In this document: positions 1-64,000 of the stretch, one piece after another | How positions within the stretch are numbered: the stretch's first letter is position 1 | Layout of the letters: every line of letters begins with the position of its first letter | From: a virus | Virus record (IMG/VR): IMGVR_UViG_3300043540_000178 | Span: 6,864 to 70,863 of that record | Direction: 5' to 3' (one strand) | DNA length: 64,000 nucleotides | Notes under the pieces: generated by a model | Seen by the model: only the letters and a program-made list of their open reading frames with translations | The model's database searches: none | What the model was told of the DNA's origin: nothing | Made by a program: the position numbers and the translations under genes

Positions 1-1
1 T

Positions 2-358
2 AATACACAACATCAAATACTTAATACATCCAAACAATCAACACAAAATAAATCACAGCAATCAACATGGAATAATACATCACAACAATCAACACAAAAT
101 AAAGCCCGCAATTCCAATTCATCAAGTGAGTTAGAAGCTGCATCAAAACAAAATGCAGTTAAAGTCAACAACGCGGAAACTGTAAGAAATGATGTTGTTG
201 ACAACAAACAAAAGCAAGAAACCAAACAAATTATTGATGCATCAAAGAACAACAATACAATTATTCAACAACAGTCTGCATCAATAAATCGCATATCACC
301 TAGGACACAAACTAGTTCATTGCAGAAATTCATAGAATCAAGAGCAGTATTCGCGTAA
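2..358 (+). CDS. 3' end of a low-complexity N/Q/S/T-rich protein (5'-truncated), possibly a virion/baseplate-hub protein
   Basis: Frame +2 is open from the window edge to TAA at 356-358 (…TSSLQKFIESRAVFA*) and converges on a shared terminator. Not in the ORF track. Confidence 0.6.
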   Translation, partial: NTQHQILNTSKQSTQNKSQQSTWNNTSQQSTQNKARNSNSSSELEAASKQNAVKVNNAETVRNDVVDNKQKQETKQIIDASKNNNTIIQQQSASINRISPRTQTSSLQKFIESRAVFA

Positions 359-366
359 AACATAAA

Positions 367-395
367 TTAAAGCCCAGTTAAATTCTGGGCTTTAA
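367..395. terminator. Bidirectional intrinsic terminator
   Basis: TTAAAGCCCAG-ttaaatt-CTGGGCTTTAA, an 11-bp perfect inverted repeat between convergent genes. Confidence 0.8.
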
Positions 396-423
396 CTGTT
401 TACAATGCAATTAGTACATCTGA

Positions 424-1308
424 TTAGAACGGAATATCGTCATCCAAAGATTTGTCATCCTTTGCTAACTTGGCCATCATTGCAGCAATATCATCGTCGT
501 CAGAAGAAGAAGTTGATTCTGTTTTAGATGATGTTTTAGGTTCTTGCACTTTGGTTTCTACATGCAGTTCATTATCATATTGACTTGATTTTGTGTTCAA
601 CCTAACTGTATTACCTACTGCCCTTTCAAAACTCTTTTGTAATTCTTCATGAGATTTGAATCGAGATTCATTAGTAAACTGCCCCAAATCTTCAATTGTA
701 GACAAATCTACTGTAACCGCAGATTTTTCTTTCTTAAATTCAGATTTTTCATAGTTGGTTTGACCTTCAACCTTGCGAATCTTCAACATGAAATCCAAAC
801 CTTCTTTCAGATCGAATACATCAACCGGCATTTGAGGATCCAAGTCATCAACAACAGGTTGCAACTTGTCAACAATTTTGTCAAAGATTTTTTGACCAAA
901 CTTGAAAAGAAATACCTTACCTTCATTTTCTGGATTCTTTGGATCTGCAATAACCAAGATATTTGAAATATATGTAACTTTGCGTTTACGTTCACGAACT
1001 GTATCCTGATTCGCTTTAATATTTGTGTTCCAAAGAATACCATTTTGTTCACAACAATAACATGGTTGACCAATTGTAGTGGGGCAATCTTCTGCATACC
1101 ACTTACCAGTTGGACCTTTGAAAAAATGCGAGTACAGTTTTACAAAAGGAATATCATCATCTGTTTTACCAGGGAGAAACCGGATAATTGCTGAACCATT
1201 GCCTGCTTGGTCTCGTTGTGGGTAGTAGAACACTTTATCATTGCGTTCACCTGCTCCATTTGATTGTGCTGATTTAACTGCTTTTAGAAGTTTTTCCATT
1301 CTGCTCAT
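424..1308 (-). CDS. 32: Single-stranded DNA-binding protein gp32
   Basis: GNGSAIIRFLP, H…CPTT…C zinc site, YISNILVIADP, FKFGQKIFDKI, acidic tail. Start placed at MSRMEK (1308) after an AAGGAG SD. Confidence 0.95.
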   Translation of the reverse strand: MSRMEKLLKAVKSAQSNGAGERNDKVFYYPQRDQAGNGSAIIRFLPGKTDDDIPFVKLYSHFFKGPTGKWYAEDCPTTIGQPCYCCEQNGILWNTNIKANQDTVRERKRKVTYISNILVIADPKNPENEGKVFLFKFGQKIFDKIVDKLQPVVDDLDPQMPVDVFDLKEGLDFMLKIRKVEGQTNYEKSEFKKEKSAVTVDLSTIEDLGQFTNESRFKSHEELQKSFERAVGNTVRLNTKSSQYDNELHVETKVQEPKTSSKTESTSSSDDDDIAAMMAKLAKDDKSLDDDIPF

Positions 1309-1377
1309 TGTATTCTCCTTAATTGCGTCCATTCGGACTAGATTTGCGGTAATATGAAGACGTTTCATCCTCATCAT

Positions 1378-1385
1378 TATTTATA
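1378..1385 (-). promoter_or_regulatory. T4-type late promoter TATAAATA upstream of gene 32
   Basis: Exact TATAAATA on the minus strand ~70 nt upstream of the start. Confidence 0.6.
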
Positions 1386-1456
1386 ATATAGTTGAAACTC
1401 ATAATCAAATTATAGCAAACATCATTGCTACAATCAAATTTTTCAACCATTAAAAA

Positions 1457-1612
1457 TCATTTTAAATGGCGTTTCAAATAGTCGTAAATTTCAGGGTCAA
1501 GTTCTTCTTCATCAAAAAGTTCATCATCTTCAAAGTTGTGTTTTCGTTTTTTGTATTGCTTTACTTCATCACGATCTTCTTGTTTCGTGTGACGATTTTC
1601 CTTGGTACTCAC
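1457..1612 (-). CDS. Small acidic hypothetical protein (51 aa)
   Basis: GTG start after GAGGA, next to the gp59 stop. MSTKENRHTKQEDRDEV…EIYDYLKRHLK*. Confidence 0.55.
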   Translation of the reverse strand: MSTKENRHTKQEDRDEVKQYKKRKHNFEDDELFDEEELDPEIYDYLKRHLK

Positions 1613-1613
1613 T

Positions 1614-2201
1614 TTATCCTCGTTTTTTCTGGGTTATAACATTACACAGTGGTGCATACTTTTTCAATTTGAATATTTCACGTTCAAGATACGGATCATT
1701 TTGTATTTCATCATACCATCTATTAATGAACTTAAATTGTTCATTTAATGTAATTACAAATTCAGGTGACAACTTACCATGAATCAACAATTGCATTAGT
1801 GGGGGATTATTTCCATTTGTGGTCCTAACTAACATAGTGTCAAAGTTGATTTTACGTTCATTCATGATTTTTGTCAATATGAAATACTCACTCTTGAATT
1901 TATACTTGAATGCATCAAAATATGCACTCCATTGAGTATATATTGCATCTGCTTCTTTATAGTCATTATACAACCATCCTTCTTCATTATGTATGAAGTT
2001 TGCAATGCAAAAATCTGTTGCATCATTTTCAGAATAGAATTTATTGCCATATAAGTCATATCTACCTTTATCACGCCGTTTGTGATAAACATCAAGTGAA
2101 ACAGATTTATTATTATTTCCATACTTAATAATATCAAAATTTGAAGTGAAGTGAAGGTTAAGAGAATGATGAATCCTGAAAAAATTGTAACCAGAAAGCA
2201 T
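1614..2201 (-). CDS. 59: Helicase loader gp59
   Basis: LNLHFTSNFDIIKYG, KRRDKGRY, ANF motifs and position next to genes 32/33. Confidence 0.85.
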   Translation of the reverse strand: MLSGYNFFRIHHSLNLHFTSNFDIIKYGNNNKSVSLDVYHKRRDKGRYDLYGNKFYSENDATDFCIANFIHNEEGWLYNDYKEADAIYTQWSAYFDAFKYKFKSEYFILTKIMNERKINFDTMLVRTTNGNNPPLMQLLIHGKLSPEFVITLNEQFKFINRWYDEIQNDPYLEREIFKLKKYAPLCNVITQKKRG

Positions 2202-2225
2202 GGTAATCTTTTAATCCAAACAATT

Positions 2226-2474
2226 TTAGATAGGCAGTTGAGATTCTCTGCGCAAATAACCCTCATTCATACCATCAAGATGAAGTCTATCTTTCAATGA
2301 TGCATTTATTAATTTCAAACTACAAACATCTTCAGGATCTATTTGGAAATATTCACATGCTTTTATTGTTGCGTCAATATATGTCAATTTGTATTGACAC
2401 GCAAATTCATACACTTTATTGAAAAATTTTTCCGAATTGAGAAACGGAGTGTCTACAGTTTGTTCAATTGTCAT
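2226..2474 (-). CDS. 33: Late transcription coactivator gp33
   Basis: TYIDA…C…ID…LI..SLKDRL…EGYL…LPI pattern and synteny with 59. Confidence 0.85.
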   Translation of the reverse strand: MTIEQTVDTPFLNSEKFFNKVYEFACQYKLTYIDATIKACEYFQIDPEDVCSLKLINASLKDRLHLDGMNEGYLRRESQLPI

Positions 2475-2776
2475 TGTTGTCTACGTCCAAAATAATTCAA
2501 TGAACCGATTATATCGGATAGTTCGTTAAACAATTGCCATCCAATCTTATCATCTTCATTCATCGGATATTGCTTCATCATCTCTTCATCTTCCAAGAAG
2601 AAATTTAAATACTCAGTCAACCTATCAGCATCTTCTAAACAACGTTTACGGAAATCTTCCTCATTATGTTCATTTTTGTATGAAGCCAACTGAGATTGCA
2701 AAATTCTAAACTGGTCAGCACCAAAAATTGTTTGCAAGCGAATTGGTGTAATATTGGTCATGGTGTATTCCCTCAA
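2471..2776 (-). CDS. Hypothetical protein
   Basis: ORF coupled to both neighbours by overlapping stop/start. Confidence 0.6.
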   Translation of the reverse strand: MREYTMTNITPIRLQTIFGADQFRILQSQLASYKNEHNEEDFRKRCLEDADRLTEYLNFFLEDEEMMKQYPMNEDDKIGWQLFNELSDIIGSLNYFGRRQQ

Positions 2777-3819
2777 TCCTTTTCTGACATAAGATATTGA
2801 TTTGATATTGCCTTAAAGTGGATGGTTGGATCATTGATACACTTGAATACCACACCTTCACGTTCTACATTTGCGAGTTTGCTTTTACCTTCAGCATACT
2901 CAAGCACTGCCGTGATATCTACAAAGTTTTTAATGTCAACACGATCCAAAAATGGCACATGCTTAATGTTCATTTCCTGACAAATTTTTGCACGCTCATC
3001 TGCAGTTAGATAAGTTGCACGTTCAATGTCAAACACATCAAATATGTGGAATTGTAATTCAGTCAATCCATAGATGTTACCTTGTACACCTGGCCCAATC
3101 AACTCACCTTGTAGAGCAATGCTTCGCCCCATTGCAATTAGCTTCTCAATCAACTGATAATTACGAGCAGTTTTCCAGAATGCATTATCATCTGTTTCCT
3201 TCAGATTGAAGTTGCGTGAACATACCCCAGTTTCAATCTCACCATTATTGTTTCGATGATACACAGTCATACTAGAACCTTCCAACTTTTCTGTGACCTC
3301 AAATGTGAGTTGTTCATTCTGATATTTCTCAAACTCGCATACCATGTTCTGGATGCGTTCTTGATCTGTTTTGGGAATGAAGCTAGGAAAATTACCACAA
3401 GCAATACCTGCCAATCGTGCTGGAACTGGTTTTTCCCATTTCTGAATATTCAAGAATGCAGTGACATCATCCCCTTCACGTACATTGCTTCCATTTCCGA
3501 GTACAGTTAGTGGCAAAATGAGTCCTTGGCTTATACATCCACGCAATCGAATGGTTTTCAGTCGTTCACCTTTCACCCCATTAAATTCACGTGGTTCTTT
3601 TTCTTTACTCAAAAATGGTGCCACAACCTGTGGCACCCAGCTATCAATTTCAATGTATACAACTAAATCGCCGACTTTAAAATTATTGTCTTTGGCAGTA
3701 ACTACTTGCCAACCATCTACTGTTGCACGCATAATTTTGTCTGCATTGGCAATTGGATCCAATGATGCAATTCGACGTATAGTTGCCAATTTGCGTTCAG
3801 AGTTTATATTATCAACCAT
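2773..3819 (-). CDS. RNA ligase, DRB0094-like family
   Basis: ERKLATIRRI N-terminal OB-like domain, LRGCISQGL, FPSFIPKTDQERIQN, motif I EKLEGSS, QGELIG, REGVVFK, FKAISN. Confidence 0.9.
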   Translation of the reverse strand: MVDNINSERKLATIRRIASLDPIANADKIMRATVDGWQVVTAKDNNFKVGDLVVYIEIDSWVPQVVAPFLSKEKEPREFNGVKGERLKTIRLRGCISQGLILPLTVLGNGSNVREGDDVTAFLNIQKWEKPVPARLAGIACGNFPSFIPKTDQERIQNMVCEFEKYQNEQLTFEVTEKLEGSSMTVYHRNNNGEIETGVCSRNFNLKETDDNAFWKTARNYQLIEKLIAMGRSIALQGELIGPGVQGNIYGLTELQFHIFDVFDIERATYLTADERAKICQEMNIKHVPFLDRVDIKNFVDITAVLEYAEGKSKLANVEREGVVFKCINDPTIHFKAISNQYLMSEKD

Positions 3820-3838
3820 TAAATTCTCCTCATTAGAT

Positions 3839-4702
3839 TTAATTCAATGTAGCAGAATATAGAGCCATACGCTGCCAGTTATCACCAATTGCTACCTTCA
3901 TCTTCATCGCATTGAATGCAGAGCGAATGTTCAGATCCTTGAATTTGCTAGCATTTTCACGGATAAATGCAATCACTTCCTTTTTATCGTCATTGGAGAA
4001 TTTCTTTTCTTCCATGAAAACTTGTTCGATTCGCTCAATTTTCTCGTCGGTGTTCAGCGTGATATCTGCCAGCATAGAACGAGATAAAACTGCTTGCGGA
4101 AACTTGTCAATGCTCAAATTAGAGATGAAAATCACTTTACCGATAAATTCAAAGCGAGATGGATACTCATCATCTTTAGATGCAGACCCCCATGAAAGAA
4201 TGCGCTTATCTTTGCTGTCCAATGCAGCTTTCAGCAGATTAGCACCAGTTGGATCTTTGAATACGCTATCACAATCATCAAAAATGATTATTTTGCCATT
4301 GTGATCGTACAAAGTTTCGTACAACGAACGGGGTGTAGAATAACCACTAATAATCAGAAAGTCACTATCTTCGTAAGAACCAATTGTATCTTCAACTTTG
4401 CCAATTTTCTTCAATGTTTCAGTGACAGTATGGGTCTTGCCCAGACCACCAGAACCGGTTACAATCAAAGAGGGGATAATGCCTCTTGCAACCAACTTAG
4501 TGAATTCCTCAATGAACTCAAAGCGTTCCTTAACCGAGAACTCCGATTTGGGTATGGTCATTTTAACTGTATCATTTGTTACAGTGTGACCAAACTCTTT
4601 TGCGACCATTTCTTCCAACTTTTCTTTGGAAACGGAACGTTTGAGAATTTTGCCATTTACTTCATAAACCCAAATTTTACGATTTTCTAGATACTTAATC
4701 AC
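3839..4702 (-). CDS. AAA+ ATPase
   Basis: Walker A GSGGLGKT, Walker B IIIFDDCD, NLLKAALD, IFISN, SRS. Confidence 0.8.
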   Translation of the reverse strand: MIKYLENRKIWVYEVNGKILKRSVSKEKLEEMVAKEFGHTVTNDTVKMTIPKSEFSVKERFEFIEEFTKLVARGIIPSLIVTGSGGLGKTHTVTETLKKIGKVEDTIGSYEDSDFLIISGYSTPRSLYETLYDHNGKIIIFDDCDSVFKDPTGANLLKAALDSKDKRILSWGSASKDDEYPSRFEFIGKVIFISNLSIDKFPQAVLSRSMLADITLNTDEKIERIEQVFMEEKKFSNDDKKEVIAFIRENASKFKDLNIRSAFNAMKMKVAIGDNWQRMALYSATLN

Positions 4703-4738
4703 AGCTGTTTCCTTGTTTGTAATTAATCAATGTGAATC

Positions 4739-4789
4739 ATTATACATAACCGACTGACTAAAACAATCAAAACCACTAACCTATTGATT
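4739..4789 (-). promoter_or_regulatory. Sigma70-type early promoter with upstream IHF-like box
   Basis: AATCAATAGGTTA-10nt-TTGTTT-16nt-TATAAT. Confidence 0.7.
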
Positions 4790-4808
4790 TATAAAGGAAT
4801 AAATACTC

Positions 4809-5513
4809 TTACCAGTGATAGAATTCACCTTCTCTCATCATGTTGCCTGGCATTCTTCCGGAATTTTGTAATGCATAGATACATTCATCACGCTTCTGTT
4901 TATTGGTAAACCAAATTTTCCTTGAACCAAATGATCCAGCTATGTATAGATTTTCACCATACTGTCTGGATAATTGATCTATCTCAGATATTTTAACTGA
5001 ATCTATTTTTTCAAGGTCTCTGAAAAACTTCATGGTGAGATAGTCAGAAATGTCATAACTTTGTTGATCTTGTCTAAAATAAATTCTATCACCTATTGAA
5101 TCCACAATAACACCAAAATAAACAATTGAAGACCATCTTGCAATAGTCATCATGTGCCATAATACATATAAACTGAGGATAATTAACCAAGCAGTTGAAA
5201 CATGGAGCATGTAACATCCTGCCAAGATGAAACTAACTACAAATGAATTCAAAAAAACCTTTTCGGTGATTGATTTTAAATTTCCAATATCATTTATTCG
5301 CCTTGCGCCTTTAAGTAAATACTTTTTACGCAAGAAGTAGTAATGACAGATAGCAACTGGAAGGACAACACAAAATGTTAATATAGCAACAAGCAGGAAT
5401 GTGTACCTAAGCAAAATTCCAAGGAATTGCAGCATATAAACTAGCGACTCTGCATTCTTTTCATCCGCACCTTTAAACCGTTTGTCAAAAGATCCGTCTT
5501 TTGTTCTTCTCAT
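4809..5513 (-). CDS. Membrane protein, hypothetical
   Basis: About three hydrophobic segments, N-terminal [12 protein letters not shown] motif, soluble C-terminal domain. Confidence 0.7.
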
Positions 5514-5926
5514 TTAAACACCACATGACTTATAAATTTATGGTATACCCACAAACAAGTCAACCATAGAAATCCAATTATAAATGATCTGATTATCAAA
5601 AATTTGATAGTTGTGAAAACTGCATTCCATGCAGCAAGCTCATTTGCAATAACACCAGTTGTCTCTTCCCTCACCGGTTCTGTATTTGCCTGGTTGTTTT
5701 TTTCTTCCTCATGCATTTCCATATCCAATGTAAAATCATATGCTGTTCTTTTTACTGGATCCGATAAAATTTCATACGCTGTATTGATTTCTTTCATTTT
5801 TACAGGATCACCAGTGACTTTATCAGGATGATATTTTTGTGCAAGAGATCTGTATGCAGCTCTCACTACTTCGTCTGAAGCATGAGGATCAATTTCAAGT
5901 ATTTTGTAGGCATTAGTTACATTCAT
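5510..5926 (-). CDS. J-domain (DnaJ) protein with C-terminal transmembrane helix
   Basis: YKILEI…[13 protein letters not shown]…[15 protein letters not shown] and a hydrophobic C-terminus. Confidence 0.9.
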
Positions 5927-6020
5927 CTTATATTGTTTTGCTAATTATTAAATCACATCAAAATAAAATAAAAGGCCAATTATCACAAATACCAATCCCC
6001 AAGTTGCCATTAATTTCTCC

Positions 6021-6470
6021 CTATGCTACAATAAAATTCAGTTTCTTTTGTGCAATTTCTTTAACTTTATCAACTGTTCTGGCACGTACCACAATATGTC
6101 CACCCATATACATAACATACTTACCGCGTTTTTCACAGAAAACAATCGTACCATCAGGACAATCTGCTTTTTCTGGTCGAGAAATAGTTGTTTTTTCTAC
6201 CTTTTTGATAACAACATCTTCATATTTCTTCACCAACCAAGGATAACGAGTAAACAATTCATTTGTTTTTTTAGCAGCATATGCAATCAGTTGATTCGCC
6301 GATACTTTCCCTTCAACTTCCGCTTGTCTTATATATTTGTACAGATATTCTAGTTGGTATTTGGGAGCACCAGCCGGAACATCAAGATTATATTGTTCTT
6401 TCAGCTTTGCAGCAAACGGAAATCTTGTACCTTTCTGATTAATTTCTTGCAGTTCATTAAAAAAAGACAT
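6021..6470 (-). CDS. Hypothetical basic protein
   Basis: 149-aa ORF with GAGGA SD. Confidence 0.65.
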   Translation of the reverse strand: MSFFNELQEINQKGTRFPFAAKLKEQYNLDVPAGAPKYQLEYLYKYIRQAEVEGKVSANQLIAYAAKKTNELFTRYPWLVKKYEDVVIKKVEKTTISRPEKADCPDGTIVFCEKRGKYVMYMGGHIVVRARTVDKVKEIAQKKLNFIVA

Positions 6471-6526
6471 TTAACATTTCCTCAATCATTTATAACCTAG
6501 TTATTGATTAGATAAGAATTTGTGTT

Positions 6527-6862
6527 TCAGTATTTAACCAGCGGCTGCCAATATTGTTTTTGAAATTCCTCAAAATTGCAATATTTAACAACAGAATCCC
6601 TAACTTTGCGATTCCGTGTAGCCCATTCTTCAGGTATATCCTGCAATGATTCATTCATCGAAGACACAACAAATCCAGTTCCAGAATATTTGTTTGCTTT
6701 GTGAACTGTACAAAACTTAACACCATCAATGTCAGTGTGTTGTGCATAACCAATCCGACATCCATCTGTGAAATAGACATATGATGTCAATTTTTCAGGT
6801 CCATAAACTTGAAACCCGTTGGATTTAATGGTATTAACTAAAAGTTGAATCGACATAATCAT
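6527..6862 (-). CDS. Hypothetical protein
   Basis: ORF with GGAG SD downstream of an early promoter. Confidence 0.65.
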   Translation of the reverse strand: MIMSIQLLVNTIKSNGFQVYGPEKLTSYVYFTDGCRIGYAQHTDIDGVKFCTVHKANKYSGTGFVVSSMNESLQDIPEEWATRNRKVRDSVVKYCNFEEFQKQYWQPLVKY

Positions 6863-6894
6863 TTCTCCATTTAATGTTATTTACAATGTAAGTC

Positions 6895-6946
6895 ATTATA
6901 AGGATATTAACAGTTATAAACAATAGAAATCGTTAACCCATTGATT
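6895..6946 (-). promoter_or_regulatory. Sigma70-type early promoter with IHF-like box
   Basis: AATCAATGGGTTA-10nt-TTGTTT-17nt-TATAAT. Confidence 0.7.
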
Positions 6947-7011
6947 ACAAAGTGCAATTTTAGTGGAGTTTAGTTTCAAGGCAGGCAATTAATTACTGCA
7001 TAATCCTTTGT

Positions 7012-7608
7012 TTATTGTACAGTCGGACGTAAACGGCTATGATCCGGCAAATAATTAATTAAAAACTCCATCTGGCATGCAAGAATATTACGATTTGCCA
7101 AAATTAGCTTTTCATATGCAGATGGAACATATGGAACAAACAGCAACTTGCGTTCACCTAAGCCAATCTTCTGGCTGTGTTTATCCCACTGGTCAATGGT
7201 CATATCGCCTTTTTCTCGATTGCAAGTTTTACAAGCAGTGACGCAATTTTTCCAGACATTAGGACCGCCTTTAGAAACTGGGATAATATGGTCACGGCTC
7301 AGATTTTCAGAACGATAAACACGACCACAATAACCGCACATATGGCAATCACGTTGAAACAAGTTTGCATTTGTTAGAGGCGGAGTTTTATAATTGTTTT
7401 TAATAAATCCTTTAATAGCAACAATTGGATGTATTTCCACCTCTGAACGAGTCAAAGAAATACGATTGACACCGCCACGTTTTATACCATTGGAGTCACC
7501 AAATGTTTTCAGTACATTTCCCTTAACATGATGAGTAATGTAATCTTGCCATGTAATCCAATCATAGGGGTTAAAATTTGAATCTAGTGCTAAAATATCT
7601 CTGCGCAT
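7012..7608 (-). CDS. HNH endonuclease (zinc-binding, McrA/HNH_5-like)
   Basis: CGYCG…SRDHIIPVSKGG…WKNCVTACKTCNREKG. Confidence 0.9.
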   Translation of the reverse strand: MRRDILALDSNFNPYDWITWQDYITHHVKGNVLKTFGDSNGIKRGGVNRISLTRSEVEIHPIVAIKGFIKNNYKTPPLTNANLFQRDCHMCGYCGRVYRSENLSRDHIIPVSKGGPNVWKNCVTACKTCNREKGDMTIDQWDKHSQKIGLGERKLLFVPYVPSAYEKLILANRNILACQMEFLINYLPDHSRLRPTVQ

Positions 7609-7656
7609 AATGGAATGTCTTTCTTATCTACATCTTTGCTTTCTTCAAAATTGAAC

Positions 7657-7664
7657 TATTTATA
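7657..7664 (-). promoter_or_regulatory. Late promoter TATAAATA upstream of the HNH gene
   Basis: Exact match ~50 nt upstream of the start. Confidence 0.55.
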
Positions 7665-7671
7665 AACCATT

Positions 7672-7746
7672 TGGAGAACGTGCCCAGATTCGAACTGGGG
7701 TTGACCGGATTTGCAATCCGGCACATCGCCACTCTGCCACACGTTC
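7672..7746 (-). tRNA. tRNA-Cys (GCA)
   Basis: Cloverleaf, anticodon arm CCGGA-TTGCAAA-TCCGG, GTTCGAATC, U discriminator + CCA. Confidence 0.92.
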
Positions 7747-7790
7747 TCCAAATAACTCATGTACATTGATACTGGAATAAAATTTGTATA

Positions 7791-7865
7791 TGGCACCCTC
7801 GGAGAGATTCGAACTCCCGTTATTCCCATTAGAAGTGGGATGCCTTTCCACTAGACTACGAGGGC
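7791..7865 (-). tRNA. tRNA-Arg (TCT)
   Basis: TCCCA-CTTCTAA-TGGGA, GTTCGAATC, CCA encoded. Confidence 0.92.
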
Positions 7866-7891
7866 ATTTTTATTGGAATTAAATATTCAAC

Positions 7892-8320
7892 TCATGTTAA
7901 TTTTAGCCGCAATGTCTCCAGTGCGTAATTGCTTACTAAGTGAAATTGATACTTCCTCACAGCTTCATCTTGCATCTCCTTCAACCATTGGTTATCATTT
8001 TCGGCGAAGAGTGCGTCATCTGCAATCTTCAATCCACAATTATTTTCTGCGGCACTATTAACCATTGCCTGAAGCGCATGTGTCAGCCTTGCAACTCGTA
8101 AGTTGAGTGATTTGATTTTTTCTTCTTGATCGGATCGGTTTTGACTGCTACTACAAAACGGACATTGTCCATCAGCGCAATCTTCCTGCTTTACAGCTTC
8201 ATAGAAGGCTTGAAGTTCTTCTGGTGTAACTGTTAAATAGTCACCTTGGCTGTTTAGAGGTGATACTGAATTTGGATTTATACGTTTGCATATCTGCACC
8301 ATCAGTTCAGTTGCATTCAT
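7892..8320 (-). CDS. Hypothetical protein
   Basis: ORF with AAGGAG SD, CxxxxCPFC then coiled coil. Confidence 0.65.
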   Translation of the reverse strand: MNATELMVQICKRINPNSVSPLNSQGDYLTVTPEELQAFYEAVKQEDCADGQCPFCSSSQNRSDQEEKIKSLNLRVARLTHALQAMVNSAAENNCGLKIADDALFAENDNQWLKEMQDEAVRKYQFHLVSNYALETLRLKLT

Positions 8321-8339
8321 TTTAATTCTCCTTTTGAAT

Positions 8340-8735
8340 CTAATTCATTGTTATTGCATTGAGGTATTGTGCTGCGCTTTCCAAGTTATCGAAAGTTGCA
8401 CATGCATTGCCTTCTATTATTTGTGCTACTGCATTGAGTGAAGCCCATTGCTCATCTGTGAAACGCATACTTTCATCTTCACGTAGCCGAACGAATACCG
8501 TCCGACAAGATCGCTTATTACTATCATCAACCAATTCTGCAATCAAACTCACATCGGTCATCTTTGGTGTGATAACATACAAGCGAATATCACATTCTTT
8601 ACGCTGGCGCAATTCTTCTGCAATACATTCAGATGAACAATTATCAACTACAGGATTGAAGTAATCAATATCCAGCATAGGGATAATCTGATTACGCCAA
8701 TTCGATTCTTTAGTCCCACCAAGAAAAACTTTCAT
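8340..8735 (-). CDS. Nucleoside 2-deoxyribosyltransferase-like protein
   Basis: KVFLGGT..S.WR…YFNPVVD…CD..LYVITP…SLIAE. Confidence 0.75.
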   Translation of the reverse strand: MKVFLGGTKESNWRNQIIPMLDIDYFNPVVDNCSSECIAEELRQRKECDIRLYVITPKMTDVSLIAELVDDSNKRSCRTVFVRLREDESMRFTDEQWASLNAVAQIIEGNACATFDNLESAAQYLNAITMN

Positions 8736-8826
8736 ATCTCAATCCCTTTGTAATTGTTTACCAATTGCATTCATTTTATTATCGGTTTCGATGCAAGATA
8801 GTCCATATAATTTCTGGAATGAGGTC

Positions 8827-8877
8827 ATCATATATGAAATGTTTAATTGTGCAAGAATAATTACTAACTATTTGAAT
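8827..8877 (-). promoter_or_regulatory. Early promoter with IHF-like box
   Basis: ATTCAAATAGTTA-10nt-TTGCAC-16nt-TATGAT. Confidence 0.65.
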
Positions 8878-8888
8878 CTTATAGTTAA

Positions 8889-9227
8889 TTATTCGCAACC
8901 GTAGCAAGCCATTTCATTAATACTATCTAGAGTCTGTGCTGCCTTGTGCTCAACTGCTTCTTCGAGATTCTTCTTTATAATTGAAAGAGCAGTGAATACT
9001 GCATCAATGCTCTTTCTTGCCATTTTGAGATTTTCAGAATCTTTATCAGATGGTGATGCAGCTTGGGCTATGTCATAGATCAAACCGAATCTGCGAATAC
9101 CTGTATCTAAGTTACGCAAAGCAATCTGCACTTGGTCTCGGTCAATGATCTCGTAATCATCGTCAAAAGTTCGGAACATTGCTGCATCAGTAAGTGCATC
9201 TTTCATTATATTGTCATACATATCCAT
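8889..9227 (-). CDS. Hypothetical protein
   Basis: ORF with AAGGAG SD. Confidence 0.65.
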   Translation of the reverse strand: MDMYDNIMKDALTDAAMFRTFDDDYEIIDRDQVQIALRNLDTGIRRFGLIYDIAQAASPSDKDSENLKMARKSIDAVFTALSIIKKNLEEAVEHKAAQTLDSINEMACYGCE

Positions 9228-9304
9228 TAAATTCTCCTTAAAATTTCAATCTTTATACATGAACCCCTAACAGGATATCAAGATTTCCGGTGATTGCACC
9301 CAAA

Positions 9305-9550
9305 TCAGACCTTGTAATAACTGTCCAAGATGACTTGGAGTTCTTTTTTCACTCTCCGCGCAACCTCCCCCTTCCAAGAACCTGCATTGGAAAGAAAATA
9401 AGATACTATCCCTGCCGCCGCATCAAGATGATATTTTTCGGTAATATGTGTAAGGGTGGCCATTGCATTGAGATACGGTCTAGCATAAGGGCTAACATTG
9501 TGCCAATCGGTTTTAATTTCTGCTGCAATTGTATAAAGTGGACGGACCAT
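9305..9550 (-). CDS. Conserved-looking small phage protein
   Basis: RPLY.IA.EI..DW…A.PYL.AM…YFLSNA..WKGE.AR..K.EL; AGGAG SD. Confidence 0.7.
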   Translation of the reverse strand: MVRPLYTIAAEIKTDWHNVSPYARPYLNAMATLTHITEKYHLDAAAGIVSYFLSNAGSWKGEVARRVKKELQVILDSYYKV

Positions 9551-9610
9551 GATTAACTCTCCTATGTTAGTTTATCTTTTACACATGCATTATTGTGATT
9601 GCATGATGGA

Positions 9611-9661
9611 ATTATACATGGAATATTGACATGTGCAAACATAATTGCTAACTATTTGAAT
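9611..9661 (-). promoter_or_regulatory. Early promoter with IHF-like box
   Basis: ATTCAAATAGTTA-10nt-TTGCAC-16nt-TATAAT. Confidence 0.7.
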
Positions 9662-9694
9662 CTTAAGGGTATCGAGATGAATTAATAAGTAGGA

Positions 9695-9810
9695 CACTAC
9701 AGCATCATAAATGCCAGGGTTGAGTGGAATTAAATAATTTTCGTTATTGTCGCTTTCAGGTTATCTGGAACGTAACCTTATGGAGAGCCAGACATCAGAA
9801 TGTAATAGTG
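9695..9810 (-). ncRNA. Candidate structured small RNA at the 3' end of the tRNA operon
   Basis: Ends pair (CACUAU/GUAGUG, GAUGUC/GGCAUU) and enclose AGGUUA/UAACCU and AAUAA/UUAUU hairpins. No convincing ORF. Confidence 0.4.
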
Positions 9811-9812
9811 TT

Positions 9813-9905
9813 TGGCGGAAGAGAGGAGAGTCGAACTCCTAAGGGTAAGGTCATTACCTCAACTGTTTTCAAGACAGGTGCCATCGCCATTTGGCTTGCT
9901 CTTCC
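9813..9905 (-). tRNA. tRNA-Ser (TGA)
   Basis: CTGT-CTTGAAA-ACAG, long variable arm, G discriminator + CCA. Confidence 0.92.
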
Positions 9906-9947
9906 ATTGTTTCATTAAATAATACAATTATACTATGACTGCACGTT

Positions 9948-10034
9948 TGGTGGGAGTGGAGGGACTCGAACCCACACACCATTTCTGATACGGACTTCTA
10001 AGGACCGCTCGGCTACCAATTACGACACACTCCC
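9948..10034 (-). tRNA. tRNA-Leu (TAG)
   Basis: Loop CTTAGAA, long variable arm, GTTCGAGTC, ACCA. Confidence 0.88.
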
Positions 10035-10050
10035 AATAACAAATTAATAG

Positions 10051-10197
10051 CTACATCTTAATACCATGAGTGGTATCAAATAACTTTTTTGTTTCTACGT
10101 TTGATTTCCTGCGCATGGCTTTGAATGATTTTCCATGCACTCCACATTTTCTTTTCCAGCAATGAAGCTGAATCATGTTACGCAATTTCAACTTCAT
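10051..10197 (-). CDS. Small basic protein (48 aa) inside the tRNA cluster
   Basis: AAGGA SD; MKLKLRNMIQLHCWKRKCGVHGKSFKAMRRKSNVETKK…. Confidence 0.5.
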   Translation of the reverse strand: MKLKLRNMIQLHCWKRKCGVHGKSFKAMRRKSNVETKKLFDTTHGIKM

Positions 10198-10249
10198 TTC
10201 TGATTCCTTTATGAGTGATGAACATTCATTAACGAGTTCACAATTAAAA

Positions 10250-10324
10250 TGGTTGCGGACGCAGGACTTGAACCTGCAACTATGGGGAATGAACCCATCG
10301 TGATACCAATTTCACTAATCCGCG
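10250..10324 (-). tRNA. Initiator tRNA-fMet (CAT)
   Basis: C1:A72 mismatch, three G-C pairs in the anticodon stem (ATGGG-TTCATTC-CCCAT), ACCA. Confidence 0.88.
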
Positions 10325-10331
10325 ATTGTTT

Positions 10332-10406
10332 TGGTGGGTCTTCAGGGGAACGATCCCTGCCTCCTCGGTTATGAGCCGAGCACTCTCACCAGTGAGTTAC
10401 AGACCC
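10332..10406 (-). tRNA. tRNA-Met elongator or tRNA-Ile2 (CAT)
   Basis: CTCGG-CTCATAA-CCGAG, atypical T-loop ATCGTTC, ACCA. Confidence 0.8.
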
Positions 10407-10435
10407 ATATCTTCAAATTGATGTGTAATGTTATT

Positions 10436-10512
10436 TGGTGTCCGAGATGGGATTCGAACCCATACTTAAGAGATTTTAAGTCTCTTGCCTCTACCAATTG
10501 CGCTACTCGGAC
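10436..10512 (-). tRNA. tRNA-Leu (TAA), short variable loop
   Basis: AGAGA-CTTAAAA-TCTCT, GTTCGAATC, ACCA, 77 nt. Confidence 0.88.
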
Positions 10513-10516
10513 AAGC

Positions 10517-10590
10517 TGGTAGGAGTGCAGGGAGTCGAACCCCAGCTAAAGGTTTTGGAGACCTTTGTGCTACCGTAACACTTCACTCCT
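10517..10590 (-). tRNA. tRNA-Trp (CCA)
   Basis: AAGGT-CTCCAAA-ACCTT, GTTCGACTC, CCA. Confidence 0.9.
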
Positions 10591-10631
10591 AATGATTTCT
10601 CATGCATCGCTTTATTCCATAATATACATTA

Positions 10632-10705
10632 TCGGCGATGCTGGATTTGAACCAGCGATCTTCTGTTCCCAAAACAGACGGATTACCAAGCTTTCCCAAT
10701 CGCCG
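10632..10705 (-). tRNA. tRNA-Pro (TGG), CCA not encoded
   Basis: CGG 5' end, TCTGT-TTTGGGA-ACAGA, GTTCAAATC. Confidence 0.9.
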
Positions 10706-10770
10706 ACAATGCATACTACTTAACATTTTAGTAATTTAATTACAATATCATTAGTTGTAGTTTAGGAAAC

Positions 10771-10855
10771 TGGTGCTGGAGGTGAGACTCGAACTCACGT
10801 AAGGTTTCCCTGGTGGCTTACAAAACCACTGCAATTGCCGCTATGCGACTCCAGC
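10771..10855 (-). tRNA. tRNA-Thr (TGT) with long variable arm
   Basis: GTGGT-TTTGTAA-GCCAC, extra arm CAGGGAAACCTTAC, G1-C72/C2-G71, ACCA. Confidence 0.8.
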
Positions 10856-10867
10856 ATAATTTTAATT

Positions 10868-10943
10868 TGGTGCGGGTACGGCGGATTCGAACCCCGTCTT
10901 ATAGATTGGAAGTCTATCGTGCAACCGGTAACACTTTACCCGC
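10868..10943 (-). tRNA. tRNA-Gly (TCC)
   Basis: GCG 5' end, ATAGA-CTTCCAA-TCTAT, GTTCGAATC, CCA. Confidence 0.9.
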
Positions 10944-11173
10944 ATTTTGCACACTTTAAAAATACTCACAATAGAATATGTATAATTAAATGTCCCATTA
11001 ACCTAGATGGACTATCCATTCCAAGTTATACAGAAACACTTTAATTATATTAGCATTATTCGCTCCATAAGAACTCATCTCCGCTAACCCGCCCGTTCTT
11101 ATTTTATTATACTGACTTGGATGGCCCTCGTTGCTCTTGTCAGTTGACCATCATCTGATGAATCATGTATACC

Positions 11174-11201
11174 ATTCTACATGAATTTTTTAATTTTGCA
11201 A
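11174..11201 (-). promoter_or_regulatory. Probable promoter of the tRNA operon
   Basis: TTGCAA-16nt-TAGAAT, just downstream of a terminator. Confidence 0.55.
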
Positions 11202-11236
11202 GTAGAATAACTAACTTCAATTTACGTTCTTGAAAT

Positions 11237-11271
11237 AAAACAAAATGCCCTGAAACTTTCATCTCAGGGCA
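11237..11271 (-). terminator. Intrinsic terminator
   Basis: TGCCCTGA stem followed by TTTTGTTTT on the minus strand. Confidence 0.7.
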
Positions 11272-11326
11272 CTTAACGAAGTAAAAATATAGTGCTCTTA
11301 TTATAATGTTTATTTATTATACTTTA

Positions 11327-11587
11327 TTACCTTGCAATGACGAAGTCGGTTGTAGCTTCAAGATATGCCTTCTCAATGTTCTGGGGCGCAGGTATTTCTG
11401 TTAGAATTAATGCCATGTTAATAGATATTGTTGCGTCTGGTGCAACCATTATAAATGGTATCAATCCTGCTTGACTATCAGGCATGATTCTAAATACACG
11501 CACCTTTTCATAAACATTTTCATTTCCAACCTTAGTTGCAATGATCTCATCACCAGTGATACTTTTCAACACCACAATCTTACTCAT
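11327..11587 (-). CDS. Small T4-like conserved protein (possible Sm-like fold)
   Basis: IVVLKSITGDEIIA…GLIPF…AYLEATT pattern. Confidence 0.6.
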   Translation of the reverse strand: MSKIVVLKSITGDEIIATKVGNENVYEKVRVFRIMPDSQAGLIPFIMVAPDATISINMALILTEIPAPQNIEKAYLEATTDFVIAR

Positions 11588-11596
11588 TTATTCTCC

Positions 11597-12322
11597 TTAA
11601 TTAAATTTCAAACTCGAGGCAATTTCAATATCACGAATATTAACTTTGTATTTCTTAAACAGCTCATGTTCATGTTCACCGTTAGGTATCAAGTATGCTT
11701 CTACAGTATTAGTTGTCGGAATAATAATAACTTTCCATGAGAAGTCAGGAACGACAACACCTGAACCTATGTGTTTGGATGTGTGTGAGTACACCGTTCC
11801 AGAAATAATATAAACAGTTCCATACTTTAATGCAAGTTTATGACTATAATTTTCCAATGCATGCCAAATACCACGATTAAAATTGTACCATTGTGCATGC
11901 ATATTAATCATATCAAAGGATTCATACATTGCATCAGCATCAGTGGTGAATAATTCAGCTTCAGCCAGATGACCTTTATCGTAATTTGTTCCTACAAAGT
12001 CACTTGGTTTTGCAGTAGGTACTGTATCATCAACATGAAACTCATTTATGCGTTTAACTGTGCCACCTAACTCATCTGCTGTTAATTTTGTGGCAACATA
12101 AATAGGTGTTTTATTTGTCACATCATAAGCCACACCATAACGTTTCATACATTTAAACGCAATTTGTGATTGAATCTCTATAGTAGGATACGATGATGGG
12201 ACAAATGACGGGCATTTTTCATCAAGCGGATTTGCTAGTACACTAATTGCATGAAACGTTATTGCAGCTATACTAACAATGGTAGATATGCTTATAGATG
12301 TTATAAATTTATTATTAGTCAT
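11597..12322 (-). CDS. DNA/RNA non-specific endonuclease (NucA/EndA-like) with signal peptide
   Basis: YDKGHLA active site, ESF.M.NM..Q…FNRGIW..LE, VPD..WKVI and a hydrophobic N-terminus. Confidence 0.9.
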   Translation of the reverse strand: MTNNKFITSISISTIVSIAAITFHAISVLANPLDEKCPSFVPSSYPTIEIQSQIAFKCMKRYGVAYDVTNKTPIYVATKLTADELGGTVKRINEFHVDDTVPTAKPSDFVGTNYDKGHLAEAELFTTDADAMYESFDMINMHAQWYNFNRGIWHALENYSHKLALKYGTVYIISGTVYSHTSKHIGSGVVVPDFSWKVIIIPTTNTVEAYLIPNGEHEHELFKKYKVNIRDIEIASSLKFN

Positions 12323-12329
12323 TGATTAT

Positions 12330-12857
12330 TTACTCATTAAAAAGTGAAATGAATTGTTCTGCTTGATTTTTTGCATCTTCAAGAGCAGAATGTGTATTAC
12401 CCTTAGATAACCTAGTATCAACCAGTACTGCAATTGTTCTAAGATCCAACTCAACCCAGTGAGGCCAAGGTCGTTTTATACCTGTTGCTTCATATGATGA
12501 GCGAATTAGACCGAAGTCGAACACTGCACCATTTGCTAACATAAAAGTTGTTTTCCAATCTACATCCGCAAGAAAAGTGTTAAACTGATTTAATGCATCA
12601 GGTAGAGATTGTTTGTTAACTTGCCAAGTGCGGCGAATATTTATTGGTTGTTCAGCCCACCAATTAATAGTTTCTAGTTCTATGTCAAGATTATACTCTA
12701 GACTTGAATGTGAATCAATATTTACACTAAATTCTTTAGTCAATCCGCCTTCAATGGTAAAGAACACTGCACCAATAGATACAATGACTCCATTTTGTTT
12801 TGTGCTCAATGTTTCCAAGTCAAAAGAAACAAATGTTTTATTCAATAAATGGTTCAT
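12330..12857 (-). CDS. DEDD 3'-5' exonuclease (DexA/exo VIII-like)
   Basis: FDLETL…IVSIGAV, ANGAVFD, DLRT, HSALEDA. Confidence 0.88.
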   Translation of the reverse strand: MNHLLNKTFVSFDLETLSTKQNGVIVSIGAVFFTIEGGLTKEFSVNIDSHSSLEYNLDIELETINWWAEQPINIRRTWQVNKQSLPDALNQFNTFLADVDWKTTFMLANGAVFDFGLIRSSYEATGIKRPWPHWVELDLRTIAVLVDTRLSKGNTHSALEDAKNQAEQFISLFNE

Positions 12858-12882
12858 TAGTATGTTTCATTAATTATGAAAT

Positions 12883-13254
12883 TTACAAAATTATTTTAAA
12901 ATTGTTACCTTTTATTGGAACTTCGGTAGCGACAAGGTTATATCGTTCAATCCATACAGGACTCAATGGTGTCAGGTATAGTGCAGGTTCAAAACCATTT
13001 TCTCTTAGAGAGTCACGTATATGAGAACATAAATTTCTAAATTTCCCTTTACCTCTGAACTCCGCTTTTCGATATGATTTTTCATCCCCAGAAAATGAAC
13101 CAACAGAATTAAGGATAATCTTATCATTAATTATCTCTATGTCAATAGGTAAACCATCAATCCATGCAGTTCCGGGTAAGATATTCTCGTCCTTAAATTC
13201 AATAGACACTTGCGCTTTTTGTGCAATGTATCTTAGTAGATCATTTTCTTTCAT
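12883..13254 (-). CDS. Hypothetical protein with a GNAT-like motif
   Basis: EFRGKGKFRNL resembles the acetyl-CoA-binding motif A. Confidence 0.45.
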   Translation of the reverse strand: MKENDLLRYIAQKAQVSIEFKDENILPGTAWIDGLPIDIEIINDKIILNSVGSFSGDEKSYRKAEFRGKGKFRNLCSHIRDSLRENGFEPALYLTPLSPVWIERYNLVATEVPIKGNNFKIIL

Positions 13255-13269
13255 GTTTTAGAATCTACT

Positions 13270-13845
13270 TCATTCACAGTAAGAACTTCTCGATTTTGGT
13301 GTCTCATACCAATCAACTTGAGAAACTTTCACACCCAATGGTTTCATTTTTTCTTTTACAATATCAAAGAGCCATTTTGATAAATTTTCACTTGTCGGAA
13401 CAAAATCAACAATGAAGAATCCTTCCAATGTTTCATAAACAGGAAGGGTTGAATCAATCCCTTCTACATTGATCTCATAACCAACCAATTTATTTTCTAC
13501 AAAAACTTTATCTAACTTTATATGTCGTTTTGTATTTGAGTCAACTTCCTCGTAGAGCTGTACTACCAGTGTGTTATACATAGGATCATTTATATCAATG
13601 ATAAACTTATGGTCAAGTGTATCATCAAGGAAAGTTTTCAACCAACCCAGATGCTTGAAGTCTGTAACCATACCACGTTCTAGTGCATCAGCTTCAAGAA
13701 AAACATGAACCAATCCTTCATGTCCATGCAAGTGACGACATTTACAAGATGTGTCACCTTTTTCACAGAATTGGCTTTCTAGTTTCTGACTCCACACTCT
13801 ATGCCCATAACAAAACGAAAATGATTTATCAATTCTCCAACCCAT
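13270..13845 (-). CDS. queD: 6-carboxy-5,6,7,8-tetrahydropterin synthase
   Basis: F..GHR, CRHLHGH, GMVTDF, LDHKF, PTSENL, ETPKS. Confidence 0.92.
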   Translation of the reverse strand: MGWRIDKSFSFCYGHRVWSQKLESQFCEKGDTSCKCRHLHGHEGLVHVFLEADALERGMVTDFKHLGWLKTFLDDTLDHKFIIDINDPMYNTLVVQLYEEVDSNTKRHIKLDKVFVENKLVGYEINVEGIDSTLPVYETLEGFFIVDFVPTSENLSKWLFDIVKEKMKPLGVKVSQVDWYETPKSRSSYCE

Positions 13846-13900
13846 TATAATTCCTTCTTTATTAAGTTTAATAATATCAACTACTGTTTCAATGTCAAGA

Positions 13901-14167
13901 TCACATATCTGCCCAACTAATTTTAATTATGAATCCATGATCGCACAAGACCTTCTTTGCAATTTTGACGCACTGATAATTGTCAACTTTTGTGTTATTA
14001 AAACCCTCACTGTGCTTGTCATAGGCATACTGATAGTTTGCTTGGATAATTTGCCTCAATGCCTCAACATAAGGTTTATCAGATTCATAGATATAATCTC
14101 TATTTTCCAGTAGAACATGATATTTTCTATTTCCCATCAGATAACATCCTCTCAAAATTCTATCCAC
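13901..14167 (-). CDS. Hypothetical protein
   Basis: ORF in operon; start probably at MGNRK. Confidence 0.55.
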   Translation of the reverse strand: MDRILRGCYLMGNRKYHVLLENRDYIYESDKPYVEALRQIIQANYQYAYDKHSEGFNNTKVDNYQCVKIAKKVLCDHGFIIKISWADM

Positions 14168-15045
14168 GGATTACCTACTATGAATGTCTTTACTCCAAGT
14201 TCCTGCCACATTCTGATAACCGATGGTCTATCATCAATGACAAAGTGGACATTGTAATTAGGTGCAATATCACGCCAAAAAATCTCTTCCTTGACCACTG
14301 TATCCTTGCGTATGTCATTTTGTTCACGCATGATAAGACAGTCATGCATAACATCATTATCCATCAACCACTTTGATGTCTTATTGTAACAAGATCCATC
14401 ACGACCTGAAAGGATTATAATTTTTCCGGCTGAATTAACTTTCTTCCAGCCATTAACTAACTCACGAACGCAATGGTCAACTATATCAAGGTCAACCTTA
14501 TCCCACTCAAATGCACCGCGCTTGCCGTTCATGTGTGCAAGAGTCCCATCAATATCGACTAAAATGCACTTTGGTTTTGTTTCATCTGCAGTATAACGTT
14601 TACGTCCAATTGTTTCCAGAAACTCTTTATACTGTTTTGCAATAACTGAATGACCAACACCATTCTTGCGAGCAGCATCACGCCTCCATGCTTCTTCAAG
14701 AGAAACATAAAACACTTTAACAATGACAGTGAAACCAAGTGATTCAAGCTCTTTAATCATTGAATTTCGGCGATTTGTATTCAAGTTAGTATCCGAAATA
14801 TAAACAGATTTTTTTTGGTTAGCGCATTCCCTAATTTTCTCCCATGCAATAATGGTAACCTCTTTCTCGCGCTTCCAGTCCCATGTATCCCATGAGAATA
14901 CCTCGCCATCAGATTCTACAAGCCGCTTGCGAATATTATCACGATTGACTTCCACACGATTAATAGGATCAACTGCACACCACTGCATGGCATCCGTAGA
15001 CTTTCCAGATGCAGAAATTCCAATAGATACAATTGCTTCTTTCAT
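14152..15045 (-). CDS. pseT: Polynucleotide 5'-kinase/3'-phosphatase
   Basis: GISASGKST, NRDNIR, DTNLN, HAD DIDGTLA, SGR, DDRPSV. Confidence 0.95.
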   Translation of the reverse strand: MKEAIVSIGISASGKSTDAMQWCAVDPINRVEVNRDNIRKRLVESDGEVFSWDTWDWKREKEVTIIAWEKIRECANQKKSVYISDTNLNTNRRNSMIKELESLGFTVIVKVFYVSLEEAWRRDAARKNGVGHSVIAKQYKEFLETIGRKRYTADETKPKCILVDIDGTLAHMNGKRGAFEWDKVDLDIVDHCVRELVNGWKKVNSAGKIIILSGRDGSCYNKTSKWLMDNDVMHDCLIMREQNDIRKDTVVKEEIFWRDIAPNYNVHFVIDDRPSVIRMWQELGVKTFIVGNPWIEF

Positions 15046-15051
15046 TTTACA

Positions 15052-16185
15052 TTATCCTGCAAAATTAGAATTGTACACATTCTTTAAACTATACTTTGAC
15101 TTCATAATATTTTTCAAAAAATATTCAACGTATTCAGGCTCTTTACCACGCATGTTTTGCATAATCAAACCGAAATATGGGTGACCATTTAATGAAAGTG
15201 CAGCTTCTTTAAAAGATGTGTTATTGGCAATCAATGTTTCAGTTATACTTTCTACCTGACTACGAACAGAAGAAATATCGTCAGATACGGATTTTTCAAT
15301 CTGTTCAATCTTCGTCAAATCCAAACCAGCATCAGTGACAGATGATTTAATATCATCTAGTTTTTCTAGTGCAGCCAGTTCAGCAACATCCCGCTCACGT
15401 AAACCTGTTTGCACACGATGTTGTTGCAAATACCACTTTGTCTTTACTTTATAAAATTCATTCTTCACAATGTCAAATACAATCCAGCCTTCAATATTTT
15501 TTGCGGTTTCATGTAACTCAACCATGTCTTTCTGAAAATTATCCCATACCTTGACAGGAGCACTAGGCATTGTAGGAAATCCATTTTCTTTCAATAGAAG
15601 ATCACGCAAATAAATCCCATCAGTCATTCGACGAGAATTTAACCACCATGTACAAGGGATATCACCATAAGGAATAACAATCCTCCAATCTGGATGATAG
15701 AATTCAAAAATTGGCGATATCCCATTTGCTGCCAACTGAATTATGTTATCTGTCCATACATTAGCATTTTCCTGTTTCCAGAACCACTTGGTGAATTCTT
15801 GTGCAACATCTGAGTAAAAAGACTTCTTGGTCTTGAAATAAACATTGCCATTAATGACAACGGCATTAATCATTGATCCATCCATCTTGTCAAATGTGTA
15901 ATTTGTGATATTATTCCAGTTGATATTATATGAAAGAGTTTCTTCACGCTCACCAACGTTAAAAAACTTGTGAAATGCAACACCAATTAATTCACCAGTG
16001 GATTTCAGATAAGTATGGCCCCTCAGTTCACGAGAAAATGGCATATCCCAAAACTTAGAATCAGCAATCATATAACACGGAATTACAACGTCCACATCAC
16101 CAACTGTTTCTTCTTTGAATTGAACTCGTGGATCAGTTCGGAAGTGTTCTAAGTCAGATAAATTTTGTGGAATTTTAAAAATCAT
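15052..16185 (-). CDS. rnlA: RNA ligase 1 (T4 Rnl1-like)
   Basis: RELRG, FHKFFNVGE, KMDGSMI, FEF, RIVIPY, EGWI, KVKTKWY; adjacent to pseT. Confidence 0.92.
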   Translation of the reverse strand: MIFKIPQNLSDLEHFRTDPRVQFKEETVGDVDVVIPCYMIADSKFWDMPFSRELRGHTYLKSTGELIGVAFHKFFNVGEREETLSYNINWNNITNYTFDKMDGSMINAVVINGNVYFKTKKSFYSDVAQEFTKWFWKQENANVWTDNIIQLAANGISPIFEFYHPDWRIVIPYGDIPCTWWLNSRRMTDGIYLRDLLLKENGFPTMPSAPVKVWDNFQKDMVELHETAKNIEGWIVFDIVKNEFYKVKTKWYLQQHRVQTGLRERDVAELAALEKLDDIKSSVTDAGLDLTKIEQIEKSVSDDISSVRSQVESITETLIANNTSFKEAALSLNGHPYFGLIMQNMRGKEPEYVEYFLKNIMKSKYSLKNVYNSNFAG

Positions 16186-16258
16186 TTCCCCTAGAATTCA
16201 ACATGCATTATATAGTTTTGTTAAGCACCAACGATTACATCAAACATGATTCATTCTC

Positions 16259-16417
16259 CTAAACATCAAACTGTTCGTCGAACATCATAGCCACCATACA
16301 AGTAATACCACAAGTTATTAGCATAATACCCATATCTTTATATGATGGCATTATAAAACACAAAATAAAACAGATAAAAGAACAAACATAAAAGAATATT
16401 GATATTGATTTACGCAT
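16259..16417 (-). CDS. Small two-helix membrane protein (52 aa)
   Basis: GAGG SD; MRKSISIFFYVCSFICFILCFIMP…. Confidence 0.5.
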   Translation of the reverse strand: MRKSISIFFYVCSFICFILCFIMPSYKDMGIMLITCGITCMVAMMFDEQFDV

Positions 16418-16577
16418 AATTAGCCTCACAATCACAAATTGGAATAACTATCACATCTTCAATATTAAAAAGGTATTGATCTACAATTAGTTGTTGTACT
16501 TGCAATGAAGACATACTCCTATTGAAGTATAATGTATCGAAAAAACGATTACCCAAATATACATCAAACATCATCAT
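16410..16577 (-). CDS. Small hypothetical protein (55 aa)
   Basis: GAGGA SD, downstream of an early promoter. Confidence 0.5.
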   Translation of the reverse strand: MMMFDVYLGNRFFDTLYFNRSMSSLQVQQLIVDQYLFNIEDVIVIPICDCEANYA

Positions 16578-16607
16578 TTTATTTTCCTCTGTTAATTAAT
16601 AATTTTC

Positions 16608-16658
16608 ATTATATATTAATCAACTATCTTTGCAAGGTAGTTTATTAACTATCTGATT
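16608..16658 (-). promoter_or_regulatory. Early promoter with IHF-like box
   Basis: AATCAGATAGTTA-10nt-TTGCAA-16nt-TATAAT. Confidence 0.7.
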
Positions 16659-16755
16659 TATTTTGGAAATTTCAATTAAATTGTAATGAAAATCAATATA
16701 TTGATGGACTACATAATTCTTTCTCAGATTGTTCTATTAAGAGAATTAAATTATT

Positions 16756-17070
16756 AATCATCATCCTAGATTTGAACGTGATTTTGCTATTCAGCGAAAA
16801 TCACGAGAATTGTCATCCTGAGTTCTCATTGTGAACTATAGAGTCAAACCTTTAAGGTATGGTTGGGTCACGCTGTACACCATTTACTTGACTGTTTATT
16901 GTGGCGCATGATTGCAACTGCCCTATAGTCGACAATTGTTGCAATCATTGTAGGTTGCTTCACAAGCAGAGCCTACTCCGTTTTTACTACGATCTGAAAA
17001 CAGCGCCACTGTCCCTGAAGGTGTGGTTGCTTTGGGAACTAGATAATTCCCCAGGTCAGCTTTAATGATT
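16756..17070 (-). ncRNA. Large multi-helix structured non-coding element (strand inferred from neighbours)
   Basis: ORF-free, GC-richer than flanks, many nested inverted repeats, paired ends and a potential pseudoknot. Confidence 0.6.
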
Positions 17071-17078
17071 CTTACTTA

Positions 17079-18284
17079 CTACAAATCCAGTAAACCTTTG
17101 GATTGTCCCTTTTTATTTTTTGGTTCATTTGCAGTAGTGTCTTTTATAGTTTCATTCACAATTCTTTGAGGCGCATCAAAAAATCTTGTCAATACAGTTT
17201 CACCTTTAGGAAACCTCATTACTCCACTCATAACCATTTCGATTTTTTGGATTGCATCATCTGTTCCATCAAATAAGCATTGATGAGGCACTATTTCATC
17301 ATGGGACAACCCGCGAGGTGCAACTGGAATTGTGTCATAATATAATGCTTCAGCAAGACAATATCCAAAATTTTCTTCAATTGAATTTGTTAACATGACT
17401 TTACTTGTTGCTATTTCTTCGTGATATTGTTTTTTTGTCAGCCCTTCTTTGATTGTGATAATGCCTTGCTTTTCCATCAGATGAGCTTTCTCAATTAACC
17501 ATGCTTGATTTGATTTCAACTCCTTGTTTGAAGTTGTAATCACAAATTCCCAATCTGGGTGCTTTGACTTTAATATGGCAGCAATATCTAAACTGATATT
17601 TGGACGTTTTTCATAATCAAAGCGATTTGGCATAATAATTTTATTGATTTTATTGCTGGTAAAAATCACATTTTCACCACTGGTATCAAATGTTCGTTTA
17701 AAAGATGTTACACCTGCATATTCACTCTTGAATAACGGATTACCTGTAACGATAATCTTATCTGATAATAGCATCCAATCATCTTTGTTTGCATATGGAC
17801 GAATTCTGCGTTCGATTACTGCATGCTTGTGATACTCAGAACCAACGAACACTTTATCGCAGATGCTCAACCAACCTAGTTCAGTGTACTTTTGCCACGG
17901 GGCCAACTGCTCCATAAGGTCTTCGTGAGTATAGGATGCTGCATGTAAGAATGCATATATACGAATGTTTTTGTTATTAATCTGTGCCATCATCTTGATG
18001 GCCTCTATACCCCAATGTTCCAAGTCAAAACTGAATACAATATCGTCATCTTTGACTTTGCCTTCTTGAAACATTTTCGCCATCGTAGCAACCTGAGTAT
18101 TCTTATAATGAACTGTGCTGTTCATCGGCAACCACGAGCCAACATCAATGCTATCTGAAAGAGGCGTTCCGTCAATCACTTGTACATTATATTTTTGTGC
18201 AAACACCTTCGGAAATTCTCTATACCACTGACCGGTGTATCTTGACTCAAATGGTTCCAATGGTAAAAGCCATGCTGTATTCAT
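17079..18284 (-). CDS. Glycosyltransferase, GT-B/GT4-like
   Basis: PNRFDYEKRP, EENFGYCLAEA (Ex7E), PVAP, N-terminal LEPFESRYTGQW. Confidence 0.85.
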   Translation of the reverse strand: MNTAWLLPLEPFESRYTGQWYREFPKVFAQKYNVQVIDGTPLSDSIDVGSWLPMNSTVHYKNTQVATMAKMFQEGKVKDDDIVFSFDLEHWGIEAIKMMAQINNKNIRIYAFLHAASYTHEDLMEQLAPWQKYTELGWLSICDKVFVGSEYHKHAVIERRIRPYANKDDWMLLSDKIIVTGNPLFKSEYAGVTSFKRTFDTSGENVIFTSNKINKIIMPNRFDYEKRPNISLDIAAILKSKHPDWEFVITTSNKELKSNQAWLIEKAHLMEKQGIITIKEGLTKKQYHEEIATSKVMLTNSIEENFGYCLAEALYYDTIPVAPRGLSHDEIVPHQCLFDGTDDAIQKIEMVMSGVMRFPKGETVLTRFFDAPQRIVNETIKDTTANEPKNKKGQSKGLLDL

Positions 18285-18667
18285 ATTTCAATGTCTCCGG
18301 TAAAATCTTCTGGTCGAGTAATCACCATAGTTCGTTTGGTGGTTGCAAACACTGTTAGATCTTTTGAAAATTTAATTTGATCGTTTGGATGCAAACTCCA
18401 AAATGATTCATTGTCAATCGTCAAAATGATATTTACATTTTCGGGATGTTCAGATACTTTAGTTCGTTCAACAGTCACAATGAAGCGTTCAGTTAAATGT
18501 GTCAACTCATATAAATCAAGTATGTTATTGTGATCTGAGATGTATAAACCTCTCACATCATCAGGCACTTCAATTTTGAAGTTCTCATTGCTGATTTCAT
18601 ATGCAGTACAAAACAATGTTTTTATACCGCACAAACGACCTTCTACTTCAATACCAATTTTTGCCAT
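18281..18667 (-). CDS. Hypothetical protein within the DNA-modification operon
   Basis: GIEVEG…GIKTLF motif; start (MAKIG) overlaps the upstream stop and stop overlaps the GT start. Confidence 0.7.
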   Translation of the reverse strand: MAKIGIEVEGRLCGIKTLFCTAYEISNENFKIEVPDDVRGLYISDHNNILDLYELTHLTERFIVTVERTKVSEHPENVNIILTIDNESFWSLHPNDQIKFSKDLTVFATTKRTMVITRPEDFTGDIEI

Positions 18668-19488
18668 TATGCAAGATACTCCGTTACGCAACCATTTTCG
18701 TCATCTTCACTCACTTCTATGGTCAAAGAACGACCTGGGTATTTATTCTTTATCTTCAATGATAATTCATCGGCAAGCATTTCGCAAGATTTGAAATCTA
18801 GTTTAAGAGTTCCATCACCATAGAGAGATTCACACCACCTCTTAAACTGAATAAACTCAATATCACGGTCATCGTGAAATACCTCAATTTGAACTTTGAA
18901 ATGAAACATGTGCCGATGCGGATACCCTAGGAAACTCACATCTTTCAACTTAGGGTCAGCCAATGCTGCTGGGTATTGATGTATTCCTTCTTTCTGAAAC
19001 TTTATCCAAATCTTACAAACATCATCTTTTTTTGTCAGAGACTCAAACAAAAAGTACTTCTCATTCGCAAATAGTTTGTGTTGTGATGGGTAAAGTGTCA
19101 ATAAAGTTTTTTCTTTTTCGACTTGTAATTCTTCAGAAAGAATATCAAATTTAGTGTTCATATCTATTGAATAATATTGTAGTTTATACATGTGCAAATT
19201 TTGCTTTGCAAACCGATTGACAGACTTATGATGTGGGTGGACATCATGTATATTTGGAACCAAGAAAATTGTCTCAGGATCTTCTTGTTTGATTGATATC
19301 GTTTCATTTTTCAAGAATATAGGCTCGAAGTTGAATAATTCTGCTGCTCTTTTTGCCTCTGCAATTCGTTCTTCAGTCAGGTCATAAAAATAATAAACTT
19401 TACTAACCAAACCAGCTTTTAGCAATCTGAAACACCCTATAACATCGTCATCAATATGCGGCGACAGTATCACTACATTTTTCATCAT
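18667..19488 (-). CDS. PIG-L/LmbE deacetylase domain fused to a QueD-paralog T-fold domain (DpdL-like)
   Basis: N-terminal ILSPHIDDDVIG and HPHH metal motifs; C-terminal EGIH.YP, LGYPHRHMFHF, DRDIEF, SCEMLA, VSEDDENG. Confidence 0.8.
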   Translation of the reverse strand: MMKNVVILSPHIDDDVIGCFRLLKAGLVSKVYYFYDLTEERIAEAKRAAELFNFEPIFLKNETISIKQEDPETIFLVPNIHDVHPHHKSVNRFAKQNLHMYKLQYYSIDMNTKFDILSEELQVEKEKTLLTLYPSQHKLFANEKYFLFESLTKKDDVCKIWIKFQKEGIHQYPAALADPKLKDVSFLGYPHRHMFHFKVQIEVFHDDRDIEFIQFKRWCESLYGDGTLKLDFKSCEMLADELSLKIKNKYPGRSLTIEVSEDDENGCVTEYLA

Positions 19489-20077
19489 AACTCTTCTTTC
19501 TTTGGAGATAATCAACAACTTCACCATTCACAAAATACTCTTGTGACATAGGTATTTCATTCTCATGTAGATAGTCAAAAACATCATCGTCTGTCCAATC
19601 ATAAATTGGATATAACATACTCAAGTCGAATATGCCTCTTTCTACAAATGATGGCATATCTTTTCGACTGATTTTTTCACCGTTGACAATGATTTCAGAA
19701 CTCTTGCCCGGCCTATTCCATTCACTTCGTCTAGCACCATCAATTTGGCATTTCAGCATATTTTTTGCTATCCAATTTGGCATTTTGCTTGAGTGCATGA
19801 ACTGGACTTCATATTTGGTGCCGACCATTTTATATAAAAACTGTAAAGTCAGTTCGTGCATTGCTGTTAGTTTGGCGACGTCGTCCTCTGTTTCATTTAG
19901 TAGAGGTTTAACGTTGTGAACAATTGTTAGTTCATGTGGCTTTATAACTTGACTTGTTAAGTGTAGTACAACAGTTGAATCTTTCCCGCCTGAGTGTCCC
20001 AAAAACAGACCCGAACCAAATTTGTTTTTTGCATCACGAATTAATTGTAATGCAGAATCAACTTTACTTACATTCAT
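19451..20077 (-). CDS. PAPS-reductase-fold PP-loop adenylyltransferase-like protein
   Basis: SGGKDST, DGARRSE..R, YPIYDWTDDDVFDYL; no C-terminal redox Cys motif. Confidence 0.8.
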   Translation of the reverse strand: MNVSKVDSALQLIRDAKNKFGSGLFLGHSGGKDSTVVLHLTSQVIKPHELTIVHNVKPLLNETEDDVAKLTAMHELTLQFLYKMVGTKYEVQFMHSSKMPNWIAKNMLKCQIDGARRSEWNRPGKSSEIIVNGEKISRKDMPSFVERGIFDLSMLYPIYDWTDDDVFDYLHENEIPMSQEYFVNGEVVDYLQRKKSYDEKCSDTVAAY

Positions 20078-21353
20078 ATAAAAACTCCTCTAATGATGAT
20101 CCATTATCTTCAATAGATGCAGTTCTTTTGCTATCAAAGTATTTACCGTATTCACGCTTCCATTTCTTAAAATCATCAACGGTGTTCAAATGTTCAAGTG
20201 TGTGGTACATACCTTCATATTTCTTCTTGGTTTTACTAACATAATTTGACTCATTTTTCAACTTATCAACCATCTCAAATAAGTTGTGCACCGAGAACAA
20301 TAGCAGTGCAAAACGAATGTTGTTTAAGTCACACATTGCTTGAACATTATCTTCAGGGTTTCCAGTTTTGGCAACTCTATCTTCCGCTGATAATAATAGA
20401 TTATCATGGAACTGTTCTTCTGTAAAGTTCAATCCTAGTTTAGTCTTTTGGAATGTGTCAAAAAGATGCCAGATTTTCCAATATGTTTGAGTGCGATGTC
20501 GACCAATCATCCAAATCTGACTGCCAACTTGTATTTGTGAACGTATTACACCTCCGGTATGTTTTGTACTGTCATATGAGATTAGTTGATTTTCTTTGAA
20601 CAAATGCTGTAGCTTCATCAATGTTTGAATTCTATTTGGACTCCCAACCCCCAGTAAATGGAAATGATTTGTTAAATTGTCCGGTACTTGCAATTTCGCT
20701 AAGGTGAAGTATCGTTCAACATCCTCTAACTCACCATTACCCAAACATCCACCACCAGATGCAATACCTGCTAGTTTAGCTTGATAATCTTGAGGAATAT
20801 GTTTCAACAACTTATCTGCCCATTCTTGATACGTGTCAATATCATTCCCCTGAATAATCATAAACGGTTTACATTTTGTTTGCAATTCGTCAAACACATC
20901 AATTTGCTTACAAATATTTCTGGCAGTTTGCTTGGTGCACTCATCAACCATGCTCCTGTCATATTTTCGATTTTCACTATTGACGAATTGACTTTTTCCC
21001 TCTGTTCTTAGTGGGATCTCATCAAAACACATTGCATGGGTTCCATACTTTGCCTGAACTCGATAAACTTTATCTCGAAGTTCATCATTTGGTGTATGAC
21101 CAAGGGTAATCATTTGCAATCCACCAGAGTCGACTTGAATTGAATATGGTGAGAAATAATCAACATGATATTGACCATCATCCGGTTCATTATATGCATT
21201 GAATAATACACCAAAAGAATGATAATCATACCATGAGTTTACCTTGTGTACCATATCGTGGATAGGTTTCAAGGCTTCAGGTGTACTCAATCTCACAAAC
21301 TGAGAACTGAATACAAATGAGAGTGCAGACGCAATGTATTCTAACCGAGGCAT
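20064..21353 (-). CDS. dpdA: TGT-fold guanine transglycosylase (DpdA-like)
   Basis: VDSGGLQ, MCFDEIP, IIQGN, HLLGVGS, SYDST; adjacent to folE. Confidence 0.8.
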   Translation of the reverse strand: MPRLEYIASALSFVFSSQFVRLSTPEALKPIHDMVHKVNSWYDYHSFGVLFNAYNEPDDGQYHVDYFSPYSIQVDSGGLQMITLGHTPNDELRDKVYRVQAKYGTHAMCFDEIPLRTEGKSQFVNSENRKYDRSMVDECTKQTARNICKQIDVFDELQTKCKPFMIIQGNDIDTYQEWADKLLKHIPQDYQAKLAGIASGGGCLGNGELEDVERYFTLAKLQVPDNLTNHFHLLGVGSPNRIQTLMKLQHLFKENQLISYDSTKHTGGVIRSQIQVGSQIWMIGRHRTQTYWKIWHLFDTFQKTKLGLNFTEEQFHDNLLLSAEDRVAKTGNPEDNVQAMCDLNNIRFALLLFSVHNLFEMVDKLKNESNYVSKTKKKYEGMYHTLEHLNTVDDFKKWKREYGKYFDSKRTASIEDNGSSLEEFLYECK

Positions 21354-21362
21354 AATATTGTT

Positions 21363-22043
21363 TTATCTTGCAAGAGACATGAACTCAGATCGCACTGGAC
21401 CTTCTTTGAAAACACCACCCAACGCACTGGTGCTTGTATGAGATGATTGATCTTGGATACCGCGACTCTTGACGCAATAGTGCGTAGCATCAATAACAAC
21501 AGCAACATCTTCTGTATCAAGAATAAATTTCATGGTCTCAAAAATTTGGGCTGTTAGTCGTTCTTGCACTTGAGGACGACGAGAGAAGTAGTTAACCACC
21601 CGATTAATCTTACTCAATCCAATTACTTTATTTTTAGGAATGTATGCAACAGATGCTTTACCATCAATTACCACACCATGATGTTCGCATTGTGACATAA
21701 CTGCAATGTCTTTTTCCACAAGCATTTCATTGTACTTCATCTTGTTATCAATGGTGGTTATCTTTGGGAAATTATCAGGCGACAATCCCCAATAAATTTC
21801 TTTGACAAACATCTTTGCAATTCTGCGTGGAGTATCTGCAAGTGAATCATCGTTCATATTAAGACCAAGAATTTCCCAAATAGATTTTGTATGAAACTCG
21901 ATTTCTTCTAGTTTATATGCGTCATCAAGTTTCAATTTATCAGTGGTTGGTGTTTGAAGTCCCAAACTGATAAGATGATTTTCTACTTTTTGACCCAAAA
22001 CTGGATCGGTTTTGCCAATATGTGACATATTAATCCCTTTCAT
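21363..22043 (-). CDS. folE: GTP cyclohydrolase I
   Basis: DTPRRIAKM, SQCEHH, AYIP, GLSKINR, RRPQVQERLT, HYCVKSRG. Confidence 0.97.
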   Translation of the reverse strand: MKGINMSHIGKTDPVLGQKVENHLISLGLQTPTTDKLKLDDAYKLEEIEFHTKSIWEILGLNMNDDSLADTPRRIAKMFVKEIYWGLSPDNFPKITTIDNKMKYNEMLVEKDIAVMSQCEHHGVVIDGKASVAYIPKNKVIGLSKINRVVNYFSRRPQVQERLTAQIFETMKFILDTEDVAVVIDATHYCVKSRGIQDQSSHTSTSALGGVFKEGPVRSEFMSLAR

Positions 22044-22086
22044 AATTAACGCATTAAGTATAACAACCTATATCAATTTAATCAAA

Positions 22087-22608
22087 TTAACCAACTTTAT
22101 CTGCGCAATGTAGTTTAACCGCTTCATCGGCAGTCAGATAAACATCAGAATGGGGTAATAAGAATTGTTCTACAAATTTTCTATTTTTACCTGTGCATTT
22201 TATATAATGCGTTATCATTCTCTCATTCAACAATTCAAATTCTTTGTGTTGCGCAGTCAGATCATGAAATTTACCTTCACTGCCTGCACTGAAACGATGA
22301 CTCAATACACTGGTATTTGGTTTTATCATACGATTACCTTTTTCACCTGCCATAAAGATCATAAATGCAGATGATTGAACTTCACCTATTGCAATAGTTC
22401 TAATAGGAATGTTAGAACTATTCATCATATCAATGATTGCGAATGCAGATGCCAATTCACCACCATCACTACAAATAATCAATGTCAAATATTCAGGTCT
22501 AACATCTGCTATATTTGCATTTATAATCCACTCAACAACATCTCTTGCGGAGTTTGAATCAATTTTATTGAAGAGATAAAAAATCATAGGAACATTAATG
22601 TCATGCAT
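22087..22608 (-). CDS. ClpP-like protease subunit
   Basis: ICSDGGE…FAIID, VQSSAFMIFMAG..G.R, LSH, D.YLTADEA. Confidence 0.85.
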   Translation of the reverse strand: MHDINVPMIFYLFNKIDSNSARDVVEWIINANIADVRPEYLTLIICSDGGELASAFAIIDMMNSSNIPIRTIAIGEVQSSAFMIFMAGEKGNRMIKPNTSVLSHRFSAGSEGKFHDLTAQHKEFELLNERMITHYIKCTGKNRKFVEQFLLPHSDVYLTADEAVKLHCADKVG

Positions 22609-22610
22609 AA

Positions 22611-23255
22611 TTATCCTTTAAGAAGTGTAATGAGTTTATCTCTATAATTGATTCTGTTTTCTACATACACTTGTATTGTGTCAGAAAATTCTACACCAAT
22701 CAAAATCACTAACTGAGGCACTTTAATATTATATCTTTCTTCAATCATATATGAATATATAGTGGTTTGAAGAAAGTAATTCTCAATTTCGTATTTATCT
22801 TTATTTTTAGTTGATGACTTAAAGTCAATGATAGAGGGTATGTTTTTCCAGTCTGCAAAAAGGTCAATTGTGCCGGCCAATTTTAATGTGTCTGAGTACA
22901 ATGGATATTCCATTGCACGAATATTGGACACGTTTTGTTTTAGTGTAGTTGAAAATGATTTGAAAAGTGAACGCCCAACCAAGTCTGTTCTAGGTATGTT
23001 CACTTCCTCATTCATCAAGAATCGTTCAATGTTGTTATGCATTGACGTTCCGCGTGATGCTGCTCTTACGGAGATTCTTCTTGCTTCAACTTCACCTACA
23101 GCATTTCTCCATTTTTCTAGTTCTTCTTTACCGTGCTTTCCCAAAAACGTAGTTACCGAATCGTAAATGTTACCTTCAGGTGTAACATATTTACGACCGG
23201 CAGGTGAATCTACTCGTTGAAGTTCTAGTTTAGGGAGCCAATTATGGCTAAACAC
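22611..23255 (-). CDS. PD-(D/E)xK exonuclease
   Basis: R.Y.TP.G..Y.SVTT, RGT.MH, LAGTID, IIDFKSS, YFLQ..IY. Confidence 0.88.
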   Translation of the reverse strand: MFSHNWLPKLELQRVDSPAGRKYVTPEGNIYDSVTTFLGKHGKEELEKWRNAVGEVEARRISVRAASRGTSMHNNIERFLMNEEVNIPRTDLVGRSLFKSFSTTLKQNVSNIRAMEYPLYSDTLKLAGTIDLFADWKNIPSIIDFKSSTKNKDKYEIENYFLQTTIYSYMIEERYNIKVPQLVILIGVEFSDTIQVYVENRINYRDKLITLLKG

Positions 23256-23256
23256 C

Positions 23257-23697
23257 TTAGCTTAGTCCATCTGTATATGAAGTTGGTTTGCCAGGTACAA
23301 AATGCGCAGTCATTGCTTGACCTCGTAGTCTTGGATCAAATGAAATATGTACCCATGTACCTTCAGTAATCAACTGGTCAAATTTTAAACCAGATGCCAA
23401 AATCTTTTTTGCAACCTGGAGTGGTTCACCAAATTCAGGACAAATGAAGTCTACTGCATATCCTAAACAATGTGCAGAATGTTCACTTCCACCAACTGCT
23501 GCATTAACTGCGGCACTCCTATATCCTGAATTTACATGAATAGGAATATCACCGAGAATATGTCTAACAATCTCCATTTGCCATGCAGTGTGATTGAGAT
23601 TCGATACTATCTCAGTGTTTGGTGTATTATCAACACCTCGAACTTGAGTGATTGTCAATTCCTCTAGAGAAAAATGTGTAGATAGCTGAGTTGTCAT
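23257..23697 (-). CDS. Peptidase M15A endolysin-like protein
   Basis: LSTHFSLEEL, NSGYRS..VN..VGG…SAH..G.AVD, WVHIS. Confidence 0.9.
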   Translation of the reverse strand: MTTQLSTHFSLEELTITQVRGVDNTPNTEIVSNLNHTAWQMEIVRHILGDIPIHVNSGYRSAAVNAAVGGSEHSAHCLGYAVDFICPEFGEPLQVAKKILASGLKFDQLITEGTWVHISFDPRLRGQAMTAHFVPGKPTSYTDGLS

Positions 23698-23978
23698 TAT
23701 TCCGCCTTTGATGTAAGAATTTGAAAAATTGAATTTGGTAAAACAAAAAGAGAACCATCATAACCAGAAACAACCCAATCCGTATTATTGACGAATTGGA
23801 CATTTCCACCTGACATAATTTGCATAAAAGTATAAGTCAGAACTCCATTTTTAACTTGTGATACAACTTTAATTCTTTCAGGATTTGGTGATGCTAGTTG
23901 TTGTATTTGACTCAACGAAAATGGTGTACCATTCCATTGAGCTGCATCTAAGATAATTAGATTTGTTTTATACTTCAT
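23697..23978 (-). CDS. Hypothetical protein
   Basis: Coupled ORF; A.QWNG…DWVV…G pattern. Confidence 0.6.
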   Translation of the reverse strand: MKYKTNLIILDAAQWNGTPFSLSQIQQLASPNPERIKVVSQVKNGVLTYTFMQIMSGGNVQFVNNTDWVVSGYDGSLFVLPNSIFQILTSKAE

Positions 23979-23986
23979 TTGGTTCC

Positions 23987-24253
23987 TTAAATTTTGGTTA
24001 TTGTGCTAACTTGATCTAATCTAGATCCTGGTGTATTTTCATGAATTTGCTGCAATTTGTCTCGCCATTTTCCATTTGTATTTTTTCTATCACTACTATA
24101 TAACATTGGTGGCGCACTCAATTGTTGTAATACTCCACCAATTTCATTACAAGAAGGGCAAGGATTTTTACATGGCGTATCACGTGATGCTATTTCTTGT
24201 AGTAGATCAAAACTATGATTGCACTTGATACAAATATATCCATATATAGGCAT
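23987..24253 (-). CDS. FmdB-like zinc-ribbon protein
   Basis: MPIYGY.CIKC…F…CPSC. Confidence 0.8.
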   Translation of the reverse strand: MPIYGYICIKCNHSFDLLQEIASRDTPCKNPCPSCNEIGGVLQQLSAPPMLYSSDRKNTNGKWRDKLQQIHENTPGSRLDQVSTITKI

Positions 24254-24255
24254 TG

Positions 24256-24711
24256 TTACTCCAAAATGTTGTCTTCCAATTCACATTTAACCATATTTGC
24301 GCTTAACCACTCAGTTCCTGTTTTTGATGAACCAGCATAGCGGCGTCTAAATATAACTACTTTGATGCCAGCATTTAAGATGATCTTTGCGCAATTGATG
24401 CATGGCTCATGCGTAAGAAACATCCATCCACCATCAGTTGATACCCCCTGTTGCATCAATTTTGCAAATAAGTTCTCCTCTGCATGAGATACTTCATCTA
24501 ATGTCACAAGACGACATTGTCCATGTTCATCAATTACTTTTCGTTCGCAGCAATTTGAACCACCTGCCGGTAAACCATTTATACCTGTACTCATTACACC
24601 TTTTGGTGAAACGAAAACAGCACCAACTTTTAAACGAACTGCATGTGATTCTTGTGCAACTCTATCCGCAATGTCAAGGTACATCTTAATCCATTTAGAT
24701 TTCATGCACAC
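24256..24711 (-). CDS. cd: dCMP deaminase
   Basis: KVGAV, G.NG.P.G, HAEEN, THEPCINCAK. Confidence 0.92.
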   Translation of the reverse strand: MCMKSKWIKMYLDIADRVAQESHAVRLKVGAVFVSPKGVMSTGINGLPAGGSNCCERKVIDEHGQCRLVTLDEVSHAEENLFAKLMQQGVSTDGGWMFLTHEPCINCAKIILNAGIKVVIFRRRYAGSSKTGTEWLSANMVKCELEDNILE

Positions 24712-25218
24712 TCACTGACTAACATACGCCGGAAAAATATTTTTAACTAACTCAGCATTAATAGTTGGATACAATTCTTCAAGTGCTTTGTCTTTTGCTG
24801 AGCACATAATTTCAGCATCTTTCAAAGGACATGCTAGAAGCACTTGGATAAATATATCTTCTTTCTTTGATGGTTTTAAGTTTCCACCAGGTAAACAATG
24901 TTTTAGACGATGAATATTAGATGCTAAGGTTCCCATCATATCAGGATGAGTGACTGTATCCAGTTCTTTTGGTTTCAAAGGGGGCATACCTTCTGGTAAA
25001 TCTAACTTAACATTGTTATTAAAATTCAATGATAGCAAAAAGTTCAATGGAGCTTTGCTGCCAAATTCTCTAAGAAGCTGTGTTTTATATTCACCTTCTG
25101 CTTTGTCAATTGCTTCCAGTTGTTCAAACGCATGGATCAATTTTGGAATTGTCTTTGACGATTCCCAAGTACGTTTATTTTCTGTCATAATGTTGTCCTT
25201 ATTAAAATTCTGTTGCAT
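24712..25218 (-). CDS. Conserved T4-like hypothetical protein
   Basis: F…DLPEG.PP…KKEDIFIQ.L…AE…KDK pattern; start probably MTENK. Confidence 0.7.
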   Translation of the reverse strand: MQQNFNKDNIMTENKRTWESSKTIPKLIHAFEQLEAIDKAEGEYKTQLLREFGSKAPLNFLLSLNFNNNVKLDLPEGMPPLKPKELDTVTHPDMMGTLASNIHRLKHCLPGGNLKPSKKEDIFIQVLLACPLKDAEIMCSAKDKALEELYPTINAELVKNIFPAYVSQ

Positions 25219-26101
25219 TGCTCATTAAGAGCTTCATTCTGTTCTTTGTTAAATAGTTGAAAACTTTTGCTTTGCTTCCTTCTATTTTTGTTTCAATGAA
25301 AGCCTGTATCACTTTGATATTTATGCGAGTAGGAATCATATCAAAATCAATTAACATCTCATTCCTTTTCCAATTTCGACGTTCATCCTCATTCAGACAT
25401 GCATCAATACCTTTGTTATAAAAATCCACCATGCGAGATGATTTTAATGGCGCTGCTCTTGTTGGTACATTGTCCATTCTTGCTTTGGCCCATGCGTCAC
25501 CATTTACTACTGACGGAACATTATCGCCTTTATCACCTTCAACAATATGTTCAATCAAATATTGTTTTGGATTCTTGCATACAATGAACTTCTTCATGAC
25601 ATTGTTCCATTGACGAACATTGGGATATTTCTGCAATTGCTGAAAGTCACTATCAGTTGAAATGATAACGATTTCATCTGGTTCTTCAATAAGTCCTGTA
25701 TTTACTAACTCATTTTCCTGATAGTATTTCACCAAAATTGAGATTATATCATCTGCTTCTGCTTCTTCCACTTCAATTACTTTATACGGAAAGTTCGCTT
25801 TCAAGTCTTCTTTCAATTCATTCAATGTTTCAAACAACACATCCCAGTCAATAAAATTATTATCTTTCTTTTCATGATGTCGATGGCCTTTGTAATAGAT
25901 GAATTCTTGTTTTCTCCAATAGTTTTTTGAGTCACAAATAATAATCAATTCACCATGAAACTTCTTTTTCCAACTTAGAAGCATTGATAGTGCAATATGT
26001 TTTATATAATTTTTTGTATCTCCACTGTTGCGCAAGTCGTTCGCTTGAGCAGCGCAAGCTGAAATAACTGTCTGTGAAAAATCGACCAGAATTTTTGTCA
26101 T
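25202..26101 (-). CDS. rnh: T4-type RNase H (5'-3' exonuclease)
   Basis: ILVDFSQ, CDSKNYWR, YKG.R, EADDII, STDSDFQQL, GDKGDNVP. Confidence 0.93.
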   Translation of the reverse strand: MTKILVDFSQTVISACAAQANDLRNSGDTKNYIKHIALSMLLSWKKKFHGELIIICDSKNYWRKQEFIYYKGHRHHEKKDNNFIDWDVLFETLNELKEDLKANFPYKVIEVEEAEADDIISILVKYYQENELVNTGLIEEPDEIVIISTDSDFQQLQKYPNVRQWNNVMKKFIVCKNPKQYLIEHIVEGDKGDNVPSVVNGDAWAKARMDNVPTRAAPLKSSRMVDFYNKGIDACLNEDERRNWKRNEMLIDFDMIPTRINIKVIQAFIETKIEGSKAKVFNYLTKNRMKLLMSNATEF

Positions 26102-26102
26102 C

Positions 26103-26408
26103 TTATATCTTACCAAGTTCTTTAAAGTGTCTAACCACACTATTTGCTAGAGATTCACAAATTTTGAAATCTTTTTCACTACGGACTTGAAAGGTTTGCA
26201 AGAAAATAAAATATGCTTGCTGCCAAATAGCAATTTCATCATGTGTATTTGTATTACCAGTTATCTTGGATTCTGTCTTGGTATGTTGCAATGCTTTAGC
26301 TGCACGAGCTTTTTCTATGCCAGCTTGTCTGTTTGCTTTAATACGAGCAGCCTTCATTTCTGGTGTTTCTTCTCCATTACCCATTACAGATGCAGATGTT
26401 GTTGTCAT
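26103..26408 (-). CDS. Hypothetical protein
   Basis: ORF with AAGGAG SD. Confidence 0.6.
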   Translation of the reverse strand: MTTTSASVMGNGEETPEMKAARIKANRQAGIEKARAAKALQHTKTESKITGNTNTHDEIAIWQQAYFIFLQTFQVRSEKDFKICESLANSVVRHFKELGKI

Positions 26409-26418
26409 TTTGTTCTCC

Positions 26419-27489
26419 TTAAAATATTTTCAGAATGATACAATCTTCGTTTATTCTACCAGTTGCTTTTGATGCAACTGCCTTAATCTCATTATATAGT
26501 TTTGTGAGTGGTCTGCTGGTCATATGACTAACATCTTTCAATTGAACTTCTGGTTTACGCAATTTCTTACCACCAGATTTTTCTGGATCGAATCCTGTCA
26601 ATGTTGTACCTTTGACTGAAATTTTGCTACCTTGTAAAGCTGAATACCTGAACAATCGTCTAACTTTAGTATTAAATATCCATACCTCAGATGAGTCAAC
26701 GAGTTTTTCTGCAGGCATAGATACCAAACCAAGTGCAGGATCTTCTTTCATATACTTAATATTTTTAACAACAACAGATGGTGCTTTAACTTTCTTTGCA
26801 CGAGGTTTTCTTGCTGCTTTGGTTATTGCACATGCTACTTCACATGATGCGATCATGCTTTCAATTTGCTCGCGCAACTTAGTCAATTCACGCTTGGTGA
26901 GATGGTTGTATGATTCTTTCAACTGTTCATCTGTCTCTACATCTTTCAACTCTTTCAATAATGATTTGAAGTGTTCAGCGATCTTCTTAGTGATTGTTGG
27001 TTTGACTTCATTGCGAATAAGATATCCCTTTGCATCAAATGATTTACCTGTGTAGATGAGATCGACACCATTTTCAAACTCTGCAATGTGAGAAGATAAA
27101 ACCGCATCAGATTTTTCTTCATTAGTTCTAACTACTGGAGGTGTATTATCTTCCTCATCTTGCTTCATTGCACATAACTCATTGAACTTCTTATCTAGAT
27201 ATGTCAAATGCTTAACGTCAAGTGCAATTCCTCTACCGGCCATATGTGCAACTGCTCCACAAGTAATAAACCACCCTTCTGATAATTTTGATATCTTTGC
27301 AGTATCCTTTCCTTGCTTTTTCCAGAACTCAATTGCCGCTGCTTTTTTTACTGAAGAATCAATGTTTTCATTGTAAAACACAAGGTTTGTTTTGAGTGAT
27401 CCGTCATAATCAATAATATTGAACTCAGGGAATATCTTTTTGGAATTGAGAATATAACGCCCTTTATCGGCGTGAGTCTTATGTTCCAT
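26419..27489 (-). CDS. Conserved T4-like hypothetical protein
   Basis: DEQLKE.Y, RKPR.KK, W.FNTK.R.L, VKGTT..GFD, K.LRKP, GRINE..IIL pattern. Confidence 0.75.
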   Translation of the reverse strand: MEHKTHADKGRYILNSKKIFPEFNIIDYDGSLKTNLVFYNENIDSSVKKAAAIEFWKKQGKDTAKISKLSEGWFITCGAVAHMAGRGIALDVKHLTYLDKKFNELCAMKQDEEDNTPPVVRTNEEKSDAVLSSHIAEFENGVDLIYTGKSFDAKGYLIRNEVKPTITKKIAEHFKSLLKELKDVETDEQLKESYNHLTKRELTKLREQIESMIASCEVACAITKAARKPRAKKVKAPSVVVKNIKYMKEDPALGLVSMPAEKLVDSSEVWIFNTKVRRLFRYSALQGSKISVKGTTLTGFDPEKSGGKKLRKPEVQLKDVSHMTSRPLTKLYNEIKAVASKATGRINEDCIILKIF

Positions 27490-27490
27490 T

Positions 27491-28738
27491 TTACACCTTT
27501 TTGATTGTTTTTGCTTCTACAAATTCGTTATTCTCATTCAATACATAATACACATCTGGCTTGATTCCGTTCTCACCAACCTTTGACGCTCGAATGTGCA
27601 TAATGTCTCCATTAGTATCGTAATAACATAACACAATAGCCCCACCTTCTGATGCTTTCGCTTTTCCACGTAAGCCTATGTTCATTGCTACTGCATTTTT
27701 TCCTGTTGCACTCGCTGCGCTCCAAGATCCAGTCGCCGTCGATATGCTACATTCACCTGTTGCACTTGCTGCGCTCTGGTATCCAGTTGCACTTGATATG
27801 CTATAGCTTCCTTTTGCACTAGATGCGCTCCAATATCCAGTCGCTGTCGATATGCTACATTCTCCAGTTGCACTCGATGCGCTATGACATCCTGTTGCAC
27901 TTGCTGCGCTCTGATGTCCAGTTGAACTAGATGCGCTCTTGTGTCCCGTTGCATTGGAAATGCAACCAGTTCCTTCTGCACTCGCTGCGCTCTGGTATCC
28001 AGTTGCATTGGAAATGCAACCAATTCCTGTTGCAATTGATGCGCTATGATATCCTGTTGAACTTGATATGCTCTGATGTCCATTTGAACTAGATATGCTA
28101 TGGTCTCCCGTTGCACTTGATGCACTCCGATATCCTTCTGCACTAGATGTGCTATTGTATCCAGTTGCACTTGATATCCTGCGTACCCCTGATGCACTAG
28201 ATGTGCTATTGTATCCAGTTGCACTCGATGCGCCCCATTCTCCTGATACATTTGATCTGCTATGTTTTCCTGTTGCAATTGATGCACTGCGGAGTCCAGT
28301 TGCATTAGATTCGCACCATTCTTCTGTTACATTGGATATGCTCCGATATTCTGGTATATTTGATGCGTTATAGTCTGAGTTATTATGTTGTGAGTTGAAT
28401 GAAACACAATTTGATGTAATCCAAGAAATTGCCGCAGTAACTAAATCAGATATTTTCAATTCATCTTTTATGTGTATATGTGAAGATACAATCTTACTAT
28501 CACAATCATTAGTTTCTGAGTCAATTTCACCCATTGCTTCCACTATTGCAAAACGACTTTTTGACGGTGGGTAATAACTAAAAACCTCAAGAGGATATTC
28601 GCAGGAATGAAAACCAGAAGAACATATTTTTACTTTGCCTTCATGGATATAAGTTTTACCAAGCTCAAATTGGAAATCTCGACATGTCATATCAAGATTG
28701 AATCCTTTATAAGCAATTACTTTTTTTTCATTTTCCAC
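27491..28738 (-). CDS. Phage protein with 11-aa SxATG repeats (probable beta-solenoid)
   Basis: N-terminal YKGF…CRDFQF..G…C.SGFH.C..PL, about 20 S-A-S-S-A-T-G-like repeats, C-terminal VGENGIKPD.YY.L. Confidence 0.85.
   Translation of the reverse strand: MENEKKVIAYKGFNLDMTCRDFQFELGKTYIHEGKVKICSSGFHSCEYPLEVFSYYPPSKSRFAIVEAMGEIDSETNDCDSKIVSSHIHIKDELKISDLVTAAISWITSNCVSFNSQHNNSDYNASNIPEYRSISNVTEEWCESNATGLRSASIATGKHSRSNVSGEWGASSATGYNSTSSASGVRRISSATGYNSTSSAEGYRSASSATGDHSISSSNGHQSISSSTGYHSASIATGIGCISNATGYQSAASAEGTGCISNATGHKSASSSTGHQSAASATGCHSASSATGECSISTATGYWSASSAKGSYSISSATGYQSAASATGECSISTATGSWSAASATGKNAVAMNIGLRGKAKASEGGAIVLCYYDTNGDIMHIRASKVGENGIKPDVYYVLNENNEFVEAKTIKKV
27700..28370. repeat. Degenerate 33-bp coding tandem repeats
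   Basis: Recurring ccagttgcact/gatgcgct units encoding the 11-aa repeat. Confidence 0.85.
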
Positions 28739-28793
28739 TTAAAATCTCCAAAATAAAAAGTATTTCCATTGGTGATGTGTCTTATGTTCCACT

Positions 28794-29072
28794 TTACATT
28801 TTAACAATTTTTTCGTATGCCTCAAAGAAATCTTCTGTTTCTTGTTCAACTTTTGCAAAATTCTGCTTATGATAAGTATTAATCATCTTGCGAATAAGAC
28901 CTTTATTAATTTCATATTTTTCGTGAATTTCATCAATGATGTCTTTAATTTGATCTCGTTCATTTGCAATAGTTTGCAAATGCACATCTGCATCTTTAAT
29001 TGCATCGAAAATTGCTTCTTGATCTTTGGGATTACTTGGGATGATGCTTGTTTGTTGTGTAACTTGTGTCAT
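28794..29072 (-). CDS. dsbA: dsDNA-binding protein DsbA-like
   Basis: IKDII..I.EKY.I…IRKMI..YHKQNF; near rnh; start at MTQVT. Confidence 0.75.
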   Translation of the reverse strand: MTQVTQQTSIIPSNPKDQEAIFDAIKDADVHLQTIANERDQIKDIIDEIHEKYEINKGLIRKMINTYHKQNFAKVEQETEDFFEAYEKIVKM

Positions 29073-29085
29073 GTGATTGTCCTTC

Positions 29086-29541
29086 TTAATTACCTTTCTC
29101 AAGATATTCCTTCCATTGTTCAGGGAATATAACGTTTATTGTAGCATTTTTGAATAAAGGTGCAATCTTGGCATCTGTATTTCCTGCCAAACCACACCCT
29201 ACGCGCGTCATAAAGAATTTCAATTCTGGATGCTTTGCTGCATATTGGATAAACAGTTCAACGAATGGTTCAATTTGATTAAGAGACATTGACTTGATTT
29301 GTTCATCTTTGGTTGGAATTCCAAATGATTGTCCGAATCTTCCAACACCCTCACCCCATACAGCACCATAAGTATTAAATGCCTCTTTTGCGGCACCTGC
29401 ACCATGAATGCCAGCTAAATTTGAACCAAACACAAAAACCCAGTTAATGTTAACTGGTGGTTTTGTCCTATCAGGATGGTAAGTATATTTCATTTGATCT
29501 TCAGTTTTAAATTTCATATTTAATAACCCCCAACACATCAC
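29086..29541 (-). CDS. Macro-like phage protein (FVFGSN family)
   Basis: VFVFGSNLAGIHGAGAA..A…GA.WG.G.G…IPTKD…TRVGCGLAG. Confidence 0.8.
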   Translation of the reverse strand: MMCWGLLNMKFKTEDQMKYTYHPDRTKPPVNINWVFVFGSNLAGIHGAGAAKEAFNTYGAVWGEGVGRFGQSFGIPTKDEQIKSMSLNQIEPFVELFIQYAAKHPELKFFMTRVGCGLAGNTDAKIAPLFKNATINVIFPEQWKEYLEKGN

Positions 29542-29559
29542 ATAATTTGCTTTGATAAC

Positions 29560-29778
29560 TTAATGTCGAACAATTCCAACCAAATTCATCAGCATAAAAT
29601 AGACAGCAACAATCAACTGTGACCTACTTATGTTACTATCCAAAATCATTTTTATAGTGATGCATGATGCAATGAAAAACAACATAAACCCAAACTTAAT
29701 GTATCCAATGTCACTTGCGACCAATGTTGAGCCAACAACTGAGCAAAATATCAATGCGCTATCTAAGAATTTCTTCAT
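29560..29778 (-). CDS. Small membrane protein
   Basis: Three hydrophobic segments. Confidence 0.6.
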   Translation of the reverse strand: MKKFLDSALIFCSVVGSTLVASDIGYIKFGFMLFFIASCITIKMILDSNISRSQLIVAVYFMLMNLVGIVRH

Positions 29779-29790
29779 TGCAAAATTTAA

Positions 29791-30411
29791 TTAATCCCAC
29801 AATGATTGAAAATACTTACCGAATAGTCGCAATCCATTGGCAATGCGAAGTTCATGTAATTCTCGTCCTTCCCAGTCAATTTCACCTTTAACTTTTTCCG
29901 ATGCAACTTTTATATATTGCTCTTCCCAATTATCGTCATTCAACTGAGTAAACGCCCATATAATTTCATTTAAGACCCACTCCCAACGAGTATGAATGTC
30001 ACAGTTCATTTTTTCCACATCATCATCATGATAAAAATCAAAAGTTAGTTGTGGTGAGTATTTTTCTGTTTCATCGAATCTCAAATTTTCCGGGACATCA
30101 TCTAGATCAACATATGGTGATCCATGTTTGCGTTCCCTCAATTTGATTAACATAGGGAGAATAATCAGTGCTAGAGTATGATCCATTGACCATACATCAT
30201 AGTCATGAATATCAATTAACACCTTTCTCTTTTTCTTGTCATGTATCCAAGAACAGAGCTTCATCAGCACGGATTCTCTAGTTTCACCACCTGCTAACCA
30301 TTCACCAAAGTTGAAAACTCTGTCGTCATCTTTATCAAGCCAAAATAGCAGTTTTTCGGCTATTTGGTAAGGACCAACCCAATCTATATAAGGTCCAATT
30401 TTAACATACAT
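29791..30411 (-). CDS. Conserved hypothetical phage protein
   Basis: D.WSMDHTLA.II.PML..L…KHG.P, W.W.L.E.I.AF, G..LFGKY..LWD. Confidence 0.75.
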   Translation of the reverse strand: MYVKIGPYIDWVGPYQIAEKLLFWLDKDDDRVFNFGEWLAGGETRESVLMKLCSWIHDKKKRKVLIDIHDYDVWSMDHTLALIILPMLIKLRERKHGSPYVDLDDVPENLRFDETEKYSPQLTFDFYHDDDVEKMNCDIHTRWEWVLNEIIWAFTQLNDDNWEEQYIKVASEKVKGEIDWEGRELHELRIANGLRLFGKYFQSLWD

Positions 30412-30440
30412 TGTTATCTCCTTGTGTGATTTCAGTTCAA

Positions 30441-30448
30441 CATAAATA
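30441..30448 (+). promoter_or_regulatory. Possible late promoter (CATAAATA)
   Basis: One mismatch to TATAAATA, upstream of the only internal plus-strand gene; the same variant precedes 62728. Confidence 0.45.
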
Positions 30449-30489
30449 TATTAACATAATAATAATTCATTTCAATTTTTTATAACTAG

Positions 30490-30939
30490 TTGATTCCAAT
30501 GACATCTGAATGGACATACCAAGGTAAGATTATAACCGAATTGCCACCTAAAGTCATTGGGTTTCTCTATAAAATAACTCATATACCAACAGGCAAATGG
30601 TATATCGGAAGAAAATTAGGAACAAAAACCAAAACTACTCAATCAAAAGGCGTTAAGAAAAAGGAACAAGTTTCTTCTGACTGGAAAACTTATTGGTCAT
30701 CATCTGACGAGTTAAAAGCCCTTGTGTCTGAAAAAGGTGAAAATGAGTTCAAAAGAGAAATTTTATTGTTCTGTGAAACAAAAGCTAGCATGACTTATTC
30801 AGAAGAATATTTGTTATACATAAGTGGTGCTTTATTTGACGCTAACTGTTTTAACAATAACATTAGAGCCAAAATTTATCGCAAATGGTTTATGAAAACC
30901 CCAAATCTACATAACCAATTAAAGTCGATTAAAATTTAA
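30490..30939 (+). CDS. GIY-YIG-family protein
   Basis: GFLYKITH..TGKWYIGRK, DWKTYWSSS, FKREIL, E, N.NI. Confidence 0.8.
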   Translation: MIPMTSEWTYQGKIITELPPKVIGFLYKITHIPTGKWYIGRKLGTKTKTTQSKGVKKKEQVSSDWKTYWSSSDELKALVSEKGENEFKREILLFCETKASMTYSEEYLLYISGALFDANCFNNNIRAKIYRKWFMKTPNLHNQLKSIKI

Positions 30940-31082
30940 TCTTCCTGGTCTTCTGAAACATTCCAATCTGTGTCAATTTCTTCACCGCATGATGGACAGA
31001 AACCAATCACAATATCGTCGTTTCTGCATTTGATATTAAATTCTTCCTCACACGATTCGCAAAAGATATCTTTTCGTGTCAT
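30936..31082 (-). CDS. Small zinc-ribbon protein (48 aa)
   Basis: CESC…FCPSCG and an acidic tail. Confidence 0.65.
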   Translation of the reverse strand: MTRKDIFCESCEEEFNIKCRNDDIVIGFCPSCGEEIDTDWNVSEDQED

Positions 31083-31084
31083 TG

Positions 31085-31291
31085 CTAGTATTTCCCTTTT
31101 GTTTTGAACCAATCACCTTTAAAGTCAAATCCTGAACCAAATAATGTGTCTGTTTTCTTCATTGGTGACTGGCAATTTGAACACTGAACTGTCGGATAAA
31201 CATCATCCTTTTTTTCAGCAATATCGGATGCCATCACTAATTTATCTTCTTGTGAATTGCATTTAGTACAGCTCATTAAGTAAATTGGCAT
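31085..31291 (-). CDS. FmdB-like zinc-ribbon protein
   Basis: MPIY..CTKC…CSNC…F.FKG.WF. Confidence 0.75.
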   Translation of the reverse strand: MPIYLMSCTKCNSQEDKLVMASDIAEKKDDVYPTVQCSNCQSPMKKTDTLFGSGFDFKGDWFKTKGKY

Positions 31292-31299
31292 TTATCCTC

Positions 31300-32985
31300 C
31301 TATTGACATGATAAACATTCACCTTTACTTGCTGCAACACCTGCTTGTGTACGTACATAATACAAGCTCTTAATTCGTTCATCAAGAAATGCCATTTGAT
31401 GAATTTGACTAATATATTCTTCACTTTCATTTGCATCAAAAAATAAATTCAATGATTGACTTTGACAAATATATTTTTGTCTGGTTGCTGCAAGTCTCAA
31501 TATAACTTCTTGGTTAATTTCAAATGCAGTTTTGAACACTAATTTTTCATGGTCAGTCAACCAATCTAGATGTTGAACAGAACCATATTTATCTGCAATT
31601 TCTTTAACCAATTTTCGACTGTATTTATTGCGAGATTTCATTAAAGCATAAAATTGTGGGTTAATGACTTCCATTGAACCTCCAGCACCATCTTTTACAA
31701 AGCAATTTCCATAAAAAGGTTCAATGCCTTGTGATGCACCGCCCATTAATGTTGCTGTACTCATAGTTGGTGCAATTGCAGTTCTATGAGTATTTCTAAT
31801 ACCAAAACCTGAACACCATTCAGGCTCACCCCATTGTTTTGCCATCCACGCTGAAGCCTCAAGCGATTTGTCATGAATATGTTTGAAGATTTCCATATTC
31901 TTCATATGCGCTTCAAATGACTCAAAAGGTATCATGTTCTTCTGAAAATAAGAGTGAAGTCCCATAACACCGAGCCCAAGTGCTCTTCCCTTTTCTGTGA
32001 ATCTAACAGCTTTTTCTAAACCTTGTTTATTTTTTGCAAGGGCAATAAATTCAGATGCCACGCAATCAAGAAATATCGTTGCATTGAACACTGCATCTGT
32101 ATCTTTCCATTCATCATAATATGCTAGATTCATTGAACTCAAGACGCAAGTAAATGTGTGTGACTCATCCGAATGGAGTGTAATTTCAGAACACAGATTT
32201 GATGCTTTAACACTCAGCCCATGTTTTTTGTATGTTTCAGGATTTGCTCTGTTAACTTTATCAGGGAAAAAGAAATATCCTTTGCCTGATAGGAGCTTCA
32301 ACTTCATAACTTTCTGATACCGTCTGATTGCTTCTTCATCACCAGCATTCAATTTTTCAACGAATTTGTCAGTGATATTCCATCCGATGTTAGCATCGTC
32401 AGGATATTCTTTTACATAGTCTGCAATTTCATCAAAATCATTATGGTCAATTTCTATATATCCAGCCCATGCACCTCTTCTGGCTGTACCTTGCGCAACA
32501 TCGCGCATTGTCTGCAATAACATGGAAAAGACAGGCAATGATCCAGATGCTGTTCCACCAATTGAAATTGGAGATCCTCTGTGTCTAATATCACCCAAAT
32601 ATCCAGATGTACCAAAACCTTCTTTTGTTAGAAGAGCCGATTCTAGGTTATGGGAATAGAATCCAAAAATGCTGTCCTCAATATAACCACCGGAACAACT
32701 GACTGGCAATCCTCTAGTTGTTCCCATATTTGCAAGAACTGGAGTTGAAGGACTCAACCATCCATTCCAAAACAACTCAAAGAATTTCCCTTCCCACATA
32801 TCAGGATCATCTGTATGCTTTGCTGCTGTCCGACAAATTCTTTCTATTTGTTCTCTATATGATGATGCATCATGCAAATATTTTTGCTTAAAGAATCCCC
32901 ATCCATCAGTTGTTACCCATTTTGGCAACAATCCTCGTGCTTGATGATCTTTGCGTTCTTCTGATAATTGTTCTCTTAGTGACAT
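31300..32985 (-). CDS. nrdA: Class I ribonucleotide reductase alpha subunit (short form)
   Basis: SPSTPVLAN, PVSC, RRGA.A.Y, SNLCSEI, AIAPT, QSLNLFF, SLYY, C-terminal CLSC. Confidence 0.96.
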   Translation of the reverse strand: MSLREQLSEERKDHQARGLLPKWVTTDGWGFFKQKYLHDASSYREQIERICRTAAKHTDDPDMWEGKFFELFWNGWLSPSTPVLANMGTTRGLPVSCSGGYIEDSIFGFYSHNLESALLTKEGFGTSGYLGDIRHRGSPISIGGTASGSLPVFSMLLQTMRDVAQGTARRGAWAGYIEIDHNDFDEIADYVKEYPDDANIGWNITDKFVEKLNAGDEEAIRRYQKVMKLKLLSGKGYFFFPDKVNRANPETYKKHGLSVKASNLCSEITLHSDESHTFTCVLSSMNLAYYDEWKDTDAVFNATIFLDCVASEFIALAKNKQGLEKAVRFTEKGRALGLGVMGLHSYFQKNMIPFESFEAHMKNMEIFKHIHDKSLEASAWMAKQWGEPEWCSGFGIRNTHRTAIAPTMSTATLMGGASQGIEPFYGNCFVKDGAGGSMEVINPQFYALMKSRNKYSRKLVKEIADKYGSVQHLDWLTDHEKLVFKTAFEINQEVILRLAATRQKYICQSQSLNLFFDANESEEYISQIHQMAFLDERIKSLYYVRTQAGVAASKGECLSCQ

Positions 32986-33003
32986 TATGCTCTTACCTTT
33001 AAG

Positions 33004-34038
33004 TTAAATCTCAAGTTTGTTAGACCAGATGAATCCTCGTTCATTCCAGTTTCTATGGTATTGGTTGCCAATCTTAGCGAAGAAATCATGCATTTTTGCA
33101 ACTGTAATTCCCAAATAAAACCATTCTGCCACTGGATTAGATGCAGGATTATTTTGTGTAGATAGTCCTAAATTCTGTAAACATAAATCAACTCGACTTT
33201 CAACAAAATTTTTCAATTGACCTTTTGTGATGCCTTCCATAGTTCCCTTCTCAAAAATCATATCTACAATTCGATGTTCATGCTCTGTTATGATCTTTGC
33301 AGCTTCATAGATTTTATTATAAAGTTTCTCTTGATCTTCAGGAAGTAAGCGAGCCTCATCTAAATGAGTTTTGAATAACCAGCAACCAGCTTCGTGATGC
33401 AAATTTTCATCGCGAACAGAAAAATCAATACCTGCAACAATATTGATTAGCTTATTTTTACCTTGGCTCTGAAAATGTTTTAGAAATGCAAATGAAGAAT
33501 ATAGAACAGCACCCTCAAGCATGGCAAACACTGCCAATGAATACAACTTATCTTCTCCACTTAAGGCATCTTCAATGAATGCAATGCGACTGCGAAGTGT
33601 GTCATCTTCAACATATGAATTATAAAACTCATCTGTGTTAAGATGAAGAAGCTCATTGATTTTGTTGTAGAAGGGGGCATGCACATTTAGTTCAAAGAAA
33701 CTGAAACTGCTTGCCATACGTTCTATTTCAGGACGAGGATACCACTTGGCAATACAGTTGCCCCAATACTCATTACCGATAATCAGTTCATATTTGGTGA
33801 ACACTTTTAATACAGTCAAAACACCATGGCGCTCTGCTTCAGTCATGTTGACTAAAATATCTTGAATGTCTTTTTCTACTTCAATCTCGGAATGTGTCCA
33901 GAAAACTGAGTTCTGAACATCTGCGAATGTAACTGCTTGTGGATAATCGTCTAGGGTATAAGTATCTTTTGGAAGGGTGATTTTTGGGGTTACAAGTGAT
34001 TGCATACTGCCTCTGTTATTATTGAAATTAAACTGCAA
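33004..34038 (-). CDS. nrdB: Ribonucleotide reductase beta subunit
   Basis: FW…EI, E..VH..FY, EGAVLYSSF, RDENLH, DFF. Confidence 0.95.
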   Translation of the reverse strand: MQFNFNNNRGSMQSLVTPKITLPKDTYTLDDYPQAVTFADVQNSVFWTHSEIEVEKDIQDILVNMTEAERHGVLTVLKVFTKYELIIGNEYWGNCIAKWYPRPEIERMASSFSFFELNVHAPFYNKINELLHLNTDEFYNSYVEDDTLRSRIAFIEDALSGEDKLYSLAVFAMLEGAVLYSSFAFLKHFQSQGKNKLINIVAGIDFSVRDENLHHEAGCWLFKTHLDEARLLPEDQEKLYNKIYEAAKIITEHEHRIVDMIFEKGTMEGITKGQLKNFVESRVDLCLQNLGLSTQNNPASNPVAEWFYLGITVAKMHDFFAKIGNQYHRNWNERGFIWSNKLEI

Positions 34039-34080
34039 AATATATATTGTCAGATTCCTATCTACACCACTAGAGAAAAA

Positions 34081-34425
34081 TTATTTCTTGTCAGCTCTTT
34101 CTTGAGCGGCTTTATCTGAGTATGTTCCTGCCTTATAGCGCTCACCCAATTTTGCAATATTATTATCAATTGTTTCTTCTCGGGTGATGTTGTATGCCTG
34201 ACGTAATCCCTCCATGTAAAATTCTAGGTCACCGAGTTCTTCAATAACATTAGCACGATCTAAAGGTTTACGGTAAATAACAGCCTTCTTGACTGCATCA
34301 ATCAATTCACCCGCTTCACCTACAATACCAACTGCCATGTGTAATGCATGGCAATCTTCTGCGGTAAGTGTATTCAAAATTTCTTTTCCTGGTTTTGCCA
34401 GTGATTTAACCATTTCATTGTACAT
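34081..34425 (-). CDS. MazG-like nucleotide pyrophosphohydrolase
   Basis: GIVGEAGELID.VKK…EELGDL.FY…N..KL..RY; start at MYNEM. Confidence 0.85.
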   Translation of the reverse strand: MYNEMVKSLAKPGKEILNTLTAEDCHALHMAVGIVGEAGELIDAVKKAVIYRKPLDRANVIEELGDLEFYMEGLRQAYNITREETIDNNIAKLGERYKAGTYSDKAAQERADKK

Positions 34426-34426
34426 T

Positions 34427-35134
34427 TTAAACAACCTCTTTAATGTTATATTTCTTACAAAATGCTGCAACCGACACCGGACAAACTTCATTAATACATT
34501 TTAACATTGCTTCTGCATAAACTCTAATTTCATACTGCGCATGAGAATGCAATCGCAATCGCATGAAATGCATTAAGTTGTGTAAGTCTACAGTTGCGAA
34601 CATATGACTATATGTTCCAACCGGAAGAACGGAACGGGCAAGTTCACGCGGTACTCCATCGTCAATCATTGACTTGTATATCTTAAATGAGTTTTCATTT
34701 GTTGATTGGATGACTTGCGCCCAATGTTCTGCACTGGGATGTTTCTCGTCCGTGCGCATTTGCTTATTGCTTGAATGCTGACCAGTAATTTGTTTCGGAT
34801 CTGGGACGTAAAATTCATCTGGAAGCTCTGCATATCTTGCAGATATTTCATTATATGACCATGTTCGATGTCGATGCCATTGACGAAATACGAAGATTGG
34901 CGCCTTCACTTCAAATGTGAATTGAACTGACTCAAATGGGCTAGTATGACCATTTTCAACCAGATAGTAAATTAACTTCTCATCTTTTCCAGCATCTTTA
35001 CCAGTTCTCCATTCAGCATCGTATGACACCCTTGCATTTCTCACTATTGACAAGTCCGATCCCATGCTTTCAACAAGAGCAACAAACCCATGATCTAATA
35101 CTTTATAACCATTTCTTCCTTCAATTCTTTGCAT
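34427..35134 (-). CDS. thyX: Flavin-dependent thymidylate synthase
   Basis: ARVSY, H.SPFE, RQWHRHRTWSYNEISARY, RELARSVLP, HAQYEIR. Confidence 0.97.
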   Translation of the reverse strand: MQRIEGRNGYKVLDHGFVALVESMGSDLSIVRNARVSYDAEWRTGKDAGKDEKLIYYLVENGHTSPFESVQFTFEVKAPIFVFRQWHRHRTWSYNEISARYAELPDEFYVPDPKQITGQHSSNKQMRTDEKHPSAEHWAQVIQSTNENSFKIYKSMIDDGVPRELARSVLPVGTYSHMFATVDLHNLMHFMRLRLHSHAQYEIRVYAEAMLKCINEVCPVSVAAFCKKYNIKEVV

Positions 35135-35204
35135 TATTATTTTCCTATTTTATAGATAAACCTTTGCCCACAACTGATACCATCAAAGCATGATAACACT
35201 TTCA

Positions 35205-36224
35205 TTAAACAACTTTCCATTGATTAAATTTCAATTTACCAGTTAAACCTTGATAAACATTTTGATTAATTATATTAATTATTTTGTCAGTTGTCATACC
35301 ATTGACTATTAATTCATTGATGTCTTTCCCAGGTAAATCATCTGGCAACAAACACACCTTTAATCCAATGTCAATCATTTCATCAATATTTTTTGTGATG
35401 TGTTTGTTTCGTCTGTCCGCATCTGGAATGTAAATTGCATTTTTGTTCATGTACGTTTGCAATTTACCATTACTAACTGCAATAGCATTTGGGAGAAACA
35501 GTGAATCAATTTCACCCTCAAGAACATAAACTTGCTTGCTTTCATCTAGTCGATCTATCCCAAAAAATTTCTCTTTTTCATTATCATCTATGAAAATTCT
35601 ATAGTATTTTGGTTCTTCACCATTTAAAGCTCGTGCAGTATATCCAATGATATGACCATCTCTTGCATAAAATGGAATCACCACTCTTGGATGATTGTCA
35701 TTGTTAACAGATTTGAATTTGCCGGTATGACCTTTAGTCCATTCTATGAATTTTTCTGCATAATAAAATTCAAACTTAGTTATAGGCAACAAGCGACTAT
35801 CTGCATACTTTCGTGCCGGATGTGATAATGGAAGTTCGTTCAAACGCGGTAGTGATGAGAAAATATTAGGTATGTATTTTTTTGTTTCCAAATTTTTTGA
35901 CATATATGGAGCCCCATCTTCATAAATTTCAGAATTGACTTGATTGCTCAATTTTTCCTTAAACCGTTCCATGACAAACTCTTGATAAAGTAGTGGATCT
36001 ACTGTTTTCAAAAAGTTCGGAAATGATGCTCCATATCCGCAATTATGGCAATGAATGATTAATGAACCATTCTTATTAAACGCATAACCTCGTGCTTTAT
36101 TTTTTTTCTTAGCGGAATCATTGCAAATAGGACAAGAAAAGTTGTATTGATGATTCCCTTTCTCTTTATAGTTCCTAAATTTATAACTAACTTTGCGGAG
36201 ATATTGTTCTTCAAGAAAACTCAT
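35205..36224 (-). CDS. 61: DNA primase gp61
   Basis: CPICNDS..KARG…CHNCG, VLEGEIDSLF, KDINE. Confidence 0.95.
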   Translation of the reverse strand: MSFLEEQYLRKVSYKFRNYKEKGNHQYNFSCPICNDSAKKKNKARGYAFNKNGSLIIHCHNCGYGASFPNFLKTVDPLLYQEFVMERFKEKLSNQVNSEIYEDGAPYMSKNLETKKYIPNIFSSLPRLNELPLSHPARKYADSRLLPITKFEFYYAEKFIEWTKGHTGKFKSVNNDNHPRVVIPFYARDGHIIGYTARALNGEEPKYYRIFIDDNEKEKFFGIDRLDESKQVYVLEGEIDSLFLPNAIAVSNGKLQTYMNKNAIYIPDADRRNKHITKNIDEMIDIGLKVCLLPDDLPGKDINELIVNGMTTDKIINIINQNVYQGLTGKLKFNQWKVV

Positions 36225-36257
36225 TTACACCCATCCATAAAATAACAATATAACTGC

Positions 36258-37148
36258 TTAATATATCAATTGACTAGACATTTGACCAACATCATGCGTA
36301 GAATGTTGTATAAGTCCTTTCAATTCCCTATTTTCACTTTTATAACCTACAGGATTACTCATTATTCTGCAATGTTCTAACTGTTTGTCTATAAAATGAT
36401 GCGTATGACCATAACACCAATTAACTATATTTTGATTGTCTAAAATAAAATCACCAAGATCATTTGAAAAATATGAATTTAGAAAATCATTTGCATAACT
36501 TGAATCCACCAAGTTTGTTAATGGTGCATGATGCGTTATCACAACAACCTTTTTATTACGATTTTCTCTTGCTACATGCTTAATATAATCTAGATGCCGA
36601 TAATGTGTATCAATCCATTTTTGAGATGTAAATCTGATCCACTTACCATTCGGTTCTGTTTCGTATGCAATCTTACCATCATGACTCATTACTGTCTCCA
36701 TACTGACCATTTTAATTGGATCACTATTTGACATATCAGTCCAAAGAGTTGCCCCTACATATAAAACATCGTCGTCTTGATGTATGTCACAATCAAGCAC
36801 TTTAACATTTAATACACCCATATTATTAAGTAACTCATTTGCATGCTTGCCACCATCTTTAATAGTCAATGCATCATTTCCCGGCCAATAATCATGATTG
36901 CCCAATACTACCAATACTTGCTTAAATCTTGAGGCAACCTTACTTATCCAACTATATTCCATGTAATTTATGAATTTTGTGCCAGTCCAAATATCACCAG
37001 CAAGAATAAGTGTAGTATTATTTTCATCAGGTAAAACTTTAGGATACCAAAAAGGATCAACAAAGGGCGTTGTAGATAATCCTGTTTGCCGGAAGCCAGA
37101 TGCATACCAATCCAAATGCATGTCACTGTATAGTCTAAATTTACTCAT
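36258..37148 (-). CDS. Metallophosphoesterase (calcineurin-like)
   Basis: SDMH, AGD, GNHD, TLWTD, THHAP, GHTH, NP.GY. Confidence 0.9.
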   Translation of the reverse strand: MSKFRLYSDMHLDWYASGFRQTGLSTTPFVDPFWYPKVLPDENNTTLILAGDIWTGTKFINYMEYSWISKVASRFKQVLVVLGNHDYWPGNDALTIKDGGKHANELLNNMGVLNVKVLDCDIHQDDDVLYVGATLWTDMSNSDPIKMVSMETVMSHDGKIAYETEPNGKWIRFTSQKWIDTHYRHLDYIKHVARENRNKKVVVITHHAPLTNLVDSSYANDFLNSYFSNDLGDFILDNQNIVNWCYGHTHHFIDKQLEHCRIMSNPVGYKSENRELKGLIQHSTHDVGQMSSQLIY

Positions 37149-37165
37149 TGATTAACCATTTTTAT

Positions 37166-38569
37166 TTAACTAAAATCTATGTCCTGCACAGCATCACTGA
37201 TCTTTACTCTGCTGCCAAATTTGCTCTTATCAAACACAGGTTTATCATCTGTTTTACCTCGTTCACTCAGTGATTGTTGAGCACTTTCATCTAAATCATA
37301 AAATCTGAAGTGTGGTAAATCTACACCAGTCACGAAACGTCTGTAATAATTGACATCACCATAACGAGATTTCAGTTGCTTCCATAATATTTGACCCAAC
37401 TCATCCAATTCTTCTGTACGCATTCCGCCAATGAGTAGATCAACTGTCATCGGAAGTCCTCCAGACTCAGACGTATCCGACATTTCCATATCCGATGCTC
37501 CCCAACTCGACTTATTAGTTTGAGTTGCAGAAATAATAGGAACATCATTCAACACTGCCATACCTCTTAATTCCTCTGCAATAGATTTAATATATTGATA
37601 TGAATTGACACTACCGCCCATCTTTATTCTTTGAGAAGAGCATATGTTTAGGTAGTCAACAAAAATTATGTCTGGTTTAAAGTTTTTCTTGATTTGCAAT
37701 TCATCCAGCAATGCTTGGAAATGTCCTACATGCGCACCACTAGTTGGATATTCTTTGATAACTAACTGACCTTTGTATTGCTCTTGCATCTTTAATAATC
37801 TAGTTGAGAATTCATTTTTGTTTATTCGATGAAGCTCTTGTGGTGTCACATCAAGCAAATTACAATCAATTCGTTCAGCAATTTTCTCTTGTGCCATTTC
37901 AAGTGTGATGTAAAGAGCTTTGTATCCATTTTTCACGCAAAAAGCAGCATGGTCACACATGAACAAAGATTTACCAGTATTAGTCATCATCATTAATACG
38001 TTCAATGTCTTTGATGATACTCCACCATTTGTAATCTTGTTGAACACCTCTAACGGAAATGGTACTTTCTTTTCTTTCAGATGATAAAACTCCCAACGAT
38101 GTTCAAAATCACTTAGGTAGTCATGTCCTACATTCTTATAAAATGACACTGCCAATGCATCTTGCAGAATTGCTGGAATTGCATCTACTCCAAAATCTTT
38201 TGAATTTCCTTCCGTGATATTAATTGATTTTTCCAGCGCAAGATAAATTGCACGATCTTTGCAAAATTTCTCGGTGCGATCTGTTATCCAGTCTATGTTG
38301 TCAGATTTGGTTTCTTCAAATGATGAGATAATATTATCAGCTTCTACATACTCATCTTGATTAAATTTTGGATATTCTTTTGCAATTAATTTTAGAATCT
38401 TCTTCGTTGGACATTTATTGTGAGTCTCAAAAAATGTCGAAACAAAATTAAAAATAGCTCGGTCAACTTTATGAGTGAAATACTCAGATTTTAAATGCGG
38501 TAAAACATGACGGGAATATTCATCATTATTAACCAAGTTTTCGAGGATTAAGTGTTCTATTTTTTCCAT
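37166..38569 (-). CDS. 41: Replicative helicase gp41
   Basis: TNTGKS, ITLEM, IKEYPT, VDYLNI, IAEELRG, SATQ, SES.GLP.T.D, KQLKSRY; start at MEKIE. Confidence 0.96.
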   Translation of the reverse strand: MEKIEHLILENLVNNDEYSRHVLPHLKSEYFTHKVDRAIFNFVSTFFETHNKCPTKKILKLIAKEYPKFNQDEYVEADNIISSFEETKSDNIDWITDRTEKFCKDRAIYLALEKSINITEGNSKDFGVDAIPAILQDALAVSFYKNVGHDYLSDFEHRWEFYHLKEKKVPFPLEVFNKITNGGVSSKTLNVLMMMTNTGKSLFMCDHAAFCVKNGYKALYITLEMAQEKIAERIDCNLLDVTPQELHRINKNEFSTRLLKMQEQYKGQLVIKEYPTSGAHVGHFQALLDELQIKKNFKPDIIFVDYLNICSSQRIKMGGSVNSYQYIKSIAEELRGMAVLNDVPIISATQTNKSSWGASDMEMSDTSESGGLPMTVDLLIGGMRTEELDELGQILWKQLKSRYGDVNYYRRFVTGVDLPHFRFYDLDESAQQSLSERGKTDDKPVFDKSKFGSRVKISDAVQDIDFS

Positions 38570-38580
38570 AATATTAATAA

Positions 38581-38630
38581 TGACATTCAGGGGATAACCT
38601 ATTGTAGCAGGCATCTCCCCTGAATGTCAA
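38581..38630 (-). promoter_or_regulatory. Sigma70 promoter embedded in a 14-bp inverted repeat upstream of gene 41
   Basis: TTGACA-18nt-TACAAT with TGn extension; TGACATTCAGGGGA/TCCCCTGAATGTCA. Confidence 0.65.
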
Positions 38631-38641
38631 AATTGTAACTT

Positions 38642-38929
38642 TTAAATGCCACCTTTATAGACAATTTGTGGATTGTCGCTGGCCAGTTGTTCTTGCAGAA
38701 TTTCCATCAGAATATTTCCAATGTATTGACCAAATTCATTCCCAGTTTGTTCATCAAACTTCTCACCGGAAGTAACATCATAGTCAATAACAACAACCAA
38801 GTTATCGTCTGAAGGTTCAAATGCAACTCGTGAATAAGAATATTCAACACCAGCAAACTTACCTTCTGTTAGTCGAAATATCTTAAATCCGCCAGGCGAA
38901 AACTTTTCTGTAATTTCATATCTACTCAT
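38642..38929 (-). CDS. gp40-like protein
   Basis: Small acidic ORF between uvsX and 41 (gene 40 position); G.F.GV.Y.Y..V…IG.IL..I. Confidence 0.6.
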   Translation of the reverse strand: MSRYEITEKFSPGGFKIFRLTEGKFAGVEYSYSRVAFEPSDDNLVVVIDYDVTSGEKFDEQTGNEFGQYIGNILMEILQEQLASDNPQIVYKGGI

Positions 38930-39959
38930 TTTTGTCGCCTTGTTGAATGTTATTAATTGCCAATTGATATTTGGTGCGAACAAAATCATTGAATTTTTTG
39001 TTTGAAAGAATAGGTTTCATGAATTCCATGCTATTTGTATCTGCTTCACGCCACTTCTTATCTTCCAACTCACCAGTATCTGTGTCAACACGGGCATACC
39101 ATCCATTGCTAGGTTTCTTTACAATACCAGCTTCCATTGCTAGGTCTAGCAAACCTGACCACTTATTGATTCCACCATCAAATGTTACGGTAAATGGTAG
39201 CTTGCTTTTTTCTTTCACAAAACGAGATTTTTCAATATTAATTGTAAACTTGTAACCAACAACTTCTGTTCCTTCTTTTTCTTGTGAACGCCCGATAACA
39301 AACACTTGATTTGCTGAGTACATGACACCCGTACCGCCCGAAACAATTGTTTTTGCATAAAGACCAGTTTCTTCATAAACATGATTAATGACAATTGCTG
39401 GAATGTCCTTCATTGTCAAATGAGGTGTTATGATTCGGAACAAAGACTTTATTGACTTTGCACGTGTCATATCTGCTACACTTTTACCTTCTTCTGCATC
39501 TTCAACTTCTTTCTTTGAAGCAAGATTGCCTAGCGAGTCAATGAAGATGATTACTTTGTCTGTCTTTTTGATTTCTTCCAACTTCTTAACAATGTCGAAC
39601 TTCAACTGCTCAATATGAAGTATAGGAAGATGAATTACTCTATCACCATCAATTCCGTGCGCCCGTAAATACTCAGGGGTTACACCGAACTCAGAATCAT
39701 AAAAAAGACAAATTGCGTCAGGATATTTTTCCATATATGCGCTAACTGCAACAAGTCCTAGGTTTGTTTTGAAAAATTTTGAAGGACCTGCAATGACAGT
39801 TAAACCTGAAACTAACCCACCATCCAATGAACCTGAAAATGCAGCATTGATAATTGGTATTTTTGTTTGAACAATGTTCTTCGGTTTAAAGAAGTTTGAT
39901 TGTGATATTACTTCAGATGAGATTGCGCCAGTGGCTTTTAGTTTCTCTAGTAGTGACAT
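38922..39959 (-). CDS. uvsX: RecA-like recombinase UvsX
   Basis: AGPSKFFKT, FYDSEFG, IDSLGNLASKKE, DMTRAK, SGGTG..YSA, EKSRFVKEK. Confidence 0.97.
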   Translation of the reverse strand: MSLLEKLKATGAISSEVISQSNFFKPKNIVQTKIPIINAAFSGSLDGGLVSGLTVIAGPSKFFKTNLGLVAVSAYMEKYPDAICLFYDSEFGVTPEYLRAHGIDGDRVIHLPILHIEQLKFDIVKKLEEIKKTDKVIIFIDSLGNLASKKEVEDAEEGKSVADMTRAKSIKSLFRIITPHLTMKDIPAIVINHVYEETGLYAKTIVSGGTGVMYSANQVFVIGRSQEKEGTEVVGYKFTINIEKSRFVKEKSKLPFTVTFDGGINKWSGLLDLAMEAGIVKKPSNGWYARVDTDTGELEDKKWREADTNSMEFMKPILSNKKFNDFVRTKYQLAINNIQQGDKNE

Positions 39960-40015
39960 TTATATTCCTTTTTGTAATTACGGTTGATTGATTCAGTGTT
40001 ATCCGCGCACTGTTT

Positions 40016-40561
40016 TTATTTATTCAGATGTGCAAGTTCTAAATGGCGTTCGATAAACAATTTTTTTGCATCATTGGGGGATAGTGCTTTTAATGGTATC
40101 ATTTCCGGCATCATTTCAGATATAGTAACATCTTTAAAACAATCCCATGCAATATCATCTAATGGCATAAAACTGTATCTTTCAATCATAAGTGCTTGCA
40201 AGTCTGCATTTTTTACGGCAGGATTTAACACAGATGAAATACCATAGTGTTTCCATATAACTTGCTCTAAATTATGTTCAATTTTTTTGAATTCTGGAAG
40301 TAATTGTTTTAATGGTGTGGGTATATCTCCTAAGAATGCTTCAGCATCATCATGATGTAATGCATCCCATGCAAATTCTTTTGGTGCAAGATGGCTAACC
40401 AATACTGCATGTTGAGAAACTGAATAAAATTCTCTGCAATGGCCTCCGAATCGGCATGTATTAGCTAATGCATGTGCAATATCTTCAAGTAATATTTTGT
40501 TTTGTTCAGGGTAAAGTAGATTAAAATAATTTCCACTAAACGTCATAATAATTGGTTCCAT
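40016..40561 (-). CDS. HD-domain 5'-deoxynucleotidase-like protein (YfbR/YfdR-like)
   Basis: DIAHAL…RFGGH…YSVSQH, HHDDAEAFLGDI.TPLK, VK.AD. Confidence 0.9.
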   Translation of the reverse strand: MEPIIMTFSGNYFNLLYPEQNKILLEDIAHALANTCRFGGHCREFYSVSQHAVLVSHLAPKEFAWDALHHDDAEAFLGDIPTPLKQLLPEFKKIEHNLEQVIWKHYGISSVLNPAVKNADLQALMIERYSFMPLDDIAWDCFKDVTISEMMPEMIPLKALSPNDAKKLFIERHLELAHLNK

Positions 40562-40576
40562 TTGATCTCCTAATAA

Positions 40577-40756
40577 TTAGTAATTTTCCAACCATACCTT
40601 TCCACAATAGTTACATTTTTTAAATTTTACTATATCACCGTCTGCTGATTGTTGCTCAATAAATTCTATTGGATGAGTGCACGTCTCTTGTACTGCTTGC
40701 AATTTCTTCCAATGCTTGTTAATTTCCTTCTGATATTTTTTGTAAGGTGTGCTCAT
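40577..40756 (-). CDS. Small Cys/His protein (59 aa)
   Basis: Start overlaps the gene 43 stop; CTH…CNYCGK. Confidence 0.55.
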   Translation of the reverse strand: MSTPYKKYQKEINKHWKKLQAVQETCTHPIEFIEQQSADGDIVKFKKCNYCGKVWLENY

Positions 40757-43266
40757 CCGAAAAACTCTTCCAAAGAACTAAAATCATCTAAATGCCAACC
40801 AGCTGCATCTGTTAATGATGTCAAAGGTTTTTTAAATGTAGTTTCAAATTGAAGTTCATAGTCAATATAATGATGCAAGTTCAATTCTTTCGGTAATTTC
40901 CCTGCAGAAGGAAATGCAATTACATTTTCATTAATTGGGTTGGGCAATTTAAGATATAAAAATTTTATCTTATCCCCATTTTGAATTGAATCATAATTGT
41001 ATTTCTCTGCATAACAATTATACAATATTGAACCTCTAACATGCAATGGACATGCTTTTTTATATGATTTGCCATCCATCCATTTATCAAGATCTGAAAC
41101 ACCACGAGGAGATGCAATATCTTCCGCTGGAAGATTACAAAACTCATCATAAATGTTCTCAAAATATGATCTTAGGAACTTTTCATCCTTTTCAAAAATA
41201 TATTTGACGCATTCTTTCAACTTTGTCCTGCACCATGATGGAGTTGAAGATCTCACAATTTCAATGCCCATAATCTTAAGCTTCGGTGTTGGATATGAAA
41301 CACCTTCAGAATTGTGAACATACATAGCATAGTTCTTTTTTGCACGAATTAGAGTCTTTGACGCAATTGCTTCACGTTTGCTATTCATGACTTTTTTGTA
41401 TCCATTTGTTAACTTGAATATGTAATCTATAGAATCATTGATTACTGGTTGACAAATTTGTTCACCAAACTTATCCAAAAACTTCACAATGCTATCAGTG
41501 TCATTTGACACAGTTCGCAATGAGATCATTTTATGAACTAACTCATTACAATCCAAATATACCGAATCTGTATCAGCAAGTGCAATGTAGTCGGTTGATG
41601 TGTGCAATATTTCGTTCAGCTTATCGTTCAACTTAATTGCAACATGCTTATCAGATAACTGACCTGTTGTTGTAATTGCTTCAGCCATTCTATATTCATA
41701 GTACAAAAATCCTTCATTACCGATTGCACCATATGCAGCGTTTGCTGCAATTTTCAAAGCCATTTGTCTATTGTGCAATGCTGCAATTCGAGGTTGTAAA
41801 GATGAATCCTTCGTTTGCTGGTATTCAGATTCTAACTTCAACATCTCTTGTTTAGCTAAACCACGGCCCTCAACAACATATTCCATCAGTTCAGCTAAGA
41901 AACCTTTTACATTCTTTCTATACATTGAACCGTTTGCCGCAATTGTATAGTCATTTGCTTTTGCGTATTCACAACATTGAATAACTGAATTGTCGTTCTG
42001 CAAGAATTTATCGGGTGTCAATGGTTGATAGTCGTCTATGAATGTTTCAGGTGACATATTCCATTGCATAATTATTCGAGGATACAGTCCCGCAAAGTCG
42101 AAAGACATCATCCATCCATACATTCCGGGTTTGACATCTTTAACCCATGCACCATCAAATGATGCACTTAAAATCTTTCTGTGTGGTGGAACTGCAATTT
42201 TCTTTTGTGAAAGATGATTGTAAATAAAAATCTCCCACGGCAATACTGTTTTGTAAATGTCAGGAATATTGCACTTATACAAGAAAGCCAGACTGAATGC
42301 CAATTCAATCAACTTCATCTTCTCTTCAAGTTTCTTTACAAGTAAAGTGTCTTTTGCATTATATGCAACGAATGTTTGAAAGTGATTATTGTATGCATCC
42401 TTAAAAGATTCACCCGGTAATTCAACTTTTGTTTCGCCCAGTTCTTCTTGTGCAATATATCCCAATGCATATGACTCTTTTGAACCATATGTAAACTTTT
42501 TGTACAACTCAAGATAATCGAGTGACACAATACCAAAAATGTCAAAGGTCTGAACTTCACGACCACGAATCTCAATTGTTTTTTCACGAATGTAGTTAAA
42601 TGGTGATAACTTTTTAACCATATCATCATCAAACAATCTCATAATTCGATTGACAATATAAGGCGTATCAAACTGGTCGATGTTCCATCCTGTCCAAACA
42701 TCAAATTTGTGCAGTTGATTATATGCAATAAAATATTTCAACATTGAATATTCATCATTGAACTGGATATATTCAAAGTTATCGTCTTCTTGTTTTGTGT
42801 ATGGCTTTAATCCCAAAACAATTGTTTTATTTACTGTTGAATTGTGCAAAGAAATTAGAGTTATTGGTGCATTTGCTGATTGAATATCAGGGAAAGATCC
42901 ATTATCGGAAATACATTCAATATCTAATGTCAGAATTTTGACTAGTCTTAGGTCATATACAATATCACCCGGGAAATTATCGTGAATGTACTGATATTGC
43001 CATTTTTCTTGTCCATGAATTTTGAAACCTTCAACATCTTTGTACTGCTCACGAAAATCTCGTGCCTCTTTTATTGTGTCAAATTTAATTGGTTCGAGTG
43101 GTTTGTTGTCATACAATGATCTCCACTCTGATTTTGGATTCTTTGATTGAATATAAAGTGTCGGGGAAAAAGGTATTTTTTCTGTAAATTGCTTATCACC
43201 GTCATATCCTCTTACTAGGATATTATTTCCGATGACGTTACAATATGTATAAAATTTATTGTGCAT
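40753..43266 (-). CDS. 43: Family B DNA polymerase gp43
   Basis: DIE exonuclease motif, TGWN..FD, SFDFAGLYP, K..AN..YG, DTDS, KREAI, KKNY. Confidence 0.98.
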   Translation of the reverse strand: MHNKFYTYCNVIGNNILVRGYDGDKQFTEKIPFSPTLYIQSKNPKSEWRSLYDNKPLEPIKFDTIKEARDFREQYKDVEGFKIHGQEKWQYQYIHDNFPGDIVYDLRLVKILTLDIECISDNGSFPDIQSANAPITLISLHNSTVNKTIVLGLKPYTKQEDDNFEYIQFNDEYSMLKYFIAYNQLHKFDVWTGWNIDQFDTPYIVNRIMRLFDDDMVKKLSPFNYIREKTIEIRGREVQTFDIFGIVSLDYLELYKKFTYGSKESYALGYIAQEELGETKVELPGESFKDAYNNHFQTFVAYNAKDTLLVKKLEEKMKLIELAFSLAFLYKCNIPDIYKTVLPWEIFIYNHLSQKKIAVPPHRKILSASFDGAWVKDVKPGMYGWMMSFDFAGLYPRIIMQWNMSPETFIDDYQPLTPDKFLQNDNSVIQCCEYAKANDYTIAANGSMYRKNVKGFLAELMEYVVEGRGLAKQEMLKLESEYQQTKDSSLQPRIAALHNRQMALKIAANAAYGAIGNEGFLYYEYRMAEAITTTGQLSDKHVAIKLNDKLNEILHTSTDYIALADTDSVYLDCNELVHKMISLRTVSNDTDSIVKFLDKFGEQICQPVINDSIDYIFKLTNGYKKVMNSKREAIASKTLIRAKKNYAMYVHNSEGVSYPTPKLKIMGIEIVRSSTPSWCRTKLKECVKYIFEKDEKFLRSYFENIYDEFCNLPAEDIASPRGVSDLDKWMDGKSYKKACPLHVRGSILYNCYAEKYNYDSIQNGDKIKFLYLKLPNPINENVIAFPSAGKLPKELNLHHYIDYELQFETTFKKPLTSLTDAAGWHLDDFSSLEEFFG

Positions 43267-43276
43267 AATAACTCCT

Positions 43277-43301
43277 TCTCAATGCTATTATTGCATTGAG
43301 A
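43277..43301 (-). promoter_or_regulatory. Hairpin abutting the gene 43 SD (candidate translational operator)
   Basis: UCUCAAUGC-AAUAAUA-GCAUUGAGA then AGGAG. Confidence 0.55.
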
Positions 43302-43323
43302 TTAATGTTTTTCAAATTTCTGA

Positions 43324-44181
43324 CTATCCCTTAAATGGATGTTTAACGGTATAACTGAACGGATTGGTAGTTGTTTGTTCTTGTTCAGGTTCATCATCTT
43401 CTACCAATTCAAACAAATCTAATGGAATATCTTTTTCTTTTTGGATGCGTTTACGACGAGCTCTGTTCTTCTCTTCATTTTCTTTGGTTTCTTCAAGCAA
43501 TTGTTCTTTGCGATGCTGAATCATGACACTAACTGCAATGGTCAATGCCAGAGTCAATGGATCAAACACTGATACTATAAACAAAATGAACCACTTCACA
43601 CCTTCATCGGTAGATATCCCTAGTGCTTGTGAGATATACATAATCGGCCCAATGTGAGCTTGCGCATCAATTTGTTTGCTCTTCAATTCTGTTATCTGTT
43701 CATCTAGTTGATTAATTCTAGTTGTCACCTCATTTTGCTCTTTCTCGAATTGCTTTGCCAGCTTAACCCTGGATGCCACTCGATCTGAAGGCAACTGTGC
43801 AATTTGAGTGTCTATTTCATGTTTGCGTTCAATTTTTCGTAATCGTTCATCATCAAGTTGTTCGATTCGAACTGATACTTGTTTTAATGCAATAGAATCT
43901 TGCTGATACCCTTTTGACAAATATCCAAAATGACCTGTTATAGTTATCATGGTTAGAACAATAACAAATATTGTCATTGGAATGGTTAGAAGTTTTGGAG
44001 CATACGACCAATAACGATACAAGAATGAGGCACTGGCAAGTTTGCCAGCACCCAAGACAGTTCCCATAGCAACAACAGACCAAAAGATCGACGGGAATGT
44101 TGCAGCCATCCCGATAATTGAGAAAGACTCAGAAACAATTGCAAGTGCCAGTGCTATTATTATACTAATGAAGATGAACAT
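43324..44181 (-). CDS. Membrane protein with central coiled coil
   Basis: Three N-terminal TMs, G.FGYLS, coiled coil, IGPI.Y, IV.VFDPL.L. Confidence 0.75.
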   Translation of the reverse strand: MFIFISIIIALALAIVSESFSIIGMAATFPSIFWSVVAMGTVLGAGKLASASFLYRYWSYAPKLLTIPMTIFVIVLTMITITGHFGYLSKGYQQDSIALKQVSVRIEQLDDERLRKIERKHEIDTQIAQLPSDRVASRVKLAKQFEKEQNEVTTRINQLDEQITELKSKQIDAQAHIGPIMYISQALGISTDEGVKWFILFIVSVFDPLTLALTIAVSVMIQHRKEQLLEETKENEEKNRARRKRIQKEKDIPLDLFELVEDDEPEQEQTTTNPFSYTVKHPFKG

Positions 44182-44191
44182 TATTCAATTT

Positions 44192-44584
44192 TCAAGATGA
44201 ATCAGAATCATTTTTGAGATTGCGATGTACCCCACTAGGGCGATCATCACCGTCCGGATAATGTTTTGAGTAATAAGTTAGCATACGAAGATTGCATATC
44301 GCATGTGCAAGATGCGGTAATCCAGATTCTGGATCAAGTTCCTCCCCTTGTTGCCATGCAGACATGTGTCGCATAAGACATGCAAATGGAACTGACCATG
44401 CCATGCCTTTAGTCCAATTCCATGCGGCATATTTCTTTGCACCATACTCCCATACCCTAGCTTCATCAGCTAAGGTATCAAATGGAATCAAAGAATAGTC
44501 TGGTTTGCCTGCATTGTAGCGAGCACCAGAACCCCTTTTTGACGAATTAATATCGCCAATTCCTCCAATATTATTTTCTATCAT
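44192..44584 (-). CDS. dATP/dGTP diphosphohydrolase-like protein
   Basis: GKP.YSLIP…YGAKKY..WNW.KG…RH…GE..DPESGLPHLAHA.CN. Confidence 0.85.
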   Translation of the reverse strand: MIENNIGGIGDINSSKRGSGARYNAGKPDYSLIPFDTLADEARVWEYGAKKYAAWNWTKGMAWSVPFACLMRHMSAWQQGEELDPESGLPHLAHAICNLRMLTYYSKHYPDGDDRPSGVHRNLKNDSDSS

Positions 44585-44591
44585 TTGTGAT

Positions 44592-44762
44592 CTAAATCAA
44601 ATTGAAGTTGTCCAACACATCCCACATAATATCTTCGCATTGTTGCAATGTTGTCGGTTTAATGTATTCTTTGCTTACATTATAAGCCGCAAGTGCTTTT
44701 TCTGCAAAATCTATATCTTGATTTATGATGAACAACTCAATGTCTTTTTCTGTTTTGAACAT
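44592..44762 (-). CDS. Small hypothetical protein (56 aa)
   Basis: GAGGTG SD; fills the gap in the operon. Confidence 0.5.
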   Translation of the reverse strand: MFKTEKDIELFIINQDIDFAEKALAAYNVSKEYIKPTTLQQCEDIMWDVLDNFNLI

Positions 44763-44777
44763 TTAATCACCTCTTAA

Positions 44778-46031
44778 TTATTTTACTTCTGGCAAACTAT
44801 TTGCAACATCTTTATCAAAACGAACACCCAAGAACCTAGGCAAGAATAAAGATGCAGGACCACCATTCTTATCTTGGATTTTCTGATTGTACATGACCTC
44901 TACAATTCTACCAATCATTGAATAATCAAAATATTCATCACGCTGTTCATCTGAAAATCCTGTTCCAACATTGACACGAAGAAGCTTATCTGCTGTTTCA
45001 CACACCAATGCACCCAAACGACCAGCATTCTTTCCTGTACCTTCTTCTATGCCAACTACAACAAGATCAGCAACTTCTTCTGCTTTCATTTTTCCGATAT
45101 TCTTGCTTCGTTTTGGTTCCCATACCATATCCATGTTTTTAATCATTGCACCCTCTTCCCCAGCAGATATGCAAGTCTCAAAAAATTCCTGGGCTTCTTC
45201 TTTGGTGTTAACAATATGTGTTTGCAAAACTTTTATTTTATCGTTATATTGAGTGTTTGTCAAACGTTCTATGCGCTTGCTGTATGGAATAGTTGAGGTG
45301 AAGTCAACAATATCCCATGCATGGTACACTAGCATTTCGGCTTCTTCTTTGCTGATAGTACCTTTAACTGCTTTATTTACAATGCCGTTACCTGTTTTGC
45401 GGTCAAGAATTTTACCATCTTGCATCACAAGCAATTCACCATCTAGAGTTTCGCCTTCCTTGACCATATTTGCTAAGGATTCATCAAACATACCATGCAA
45501 TTCAATTGGTTTTCCATTACGTGAAAATGCAACGGCTTTTCCGGCTTGCAGAGTCATATGAGCACGTGCGCCATCTAATTTAACTTGCGCGTATGCAGGG
45601 AACTTGATACCTGAAATATCCTTGTGAGAAAGCATTACGTCAAATGTAGGAACAAGGCCAGGCCATACACGTGATGCCAATGTATCTGAAGTATTACATC
45701 TAAGATCACGTTGAATTATTCGCTCCAGTACAACAGCATCATCCTGTGATAAATCAGAAAGCAATGTAGTCAAACGATCAATTGCATTATTGCCTGTGAC
45801 TTGTCTTGCAATAAATGGTTGCAATTCATCTAATGTGTCATTCAACGAAACATTTTTACCAGATGTTGTGTAATGCGGAATTTGTTTAATACCATATGTC
45901 ACCATTGGATTATATGCCAACTGAAAAACTCTTTTCAGTAACTTGTTATCCTTTTCACGTTGCAAAATAGAAACTTTTGCATTCGTGGACGGCTCATTGG
46001 CCAATTCTTCAATAATGCTTAAAATTTTCAT
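44778..46031 (-). CDS. 30: ATP-dependent DNA ligase gp30
   Basis: KLDGAR, SRNGK, LDGEL, EGAMIK, K.K, VGTGFSD, LFLPRF..R.DK. Confidence 0.96.
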   Translation of the reverse strand: MKILSIIEELANEPSTNAKVSILQREKDNKLLKRVFQLAYNPMVTYGIKQIPHYTTSGKNVSLNDTLDELQPFIARQVTGNNAIDRLTTLLSDLSQDDAVVLERIIQRDLRCNTSDTLASRVWPGLVPTFDVMLSHKDISGIKFPAYAQVKLDGARAHMTLQAGKAVAFSRNGKPIELHGMFDESLANMVKEGETLDGELLVMQDGKILDRKTGNGIVNKAVKGTISKEEAEMLVYHAWDIVDFTSTIPYSKRIERLTNTQYNDKIKVLQTHIVNTKEEAQEFFETCISAGEEGAMIKNMDMVWEPKRSKNIGKMKAEEVADLVVVGIEEGTGKNAGRLGALVCETADKLLRVNVGTGFSDEQRDEYFDYSMIGRIVEVMYNQKIQDKNGGPASLFLPRFLGVRFDKDVANSLPEVK

Positions 46032-46195
46032 TTTATTTCCTGTAACTGGAAATTGTAAATAGACTTTGCTTCTTTTCGGATCGCATTTACTGTTTTCAGC
46101 TTTTCACGTTGCATCTTGATAGCAGAACGAAGCTCATTCAGTTGAATTTGCGCCGGAGTCAATTCCTTTTTGATCTTCACATTTTTTTGAGTCAT
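46028..46195 (-). CDS. Small basic protein
   Basis: AAGGA SD before MTQKNV; stop overlaps the ligase start. Confidence 0.55.
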   Translation of the reverse strand: MTQKNVKIKKELTPAQIQLNELRSAIKMQREKLKTVNAIRKEAKSIYNFQLQEIK

Positions 46196-46243
46196 AATAT
46201 GTCCTTTCATTCTTAAATTTAAGAATAAACTTGCACACTGCAT

Positions 46244-46295
46244 ATTTTACATATTGATGAACTATCTTTCAAGCAATATCATTAACTATTTGATT
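46244..46295 (-). promoter_or_regulatory. Early promoter with IHF-like box
   Basis: AATCAAATAGTTA-10nt-TTGAAA-17nt-TAAAAT. Confidence 0.7.
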
Positions 46296-46523
46296 TTATT
46301 CATTATGACTTTCTTGTTGTTTTTCTTCATCTTTATTTGGATGGATTATTTCTGCCCATTCATCACCATTTGATACATTGAACTCGTGTGCAGGCAACAA
46401 GATATGTGAATGCAGAACACCTTGGTAATATCTAGGAGAATCTAGTTTACAGATGAAATATTGCTTACCATCTAAAGCAAAGGAACCAAGCACATTAAAT
46501 TCAACGTTAGATTTAGTTTTCAT
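46296..46523 (-). CDS. Hypothetical protein
   Basis: Abuts the PRTase stop. Confidence 0.55.
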   Translation of the reverse strand: MKTKSNVEFNVLGSFALDGKQYFICKLDSPRYYQGVLHSHILLPAHEFNVSNGDEWAEIIHPNKDEEKQQESHNE

Positions 46524-46979
46524 TTACTCATGCTCCCAAGGAAATTGAATCCATCTATTGTCAATGCTTCTGTCAATAACACGACTATAAAAGTCTACAG
46601 TAGATTTATTTTGTGATGGATTATACCATAGTGCGGCATACTTTAAATTATCTTTAATATCAAACATTCTCTCTTTTAAGAGATGAAGTGTATCACCAGT
46701 ATCAACAATATCATCTATGAGCAGATATTTTTTGCCGGATGCCGCTTGAGCTGCAATTTTATCCACAGCAAATGTATCTTTCTTTTTTCCATCACGCAAT
46801 GACCAATTAATATAATGTGCTGGTACATCAAAGTAATGAGATGCAATTGTGGCAGGTATCACACCACCTCTTGCAAGTCCAATAATTCCATTTGGAATGA
46901 AATTGCTTTCTTTAATCGCATTACAAATACAGATAGTATCTGTGTACATCTCATCCCATTTGTAGTAAATCTTTTCCAT
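46524..46979 (-). CDS. Type I phosphoribosyltransferase (Gpt-like)
   Basis: IIGLARGG.IPA, LLIDDIVDTGDT, WIQFPWE. Confidence 0.92.
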   Translation of the reverse strand: MEKIYYKWDEMYTDTICICNAIKESNFIPNGIIGLARGGVIPATIASHYFDVPAHYINWSLRDGKKKDTFAVDKIAAQAASGKKYLLIDDIVDTGDTLHLLKERMFDIKDNLKYAALWYNPSQNKSTVDFYSRVIDRSIDNRWIQFPWEHE

Positions 46980-46986
46980 TTAGTCC

Positions 46987-47865
46987 TCATGCATCAATTG
47001 CATTACCCAAAGTTACAACATGTAACCGGCCGCTTATATTATATCCTTCTGAAATTGCACGTTTTGTAATATGTTCAATCTGTTTGTAATTGGTTTGCTG
47101 GTCGTATGAACTACCAACTGGCATTATATAAATTGAAGGAAACCATCCAAGATTATTCGCCAAATCTTCATACTTCAATTTTAATTCTTTCCATGCTACA
47201 TCTGAATTATTTACAACTACCTTTAAATCAATTGAATCCGAATTTTCAGCCAAATTCTGAATTGTATTTGCATTCCATGTATATTCTTCACCAGATACAT
47301 TATGTAACTTTAGAGATACGTTAAAATGTACATGCATATCTGATAATGCATGTATTAAATCAGATGACATTTCGCAAGTGCCATTTGTTTCAAATTGAAT
47401 GATGGGTGGGATCTTATTCTGAAATTCATCTGATTGAAACATCTCACAAAGAGATTTTTGTTGCAACAGTGGCTCACCACCGGTTATACAAAGATGAATA
47501 TCATTATGCGTGAACGGATGATACCATTGTTTATGCCCAAAACCATCAGTGGGTAAATAATCCATAATCTCTTTCATCACATCGGATGGTTCCATATCAC
47601 GTCTCAAATGCTTAAAGCGAGGGTCAATTGCATACAATGTATCACATCCGTACTCAACAACTGGAAAATCATCTAATTTAGTAATTAATTTTGGATCAAA
47701 CTCAATTGGTTTGATGTATGTCGATGGGTCAGCCGGATTTGGTTGACTGAATCCAGGACATTTTAGATTGCAACCGAATAAACGAAGCCATATAGCCAAT
47801 TTCCCTGTATATCTGCCCTCACCTTGAAAAGAATAGAAGGTTTGTGACACTTTGAGTTTACTCAT
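46987..47865 (-). CDS. queE: 7-carboxy-7-deazaguanine synthase (radical SAM)
   Basis: FYSFQGEG, R.FGCNLKC…GCDT.YA, ITGGEPLLQ, ETNGT, S.KL, MPVG, RLH. Confidence 0.92.
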   Translation of the reverse strand: MSKLKVSQTFYSFQGEGRYTGKLAIWLRLFGCNLKCPGFSQPNPADPSTYIKPIEFDPKLITKLDDFPVVEYGCDTLYAIDPRFKHLRRDMEPSDVMKEIMDYLPTDGFGHKQWYHPFTHNDIHLCITGGEPLLQQKSLCEMFQSDEFQNKIPPIIQFETNGTCEMSSDLIHALSDMHVHFNVSLKLHNVSGEEYTWNANTIQNLAENSDSIDLKVVVNNSDVAWKELKLKYEDLANNLGWFPSIYIMPVGSSYDQQTNYKQIEHITKRAISEGYNISGRLHVVTLGNAIDA

Positions 47866-47908
47866 GTAAATCCTTTCACTGGTTCATAATTAAAATACTA
47901 TATTATAG

Positions 47909-48181
47909 TTATTTCTTGTTCAATTCTGCTGACTTTAATTTCTTTAATTCTGCTGCCACCGTGTCTCTGTCAAGATAGACCAAATTGTCAATCCATTTTC
48001 GTCCATCATTAGGGTTTTGAAAATACCGGATGGTGGAGTAGCCAAATTTATTATGAAAAGCAATAATGAGTATACCTTCTTCATAATCATTTGCCGAAAC
48101 TTTAAAAGTCCAACCGCCTCGCTGCACTGAATTCAACGAAACAACCGTAAATTCTAATTTGGGTGAAGTGCGGTTTTTCAT
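47909..48181 (-). CDS. Hypothetical protein
   Basis: ORF in operon. Confidence 0.55.
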   Translation of the reverse strand: MKNRTSPKLEFTVVSLNSVQRGGWTFKVSANDYEEGILIIAFHNKFGYSTIRYFQNPNDGRKWIDNLVYLDRDTVAAELKKLKSAELNKK

Positions 48182-48206
48182 CTAAGTAATTAAATAGCGT
48201 TTGATT

Positions 48207-48425
48207 TTAATTTTCAACCAAAAGTTGAGGTTGTTCGCTAGCTTTAGTGTCTTGAATAGCAACAATTTGCTTTTCTGCTTCTAACTTAATCTTATTGATT
48301 AGATCATATGATGTTTTTGCTGGAAGTTCAGCCAATCCTGCCAAAATAGTATTAACATTATCAACACCCAAATTTAATGTAATATTAATTTCATCCATTT
48401 CATCCTCCTTATCGTTTTTCACCAA
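48207..48425 (-). CDS. Hypothetical protein
   Basis: VN.IL..L.ELP…LI..I..A..Q pattern; start probably MDEIN. Confidence 0.6.
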   Translation of the reverse strand: MVKNDKEDEMDEINITLNLGVDNVNTILAGLAELPAKTSYDLINKIKLEAEKQIVAIQDTKASEQPQLLVEN

Positions 48426-48801
48426 GTGTGTATTTTGGAACTAATGTCCATGTATTCTTATCTTTGAAAGATAAAATTTTCACAGAATTAAGAGGTGCTT
48501 TTTCTTTAATGGTTGACGGATCCTTAATTTTAATCAAGTTCCAGTCTGCCAGTAGACCAGCAATCAAATTCCTACGTTCAATATCTTCCTGGGTGATATT
48601 GGCATGTTTGCCATCTAGAGTAAATAATTCTTTAAAATGACAAATATAATATTTCCCACGCTTATGTAAAATATGAGCTGTTTGATACAGAGTTTTTGTT
48701 TTATTGAGAGCTATTCCAATACGGGTCAACGATTCTTTGACCAATAAAAAGTCTTCTGGTCTCTCTAGTTCAATTTGAATACCAATTGAAAAATCATCCA
48801 T
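48409..48801 (-). CDS. regA: Translational repressor RegA
   Basis: DFL.VKESLTRIGIA, LYQ..HILHKRGKYYI.HFKELF.LDG, RRN.IA.LL.DW, W.L.PKY. Confidence 0.97.
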   Translation of the reverse strand: MDDFSIGIQIELERPEDFLLVKESLTRIGIALNKTKTLYQTAHILHKRGKYYICHFKELFTLDGKHANITQEDIERRNLIAGLLADWNLIKIKDPSTIKEKAPLNSVKILSFKDKNTWTLVPKYTLGEKR

Positions 48802-49169
48802 TATTTACCACCTTCTATAACGAGTAACTTTTGTTTTTCTTCCTCACTCAGCAGAGCCAAGTACCTCTTTGCAATGGTTCTATTCACTTTAAGAATCATG
48901 CAAATGATATTTATTAACTCATTATTTGTTGTATCTTCTTTATTCCATTTACCAAAACGTTTGCCCTTTGGAATCCCGTAATAATAAAAATCGAACTGCA
49001 TATCTTTCGGCAGATGAGAATTTGCGGACATTTCATGGGCAAACATAATGGTGCCCATGATGTTACTCATACCTTTGTTTATAATCCATGCATCATAATT
49101 AGATATTACAGTTTCTTTATCTGTTAATGTTTTTTCATTTATAATTTTGATAATATCAAATGGTGTCAT
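48801..49169 (-). CDS. 62: Clamp loader subunit gp62
   Basis: PFD…IN…Y..WIIN..MS…A.EM…QFDFY…KRFGKW.K. Confidence 0.9.
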   Translation of the reverse strand: MTPFDIIKIINEKTLTDKETVISNYDAWIINKGMSNIMGTIMFAHEMSANSHLPKDMQFDFYYYGIPKGKRFGKWNKEDTTNNELINIICMILKVNRTIAKRYLALLSEEEKQKLLVIEGGK

Positions 49170-49762
49170 GTTGTCACCTCATTCACTTGGCGATCCCTTA
49201 GTTTAAAATTCTTTTTCGCCATAATATTCATAACATCTTCAATTGAGATTGGTGCATAATTGTGACAATCAGTTCCAATATCCATGCTTCTTGCATTAGG
49301 ATCATCAGGCAAAGATCCATGTGAATGTCCATACAGATGAATAGAACCTACATGGGACTTATTCCATACACGCATTGCATAATGACACAAGACAAACCTT
49401 GTTTTTATACCATCAATCAAAAAATCAACTTCAAATAATGAACTTTTTTCTGAACCACGAAACAAAGTAACATCTAATTTTTTGTCATGGTTTCCCAATA
49501 CAATGAAAATTTTACCATTTAAGCGATTAATCAGTTTCCTTTGAATTTCACGGTCACTAATGAAACAAAAATCACCCAAATGAAACACCCAATCACCAGA
49601 ACCAACTTTATTATTCCAATTTTCAATGAGTGTTTCATTCATTTCTTCTACATCATTGAATGGACGGTTGCAATACTTAATAATATTTTTATGTCCGAAA
49701 TGAGTGTCGGAAGTGAAAAATACTTTTTCTTTGCTAGTATCAATTATCATTATTATTTCCAC
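49166..49762 (-). CDS. Metallophosphoesterase
   Basis: FTSDTHFGH.N, LGD, GNHD, HY…W, GHSH. Confidence 0.9.
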   Translation of the reverse strand: MEIIMIIDTSKEKVFFTSDTHFGHKNIIKYCNRPFNDVEEMNETLIENWNNKVGSGDWVFHLGDFCFISDREIQRKLINRLNGKIFIVLGNHDKKLDVTLFRGSEKSSLFEVDFLIDGIKTRFVLCHYAMRVWNKSHVGSIHLYGHSHGSLPDDPNARSMDIGTDCHNYAPISIEDVMNIMAKKNFKLRDRQVNEVTT

Positions 49763-50697
49763 TGTATAGTGTCGCTAATGATAATCGACGTAAGAAATGC
49801 CATTGTGTTTATTTCTTGGTCGGGAACAAATGCAGCTTTGTAACTGTATTCTCCCAACAACAAAATCAACTCGGGAATTCCTTTTGGTTCTATCTTTTGA
49901 GATGCTTTATCGTAGAACATCCTAAATAGGGTTGCAGATTCAATGTCTGCATGTTCTGCAACCCAACGACGAACTTCACTAAACTTTTTCTGTTTCAATG
50001 AAACAAGAAGTTGATTGAACATATCGTCACTGAGATCAAGAAGAATACCAGCATCAATTTTACCACCTGCTGCATATCCTTGTAGTTCATTCAAAACTGA
50101 ACGGAAATCTGGAAACTTCTTCATCACCAATTCCGCAACTACACGCTTCTCATACTGCACACCTTCTTTGTCGAGAATGTCAAGAACCCGTTTCAAGAAC
50201 TGAGTTGATAATTCAACTTTATCAGCATTTGAAATCTTGAAGTCGATTTTTTTACATCTCGATTTAATCGCATCAATCAACTTGGACTCAAAATTACATG
50301 TGAAAATGATAGTGTGATTGCCACTGTATTCTTCAATAAACCCGCGTAGAGCTTGTTGCGCCGATTGCGTCAAACCGTCGCACTCATCCATTAGAGTGAT
50401 TTTCTTACTATCTGTGAATGAAACGGTTGATGCAAATTGCAATAATTTGGTTCTGATTAAGTCGATATTGCCTTCAGAAGATGCATTAATCTGCATGAAA
50501 TCTGCACCAATGTCATTGGCAATTGCTTTTGCCAATGTTGTTTTACCTATGCCAGCTGAACCGGTGAATAATAGTGACGGAAGATTACCGGACTTAACTA
50601 AACCTCTGGCAATTTCTTTTGTTGATTCTGGGAGAATAATCTCCTCAATTGACGTTGGACGATATTTTTCTGCCCAAATTGCATTATCTATACTCAT
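49753..50697 (-). CDS. 44: Clamp loader ATPase gp44
   Basis: WAEKYRP, GSAGIGKTT, INAS, DECD, Q.ALRGFIEE, SRC, FPDFR. Confidence 0.97.
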   Translation of the reverse strand: MSIDNAIWAEKYRPTSIEEIILPESTKEIARGLVKSGNLPSLLFTGSAGIGKTTLAKAIANDIGADFMQINASSEGNIDLIRTKLLQFASTVSFTDSKKITLMDECDGLTQSAQQALRGFIEEYSGNHTIIFTCNFESKLIDAIKSRCKKIDFKISNADKVELSTQFLKRVLDILDKEGVQYEKRVVAELVMKKFPDFRSVLNELQGYAAGGKIDAGILLDLSDDMFNQLLVSLKQKKFSEVRRWVAEHADIESATLFRMFYDKASQKIEPKGIPELILLLGEYSYKAAFVPDQEINTMAFLTSIIISDTIQWK

Positions 50698-50768
50698 ATT
50701 AGTTCCTCCTCACTTAATGCATTAATTATAACAAATTTCCCTGTAGTTACAAATGTTCAACCACAATT

Positions 50769-50795
50769 AAAAAGCCCACCGAAGCGGGCTTTTTT
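50769..50795 (-). terminator. Intrinsic terminator with cUUCGg tetraloop
   Basis: GCCCGC-TTCG-GTGGGC-TTTTT on the minus strand. Confidence 0.85.
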
Positions 50796-50814
50796 AATTC
50801 ACAACGTATTCAGC

Positions 50815-50988
50815 TTAATTTGCCTTAACGGGAGTAATGCTTTTAACATTGTGTCCGTAACTCTTCAGTACAGAACGAACACCTTCTGCAGTAGCACAAC
50901 GGCTGCGATACTCGCCTTCAGTCATATCTGTCTTGATATTCCAGAAGTAGCGATTGCCATCGTGTCCATGTTTATGAATTTTTTGCAT
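50815..50988 (-). CDS. Small hypothetical protein between genes 45 and 44
   Basis: AAGGA SD before MQKIH; followed by a terminator. Confidence 0.6.
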   Translation of the reverse strand: MQKIHKHGHDGNRYFWNIKTDMTEGEYRSRCATAEGVRSVLKSYGHNVKSITPVKAN

Positions 50989-51059
50989 GTTATTTCCTTT
51001 CAAATATTAAACGAGGGTTTCAAGTCACATATTTGGTCAACCCACAAACACCAAATTCT

Positions 51060-51722
51060 TTAATTGAATGTGCTATCAGCCTCAACCGCAATAAATACAA
51101 CCAGGTTGAGTGACGAAGCAATCCATTTAGAAATTTTCTTACTACTTATTTCTACCTTGTAATCGCTTGGGAACAGACGCAACTTCTCAACTTTAAAATT
51201 GACATGAAATTTTCTTGTGGTCTGGACTTCCAAGTCTACTTCAAATGCATTTGCTGTTGGGTTTTTCTTGTCATACACCTTTACACAAACTGTCTTGCCG
51301 TCACCGATTACTGCAAGATCTTCAACAGATAGAACCGATGCCATTTTTGAAAGACGTGTAATCAATTCATTTGTCAATTCAATTTCAATCTCTGCTGATG
51401 GCATTATAATGTCTTTCTTTGGAGTAATCAGTACATTTTCATCTGCATACACATATTTAACTTGCTGTTTACCTTTCTTAATTACTAAATTCTTGTCATT
51501 CAATTCAATTTCAGGATCAGAAAATGCAGCATATGCACCCAAAAATTCACTAAGATTGAAGATCGAAACTTGTTTAGTAAAGTCAACTTCGCCTTCATAT
51601 GTTGCTAGAATGTCTTTGGTGACTGACATTGTAGTAATCTTCTTTCCCGGCTTAATTACTAGGTTTGCATTAATTGATGCAAAGTTTCGCAGAATTTCTA
51701 CTGTCTCTTTATTAAGATTCAC
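51060..51722 (-). CDS. 45: Sliding clamp gp45
   Basis: L..ET..IL.NFASIN…I..L.EFL…Y.YA…P.K…F.VN.K…DY.V.IS…IA.E. Confidence 0.95.
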   Translation of the reverse strand: MNLNKETVEILRNFASINANLVIKPGKKITTMSVTKDILATYEGEVDFTKQVSIFNLSEFLGAYAAFSDPEIELNDKNLVIKKGKQQVKYVYADENVLITPKKDIIMPSAEIEIELTNELITRLSKMASVLSVEDLAVIGDGKTVCVKVYDKKNPTANAFEVDLEVQTTRKFHVNFKVEKLRLFPSDYKVEISSKKISKWIASSLNLVVFIAVEADSTFN

Positions 51723-51744
51723 TGTATGCTCCTATTAATTATAA

Positions 51745-52041
51745 TTAAGATATTAATTCAACATCTTGCACATCATTTTGCTCAACAATTTCTTCTTTTA
51801 CTTTTGATGCATTGCTTAGTTGATGCATCTTTTTAAGATTTGCATCAAATATAGGAGTTTCAATATCAGCATGTTTCATAAGCAAGACTATCATTTCTGT
51901 TGGGTAAGTCTTACCCGAACTCATTTGCTGACTCACTGCTTTGAACTTACGGCCTACACGATGCATATTACCGGTTGTTGGGTCAAGCAGTTTTGATTGC
52001 TTGCGCCATTCTTTACTTTTGTTTGGTCCTGTTTTTGCCAT
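51745..52041 (-). CDS. Hypothetical protein
   Basis: MAKTG start after AGGGA. Confidence 0.55.
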   Translation of the reverse strand: MAKTGPNKSKEWRKQSKLLDPTTGNMHRVGRKFKAVSQQMSSGKTYPTEMIVLLMKHADIETPIFDANLKKMHQLSNASKVKEEIVEQNDVQDVELIS

Positions 52042-52042
52042 A

Positions 52043-53029
52043 TTATCCCTTACTAAAATAGAAACTGTCAGCAATGTAATTCTGATAATTATCCAACTCT
52101 TCGTAACTTAATCCTAGCTTATCTTGAACATACTTGTGGTCAACAGCAATACCAGATTCATACCACTGATCCTCTCTTACTGAATAGTAAAAGTCGTTTT
52201 CAACTGTTTCTGGGTTACCATTGCTATCAACAACAGCGCAGTCAGTATAGTCTTTATTGGGTATGGTTTTGCGCCAATTAGAAGGCAACTCACCAATGAC
52301 CAAGTATTTAGCAGCCCGTCCCTTTGCATTGTTATAATCGCTTGGGATTGACACAACATCACGCGGATTGATCTTGACTAAGATGCAACGATCTAGATCA
52401 TAATGACTAGAACCGTAATGATTCAAATATTCTTTAGAGCAGAAATGCAATCCTCGACTACAAATGTTATTCCTATTATCGTCGACAAGTCCTCGAGGCA
52501 TTTCTACTAAAGTTCCAATACTGTTATCCATTGTGCCTGAATAAATGTCTTTGTAATCATGCCTAACTATCTTGTATGCAATAAAACATCCATCTTCTGT
52601 AATTGGTAAGTTACATGCATCCAAAAACAAATACAATTCTGCAATAGCTGTTTGACTTGGATTTTGATACAAATTAGCCAAAAAATTAACCAATGGACGA
52701 CAATCAAACCCTTGACTGTGCATTGTTATAATTTTATTTGTGATTGCATCGGCAAGTTCTACTTCCATATCATTATAATCGTGAAGAATCACTTTACCGA
52801 TTCCGCCATCAATTGTTATTGTGATACTATCGTCAGTATCATTTTCTTTAAAGAAGGATGTTACAATATTTTTAACATCCAACTTAAATACTTCAGCATA
52901 CTCACCTTTCTTAATCAACTCTATTGCTTTTGTAAAATTTGTATCTTCTTTGAAGAATTTAACATCTTCACCGGTTTCTGTATTAACAACAAGCACCATT
53001 GCATCTGTTACAATATTTGCATATTTCAT
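52043..53029 (-). CDS. rIIB: rIIB-like protein
   Basis: NF..NL..NPS…ELY.FL…PITEDG.F.AYK.V..DY.D…MPR..VDD…CSRGLH…P.DVVSIP.DYNNAK.R. Confidence 0.93.
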   Translation of the reverse strand: MKYANIVTDAMVLVVNTETGEDVKFFKEDTNFTKAIELIKKGEYAEVFKLDVKNIVTSFFKENDTDDSITITIDGGIGKVILHDYNDMEVELADAITNKIITMHSQGFDCRPLVNFLANLYQNPSQTAIAELYLFLDACNLPITEDGCFIAYKIVRHDYKDIYSGTMDNSIGTLVEMPRGLVDDNRNNICSRGLHFCSKEYLNHYGSSHYDLDRCILVKINPRDVVSIPSDYNNAKGRAAKYLVIGELPSNWRKTIPNKDYTDCAVVDSNGNPETVENDFYYSVREDQWYESGIAVDHKYVQDKLGLSYEELDNYQNYIADSFYFSKG

Positions 53030-55158
53030 GATATCTCCATTTTGTTTTCCATTTGTTCACAATACTCAACAACAATATCAATGTTATTATTGACTGTCAA
53101 ATTAAAATGACCAGCATTCCTAAAGATAATAGACAACATTGGATATGTTTTATAAAAGTTATCCAACAAAATTTCGTATTTGTTAACAGGGGGCTGTTCG
53201 TTAAGACAACTAGCCAAACTCTTAATTTTATTCAATTTATTAATATTGTGAAGATACAACAATGAAACATGGTCAAAATTCTCAATTGTATCCAACAAAT
53301 CATTCCATAATGATGGTTTTGTTGTTCTCTTGATATTTTTTATTGTAACAGTTTTTTCATAACCAAAAACCTGTCTGATTTCATAAGTGAACAACGAAGC
53401 ACACAATTCATCGTAGTTTTTCAACATATTTTCATATTCAAGCAGCAATGCATCTTTAGGTGACTGTGCCCATGCTGGTATTGGTGTTCCTTCTTTTAAT
53501 CCAACTATAGATATGCCATAATTTTCGCAACGATGAACATAATCAACATATTCAGGAAGAATAGATTTGATTGTGTTTGAATTAGTGAAAAACACATATG
53601 CAACTTTGCTGGCTGCTTTGAAAACAGATTCCTCTTCTCTTACAAATCGGTTTCCATTAATACAATAATACGGAGATGCAGATTGACTCACATCTGATTT
53701 CTTGCTTCTCTTAATTGCAGGTTTTGGCAAACTGGATGCTTTGACAACTTGGGCTTTTAAGAAATTTGGCAAAAAACTAAAATCATCTGTAATAAGTACA
53801 TGTTTATTTGTACCTACATACCTTTCCCGAACCCGTGAAACCCATGATGATGGTACATCATTCTCAATAAACACTGCTTCTTTCAAATTAGTTACTCTGA
53901 TAGTCAATGAAGATGTTGTAGAGCCAGAAAACACACCGAATGCTCTGAGGCTGTCATATCTATAAGATCTGGTATTTCTGCTAAAAATTTTGCCATTACT
54001 AGTATTCATTATTTTAAAGCAATATTCTCTTGGCAATGTCAATGTTATTGAGTTTGTTTGTAGTTTAAAATCACGATTATACATCTTATTGCCATCACTC
54101 AAATGTTCATAGAGCAGTTGAGTATTATATGTATTTTTACTATACGTAGAGGGAAACCAATTATTCAATGTTTCAGATGCAAAAACATAATACTCGAGTT
54201 CATCAGTTGCTTTGTCTACAACATTTGTTTTCCAAAGTCCTTGCAACTCATCATAGGCATCTTTAATTCTTGCCTTAATAGCATTCATAGTCTTTGTATC
54301 GTATTGCAGATCCTCACGAGACAAATTTAAATTCAGTTCACCAATATTAAACTTGAAAACTGCTCCAATGTTCAACAATGCGGCATGTATATCAGAAAGA
54401 CCTTCGATTTTTGAAGTGCTGATTGAATATAGACGATTATTAATTAACGCAGATGATCCAAAATTCTGTACATAATACGTGGCGGATGTAGCAATCCACT
54501 TTGTATTTAGCCTCCACTCTATTACAGGAATCTTAAATCCTGGTGTTTTGACGTTTGGATGTACTTCATATGTCATATATGCATGGCACGCAGCATCATG
54601 CCATGCACTAATTCGATCTTTCTTTGTAGGTACTACAACTTCCAATCCTGTTTCAGTTGTCGGTTTCTCCATAATTTTAGTGAGTGTAGGGACACCTTCT
54701 GCACTCACAAAAACTAGATACTGCTTATGCAAACCATCATGCATTGAATGGATTGTCCAGGTATCTGTAACTGCTGCTGGACTCTTTGAGCCAATACCAA
54801 ACCCACCGATAAAATCATTACTATTTTGTTTTGACGACTCGCCATATGTAGTTAGGAATTTATATATCTGTTCTTCAGATAGCCCTGGTCCAAAATCGCG
54901 AATACGAAGTTCTTGTACCAGACTTGTAGGTAGGGTCACTTCAATTGGCACATTTTCTTTACCTACCATCTTATGGGCATCAAGTGCATTGGAGCTAAGT
55001 TCAGTTAGAACTGAACGCTCTTTGTCCTTATACAACATATTGGACAACATTGCAAATAACTTACTAGAATTTTCTGTGGTGGTAAATGTTTTGCCAATAG
55101 TGATATTTGTTGTTACTTCACGACCAACGTCCAATAACATAATTTTCCTCAAAAACAA
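53026..55158 (-). CDS. rIIA: rIIA-like protein (GHKL ATPase N-terminus)
   Basis: LY.DK..V..EL.SNA.DAH, IRDFGPGLS, YGESSK..SND.IGGFGIGSKSP, SRE.LQY. Confidence 0.93.
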   Translation of the reverse strand: MFLRKIMLLDVGREVTTNITIGKTFTTTENSSKLFAMLSNMLYKDKERSVLTELSSNALDAHKMVGKENVPIEVTLPTSLVQELRIRDFGPGLSEEQIYKFLTTYGESSKQNSNDFIGGFGIGSKSPAAVTDTWTIHSMHDGLHKQYLVFVSAEGVPTLTKIMEKPTTETGLEVVVPTKKDRISAWHDAACHAYMTYEVHPNVKTPGFKIPVIEWRLNTKWIATSATYYVQNFGSSALINNRLYSISTSKIEGLSDIHAALLNIGAVFKFNIGELNLNLSREDLQYDTKTMNAIKARIKDAYDELQGLWKTNVVDKATDELEYYVFASETLNNWFPSTYSKNTYNTQLLYEHLSDGNKMYNRDFKLQTNSITLTLPREYCFKIMNTSNGKIFSRNTRSYRYDSLRAFGVFSGSTTSSLTIRVTNLKEAVFIENDVPSSWVSRVRERYVGTNKHVLITDDFSFLPNFLKAQVVKASSLPKPAIKRSKKSDVSQSASPYYCINGNRFVREEESVFKAASKVAYVFFTNSNTIKSILPEYVDYVHRCENYGISIVGLKEGTPIPAWAQSPKDALLLEYENMLKNYDELCASLFTYEIRQVFGYEKTVTIKNIKRTTKPSLWNDLLDTIENFDHVSLLYLHNINKLNKIKSLASCLNEQPPVNKYEILLDNFYKTYPMLSIIFRNAGHFNLTVNNNIDIVVEYCEQMENKMEIS

Positions 55159-55184
55159 TTCATACTGAATAATAACAAAATTTG

Positions 55185-55448
55185 TTAATAGTCTTCAATC
55201 TCAATTTCTTCAAAATCAAGACCTTCATCGCTGATAGTGAATGTTTCGGTACGTCCAGAAACCGTTTCCCATGAGCTCAATTCAATTGATGGAGGATTCC
55301 CTTCTGCCAGTTGAAATTCTGCTTCTTCAACAAAAGCTTTGAGCATAGACCGATCAAAATAATCACCACCCTTTTTGTGATGCCCTGCAAGAAATTGATG
55401 AATCTGATTAATTCCATTTTCGCTGATAGTACATTTGATTGCATTCAT
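55185..55448 (-). CDS. Hypothetical acidic protein
   Basis: AAGGA SD, first gene after an early promoter. Confidence 0.6.
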   Translation of the reverse strand: MNAIKCTISENGINQIHQFLAGHHKKGGDYFDRSMLKAFVEEAEFQLAEGNPPSIELSSWETVSGRTETFTISDEGLDFEEIEIEDY

Positions 55449-55480
55449 TTTTAATTTCCTTTGTATGATAATGTGATTTA

Positions 55481-55531
55481 ATTATACATAGCAAAAATAA
55501 TAATGCAATTGAGATTGATAAAATGTTGATT
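55481..55531 (-). promoter_or_regulatory. Early promoter with IHF-like box
   Basis: AATCAACATTTTA-10nt-TTGCAT-16nt-TATAAT. Confidence 0.7.
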
Positions 55532-55554
55532 TATAAGATATTTTTATGAAAATG

Positions 55555-57264
55555 TTATTGAGGGCTTAGTACAGTAAAGTTATTTTTTGTTTCAAATGTC
55601 AACACTCGTTCAAATTTCTCATGCAATAAATCCCCTTTATGACTAATAATGAATATATTTGACTTCTCAACAGATTGAATAAGATCACTTAGTAGACTAC
55701 TACCATCACCATCAATTGCTGCATCTGCTTCATCAAGAAATAGCAAATTGGTATTTACTGCATTTCTCATTTTCGCAATGTCACGCCAGGCAAACATCAG
55801 AGCCAAGTCAATTCTTGCTGCTTGACCATCACTAAAGTTATCGTACTTAAATGTATCGCGATGTCTTGATTTAATAGTCTCGTCAAAATTCTCATCCAAA
55901 TGAAATGATACGAAGAAATCTAGCAAGGTCAAATATTTGTTTATTAGTTTATTAATAGTTGGTATATATTGCTTGATTATTTTTGTCTTTATACCACCAT
56001 CTGTTAAAACTTGAGCTACGAAATCTTGATATTGTTGTGTCAATAGCAAATCTCTTTTCTGTTTGTCCAATTCAACATATGACTTGGCAAAGTTTCTCAA
56101 TTTTTCTTTTTCATCATCAATTGACTTATTATCAGATTTCAACTCTTCAATTTGATGGCGAGCGGACTTAATCATTTTCATATTAGAAAATATTTGATTT
56201 TCTTGAGATGATATTGTTGACTGTATACTCGAAACTTTTTTCTGCAAATCTGCTTGGTGTTCAAGTTCTACTTGTAACTTTTTCACCTGCTCTAATGTTT
56301 GATTAATATCAAATTCAATTTTTGATATCTCATGTTCTGTATCTGACACAATATGTTCACGATGGGATTTCTGAATCTCTTGTGTGCAAGTAGGGCAAGT
56401 AGTAGTAGTTTCGTAGAATTTAATTTTTTCCAACCAAACATTTTTCTTTGTTTCAAGAGATTTTAACTCTTGCTTAAATGCAGCTAGTTTAGTGGAAACA
56501 TCTTTATATGTTTCAAGTGAATCAGATAAAACCTTACTAGCATTTAAGTTTGATTGCAATTCACAAGATAAAGATTCGTTTTCATTCTCTATTTTTAAAA
56601 TAAATGCTTCAATTTTATCAATCGAAATACTCTTCTCGCTTGAGAGTGTTTTAATGAATGCTTCTTGAAGTTTTGTTTTTTCTTTGATTGTTTTGAGTTC
56701 ATCATCAATTCTCCTAATATCCTCTTTAAGAGTTTTTGCTTTTTCCTTCAACAAAGAACTCATAGTTGAGAAAATTCTAATATCAAGCAAATCTTCAATG
56801 AATTCTCTACGTTCATTTGGCTTCAATTTCATAAATGGTGTATAAGAACGACCACCAATAACCACAACCTGTTTGAATGCACGAATATCCATCTTCAAAA
56901 TTTGAGATTCGAGATTTTTTTGATAATCTCGTGTACTCGACTCTTCGTTGAGGAGTTTTCCATTTTCATATATCTTGAAAATGTTGGGTTTGATTCCCCG
57001 ATGAATTTTGTATTGTTTTGGTCCAATTTCAAACTCAATTGTAACTTCAAGATTCTTGAGATTTATTGAGTTAATAAGACCTGGTTTGTTTAATGTAAAG
57101 TCCTGTCCAAACAATGCAAAACAAATTGCAGAAGTTAAGGTAGATTTACCGGAACCATTTTTACCAGTTATCAATGTTGTATTTGATCTGTCTAAGTCAA
57201 TAGTAATTGGGGCATTTCCAACAGACTTAAAATTTTTATAAGTTATTTTTTTAAAAATAATCAT
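55555..57264 (-). CDS. 46: Recombination ATPase gp46 (Rad50-like)
   Basis: KNF.SVGN, GKNGSGKST, CPTC zinc hook, FSDGQ..RIDLAL, LDE, ISH. Confidence 0.97.
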   Translation of the reverse strand: MIIFKKITYKNFKSVGNAPITIDLDRSNTTLITGKNGSGKSTLTSAICFALFGQDFTLNKPGLINSINLKNLEVTIEFEIGPKQYKIHRGIKPNIFKIYENGKLLNEESSTRDYQKNLESQILKMDIRAFKQVVVIGGRSYTPFMKLKPNERREFIEDLLDIRIFSTMSSLLKEKAKTLKEDIRRIDDELKTIKEKTKLQEAFIKTLSSEKSISIDKIEAFILKIENENESLSCELQSNLNASKVLSDSLETYKDVSTKLAAFKQELKSLETKKNVWLEKIKFYETTTTCPTCTQEIQKSHREHIVSDTEHEISKIEFDINQTLEQVKKLQVELEHQADLQKKVSSIQSTISSQENQIFSNMKMIKSARHQIEELKSDNKSIDDEKEKLRNFAKSYVELDKQKRDLLLTQQYQDFVAQVLTDGGIKTKIIKQYIPTINKLINKYLTLLDFFVSFHLDENFDETIKSRHRDTFKYDNFSDGQAARIDLALMFAWRDIAKMRNAVNTNLLFLDEADAAIDGDGSSLLSDLIQSVEKSNIFIISHKGDLLHEKFERVLTFETKNNFTVLSPQ

Positions 57265-58334
57265 TGATTTAATGCCTCAACATAAAGGTTTTTTAGCATA
57301 ACTGCAATTTTGTGTTTATTAAGTGATGTATCAACTTGATCTACAAATTGTTCAATTAAAGATGATGTATCTTCAACTTTAATATCTTCTTCCTCCAAAC
57401 ATATATCATCAAAATCTTCTATCTCATCCATTATCTTAAGTTCAATAGGACCAAGAGATGCAACCTTCTCAACAAACTTGTCAAATTGGTATGGATCAGT
57501 TTTTGATCCAACAATAATTTTAACATAACTATTTTTTACTGGGGCAGTGTCAATTGTTTTCCAGTAATCTGGGGATTGATTTTTATCGTTGTAAATCAAC
57601 TTAGCAAATAAAGATTGTGTGTTTCTCACAAAACTGTGTTTGTGCGTTTTAGTATCAAATACAGTGAATCCTTTTGGATCTGAATAATCTATCCATGTCA
57701 ACTCATAAGGAATTCCAATGTATTCAATATTACCTTTTCTGCTACGTGTGTGATAATGACCCGAAAACACAATATCAAACTTTGAAAACTCATCTGGTGT
57801 GATACCTTCAGTCATTACATGTCCTGGATGACTTTCAAAACCGCTAAACTCAAAATGACCGGCACAATATAACGCATTTGTATTTGCTATTGCATCATCA
57901 ATTTTTTGACGCTCACCAGGATAAATCCAAGGCATAATCAAAAATGGCACACCTTCAATGTCTTGTGTGATTGGTGTATCCACAATTTGAATATTAGGAT
58001 AATGAGAAAGGAATATTGTAGTTGAATTTACATCAACAGTGTTCTTGAAAACAATGTCATGATTACCCAGCAAAGTGATAAACGTAATATTCTCTTTTAG
58101 CATATAATTGAAAAATCGTTTTCTCCAATTATGCAAAATTAAATGATTAGAGAACTTTCTAGTATCAAACATATCCCCCAATTGCAAGATTGTTTTGATG
58201 TTATTTTCTTTCATATATGGAAAGAAAACCGACTCAAAATAATGTAATTGATGTTCCATAACAATTGTGCTTGCCGATCTTGCACCAATATGAATGTCAC
58301 CCAAAATAATGAATTTACTCATTGCTATCACCAC
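57261..58334 (-). CDS. 47: Recombination nuclease gp47 (Mre11-like)
   Basis: GDIHIG, LGDMFD.RK, GNHD, GHFE, SGHYH, Y.G.PY…W.D…KGF. Confidence 0.96.
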   Translation of the reverse strand: MVIAMSKFIILGDIHIGARSASTIVMEHQLHYFESVFFPYMKENNIKTILQLGDMFDTRKFSNHLILHNWRKRFFNYMLKENITFITLLGNHDIVFKNTVDVNSTTIFLSHYPNIQIVDTPITQDIEGVPFLIMPWIYPGERQKIDDAIANTNALYCAGHFEFSGFESHPGHVMTEGITPDEFSKFDIVFSGHYHTRSRKGNIEYIGIPYELTWIDYSDPKGFTVFDTKTHKHSFVRNTQSLFAKLIYNDKNQSPDYWKTIDTAPVKNSYVKIIVGSKTDPYQFDKFVEKVASLGPIELKIMDEIEDFDDICLEEEDIKVEDTSSLIEQFVDQVDTSLNKHKIAVMLKNLYVEALNQ

Positions 58335-59118
58335 AAAATGATTGAATTGAATTTTCTAATTCATCCATTGATATAATCTTAGCCAGCTTTTTCCGTTTTC
58401 TCTTAAGGGCCATTGGCTCATTGTTGATAAGATTGCAACTATGTTCCGCAATAAAATCACTTAAATGAGTCATAATATCTACATCATCAGAATCAATGCT
58501 ATCGTAAAATTCATGTATAGGAGTCTCAGATAGAATCTTTGCCTTGACATATGATTCAATCTTTTCATCATCAATTCTTCGCAAGAATGCGTTATATGAA
58601 ATAGTTGTTATATACGAAAATGGATTATTTGCTGTATGCGTTTCTATCTTTTCCACAATTGCCGAACCATTTTTCGATCTAACAATCTCACCAACTGAGA
58701 AGTCAATTCCCTTATCCATGTTCAAAGAAACCAATCCAGTCTTTCCATTTTTGTATTTTACTTTTCCGGTTAGTTTTGATTGTTCACCAACCAATTCATC
58801 CTTCACCTGAATAGTTCCTGTAAGCGGAGTCAGAATAGCTTTATGAAGTATTTTATTTGGGTTGTATTTCTTAGCAAACCTCACACAATCGTACTGAGCA
58901 TCACCAATTAAATCTTCTCTAAATGAATAATTAATAAATTCTGGACTATAAGTTAGCTTCGTCGAAATTTTTACAATCGCATCAACGATTGCAGGTGGAA
59001 TTGGTGGTTCTTCTTTCCCCAGTCGTTGAGCTTCTGCTATTTCATCGTACCACTTTATATACTCATCTTGAAGCTCTTTGTTACTTACATAGTAAGGTTT
59101 TTGTTTAGATTTAGTCAT
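58315..59118 (-). CDS. 55: Late sigma factor gp55 with an internal ~73-aa insertion
   Basis: YV.NKEL, I…L…P.FINYSFREDLI.DA, NPFSY.T.I.YNAFLRRI..EK; upstream of 47/46. Confidence 0.92.
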   Translation of the reverse strand: MTKSKQKPYYVSNKELQDEYIKWYDEIAEAQRLGKEEPPIPPAIVDAIVKISTKLTYSPEFINYSFREDLIGDAQYDCVRFAKKYNPNKILHKAILTPLTGTIQVKDELVGEQSKLTGKVKYKNGKTGLVSLNMDKGIDFSVGEIVRSKNGSAIVEKIETHTANNPFSYITTISYNAFLRRIDDEKIESYVKAKILSETPIHEFYDSIDSDDVDIMTHLSDFIAEHSCNLINNEPMALKRKRKKLAKIISMDELENSIQSFCGDSNE

Positions 59119-59628
59119 TTAATGTAATATTGTATTTTCTGGTTTAATTATATGTAATTCTTGACTCACCGAAGAAATAGATACTGAAAATTTTTCTGAG
59201 ATGAATGTTACATACTCTTGAATTTGATTATTTGATGCATCAATTAACTTTGCAAATTCAGCAGATGAGATATTATCTTTTTGGGAAGATAAGAAGAGAC
59301 GTATCCTTTTAATATATGAAAGAATTAACGAGCGAGCATAAAACTCACAATAAAAATAACTCGCCAATACAGGTTGAGATAGAATTCTATCAAATGGTAT
59401 GAAAAACATTGACTCATCAGTTAACGGATCAAATTCGGTACCAATTGCACTGATACCTTCAGGTGTATCTATGAAGGTAACTATAATAGGATTGAACATG
59501 ACCAAAAAATCATTATGATCTTCATCCAATCCCAACTCGGTTAAAATTCGTTCACCTGAAATTAACCTAATTGAGAATATATTTGATTTATTTTCTACTT
59601 GATTATCTTCTTGATTATCTTCTGTCAT
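59119..59628 (-). CDS. Hypothetical protein (possible Sm-like N-terminus)
   Basis: IRLISGERIL…NPI pattern; between uvsW and 55. Confidence 0.6.
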   Translation of the reverse strand: MTEDNQEDNQVENKSNIFSIRLISGERILTELGLDEDHNDFLVMFNPIIVTFIDTPEGISAIGTEFDPLTDESMFFIPFDRILSQPVLASYFYCEFYARSLILSYIKRIRLFLSSQKDNISSAEFAKLIDASNNQIQEYVTFISEKFSVSISSVSQELHIIKPENTILH

Positions 59629-59684
59629 TAATAAACTCCTTACACCAAATTATAATGTACTTATGCATTAATTCAAGAAAATAA

Positions 59685-61199
59685 CTATAATTTCATCTCA
59701 ACAATCTTATATTGAAACCCTTGTGTTGAGTAAATCTCTAAACGTTTAATGAAATGTAGAAATGCGTAGTTTTTCTTTTTTGTTCCTCCTGAAAAATCGT
59801 CCACAATATCAAACCATATAAATTTTGTCTTATCATCTGCTAAACGTAAACCACGACCGATAGACTGGAGTACCCTAACCAAACTCTTTGTAGGTGATGC
59901 TGCAATAATGTTATGCAAACGTTTGACATTTGTTCCAACAGCAAGAGTTCCATATGATGCAACGATGATTGCATCGTTTTCTTTCTCAACAATGGAACGT
60001 ATCTCATCACGTTCATTACCATCAACAGCACCATGAATGAAGAATACTTTTCTCTTACTATCGCCCAATGCAGTTTTTATTGAATCGTAGATAATTTTTC
60101 CATGCTTATCTACATAAGTGAATAAAACGAGTGTGTTACCCTTTGATTCTATTGCCATTTTTGTGAGTAATTGATTGCGTTTTTCATGACCACATATATA
60201 TTCCAACTCACCATGATAATCTGCATTTTTAATCAACTTTTGTTCTTCTTTATCTTGATACTTAAGGACAATACAGTTTATGTCAACATTGGAAATATGA
60301 CCTTTTTCTATCAATTCAGTCGTATGTGCTACACGCTGAACTTTTCCAAATAATCCTGTAATCACCAATTCATTAGTTTTTGCTTCACTCAATGTACCTG
60401 TCAAACCAATTCTGTATGGCACATTTGTTGACTTTTCCATTATACTCCGCAGACTATTTGCTGCGGCTTGATGTACCTCATCAACTATAATGGCATCAAA
60501 CTGATTGAACCATTTTGCATCTTGTTTATAGATAGCTTGCCATGTTGAAATAACCACCTTTTTGGTCACATCTTTTGATGCCCCTTCGGATATAGTTTGA
60601 ATGTTTCCTGTCACATCAAATCCATTTGCGTAAGAGTAATCATCAAAATCTGAATACATTTGTTTAACAAGACCAACATTTGGTGTTATCAGAAGAACAG
60701 AATTTGTGGTTTTATTTGATTTAGTAAGAATCCAATGCATGATAGAATATATCATCAAACTTTTACCAGAAGCTGTAGGTGATAGCAATGTAATACGTTT
60801 GTTTTTAATTGCGTGATATATAGCTGCAAGTTGATAATCGTGAGGTTTGATTGACTTTTTATTGGAATGAATGTCTAGTGACATCACAAACTTAAACACA
60901 TCAACTGGTGTGGCAGGGTCTTTGGATTGTAAGGTAGGATCTATAATTAAATCATAATGTCGTGAGTTGCAAAATTTCTGCAAGTTTTGAAGTAATCCAA
61001 TATACATCGTGCAAGCGGGGAGATTTAGCAGGGTTATTTTTCCATCCCATACCTTCATCTTCACTTTAGGATGATATTTTGCACCAGGAACTTCAAATGT
61101 AAAATATTCTTTAATTTCATACAGAAGTGATGAATCAGCATCCACCTCCATAAAAGTTTCATTTTTTTTCTTTACATAAATTTTTTCTTTATCCACCAT
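59685..61199 (-). CDS. uvsW: DNA helicase UvsW
   Basis: F.VPG…WDGKI, SPTASGKS, STWQ, DEVH, GLTGT, QSIGRGLR, DIVDD. Confidence 0.97.
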   Translation of the reverse strand: MVDKEKIYVKKKNETFMEVDADSSLLYEIKEYFTFEVPGAKYHPKVKMKVWDGKITLLNLPACTMYIGLLQNLQKFCNSRHYDLIIDPTLQSKDPATPVDVFKFVMSLDIHSNKKSIKPHDYQLAAIYHAIKNKRITLLSPTASGKSLMIYSIMHWILTKSNKTTNSVLLITPNVGLVKQMYSDFDDYSYANGFDVTGNIQTISEGASKDVTKKVVISTWQAIYKQDAKWFNQFDAIIVDEVHQAAANSLRSIMEKSTNVPYRIGLTGTLSEAKTNELVITGLFGKVQRVAHTTELIEKGHISNVDINCIVLKYQDKEEQKLIKNADYHGELEYICGHEKRNQLLTKMAIESKGNTLVLFTYVDKHGKIIYDSIKTALGDSKRKVFFIHGAVDGNERDEIRSIVEKENDAIIVASYGTLAVGTNVKRLHNIIAASPTKSLVRVLQSIGRGLRLADDKTKFIWFDIVDDFSGGTKKKNYAFLHFIKRLEIYSTQGFQYKIVEMKL

Positions 61200-61644
61200 T
61201 CATGTACCTATTATAATCAAGCAATGTTTTAATACTGTAGTCACGACTTGCAATTGACTTAAGTATATATTCAATGCTTGAAACGGCCGTTTTCAATTCA
61301 GCAATCTTCTCTCTAGACTTAATTAATTCAACGTCATATTCTAGGTATGCATTCATCTCACTTAGTGATGGTTTTAACCCTTGGAATTGTTCCCATCCAT
61401 ATTTCTTCAACTCTTCCTGTGTACATTCACCTCTGTAATACTTGCGTTTCAAGTTACATGCACGATAGTATAATGATTCGTATTTTGATAGTTCATTTTT
61501 GAACTGAACAAAATAATTCAAATACTTTGAATGAAGAGATGGTGTTCTGCACACTTCGACGTTTATTTGTGTTTCATCAATTGCTGATTCTGCACGCCAC
61601 TCTGCTACCACATCTTCAATGCTAATTATTGTGTTATCTGTCAT
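61189..61644 (-). CDS. uvsY: Recombination mediator UvsY
   Basis: W..ES.ID…P.LHSKYL…K.KYYRG…I..R.YSIK…GG. Confidence 0.92.
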   Translation of the reverse strand: MTDNTIISIEDVVAEWRAESAIDETQINVEVCRTPSLHSKYLNYFVQFKNELSKYESLYYRACNLKRKYYRGECTQEELKKYGWEQFQGLKPSLSEMNAYLEYDVELIKSREKIAELKTAVSSIEYILKSIASRDYSIKTLLDYNRYMNGG

Positions 61645-61831
61645 TTTTGTATGAAATAAAATAAAATATTTTCTATCCGTAATGATGCACTAATTATTTT
61701 ATTGCATTGAATATTGCTGTCAAGATTTTGACTTAAAAAAAAAAGTAGTCGAAAAACTTGATTTTTACTTGACAAACCTGTAGTATTTCGACTGTGCCTG
61801 GATGATAATTACAACAATAATGGATATTGAA

Positions 61832-61893
61832 TAAGTAATTAAGTAATTAAGTAATTAAGTAATTAAGTAATTAAGTAATTAAGTAATTAAGTA
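61832..61893. repeat. Perfect 8-bp tandem repeat (TAAGTAAT)x7.75
   Basis: Directly visible; overlaps the gene 3 stop codon. Confidence 0.97.
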
Positions 61894-62423
61894 TAAGATG
61901 AATCAACAGTAGAATATTGTCCAACATAATCTACATAATCATAATTCAAAGTCAAATTGCATTTTACGTATTCAGCCTGCGGCATAGTAGAAGCAAATTC
62001 CAATCCACCCAATTCAGTAGGCCAAGCTCCATTAAATCTTAAAGTAGGACTATTTCCTATAATCAATACAGGATTATCTGTTGTTCCGACCGATGTGCCA
62101 TTCGCTGTCATAGTTTTCATCCAATTGAAAATTTCTGACCAATTCTTCATGTATTTGTCAACAATGAAAGATACAGTAAAGGGTTCGTAATTTACTTTTT
62201 CACCGATTTCATTAGGATCAACATATCTAGTAAATTGCTTAACTTGATTGACTGTGATATTTGGCAAAGTGATTGTCTGTAATGCAAATTGTGTATTTGG
62301 TAATCGCGGAAAATACATCCTACAATCCTGAACTAATAGAGCATCAAGAATTGTAGGTGTACCATCACCCATCAATGCATTGCCTATATTGACATTTGGA
62401 TTTAATGTAATAATATCAGTCAT
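61887..62423 (-). CDS. 3: Tail completion protein gp3-like
   Basis: P…F..Q…LP.I…GEK..Y.P..V.F.VD..M.NW.EI..WM, F..AWP..LG…F; T4-like synteny with uvsY. Confidence 0.8.
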   Translation of the reverse strand: MTDIITLNPNVNIGNALMGDGTPTILDALLVQDCRMYFPRLPNTQFALQTITLPNITVNQVKQFTRYVDPNEIGEKVNYEPFTVSFIVDKYMKNWSEIFNWMKTMTANGTSVGTTDNPVLIIGNSPTLRFNGAWPTELGGLEFASTMPQAEYVKCNLTLNYDYVDYVGQYSTVDSSYT

Positions 62424-62728
62424 GATTTTTCAACATCTCTATTAACTGTTGAATCCGCTGTAAAACCTGTCGTAAAGGCTAACATAACAAACGAACCAAA
62501 TTGATTAGGCACTTGATTGTTAAAAATCACTGTGATTAATGCCCCTATTGTTGTTAACACTGCTAACACAGATCTTTTTTTATTGTTTCTGAAGAGATAA
62601 TCTATTATATTTCCACTAAGTTCATTTGCATAATATTTTTTAATTGCATGAGCCAGCATCCCTAATAATCCAATTACTATGAACAATGCATTATCTTCTG
62701 ATAGATATTGTACAAATTGTTCAAACAT
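62420..62728 (-). CDS. Three-TM membrane protein, holin-like
   Basis: Three hydrophobic helices, charged C-terminus, preceded by CATAAATA. Confidence 0.55.
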   Translation of the reverse strand: MFEQFVQYLSEDNALFIVIGLLGMLAHAIKKYYANELSGNIIDYLFRNNKKRSVLAVLTTIGALITVIFNNQVPNQFGSFVMLAFTTGFTADSTVNRDVEKS

Positions 62729-62761
62729 GAAGTTCTCCTTTAATGTATTCTATTTATGCGA

Positions 62762-62795
62762 AACAAAAGCCCAGTTTTTAGGCTGGGCTTTTGTT
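62762..62795 (-). terminator. Intrinsic terminator after gene 23
   Basis: AACAAAAGCCCAG…CTGGGCTTTTGTT, 13-bp stem. Confidence 0.88.
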
Positions 62796-62814
62796 ATTTC
62801 TTACAAATTACATA

Positions 62815-64000
62815 TTAAGAAAGATTTGTAATTCTCATCAAACGATAATAGTAATTTGATTGAGCATTTAGACCAAATGCACCAGCACCTGAATCACTTG
62901 CATTCGCACCGTTCAATGGATTACCTGCTAGACCATAACGTGTCTTGAATGCAATACGAGGTTGGAATGTAGTTGGGTCAATTGCCTTGTACATTGTCAA
63001 TGGAACATATGGGCAGTAGAACATACCTGCATCAAATGCACTAGATCCTTTGTAACCAACCAAAGCGAACTGGTTAGCATCACCATTAGACATGTATGGA
63101 TCAATGTACACTTTGTACTTACCATTCAACACACCAGCAAATGTCGATCCAGTATCATCAACTGCAAGAGATTCTGAACCACCTAGACCACCAATGTCCA
63201 ACTTACCAGCCATTGCTAGAGCAGATGCAACGTCTGCAGAGCAAAGGATGAAGTTAGCACGACCACGACGTGTTGTTTGTGCAACACGGTTAGCTTCACG
63301 CTCAATTTGGAACATCAAACCTTTGAAACGTTCAACGGACCAACGACCATTTGCATCAACATCAAGGTCAAATGTACCTGCAGTTGCGGTGTTTGTTTGA
63401 GCACCAGTCACGGCAACTGTGTATAGGTTACGAACAACTTCACGGTTGATTTCTGTGATAACTTCGTTAGACAGCAAGTTGCTCAATTCGCTTTCTGCAT
63501 CAAGACCATGTACAGCTTTCAAGTCTTGAGCCAACTCAACAGTGTAACCAGCCTTCAATGCACGCTCTTTAGCTGTAACTGTTTGCTTTTCTATTGTGAA
63601 TGTCATTTCGTCTAGTGTTGTTGCACCACCGAAATCTTCACCTTGTGATGTTGTAACACCACCTGCACGAGTCATTGTTGCTGGGTTTGTCCAAGGTAAC
63701 ACACCACCTGTTCCATCAACAGGAGAAGTACCAACTTGCGCACCTGGATTACCAGCTGAGAAACCTGTATCGGCTTCATTGAACAATGCTTCTGTGCCTG
63801 TGCTGTTTGTGTAACGGCTACGAAGAGCAAATACCAAACCTGTTGGCATTGTCATTGGTTGAACACCAATCAAGTCGAAAGCAATAAGTTTTGGAAGCGC
63901 ACGACGAATTAGACCAATTAATACTGGATCATAATTGCTTACGTTAGCAGTGCTAGATGCTGGCACAGCTTCATTAATTGAACGCTGCTCAGACAGAGCA
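62815..64000 (-). CDS. 23: Major capsid protein gp23 (5' end outside the window)
   Basis: DPVLI.L.RR..P.LIA.D..GVQPM..PTG.VFA.R, EM.F.IEK..V.AK.RALKA.Y..ELAQDLKAVHGLDAE.EL, FQP.I.FKTRYG. Confidence 0.98.
   Translation of the reverse strand, partial: ALSEQRSINEAVPASSTANVSNYDPVLIGLIRRALPKLIAFDLIGVQPMTMPTGLVFALRSRYTNSTGTEALFNEADTGFSAGNPGAQVGTSPVDGTGGVLPWTNPATMTRAGGVTTSQGEDFGGATTLDEMTFTIEKQTVTAKERALKAGYTVELAQDLKAVHGLDAESELSNLLSNEVITEINREVVRNLYTVAVTGAQTNTATAGTFDLDVDANGRWSVERFKGLMFQIEREANRVAQTTRRGRANFILCSADVASALAMAGKLDIGGLGGSESLAVDDTGSTFAGVLNGKYKVYIDPYMSNGDANQFALVGYKGSSAFDAGMFYCPYVPLTMYKAIDPTTFQPRIAFKTRYGLAGNPLNGANASDSGAGAFGLNAQSNYYYRLMRITNLS

Follow-up and report, generated by a model that had tools for sequence, protein, structure and literature searches.

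Genomic Context of the Element

The window analysed here, 64,000 nucleotides long, spans the part of a T4-like phage genome where the replication genes lie, and the minus strand of the window holds 84 of the 94 ORFs of a crude map, including all neighbours of the element described below. The element lies in an ORF-free gap of 501 nt (16578–17078), which had been noted as unusual in a preliminary description of this DNA and is, in the crude map, the largest true intergenic stretch of the window; two other apparent gaps, at 34039–34426 and 38615–38921, were both found to be coding. Upstream on the gene strand there are a DpdA/TGT-like gene, a PAPS-reductase-like gene, two genes of unknown product and a glycosyltransferase gene, which ends this DNA-modification cluster, and the element begins directly past its stop codon, in agreement with the position downstream of a modification operon given before. 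In the Xanthomonas phages X1 and BUDD the same gene set is annotated together with preQ0-pathway genes, and a QueD gene is present here at 13270–13845, 3 kb downstream of the element. The variable region around the element is bordered by DNA-modification genes upstream and by Rnl1/PNKP tRNA repair genes and a tRNA cluster downstream, the latter consisting of 11 tRNAs at 7672–10943 (ARAGORN), 6 kb away. The 55-aa ORF listed in Table 1 matches an ORF (5762–5926) of L018, a metagenome contig from a related uncultured T4-like phage, with E = 1e-7 in the pairwise comparison and E = 0.004 by blastx. One DNA sequencing run, and no listed RNA run, contains the stretch; the contigs of that run include two 100%-identical pieces with zero variants.

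Table 1. Features of the locus in the order of the minus strand; positions are those of the window.
Feature	Position	Strand	Remarks
Glycosyltransferase gene	17079–18284	minus	401 aa; Pfam Glycos_transf_1, 2.1e-10; 226 homologues
H0, 7-bp hairpin with one G-U pair	17034–17051	minus	centroid folds; directly past the stop codon; without U-tract
5′ single-stranded leader, conserved block with ACACCU (17024–17019)	17010–17033	minus	covariance-model alignment to L018 4556–4580
GC-rich 7-bp stem, 5′ arm GUGGCGC	17003–17009	minus	pairs with 16901–16907
H1, hairpin whose internal loop and inner stem are conserved (GGCUCUGC..GUG..GCAACC)	16950–16976	minus	covarying outer stem; single copy in the window
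H2, 11-bp and 4-bp stems separated by an AAU bulge, with an 8-nt loop	16908–16948	minus	predicted pair table
Pseudoknot, 5′ strand: whole H2 loop, GACUAUAG	16923–16930	minus	pair table
GC-rich stem, 3′ arm GCGCCAC	16901–16907	minus	this phage only
AGUCAA/UUGACU stem (16893–16888 with 16847–16842)	16842–16893	minus	encloses H4 and H5; seen in this phage only
H4, hairpin AUGGU...ACCAU	16859–16883	minus	collinear L018 hairpin AUUGGG...UCCAAU, 4693–4716
H5, short hairpin ACCU-UAA-AGGU, then conserved AAGGUU block	16848–16858	minus	L018: CCUUGA...UCAAGG, 4717–4734
Pseudoknot, 3′ strand CUAUAGUU	16834–16841	minus	81 nt past the loop, directly after H5
H6, 9-bp (+3-bp) hairpin into conserved CACGUUC (16780–16774)	16777–16805	minus	no U-tract behind
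Sigma-70-like promoter TTGCAA-16-TATAAT	16608–16635	minus	10/12 matches; next transcription unit, outside the RNA
55-aa ORF	16410–16577	minus	first gene past the element; downstream synteny anchor

Within the gap, the gene strand offers only ORFs of 30 and 31 aa, and the plus strand a single cysteine-rich ORF of 54 aa with a GTG start (16901–17065). It is scarcely credible that the latter is a small protein gene: the frame is there, but it has no Pfam match, no ribosome-binding site was seen before its GTG and it runs against the strand of all its neighbours. Moreover, the L018 gap has no ORF of at least 50 aa on that strand, and the alignment to L018 requires indels of 2, 3 and 7 nt, which break the frame. 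A decayed ORF was considered and dropped; blastx of the element against the ORFs of relatives gave nothing with E below 4. A group I intron was also rejected, since the glycosyltransferase is full length when compared with its homologues, the 55-aa ORF has a homologue and a promoter of its own and there is no Intron_gpI match.

The G+C content rises to 0.42–0.435 in the element; the window as a whole has 0.35, and the promoter region beside the element 0.23. An AT-rich stretch next to a structured one, in a region of T4-like replication genes, could point to the replication origin or primer-RNA element proposed in the preliminary description, a proposal for which no support was found and which we regard as very improbable. 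Neither iterons nor tandem repeats were found in the region, but only short two-copy matches, and the cumulative GC skew falls throughout it with no turning point or change of sign; the AT-rich part is accounted for by the promoter, relatives do without the element, and the G-U pairs and covariation described below indicate the folding of an RNA rather than a DNA site.

Predicted Fold and Folding Energy

All the pairings listed in the preliminary description could be read in the sequence, namely, on the plus strand, GTGGCGC (16901–07) with GCGCCAC (17003–09), GTCAA (16843–47) with TTGAC (16888–92), and GTAGG (16950–54) with CCTAC (16972–76) and its inner TGCTT/AAGCA. The plus-strand arms of H2, ATGATTGCAAC (16908–18) and GTTGCAATCAT (16938–48), make up the inverted repeat I14 (11 nt, 100%), and those of H6 are CGTGATTTT (16777–85) and AAAATCACG (16797–805). 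On the minus strand the ends pair as AAUCAUUA/UGAUGAUU in a terminal stem, of which no counterpart was found in L018, the alignment made with filters off closing another, shorter stretch. The H2 loop is complementary to a downstream segment over 8 bp with one G-U pair (GACUAUAG, 16930–16923, with CUAUAGUU, 16841–16834), a pairing that is part of the inverted repeat I10. G-U pairs occur in H0, H1, H2, H4 and the pseudoknot, and the tabulated helices contain zero A-C pairs, each of which would turn into a G-U pair on the opposite strand; since the G-U pairs favour it, the RNA was assigned to the gene (minus) strand.

The 501 nt were more stable than their dinucleotide shuffles, with z-scores of −4.23 on the minus and −4.32 on the plus strand (0 of 100 shuffles as stable), and the same was observed for segments of 339 nt (z −3.68 and −3.27) and of 290 nt (z −3.18; 1 of 200 shuffles as stable). 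When 42 minus-strand windows of 339 nt were taken from the same genome as background (mean z −0.80, sd 1.34), three of them reached z ≤ −3.19, one coding window had −4.47 and the element itself only −2.66 in that run. Thus, of the comparison with shuffled controls put forward in the preliminary description, the part concerning shuffles stands, but folding energy alone is unexceptional against this genome's own, coding, background. The corresponding stretch of L018 is not unusually stable either (z −1.03; 18 of 100 shuffles as stable).

A Counterpart in a Related Phage

The contig L018 was found with a profile of the nine closest glycosyltransferases. A covariance model of 133 nt made from the sequence of this phage alone (R2) scored L018 4556–4669 at 26.6 bits over the full model length, and the match lies on the gene strand in the syntenic gap, the element being placed in both phages after the glycosyltransferase gene and before that of the Rnl1 RNA ligase. 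With filters off, over 69 kb (both strands of L018 and of three other relatives, L003, L005 and L006), the next-best scores were 11.4, 10.9 and 10.8 bits, which leaves the L018 match 15 bits above background. The calibrated E-values, however, are on the optimistic side: R1, run with filters off, gave 153 matches at E ≤ 10 in 20 kb. The likeness to L018 in sequence only is not significant, as the global alignment has a z-score of 0.75 and the local score was equalled in 56 of 500 shuffles. On the other hand, the flanking glycosyltransferases of the two phages are just 60% identical as proteins and, therefore, unconstrained DNA would be expected to be randomised between them.

About eight landmarks stand in the same order in both copies, and over 244 nt their spacing differs by no more than 2 nt. 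The leader block, H1, H2, H4, H5 and the terminal hairpin with CACGUUC follow each other in the same way; ACACCU and CACGUUC are 244 nt apart in this phage and 242 nt apart in L018, and GCAACC and AAGGUU 100 and 101 nt, respectively. Of 21 bases compared in H1, 17 agree with L018 4609–4629, and three of the five outer pairs have changes in both partners. As counterpart of H2, L018 has a 10-bp stem (4637–4664) that differs in sequence and again carries an 8-nt loop; five of its pairs are changed on both sides. The L018 hairpin at 4785–4807 is unrelated to H6 in sequence and is followed by an identical CACGUUC (4807–4813); H6 with CACGUUC is likely the 3′ border of the conserved RNA. At the other end, a long hairpin (4324–4374) lies directly past the last ORF of L018, as H0 does here. 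By contrast, GUGGCGC/GCGCCAC and AGUCAA/UUGACU, the stems of highest stability in the copy of this phage, are unconserved, which counts against a structured RNA: both arms of the former, which had been taken as the centre of the fold in the preliminary description, are deleted in L018 in the covariance-model alignment, and no L018 counterpart of the latter was found when the sequence was read by eye, without a script.

In H1 and H2 together, 94.5% of the cells were paired and eight pairs were changed on both sides, in an alignment that was itself fitted to the structure. As a control the partners were slid by 1–3 columns, which left only 36–47% paired, and the observed values were reached in 3 of 500 shuffles. 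MAFFT alignments of the two RNAs were inconsistent with the structure and were therefore left out of the pair counts, and RNAalifold on the anchored alignment cleanly recovered H1 and H2 only. Because just two sequences are known, every one of these covariation counts represents a single comparison.

The pseudoknot provides a count that is independent of the model, because its downstream partner falls outside R2. The L018 equivalent is GUUCAAUG/CAUUGAAU, with the partner CAUUGAAU at 4741–4748, and five of the seven Watson–Crick pairs have both bases changed from one phage to the other. Each gap contains exactly one full 8-bp partner for its H2 loop, 81 nt past the loop here and 86 nt past it in L018; when the sequence downstream in L018 was dinucleotide-shuffled 5000 times, 308 of the shuffles had such a partner anywhere and 32 had it within 15 nt of the spacing of this phage. 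We conclude that the H2 loop and the downstream segment form a covarying H-type pseudoknot, as predicted from the two sequences. The 8-bp minus-strand pairing proposed in the preliminary description is therefore not only present but covaries independently in L018. A covarying loop pairing of this kind would fit intra-molecule and inter-molecule pairing alike.

It could be argued that the element has no function, being the decaying remnant of a gene, an intron or a mobile cassette, or a set of chance inverted repeats, and that the likeness of L018 reflects recent shared ancestry or coincidence. The ordinary folding z-scores of both copies, the insignificant similarity in sequence only, the relatives that dispense with the element and the total of just two members are in line with this idea. 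We find it distinctly unlikely, because the landmarks hold their places although the flanking genes have diverged, stems of differing sequence still pair, the pseudoknot partner moved together with the loop and the R2 score stands well clear of its background. Positions 17033–16774 of the minus strand thus most likely specify a folded RNA of about 250 nt with a long-range pseudoknot, as judged from sequence comparison. The large phage ncRNA proposed in the preliminary description gains from the recurrence of these ~250 nt on the gene strand of L018 at the syntenic site, with covarying hairpins and pseudoknot, and loses from their absence in other relatives with the same gene order; with two members, the element is to be regarded as a candidate rather than a discovery.

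Distribution and Relation to Known RNAs

The known copies are two, one in this phage, where the element is single-copy in the window, and one in L018. Six closer relatives are represented by Logan, ENA and JGI contigs of 2–45 kb, which encode glycosyltransferases (P0002–P0007) with 59–68% identity. In L003, L005 and L006 the gene order from glycosyltransferase to RNA ligase seems to be preserved with no copy of the element in between; the ligase was recognised there by ORF size and position only. The 501 nt had no match among 50,697 GenBank phage records by blastn in distant mode, and in 16 related loci neither blastn nor nhmmer had a significant match. In IMG/VR, single-protein scans with the glycosyltransferase and with Rnl1 detected no relatives, nor did the profile of the nine closest glycosyltransferases, and the exact-stem pattern had 0 matches. 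The H1 motif was found there at seven loci, all of them GC-rich coding sequence, and R1 matches none of these; a looser H1...AAGGTT pattern gave three loci, none of which is matched by R3. Similarly, no third member emerged from 283 kb of loci, from R1 on the whole records G001–G005 or from R3 on the whole records G001, G003, G006 and G007.

The element RNA belongs to no described family. At gathering score, Rfam 15 gave 11 matches over the whole window, all of them tRNA, and for 16500–17200 at E ≤ 10 there were five (E 1.3–9.7), to eukaryotic snoRNA and miRNA models and far below their cut-offs; L018 gave none at gathering score and seven weak ones at E ≤ 10. Neither ROOL, GOLLD, ARRPOF, group I and II introns, preQ1 and other riboswitches, self-cleaving ribozymes nor the phi29 pRNA produced a qualifying Rfam match, and the strong match that would have ended the novelty claimed in the preliminary description is absent. 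ARAGORN detected neither tRNA nor tmRNA in the gap, and no tmRNA at all. We propose an H1-H2-pseudoknot RNA family, defined by H1 with GGCUCUGC...GCAACC, by H2 with an 8-nt loop pairing 81–86 nt downstream, directly after AAGGUU, and by a terminal hairpin followed by CACGUUC; all the defining features are present in both members.

Among known systems, rnaC and rnaD of T4 (species 1 and 2 RNA) are comparable as stable ncRNAs with no assigned function, on the gene strand of a T4-type phage, and they are processed from a longer transcript. However, they measure 139 and 119 nt and lie at the end of the tRNA cluster, unlike the ~250 nt found here 6 kb from one, and R3 with filters off on T4 68000–76000 (16 kb over both strands) gave 0 matches at E ≤ 1. 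ROOL and GOLLD are ornate, pseudoknotted, protein-free-looking RNAs of phages and prophages, often near tRNA genes, but they are much longer than ~250 nt and have no Rfam match in the element at gathering score or at E ≤ 10. Bacterial small RNAs derived from 3′-UTRs likewise come from operon ends, and for the element, too, a separate promoter was not detected; as a rule an intrinsic terminator closes them and they associate with Hfq or ProQ, whereas no terminator was found for the element and its fold is much larger and pseudoknotted. The pairing of a hairpin loop with downstream sequence recalls H-type pseudoknots, one loop base acting as linker and leaving 7 Watson–Crick pairs. A phage example, the leader of the T4 gene 32 mRNA, is a translational operator, and differs in that the element lies in a 3′ region and has a second loop of 81–86 nt with two hairpins. 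The processive antiterminator of the HK022 put type consists of two adjacent stem-loops downstream of a promoter and acts in cis on RNA polymerase; the resemblance, judged from the general description of put, is limited to the two adjacent hairpins H1 and H2. Finally, the PeSL promoter-terminator cassettes of T4-type hyperplastic regions (PMC2839356, PMC4122927) are comparable in that the element, too, occupies a variable inter-module region of a T4-like phage, and in L018 a stem-loop and a consensus early promoter come after it, the promoter recurring ~600 nt further on. PeSLs are short, repeated regulatory cassettes, while the element is single-copy, ~250 nt long and conserved as a fold.

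Transcription Context and Possible Functions

No promoter of the element's own was found, and the first conserved block follows the stop codon of the glycosyltransferase gene too closely to leave room for one. An intrinsic terminator was considered and rejected, since the scan of 15900–17600 gave 0 terminator-like sites and neither H0 nor H6 is followed by a U run; elsewhere this phage uses canonical U-tract terminators (fold of 11045–11326). In L018, where a 67-aa ORF and ~230 nt come between the glycosyltransferase gene and the element, a canonical terminator (4949–4963) comes ~135 nt past the last conserved block, and promoters with 12/12 matches are located at 4998–5025 and 5594–5621. The 67-aa ORF was also considered as a fused C-terminus of the glycosyltransferase of this phage, to which it has no similarity. 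As there is neither space for a promoter nor an intrinsic terminator before the first conserved block, the RNA is probably the 3′ part of the operon transcript.

A first possibility is that the element acts in cis at the 3′ end of this transcript, either by blocking 3′-to-5′ exonucleases, and so stabilising the modification mRNA, or by modifying the polymerase and tuning read-through into the small ORFs, Rnl1 and PNKP, in the manner of antiterminator RNAs. Its place at the very end of the operon, directly past the stop codon here, would suit such a role, as would the downstream genes of this phage with no terminator in between, the delayed terminator of L018 and a core of two adjacent hairpins. 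We nevertheless consider it rather unlikely: a multi-helix fold of 250 nt far exceeds what exonuclease protection normally needs, the downstream unit has its own promoter-like site (10/12 here, 12/12 in L018), in L018 the 67-aa ORF and the spacer intervene after the glycosyltransferase gene, and relatives with the same operon do without the element.

A riboswitch-like aptamer on a read-through transcript with the downstream genes, binding for example a 7-deazaguanine intermediate (QueD being 3 kb off), would agree with the pseudoknotted fold and the sequence-conserved internal loop, both typical of aptamers, and with neighbours from the preQ0/7-deazaguanine pathway; in L018 only, a weak sub-threshold c-di-GMP-II match covers H1 (20.9 bits, gathering score 53.5). 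This is improbable, however, as no riboswitch family matches the copy of this phage even at E ≤ 10, the element follows the nearest pathway genes instead of preceding them, no expression platform lies next to a start codon, and a promoter here, and a terminator with a promoter in L018, separate it from the downstream ORFs.

We tentatively favour a new accessory structured RNA with a putative function. The transcript of the dpdA-glycosyltransferase operon would carry this RNA as its 3′ part, H0 on one side and H6 with CACGUUC on the other may mark processing borders, and the product would probably persist as a stable, compact molecule acting as RNA. Its mode of action would most likely be the binding of a protein through the conserved internal loop of H1. 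The absence of the element from other relatives with the same gene order, and its position in a variable region with counter-defence genes on either side, suggest an accessory cassette rather than a core control element. A bolder version of this accessory RNA, possible but doubtful, is that it founds a new class of pseudoknotted phage ncRNAs that move in and out of the T4-like variable region as small ORFs do, and that it either acts in trans, as a decoy for a host defence that targets or senses RNA or by sequestering it, or assembles with itself.

Apart from tRNAs, introns and a few orphan families, hardly any structured RNAs have been described from tailed phages, and even in T4-type phages, which are the best studied, the two stable RNAs have no assigned function. 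If the accessory RNA proposed here is real, a molecule of ~250 nt beside hypermodification and RNA-repair genes would be a new candidate for RNA-based takeover of the host or counter-defence. As for the method, the combination of a covariance model made from a single sequence with synteny can rescue an orphan RNA that is missed by sequence searches.

Genomic context of the element

The window belongs to a 70.9-kb IMG/VR virus record, of 39% estimated completeness, in which the element is single-copy; the stretch occurs in a sole sequencing run, of DNA and with the label hot springs metagenome, from which two 100%-identical contig pieces gave no population variants. Judging by its gene content (gp43-type DNA polymerase, rIIA, SbcC-like nuclease subunit, DnaB-like helicase, DNA ligase, ribonucleotide reductase and gp23-like head protein), the phage is T4-like, and in a crude ORF map of the window the minus strand carries 84 of the 94 ORFs. 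The longest ORF of the 501-nt gap is at most 31 aa on the gene strand; the other strand holds one of 54 aa, which was rejected as a gene, having neither family nor counterpart. DpdA is accompanied by a GT1-family glycosyltransferase in the relatives too, which suggests a glycosylated 7-deazaguanine base. The order of the deazaguanine cluster varies by lineage (window 17079-21353 versus L015-L017): in the window and in L018, a related phage metagenome contig, the cluster opens with the DpdA-like gene and closes with the glycosyltransferase, whereas in the Xanthomonas phages X1 and BUDD and the Burkholderia phage BCSR5 the TGT/DpdA gene lies directly 3' of the glycosyltransferase.

Features of the gene neighbourhood and of the element, in minus-strand order
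Feature	Position in window	Strand	Remarks
DpdA/TGT-like gene	20064-21353	minus	first in order
PAPS-reductase-like gene, then two unknown genes	between DpdA/TGT-like and glycosyltransferase genes	minus	
Glycosyltransferase gene	17079-18284	minus	adjoins the 501-nt gap
501-nt gap	3' of glycosyltransferase gene		
H4		minus	AUGGU/ACCAU here, AUUGGG/UCCAAU in L018; collinear landmark
H5		minus	CCU/AGG core here, CCUUGA/UCAAGG in L018; collinear landmark
AAGGUU block		minus	collinear landmark after H5
Pseudoknot partner	16841-16834	minus	collinear landmark after AAGGUU
UGACA block		minus	collinear landmark after pseudoknot partner
H6, long hairpin		minus	sequence unrelated in L018; collinear landmark
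CACGUUC block		minus	last collinear landmark, after H6
55-aa ORF and 58-aa ORF	3' of 501-nt gap	minus	
Rnl1	15052-16185	minus	followed by PNKP, QueD
tRNA genes (11)	beyond QueD		

Folding and flanking signals

All the helices reported in the preliminary description, and its pairing of a loop with a downstream segment, were found in the sequence at the positions stated there. Compared with dinucleotide shuffles the fold was significantly stable on both strands (z −3.2 to −4.3). As background for this genome, 42 minus-strand windows of 339 nt gave a mean z of −0.80 (sd 1.34), with 3 of them at −3.19 or lower, and in this same run the element reached only −2.66; the ordinary sequence of this genome is thus somewhat structured, and thermodynamics alone is insufficient for the claim. 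The most stable background window (21001-21339, minus strand, z −4.47, beyond the element's own value) is coding and lies inside the DpdA-like gene.

The G+C content was 0.42-0.435 in 16800-17100, compared with a window mean of 0.35 and with 0.23 in 16500-16800. The AT-rich part, from 16578 to about 16700, contains a gene-strand promoter of sigma-70-like type (TTGCAA-16-TATAAT, 16635-16608), upstream of the 55-aa ORF, so that the conserved RNA spans about 17033-16774 and the rest is promoter and leader. A terminator scan of 15900-17600 returned no intrinsic terminator; canonical hairpin-plus-U-tract terminators are used elsewhere by this phage, as seen by folding 11045-11326. This minus-strand 282-nt gap, which adjoins the tRNA cluster (fold z −2.77) and holds one such terminator, a strong one, lies at the tRNA-cluster end corresponding to that occupied in T4 by rnaC and rnaD.

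Rfam 15 gave only tRNAs at the gathering score and only noise in the gap at E<=10, and ARAGORN found no tmRNA, so that no database match takes away its novelty. In behaviour it is closest to the orphan stable phage RNAs T4 rnaC and rnaD, ROOL and GOLLD, but it falls outside them: the Rfam models fail on it, and R3, a covariance model of the element, had no match in the T4 rnaC/rnaD locus. It may also resemble the HK022 put RNA and the T4 gene 32 pseudoknot.

A counterpart in a related phage

The element stretch had no DNA match in GenBank phages. Homologues of the glycosyltransferase numbered 226, the nearest, on Logan/ENA contigs, being 68% identical. The relatives compared were 13 IMG/VR loci (glycosyltransferase identity 38-55%), phages X1, BUDD and BCSR5 (44-52%) and contig L018 (60%). 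Several IMG/VR loci apparently run from glycosyltransferase through small ORFs to RNA ligase without a long gap, the ligase being assigned by ORF size and position only. L018 has the order of the window (DpdA-like, PAPS-reductase-like, 273 aa, 136 aa, glycosyltransferase), followed by a 67-aa ORF, a stretch of about 710 nt in which no gene is credible, an SprT-like gene, small ORFs and Rnl1. Since its 54-aa ORF matches the 55-aa ORF of the window (E 1e-7), the two non-coding stretches are positional counterparts. Upstream of its RNA copy, L018 carries about 230 nt of additional non-coding sequence (4320-4555), with a long hairpin (4324-4374) directly after the 67-aa ORF and several smaller hairpins, which have no counterpart in the window.

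By sequence-only comparison the two stretches did not stand out: the global alignment gave z 0.75, and the best local score was reached by 56 of 500 shuffles. Model R1 (315 nt, built from the window sequence only with its centroid structure) had a single non-self match below E 0.01 in 220 kb, namely L018 4589-4669 on the gene strand (16.8 bits), and R2, which covers 17033-16901 of the window (133 nt), matched L018 4556-4669 over the full length of the model with 26.6 bits. The shortened calibration was optimistic (R1 with filters off gave 153 matches at 'E<=10' in 20 kb), and empirical controls were therefore used. With filters off, R2 was run on both strands of L018 and three IMG/VR loci (L003, L005, L006; 69 kb), where the syntenic site scored 26.6 bits and the runners-up 11.4, 10.9, 10.8 and 9.9; a 15-bit margin at the sole place where a homologue is expected makes chance unlikely. 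Homology of the two stretches is shown by the covariance models.

Conserved structure and pseudoknot

All the conservation and covariation counts rest on two members, the window copy and L018. In their alignment, which was fitted to the model, 94.5% of cells were paired and 8 pairs were changed on both sides; slid partners gave 36-47% paired, and 3 of 500 shuffles reached the observed values. Hairpin H1 shares 17 of 21 bases with L018 (GGCUCUGC..GUG..GCAACC), CUC/A internal loop included, while its outer stem passes from GUAGG/CCUAC to UCCGG/CCGGG. The H2 stem is wholly changed in sequence, 11 bp plus 4 bp here versus 10 continuous bp in L018, and its loop has 8 nt in both. Landmarks outside the model are collinear downstream (Table): the distance between ACACCU and CACGUUC is 244 nt in the window copy against 242 nt in L018, and that between GCAACC and AAGGUU 100 against 101 nt.

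The best-supported feature is the loop pairing of the preliminary description, which recurs in L018 with its pairs changed. In the window the H2 loop GACUAUAG (16930-16923) has its complement, CUAUAGUU, 81 nt further downstream; for the L018 loop, GUUCAAUG, the partner CAUUGAAU follows after 86 nt. Within its own gap each partner is the sole full 8-bp one. The two pairings share the terminal G-U, and of their 7 Watson-Crick pairs 5 are changed on both sides. When the 366 nt that follow in L018 were shuffled 5000 times with dinucleotides preserved, an 8-bp partner occurred anywhere in 308 shuffles, and within 15 nt of the window spacing in only 32. This test owes nothing to the covariance models, to which the partner was unknown. 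Both loops begin with G; if this base acts as a linker, the second stem, of 7 bp, would stack on H2 in the manner of an H-type pseudoknot.

GCAACC, on the 3' side of H1, is complementary to AAGGUU, after H5, both blocks being invariant (16953-16958 with 16848-16853, 4 bp; L018 4624-4629 with 4731-4736, 6 bp). In the minimum-energy fold of L018 this pairing replaces H1; the RNA might adopt it as an alternative conformation, or it might serve as a tertiary contact.

Not everything noticed at first was conserved. The GC-rich GUGGCGC/GCGCCAC stem, first described as closing a multiloop, is missing from L018, where both arms align to gaps. On reading the L018 sequence no counterpart was found for AGUCAA/UUGACU or for the terminal stem AAUCAUUA/UGAUGAUU, the filters-off alignment closing a different, shorter stretch. 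Moreover, the L018 stretch folded no better than shuffles (z −1.03), so that much of the stability first noticed comes from lineage-specific stems.

Interpretation of the element

G-U pairs occur in H0, H1, H2, H4 and the pseudoknot, and the helices whose pairs were listed out contain no A-C pairs, which would be G-U on the opposite strand; this pattern and the gene orientation assign the RNA to the minus strand. The non-coding RNA reading is supported in revised form, with the pseudoknot upheld, the strand assigned and a core other than that first proposed. The element shows no resemblance to ORFs of relatives, and its alignment with L018 requires 2-, 3- and 7-nt indels; a small protein encoded here ranks last among the rivals. 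Just above it comes the origin or primer RNA of the preliminary description, which found no support. Two phages carry a conserved pseudoknotted gene-strand fold that is lacking in other phages with this neighbourhood. We regard a selected RNA structure as very probable, and the absence of any function, the second-ranked rival, as unlikely; a new RNA motif is credible.

The first conserved block begins 46 nt past the glycosyltransferase stop codon, with only H0 intervening, and a promoter scan found no promoter-like site on the gene strand nearer than 17367; on these grounds the RNA would most simply be the tail of the operon transcript. H0 and H6 with CACGUUC are candidate processing borders, and if a protein or another RNA binds, the conserved internal loop of H1 would be the most probable place. 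A tail of this kind could also act in cis, as a stabiliser or read-through element (the first-ranked rival) or, with less probability than a structure without function, as a riboswitch. Being dispensable in relatives and lying in a variable region, beside the cassette of L018 described below, it is read here as a putative accessory RNA gene rather than an operon control element. The whole chain, from operon tail through borders and contact site to accessory gene, is proposed tentatively, at somewhat less than even chances.

The L018 copy adjoins a terminator-plus-early-promoter cassette, in which a stem-loop with U-tract (4949-4963) precedes a perfect TTGACA-16-TATAAT promoter (4949-5025 overall). 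Its near-identical promoter context (GAATTTGACA...) recurs about 600 nt downstream (5594-5621), before the next small ORFs; the two sites resemble the repeated terminator/early-promoter cassettes (PeSLs) of T4-type phages.

Follow-up and report, generated by a model that had tools for sequence, protein, structure and literature searches.

In several biosynthetic pathways, a GT-B glycosyltransferase is followed by an LmbE-family deacetylase, as in the pairs BshA/BshB, MshA/MshB and PIG-A/PIG-L. In MshB and BshB, one of the metal ligands and the general base lie in the HxDD motif, and the third metal ligand comes from the HPxH motif. The 7-deazaguanine bases of DNA known to us bear only small substituents, namely carboxy, amido, cyano, aminomethyl, methyl- or formyl-aminomethyl and amidino groups, or none, and all glycosylated DNA bases of which we are aware are pyrimidines.

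In phages, glycosylation of hydroxylated pyrimidines includes the glucosylation of 5hmC in T4 and arabinosyl-5-hydroxycytosine (excerpts of PMC13326640). In the CmoX/CmoY system, as presented in excerpts of PMC12783734, the carboxyl group of a DNA base (carboxymethylcytosine) serves as the handle for an ATP-dependent amide ligase. Among 7-deazaguanine systems, Cui et al. (2023; PMC10516641) named CGPG_00067 of Cellulophaga phage phiST DpdL, with the motif LxxxHRHxF, and proposed that it decarboxylates 7-carboxy-7-deazaguanine (CDG) to 7-deazaguanine; according to the main text, no dDG was detected after expression of DpdL with DpdA in E. coli. The words 'glycosyl', 'deacetylase' and 'PAPS' do not occur in that main text, and the supplementary tables of DpdL phages may include some of the genomes considered below. 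Our literature search found no paper on an LmbE-DpdL fusion, on the gene module described here or on glycosylated deazaguanine, and retrieved 'DpdL' together with '7-deazaguanine' only in two versions of Cui et al.

Here, we analysed a stretch of 64,000 nucleotides (hereafter, the window) of the IMG/VR virus record IMGVR_UViG_3300043540_000178, for which the initial annotation had proposed an in-frame fusion of a PIG-L deacetylase with a DpdL-like T-fold domain.

A protein with LmbE-like and DpdL domains

The fusion is encoded by a single ORF without internal stop codons (Table 1), and each motif quoted in the initial annotation (PHIDD/HPHH, LGYPHRHMF, SCE and SED.ENG) was located in its translation, with SPHIDDD at residues 9–15 and HPHH at residues 84–87. 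The longest version of the frame spans 18667..19527 on the minus strand and yields 286 aa from the first ATG; 19485 and 19527 are alternative starts, the former being used in the database gene call (P0001, 272 aa). The start at 19488 gives a protein of 273 aa with the N-terminus MMKNVV, which is roughly the position where the 28 other fused proteins begin. These homologues cover 93–100% of the query with 43–63% identity, and four separate viral contigs carry the fused gene. The interdomain linker is very short (about residues 150–160 in the alignment of the fused proteins and in the AF2 model), and the model is confident both overall (pLDDT 93.1) and around the junction (90–95 for residues 150–170). 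That the fusion arose from an error of assembly or gene calling, or that its N-terminal domain is a dead remnant, has a negligible probability: apart from the failure of the window protein alone to match Pfam at E ≤ 0.1, nothing was found in favour of this explanation, which is refuted by the fused homologues from separate sources, the four contigs, the confidently modelled junction and the invariant catalytic motifs.

Among the 150 best of 720 representatives of the N-domain family, 23 are fused to DpdL and 127 are unfused. A quick DpdL tree requires five changes between the fused and split states, of which at least three are forced by starred branches. A search for larger fusions, among proteins of 479–2000 aa, gave none at E ≤ 1e-5, which is weak evidence of absence. 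The possibility that the tails of stand-alone LmbE-like proteins are decayed T-folds was also considered and found unsupported (hhalign probability 0.2%).

The N-terminal domain models as an LmbE/PIG-L enzyme, as had been assumed from its motifs. Residues 1–156 were matched by VIA to BC1534 (2ixd_A; Z 14.6, rmsd 3.0 Å, 155 residues aligned) and BshB (6p2t/6ull; Z 14.4), and all 17 top rows are LmbE-family chains; further matched structures of this family include 1q74 and 1uan, the latter with a Foldseek E of 1.5e-5. The GalB hydratase also matches the N-domain model (VIA Z 13.0). Compared to the solved LmbE enzymes, which have 220–290 residues, the domain is a minimal core of 156 residues, shorter by about 70 residues (model 1..156 versus chain residues 2..222 in VIA). 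The domain is not visibly dead: H11, D13, D14, D82, H84 and H87 are invariant across the 29 fused proteins, HxDD is found in 148 of the 150 best family representatives and both HxDD and HPxH in 145, and the counterpart of DVHPHH in both TT1542 and BshB is DRHPDH.

At the sequence level, neither A1, the profile of the fused family, nor A2 had a significant match in the PDB. The profile of the broader family (A9) retrieved TT1542 (1uan) at E 0.0041, pairing APHvDDEvIGC and DaHpdHk with APHPDDGELGC and DRHPDHT, respectively, and all five of its PDB matches at E ≤ 1 are LmbE-family chains. Searched alone, the window fusion had no match in Pfam (at E ≤ 0.1) or, at the threshold applied, in NCBIfam, its score against PF02585 being 13.2 bits (E 0.13) versus a cut-off of 28.2. 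Of the 29 fused proteins, 27 match PF02585 at E ≤ 1, and of 72 relatives in the family, 42 do so at E ≤ 0.01 (best 1.3e-9). The N-domain is, then, a divergent branch of the LmbE/PIG-L superfamily and not a PF02585 member by score. Its predicted activity is the metal-dependent hydrolysis of the amide of an N-acetyl-hexosamine conjugate.

The C-terminal domain is DpdL, as shown by homology, the LxxxHRHxF signature, the QueD-like T-fold and the phage context. It matches phrog_17812 (1.4e-36), and a tblastn search with this domain detected ACP17 (60% identity, E 3e-39) and phiST CGPG_00067 (34.5%, E 4e-7), the identities being 58% and 33%, respectively, in the alignment of DpdL proteins (A3). L187, H191, H193 and F195 are invariant in the eight rows of that alignment, which include phiST and ACP17, and the position of R192 is occupied by Phe in the DpdL of PA5oct. 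The signature named in the initial annotation agrees with the definition given in the main text of Cui et al. (PMC10516641). Structurally, residues 155–272 resemble PTPS (2dtt; VIA Z 11.8) and E. coli QueD (4ntk; Z 11.4, Foldseek E 2.4e-4). Comparison of the DpdL alignment with a 4-row QueD alignment yielded an hhalign probability of only 15%, so that the T-fold assignment rests on the fold search together with the PF01242 matches of 2 of the 72 fused-family relatives (E 4.5e-5). The catalytic Cys of the CxxxHGH motif of QueD corresponds to Leu187 in the fusion (LGYPHRH). The true QueD of this virus, from which the fusion had been distinguished at the outset, is encoded by a separate gene, the only one in the window record to match PF01242, and has no significant BLASTP similarity to the C-terminal domain (best E 1.8). 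Decarboxylation of CDG would be the activity of the C-terminal domain.

Gene context of the fusion

Six genes, for FolE, DpdA, the PP-loop ATPase, the fusion, the 128-aa protein and the glycosyltransferase (GT), follow each other in this order on the minus strand and overlap or nearly abut. Overlaps of 14–38 nt, along with TAATG and ATGA junctions, extend from DpdA to GT: the PP-loop gene overlaps the start of the fusion by about 35–38 nt, and the gene for the 128-aa protein overlaps the fusion stop with its ATG (TAATG) and the GT start with its stop (ATGA).

Table 1. Features of the fusion gene, its operon and other deazaguanine-related genes of the window.
Feature	Coordinates	Strand	Evidence
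Fusion gene	18667..19488	minus	273 aa plus stop codon at 18667-18669; single ORF
N-terminal LmbE/PIG-L-like metal hydrolase domain	19021..19488	minus	residues 1-156; PHIDD 10-14, DVHPHH 82-87
C-terminal DpdL-type T-fold domain	18670..19020	minus	residues 157-273; LGYPHRHMF 187-195, SCE 234-236, SEDDENG 260-266
FolE, GTP cyclohydrolase I	21363..22043	minus	phrog_2197 at 1.7e-70
DpdA-like DNA transglycosylase	20064..21353	minus	phrog_10773 at 7.9e-84; Pfam/NCBIfam TGT matches weak
PP-loop ATPase, PAPS-reductase/CysD/FAD-synthase type, SGGKDS	19451..20077	minus	PF01507 at 5.7e-12
128-aa protein, family unassigned, MAKIGIEVEG start	18284..18667	minus	AF2 pLDDT 95
Glycosyltransferase, GT-B type, Glycos_transf_1	17079..18284	minus	PF00534 at 2.1e-10, 40.8 bits vs cut-off 26.4
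True QueD, CxxxHGH as CRHLHGH	13270..13845	minus	PF01242 at 3.3e-28; phrog_2389 at 7.1e-35
QueE, radical-SAM CDG synthase	46987..47865	minus	QueE profile 3.7e-47; phrog_2076 3.6e-48
Phosphoribosyltransferase adjoining QueE	46524..46979		PF00156 at 9.8e-13
MazZ-like dGTP diphosphohydrolase	44192..44584

Gp123 of ACP17 belongs to the same family as the DpdA of the window (phrog_10773, 1.5e-168). Besides matches in NCBIfam, the PP-loop protein had borderline matches to CysD and FAD synthase only among PDB sequences, and the GT had none there; Atlas searches with the PP-loop protein and with a 175-aa protein family gave, apart from the PAPS_reduct assignment, just leads of low score. The 128-aa protein is probably a distant homologue of this 175-aa family (hhalign 64.8%, E 6e-5), which is present in 59 of the 86 DpdL loci compared here (the best 80 of at least 580 matches, plus named phages). 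The three best structural matches of the 128-aa protein are all QueE, albeit weak (Z 5.7, 5.5 and 5.5; Foldseek E 0.13), and a stripped QueE was rejected as its identity, given an hhalign probability of only 0.4% against the QueE alignment, and kept only as a lead.

No QueC (PF06508) was found at E ≤ 1 in the 70.9-kb record, an absence that is provisional because the record is 39% complete, and none scored over the cut-off in the complete genome of Xanthomonas phage X1; likewise, neither QueC nor another source of ADG/preQ0 was found in the window record, X1 and three further records. The presence of FolE, QueD, QueE and DpdA without QueC corresponds to the DpdL context defined by Cui et al.

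Beyond the operon, the phosphoribosyltransferase gene next to that of QueE, along with phosphoribosyltransferases in 35 of 83 other DpdL loci, might indicate that the product of the cluster is not a DNA base but a soluble deazapurine glycoside or nucleotide, analogous to the pyrrolopyrimidine nucleoside antibiotics, that is used in infection; the same could be argued from three records (G001–G003) which have the module described below and QueE but no detectable homologue of the window DpdA. We consider such a product decidedly improbable. Both the window and X1 encode DpdA within the operon, the cluster is located in a replication module beside DNA polymerase, the MazZ-like dGTP diphosphohydrolase points to the exclusion of G from DNA, and an equally plausible role for the phosphoribosyltransferase is to salvage guanine set free when the base is exchanged.

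Conservation of the module in viral loci

To the initial annotation, the fusion was the best evidence that the GT and PIG-L genes belong to a base-modification pathway, and the link to the GT is supported, on a broader basis, by conserved gene order and co-occurrence. We compared 16 viral loci that hold a full homologue of the N-domain; two others (L103 and L104), with partial matches of 29 and 71 residues and without neighbouring genes, were left out, and L087 and L004 are one contig. The LmbE-like gene is followed in all 16 module loci by the gene for the small protein and then by that for the GT, and in 15 of them the PP-loop gene is directly upstream of the LmbE-like gene, the remaining one being L095, where it is displaced to a position 3 kb downstream on the opposite strand. 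DpdL is encoded in 14 of the 16 module records, in four as a fusion, in eight within 8 kb and in two elsewhere in the record; the two records with the module but without DpdL, G006 and G007, are 52% and 21% complete, respectively.

The GTs of the 16 module loci are 42–55% identical to that of the window, compared to 20–33% for the GTs next to stand-alone DpdL in loci without LmbE, and thus form a distinct subgroup. A related GT cluster is present in 74 of the 86 DpdL loci; a DNA polymerase neighbour is common to 65 of the 86, so that part of the co-occurrence reflects shared ancestry. In most of the loci examined, DpdL is accompanied by a GT and by a conserved small protein, which suggests that the putative activity of DpdL has missing partners. 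DpdL loci lacking the LmbE module encode nucleotide-sugar epimerases/dehydratases (38 of 83) and DegT aminotransferases (19 of 83), and neither is found in the loci with the LmbE module (n = 18).

The LmbE-like domain could instead hydrolyse a non-sugar amide on the deazapurine, for instance by converting 7-amido-7-deazaguanine back to CDG and thereby feeding DpdL, or by acting on an N-acyl or N-formyl aminomethyl derivative; the two domains would then act consecutively, and the GT later or elsewhere. Two domains joined directly, with hardly any linker, would be well placed to process one small substrate in successive steps, the pocket of the minimal core without the additional residues of the solved enzymes may differ, and the superfamily includes enzymes other than sugar deacetylases, such as GalB. 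Nevertheless, we regard this as quite unlikely, considering that no ADG/preQ0 source was found in the five records mentioned above, that the LmbE-like gene travels with the GT in every module locus and that its GT partner belongs to the distinct subgroup.

Another alternative, in our estimate rather unlikely, is mere co-regulation: the DpdL domain would make 7-deazaguanine for DNA, and the module of PP-loop, LmbE-like, small protein and GT genes would decorate a different target, be it another DNA base, a virion protein, a precursor of the host envelope or a soluble metabolite. The gene table of Stenotrophomonas phage DLP3 includes a PIG-L and a BshA-like GT in a cluster with sugar-modifying enzymes, and tblastn found no Stenotrophomonas phages among the DpdL matches, showing that such pairs can exist outside deazaguanine clusters; conversely, phiST makes dDG with DpdL and without a GT homologue, that is, DpdL does not need the GT. 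The predominance of unfused N-family representatives and the absence from 7-deazaguanine of a hydroxyl acceptor also fit co-regulation. Set against this are the repeated interchange of fused and split forms on the DpdL tree, the co-occurrence of DpdL with the module and with neighbouring GTs, and the continuous gene overlaps from DpdA to GT. ThyA, the type of enzyme that would provide a hydroxylated pyrimidine, was not found in the window record, in the complete X1 genome, in ACP17 or in the 100%-complete record G002, and a hydroxylated pyrimidine was accordingly rejected as the GT target, although ThyA is present in G001 and G003.

Proposed pathway

Our preferred explanation, to which we give slightly less than an even chance, is that the fusion is a bifunctional enzyme of a phage pathway replacing the guanine of virion DNA with a decorated, amino-sugar 7-deazaguanine. 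FolE, QueD and QueE would produce CDG, and without QueC the pathway would stop short of preQ0. The C-terminal DpdL domain, a putative zinc T-fold enzyme, would act on CDG, by decarboxylation to 7-deazaguanine if the published proposal is followed, and DpdA would exchange the base into DNA. The GT-B glycosyltransferase would add an N-acetyl-hexosamine, from which the N-terminal LmbE-like domain would then strip the acetyl group and expose a free amine, in the manner of MshA/MshB, BshA/BshB and PIG-A/PIG-L. This intermediate is probably also the substrate of an ATP-dependent step, for which the other members of the conserved module, the PP-loop ATPase and the 128-aa protein, would be responsible. 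We infer the enzyme activities, the sugar donor, the acceptor atom and the order of the steps, and decoration could take place at the level of the free base, the nucleotide or DNA.

In support of an amino-sugar product, X1 and G002, in which ThyA was not found, offer no rival hydroxymethyl-pyrimidine handle, and the epimerase/dehydratase and DegT genes of loci without LmbE could represent complementary routes to amino sugars. Counting against it, 7-deazaguanine lacks a hydroxyl that an ordinary O-glycosyltransferase could use, DpdL expressed with DpdA gave no dDG in E. coli, the N-domain scores below the Pfam cut-off and most representatives of its family are unfused.

Whether guanine is replaced by an amino-sugar 7-deazaguanine in these phages, and perhaps also in those with the stand-alone DpdL and GT set (ACP17 and PA5oct-like jumbo phages), is a broader proposition that we deem possible but doubtful. 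According to this scheme, DpdL would prepare position 7, either by making the electron-rich pyrrole carbon available for C-glycosylation or by yielding a handle other than the proposed one, the GT would add HexNAc, the fused LmbE domain would unmask the amine, and the PP-loop ATPase and the small protein would ligate or activate a further group. If so, ACP17 DpdL with DpdA would have given no dDG in E. coli because the GT and the 175-aa protein were missing.

Should the amino-sugar 7-deazaguanine exist, it would represent the first known case of a glycosylated purine in DNA, and the recurrent fusion of a sugar-deacetylase-type domain with DpdL, in an operon with DpdA and a GT, constitutes genomic evidence for a sugar-bearing layer on a purine. 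A base of this kind would matter for restriction evasion and for defence systems that sense modified DNA, as well as for the sequencing and cloning of these phages. Each form of the system is carried by cultured phages, namely, the split LmbE module by Xanthomonas phage X1 and BUDD, and DpdL with a GT by ACP17 and PA5oct.

Comparison with known systems

The pairs of GT and LmbE-family deacetylase share with the window locus the LmbE fold and the His-x-Asp-Asp and His-Pro-x-His motifs, and a Glycos_transf_1 GT is encoded in the operon of the fusion. MshC and BshC are ATP-using enzymes of the respective thiol pathways, and the fusion module likewise has an ATP-using enzyme, but this belongs to the PP-loop proteins of the PAPS-reductase type, whereas MshC and BshC are Cys ligases. 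Further differences are the shorter core of the N-domain, its score below the PF02585 cut-off, its fusion to a T-fold and its context, which is phage DNA modification in contrast to thiol or GPI synthesis.

The DpdL proteins of phiST and ACP17 are homologous to the C-domain, with which they share LxxxHRHxF, other His and Glu residues and the QueD-like T-fold, and they come from phages that, similarly, have FolE, QueD, QueE and DpdA and lack QueC. Unlike the stand-alone DpdL of phiST, however, that of the window makes up the C-terminal half of a protein with two domains, and no homologue of the GT, LmbE-like or PP-loop gene was found in phiST. QueD (PF01242) has the same T-fold as the C-domain, but differs in the Cys that is replaced by Leu, and the C-domain has no significant match to the phage's own QueD.

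The glycosylated hydroxypyrimidine systems, so far as the excerpts of PMC13326640 describe them, resemble the proposed pathway in the use of a phage GT to modify a non-canonical base and thereby evade nucleases; they need a ThyA-type enzyme, of which none was found in X1 or G002, and the partners of the window GT are purine (7-deazaguanine) genes. Finally, CDG combined with a PP-loop ATPase and an unmasked sugar amine would operate on the same principle as CmoX/CmoY, in which, within the excerpts of PMC12783734, the base is a different one, the ligase is of the asparagine-synthetase type and neither a sugar nor DpdL is involved.

Structure and provenance of the fusion protein

The source IMG/VR record spans 70,863 bp (CheckV completeness 39%), and the window is a block of genes for replication and nucleotide metabolism in a large T4-like phage, encoding a family-B DNA polymerase, RNR, RIIA, SbcC, a ligase, helicases, clamp and clamp-loader proteins, and RegA. 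All genes surrounding the fusion lie on the minus strand. The initial annotation described an ORF at 18667-19488 joining PIG-L and DpdL-like domains, and every motif quoted for it (PHIDD, HPHH, LGYPHRHMF, SCE and SED.ENG) was located in the product. A start at 19488 (273 aa) or 19485 (272 aa) is backed by homologous proteins and by the gene call in the database. The fusion is a new architecture uniting two known families.

Coordinates of the fusion, its domains and other genes of the window
Feature	Position	Strand	Remark
FolE	21363..22043	-	first gene of operon
DpdA	20064..21353	-	overlaps PP-loop gene by 14 nt
PP-loop ATPase	19451..20077	-	overlaps fusion by 35-38 nt
Fusion ORF, longest form	18667..19527	-	286 aa
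Fusion motifs	residues 10-14, 84-87, 187-195, 234-236, 260-266	-	all motifs of initial annotation found
N-terminal domain	residues 1-156	-	superposes on LmbE-family enzymes
C-terminal domain	residues 157-273	-	superposes on PTPS and QueD
128-aa protein	18284..18667	-	start shares TAATG with fusion stop; stop shares ATGA with GT start
GT	17079..18284	-	Glycos_transf_1, 40.8 bits
RNA repair genes, T4-type	14152..16185	-	between GT and QueD
QueD	13270..13845		
tRNA genes (eleven)	7672..10943	-	Cys, Arg, Ser, Leu x2, Met x2, Trp, Pro, Thr, Gly
MazZ-like gene	44192..44584	-	PF18909 at 1.2e-31; between DNA polymerase and DNA ligase
Phosphoribosyltransferase	46524..46979	-	PF00156 at 9.8e-13; directly adjoins QueE
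QueE	46987..47865	-	profile match

In the AF2 model (mean pLDDT 93.1, pTM 0.75; 29-sequence alignment as input), the N-terminal domain resembles BC1534 (VIA Z 14.6, rmsd 3.0 A, 155 residues), BshB (Z 14.4), the teicoplanin and A40926 deacetylases (~14), diacetylchitobiose deacetylase (~13.4) and MshB (11.4), and Foldseek matched the fusion model to TT1542 at E 1.5e-5. The domain is a minimal core, its 156 residues being spread, in the alignment, over chain residues 2..222 of an enzyme 232 residues long. Against Pfam PIG-L, the window protein scores 13.2 bits, under the curated cut-off; 27 of the 29 fused members match at E<=1, as do 42 of 72 wider family members at E<=0.01 (best 1.3e-9). A profile of these 72 members matches TT1542 at E 0.0041, aligning APHvDDEvIGC with APHPDDGELGC and DaHpdHk with DRHPDHT, and all five of its matches at E<=1 are LmbE-family chains. 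H11, D13, D14, D82, H84 and H87 are invariant in the 29-protein fused set, and both motifs occur in 145 of the 150 best N-family representatives; we take these residues to be metal ligands and the general base, as in work on MshB and BshB. The predicted structure, superposing on the LmbE family with intact motifs, bears out the assignment to PIG-L.

The C-terminal domain (Z 11.8 to PTPS, 11.4 to QueD) matches phrog_17812 at 1.4e-36 and aligns at 58% and 33% identity with the DpdL proteins of Acidovorax phage ACP17 and Cellulophaga phage phiST, respectively. Invariant in the DpdL alignment are L187, H191, H193, F195, the SCE triplet and E261/D262. The DpdL mark named in the initial annotation, LxxxHRHxF, agrees with Cui et al. 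(2023; PMC10516641), which defines DpdL as phiST CGPG_00067, a QueD paralogue with CxxxHGH changed to LxxxHRHxF, proposes it as a CDG decarboxylase and reports no dDG in E. coli expressing DpdA with the phiST or ACP17 DpdL gene. As first noted, the domain is distinct from the phage's true QueD, to which it is unrelated in sequence comparison.

Recurrence of the fusion

The fusion is no artefact: 28 other proteins, 43-63% identical to the query, align over 93-100% of its length. Among the best 150 of 720 N-family representatives (E<=0.001, 1.84-billion-protein library), a DpdL domain is found in 23, while 110 measure 180-249 aa and have an unrelated tail, and nine fall below 180 aa. No fusions of at least 479 aa were found in the range up to 2000 aa (E<=1e-5). 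Unfused LmbE-like proteins (P0121-P0129; loci L089, L090, L096 and L101) come in two sizes, a bare domain of 158-173 aa and a 197-245-aa class in whose poorly conserved tail no resemblance to DpdL could be detected.

In a quick maximum-likelihood tree built from 125 DpdL domains (119 columns; short and unrooted), the fused label requires five changes, at least three forced by starred branches. Fusion or fission has thus occurred repeatedly, as expected for two proteins working together. The fused proteins group with split forms of LmbE-module loci and ACP17 in one 99%-supported clade.

The operon and its module

The operon runs FolE, DpdA, PP-loop ATPase, fusion, 128-aa protein, GT. Scanning IMG/VR with the N-domain alignment yielded 18 loci, 16 of them with a full N-domain match (L103 and L104, with short partial matches, were left out). 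The LmbE-like gene, small protein and GT keep the same order in all 16, and in 15 they are immediately preceded by the PP-loop gene, the exception being L095, where that gene is displaced and lies on the other strand. DpdL is fused in four loci, within 8 kb in eight and elsewhere in the record in two; it was not seen in two records, of 52% and 21% completeness. In the complete 200-kb genome of Xanthomonas phage X1 the two domains are encoded by split genes (order FolE, PP-loop, LmbE-like, small, GT, DpdA, DpdL, QueE). The annotated start of the X1 LmbE-like gene (locus L001, 7031..7678, WEM34304.1) loses the PHxDDE motif; since the open frame upstream encodes SPHVDDEVIGC, the deposited CDS was probably called too short. 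The T4-type RNA repair genes of the window, named by reading the sequences as polynucleotide kinase/phosphatase-like and RNA ligase 1-like ORFs, also follow the module in locus L004.

DpdL and GT beyond the module

We surveyed 86 DpdL loci: the window, the named phages and the 80 best from a set of at least 580 DpdL hits in viruses. A homologue of the window's GT occurs in 74, mostly directly downstream of DpdL, alongside DNA polymerase (65/86), FolE (63/86), QueE (26/86), a 175-aa family (59/86), a 507-aa protein (66/86) and a 243-aa protein (67/86). Pseudomonas phage PA5oct gp167 belongs to the GT cluster, and ACP17 gp124, with weak GT1 matches, adjoins the ACP17 DpdL. Because the loci share a polymerase neighbourhood, some of this co-occurrence reflects shared descent.

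DpdL loci that lack the LmbE module (83 in all) encode a nucleotide-sugar epimerase/dehydratase (38), DegT aminotransferase (19), methyltransferase-like protein (33) or phosphoribosyltransferase (35), whereas epimerase, DegT and methyltransferase-like genes are absent from all 18 LmbE-module loci. GT identity to the window's GT is 42-55% in LmbE-module loci versus 20-33% elsewhere. With epimerase and DegT genes in one type and LmbE in the other, both cluster types thus combine DpdL and GT with an amino-sugar route, by aminotransfer or de-N-acetylation, respectively, a pattern that is in part shared descent.

In the majority cluster (L005-L083 and L085; e.g. L035, 4746..15818), the 243-aa, 507-aa and 175-aa proteins, DpdL and GT precede combinations of epimerase/dehydratase, DegT, methyltransferase-like, phosphoribosyltransferase, FolE, QueE and SAM synthetase genes. 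These loci yielded no detectable counterpart of the window's DpdA; a candidate for the missing insertion enzyme is the 507-aa protein, which has no Pfam or PHROG match.

Judging by hhalign, the module's 128-aa protein is probably distantly homologous to the 175-aa family (probability 64.8%, E 6e-5, 122 columns). Its model (pLDDT 95) has three QueE structures as best matches among 48,161 chains, all weak (Z 5.7, 5.5, 5.5). It lacks the Fe-S cysteines, and hhalign against QueE gives 0.4% probability, aligning only the N-terminal IEVEGRLxGxxTLF with the QGEG stretch (14 columns). The protein could be a cluster-less QueE-like substrate-binding barrel.

Other genes with a possible deazaguanine link

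The window phosphoribosyltransferase, with homologues in 35 of the 83 other DpdL loci, could convert a deazapurine base to a nucleotide or salvage guanine freed by DpdA. The MazZ-like dATP/dGTP diphosphohydrolase N-terminal domain fits dGTP depletion in a G-replacing phage. The eleven window tRNAs all lack a GUN anticodon and hence would not be queuosine substrates, which fits a DNA rather than a tRNA target for the deazaguanine genes.

A proposed pathway

The record carries the CDG pathway genes FolE, QueD and QueE together with DpdA; no QueC was found in its 70,863 bp. We propose that the DpdL domain acts on CDG, that GT would add HexNAc and that the LmbE domain would then unmask its amine. 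The PP-loop enzyme, which among solved structures comes closest to CysD and FAD synthase (borderline E 0.005-0.007), would carry out an ATP-dependent step. The main gap is the acceptor, because 7-deazaguanine offers no hydroxyl group. For the PP-loop step, PMC12783734 offers a precedent in CmoY, an ATP-dependent amide ligation onto the carboxyl of a DNA base.

GT might instead merely serve a pyrimidine pathway. A ThyA-type gene, a source of hydroxylated pyrimidine, is present in viral records G001 and G003; its absence from X1 and the 100%-complete G002 argues against this. An obligate DpdL-GT link is countered by phiST, which makes dDG with DpdL (Cui et al., 2023; PMC10516641) and has no homologue of this GT, and by Stenotrophomonas phage DLP3, which has a PIG-L and BshA-like GT cluster without a DpdL hit.

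The initial proposal that the GT and PIG-L genes belong to base modification is supported as far as genomics reaches, and the fusion and module point to an undescribed decorated 7-deazaguanine. Our search of the literature, which covered the main text of Cui et al., turned up no publication on either. GT and LmbE pairs serve mycothiol, bacillithiol and GPI synthesis, and the proposed succession of GT and then LmbE would resemble these pairs.
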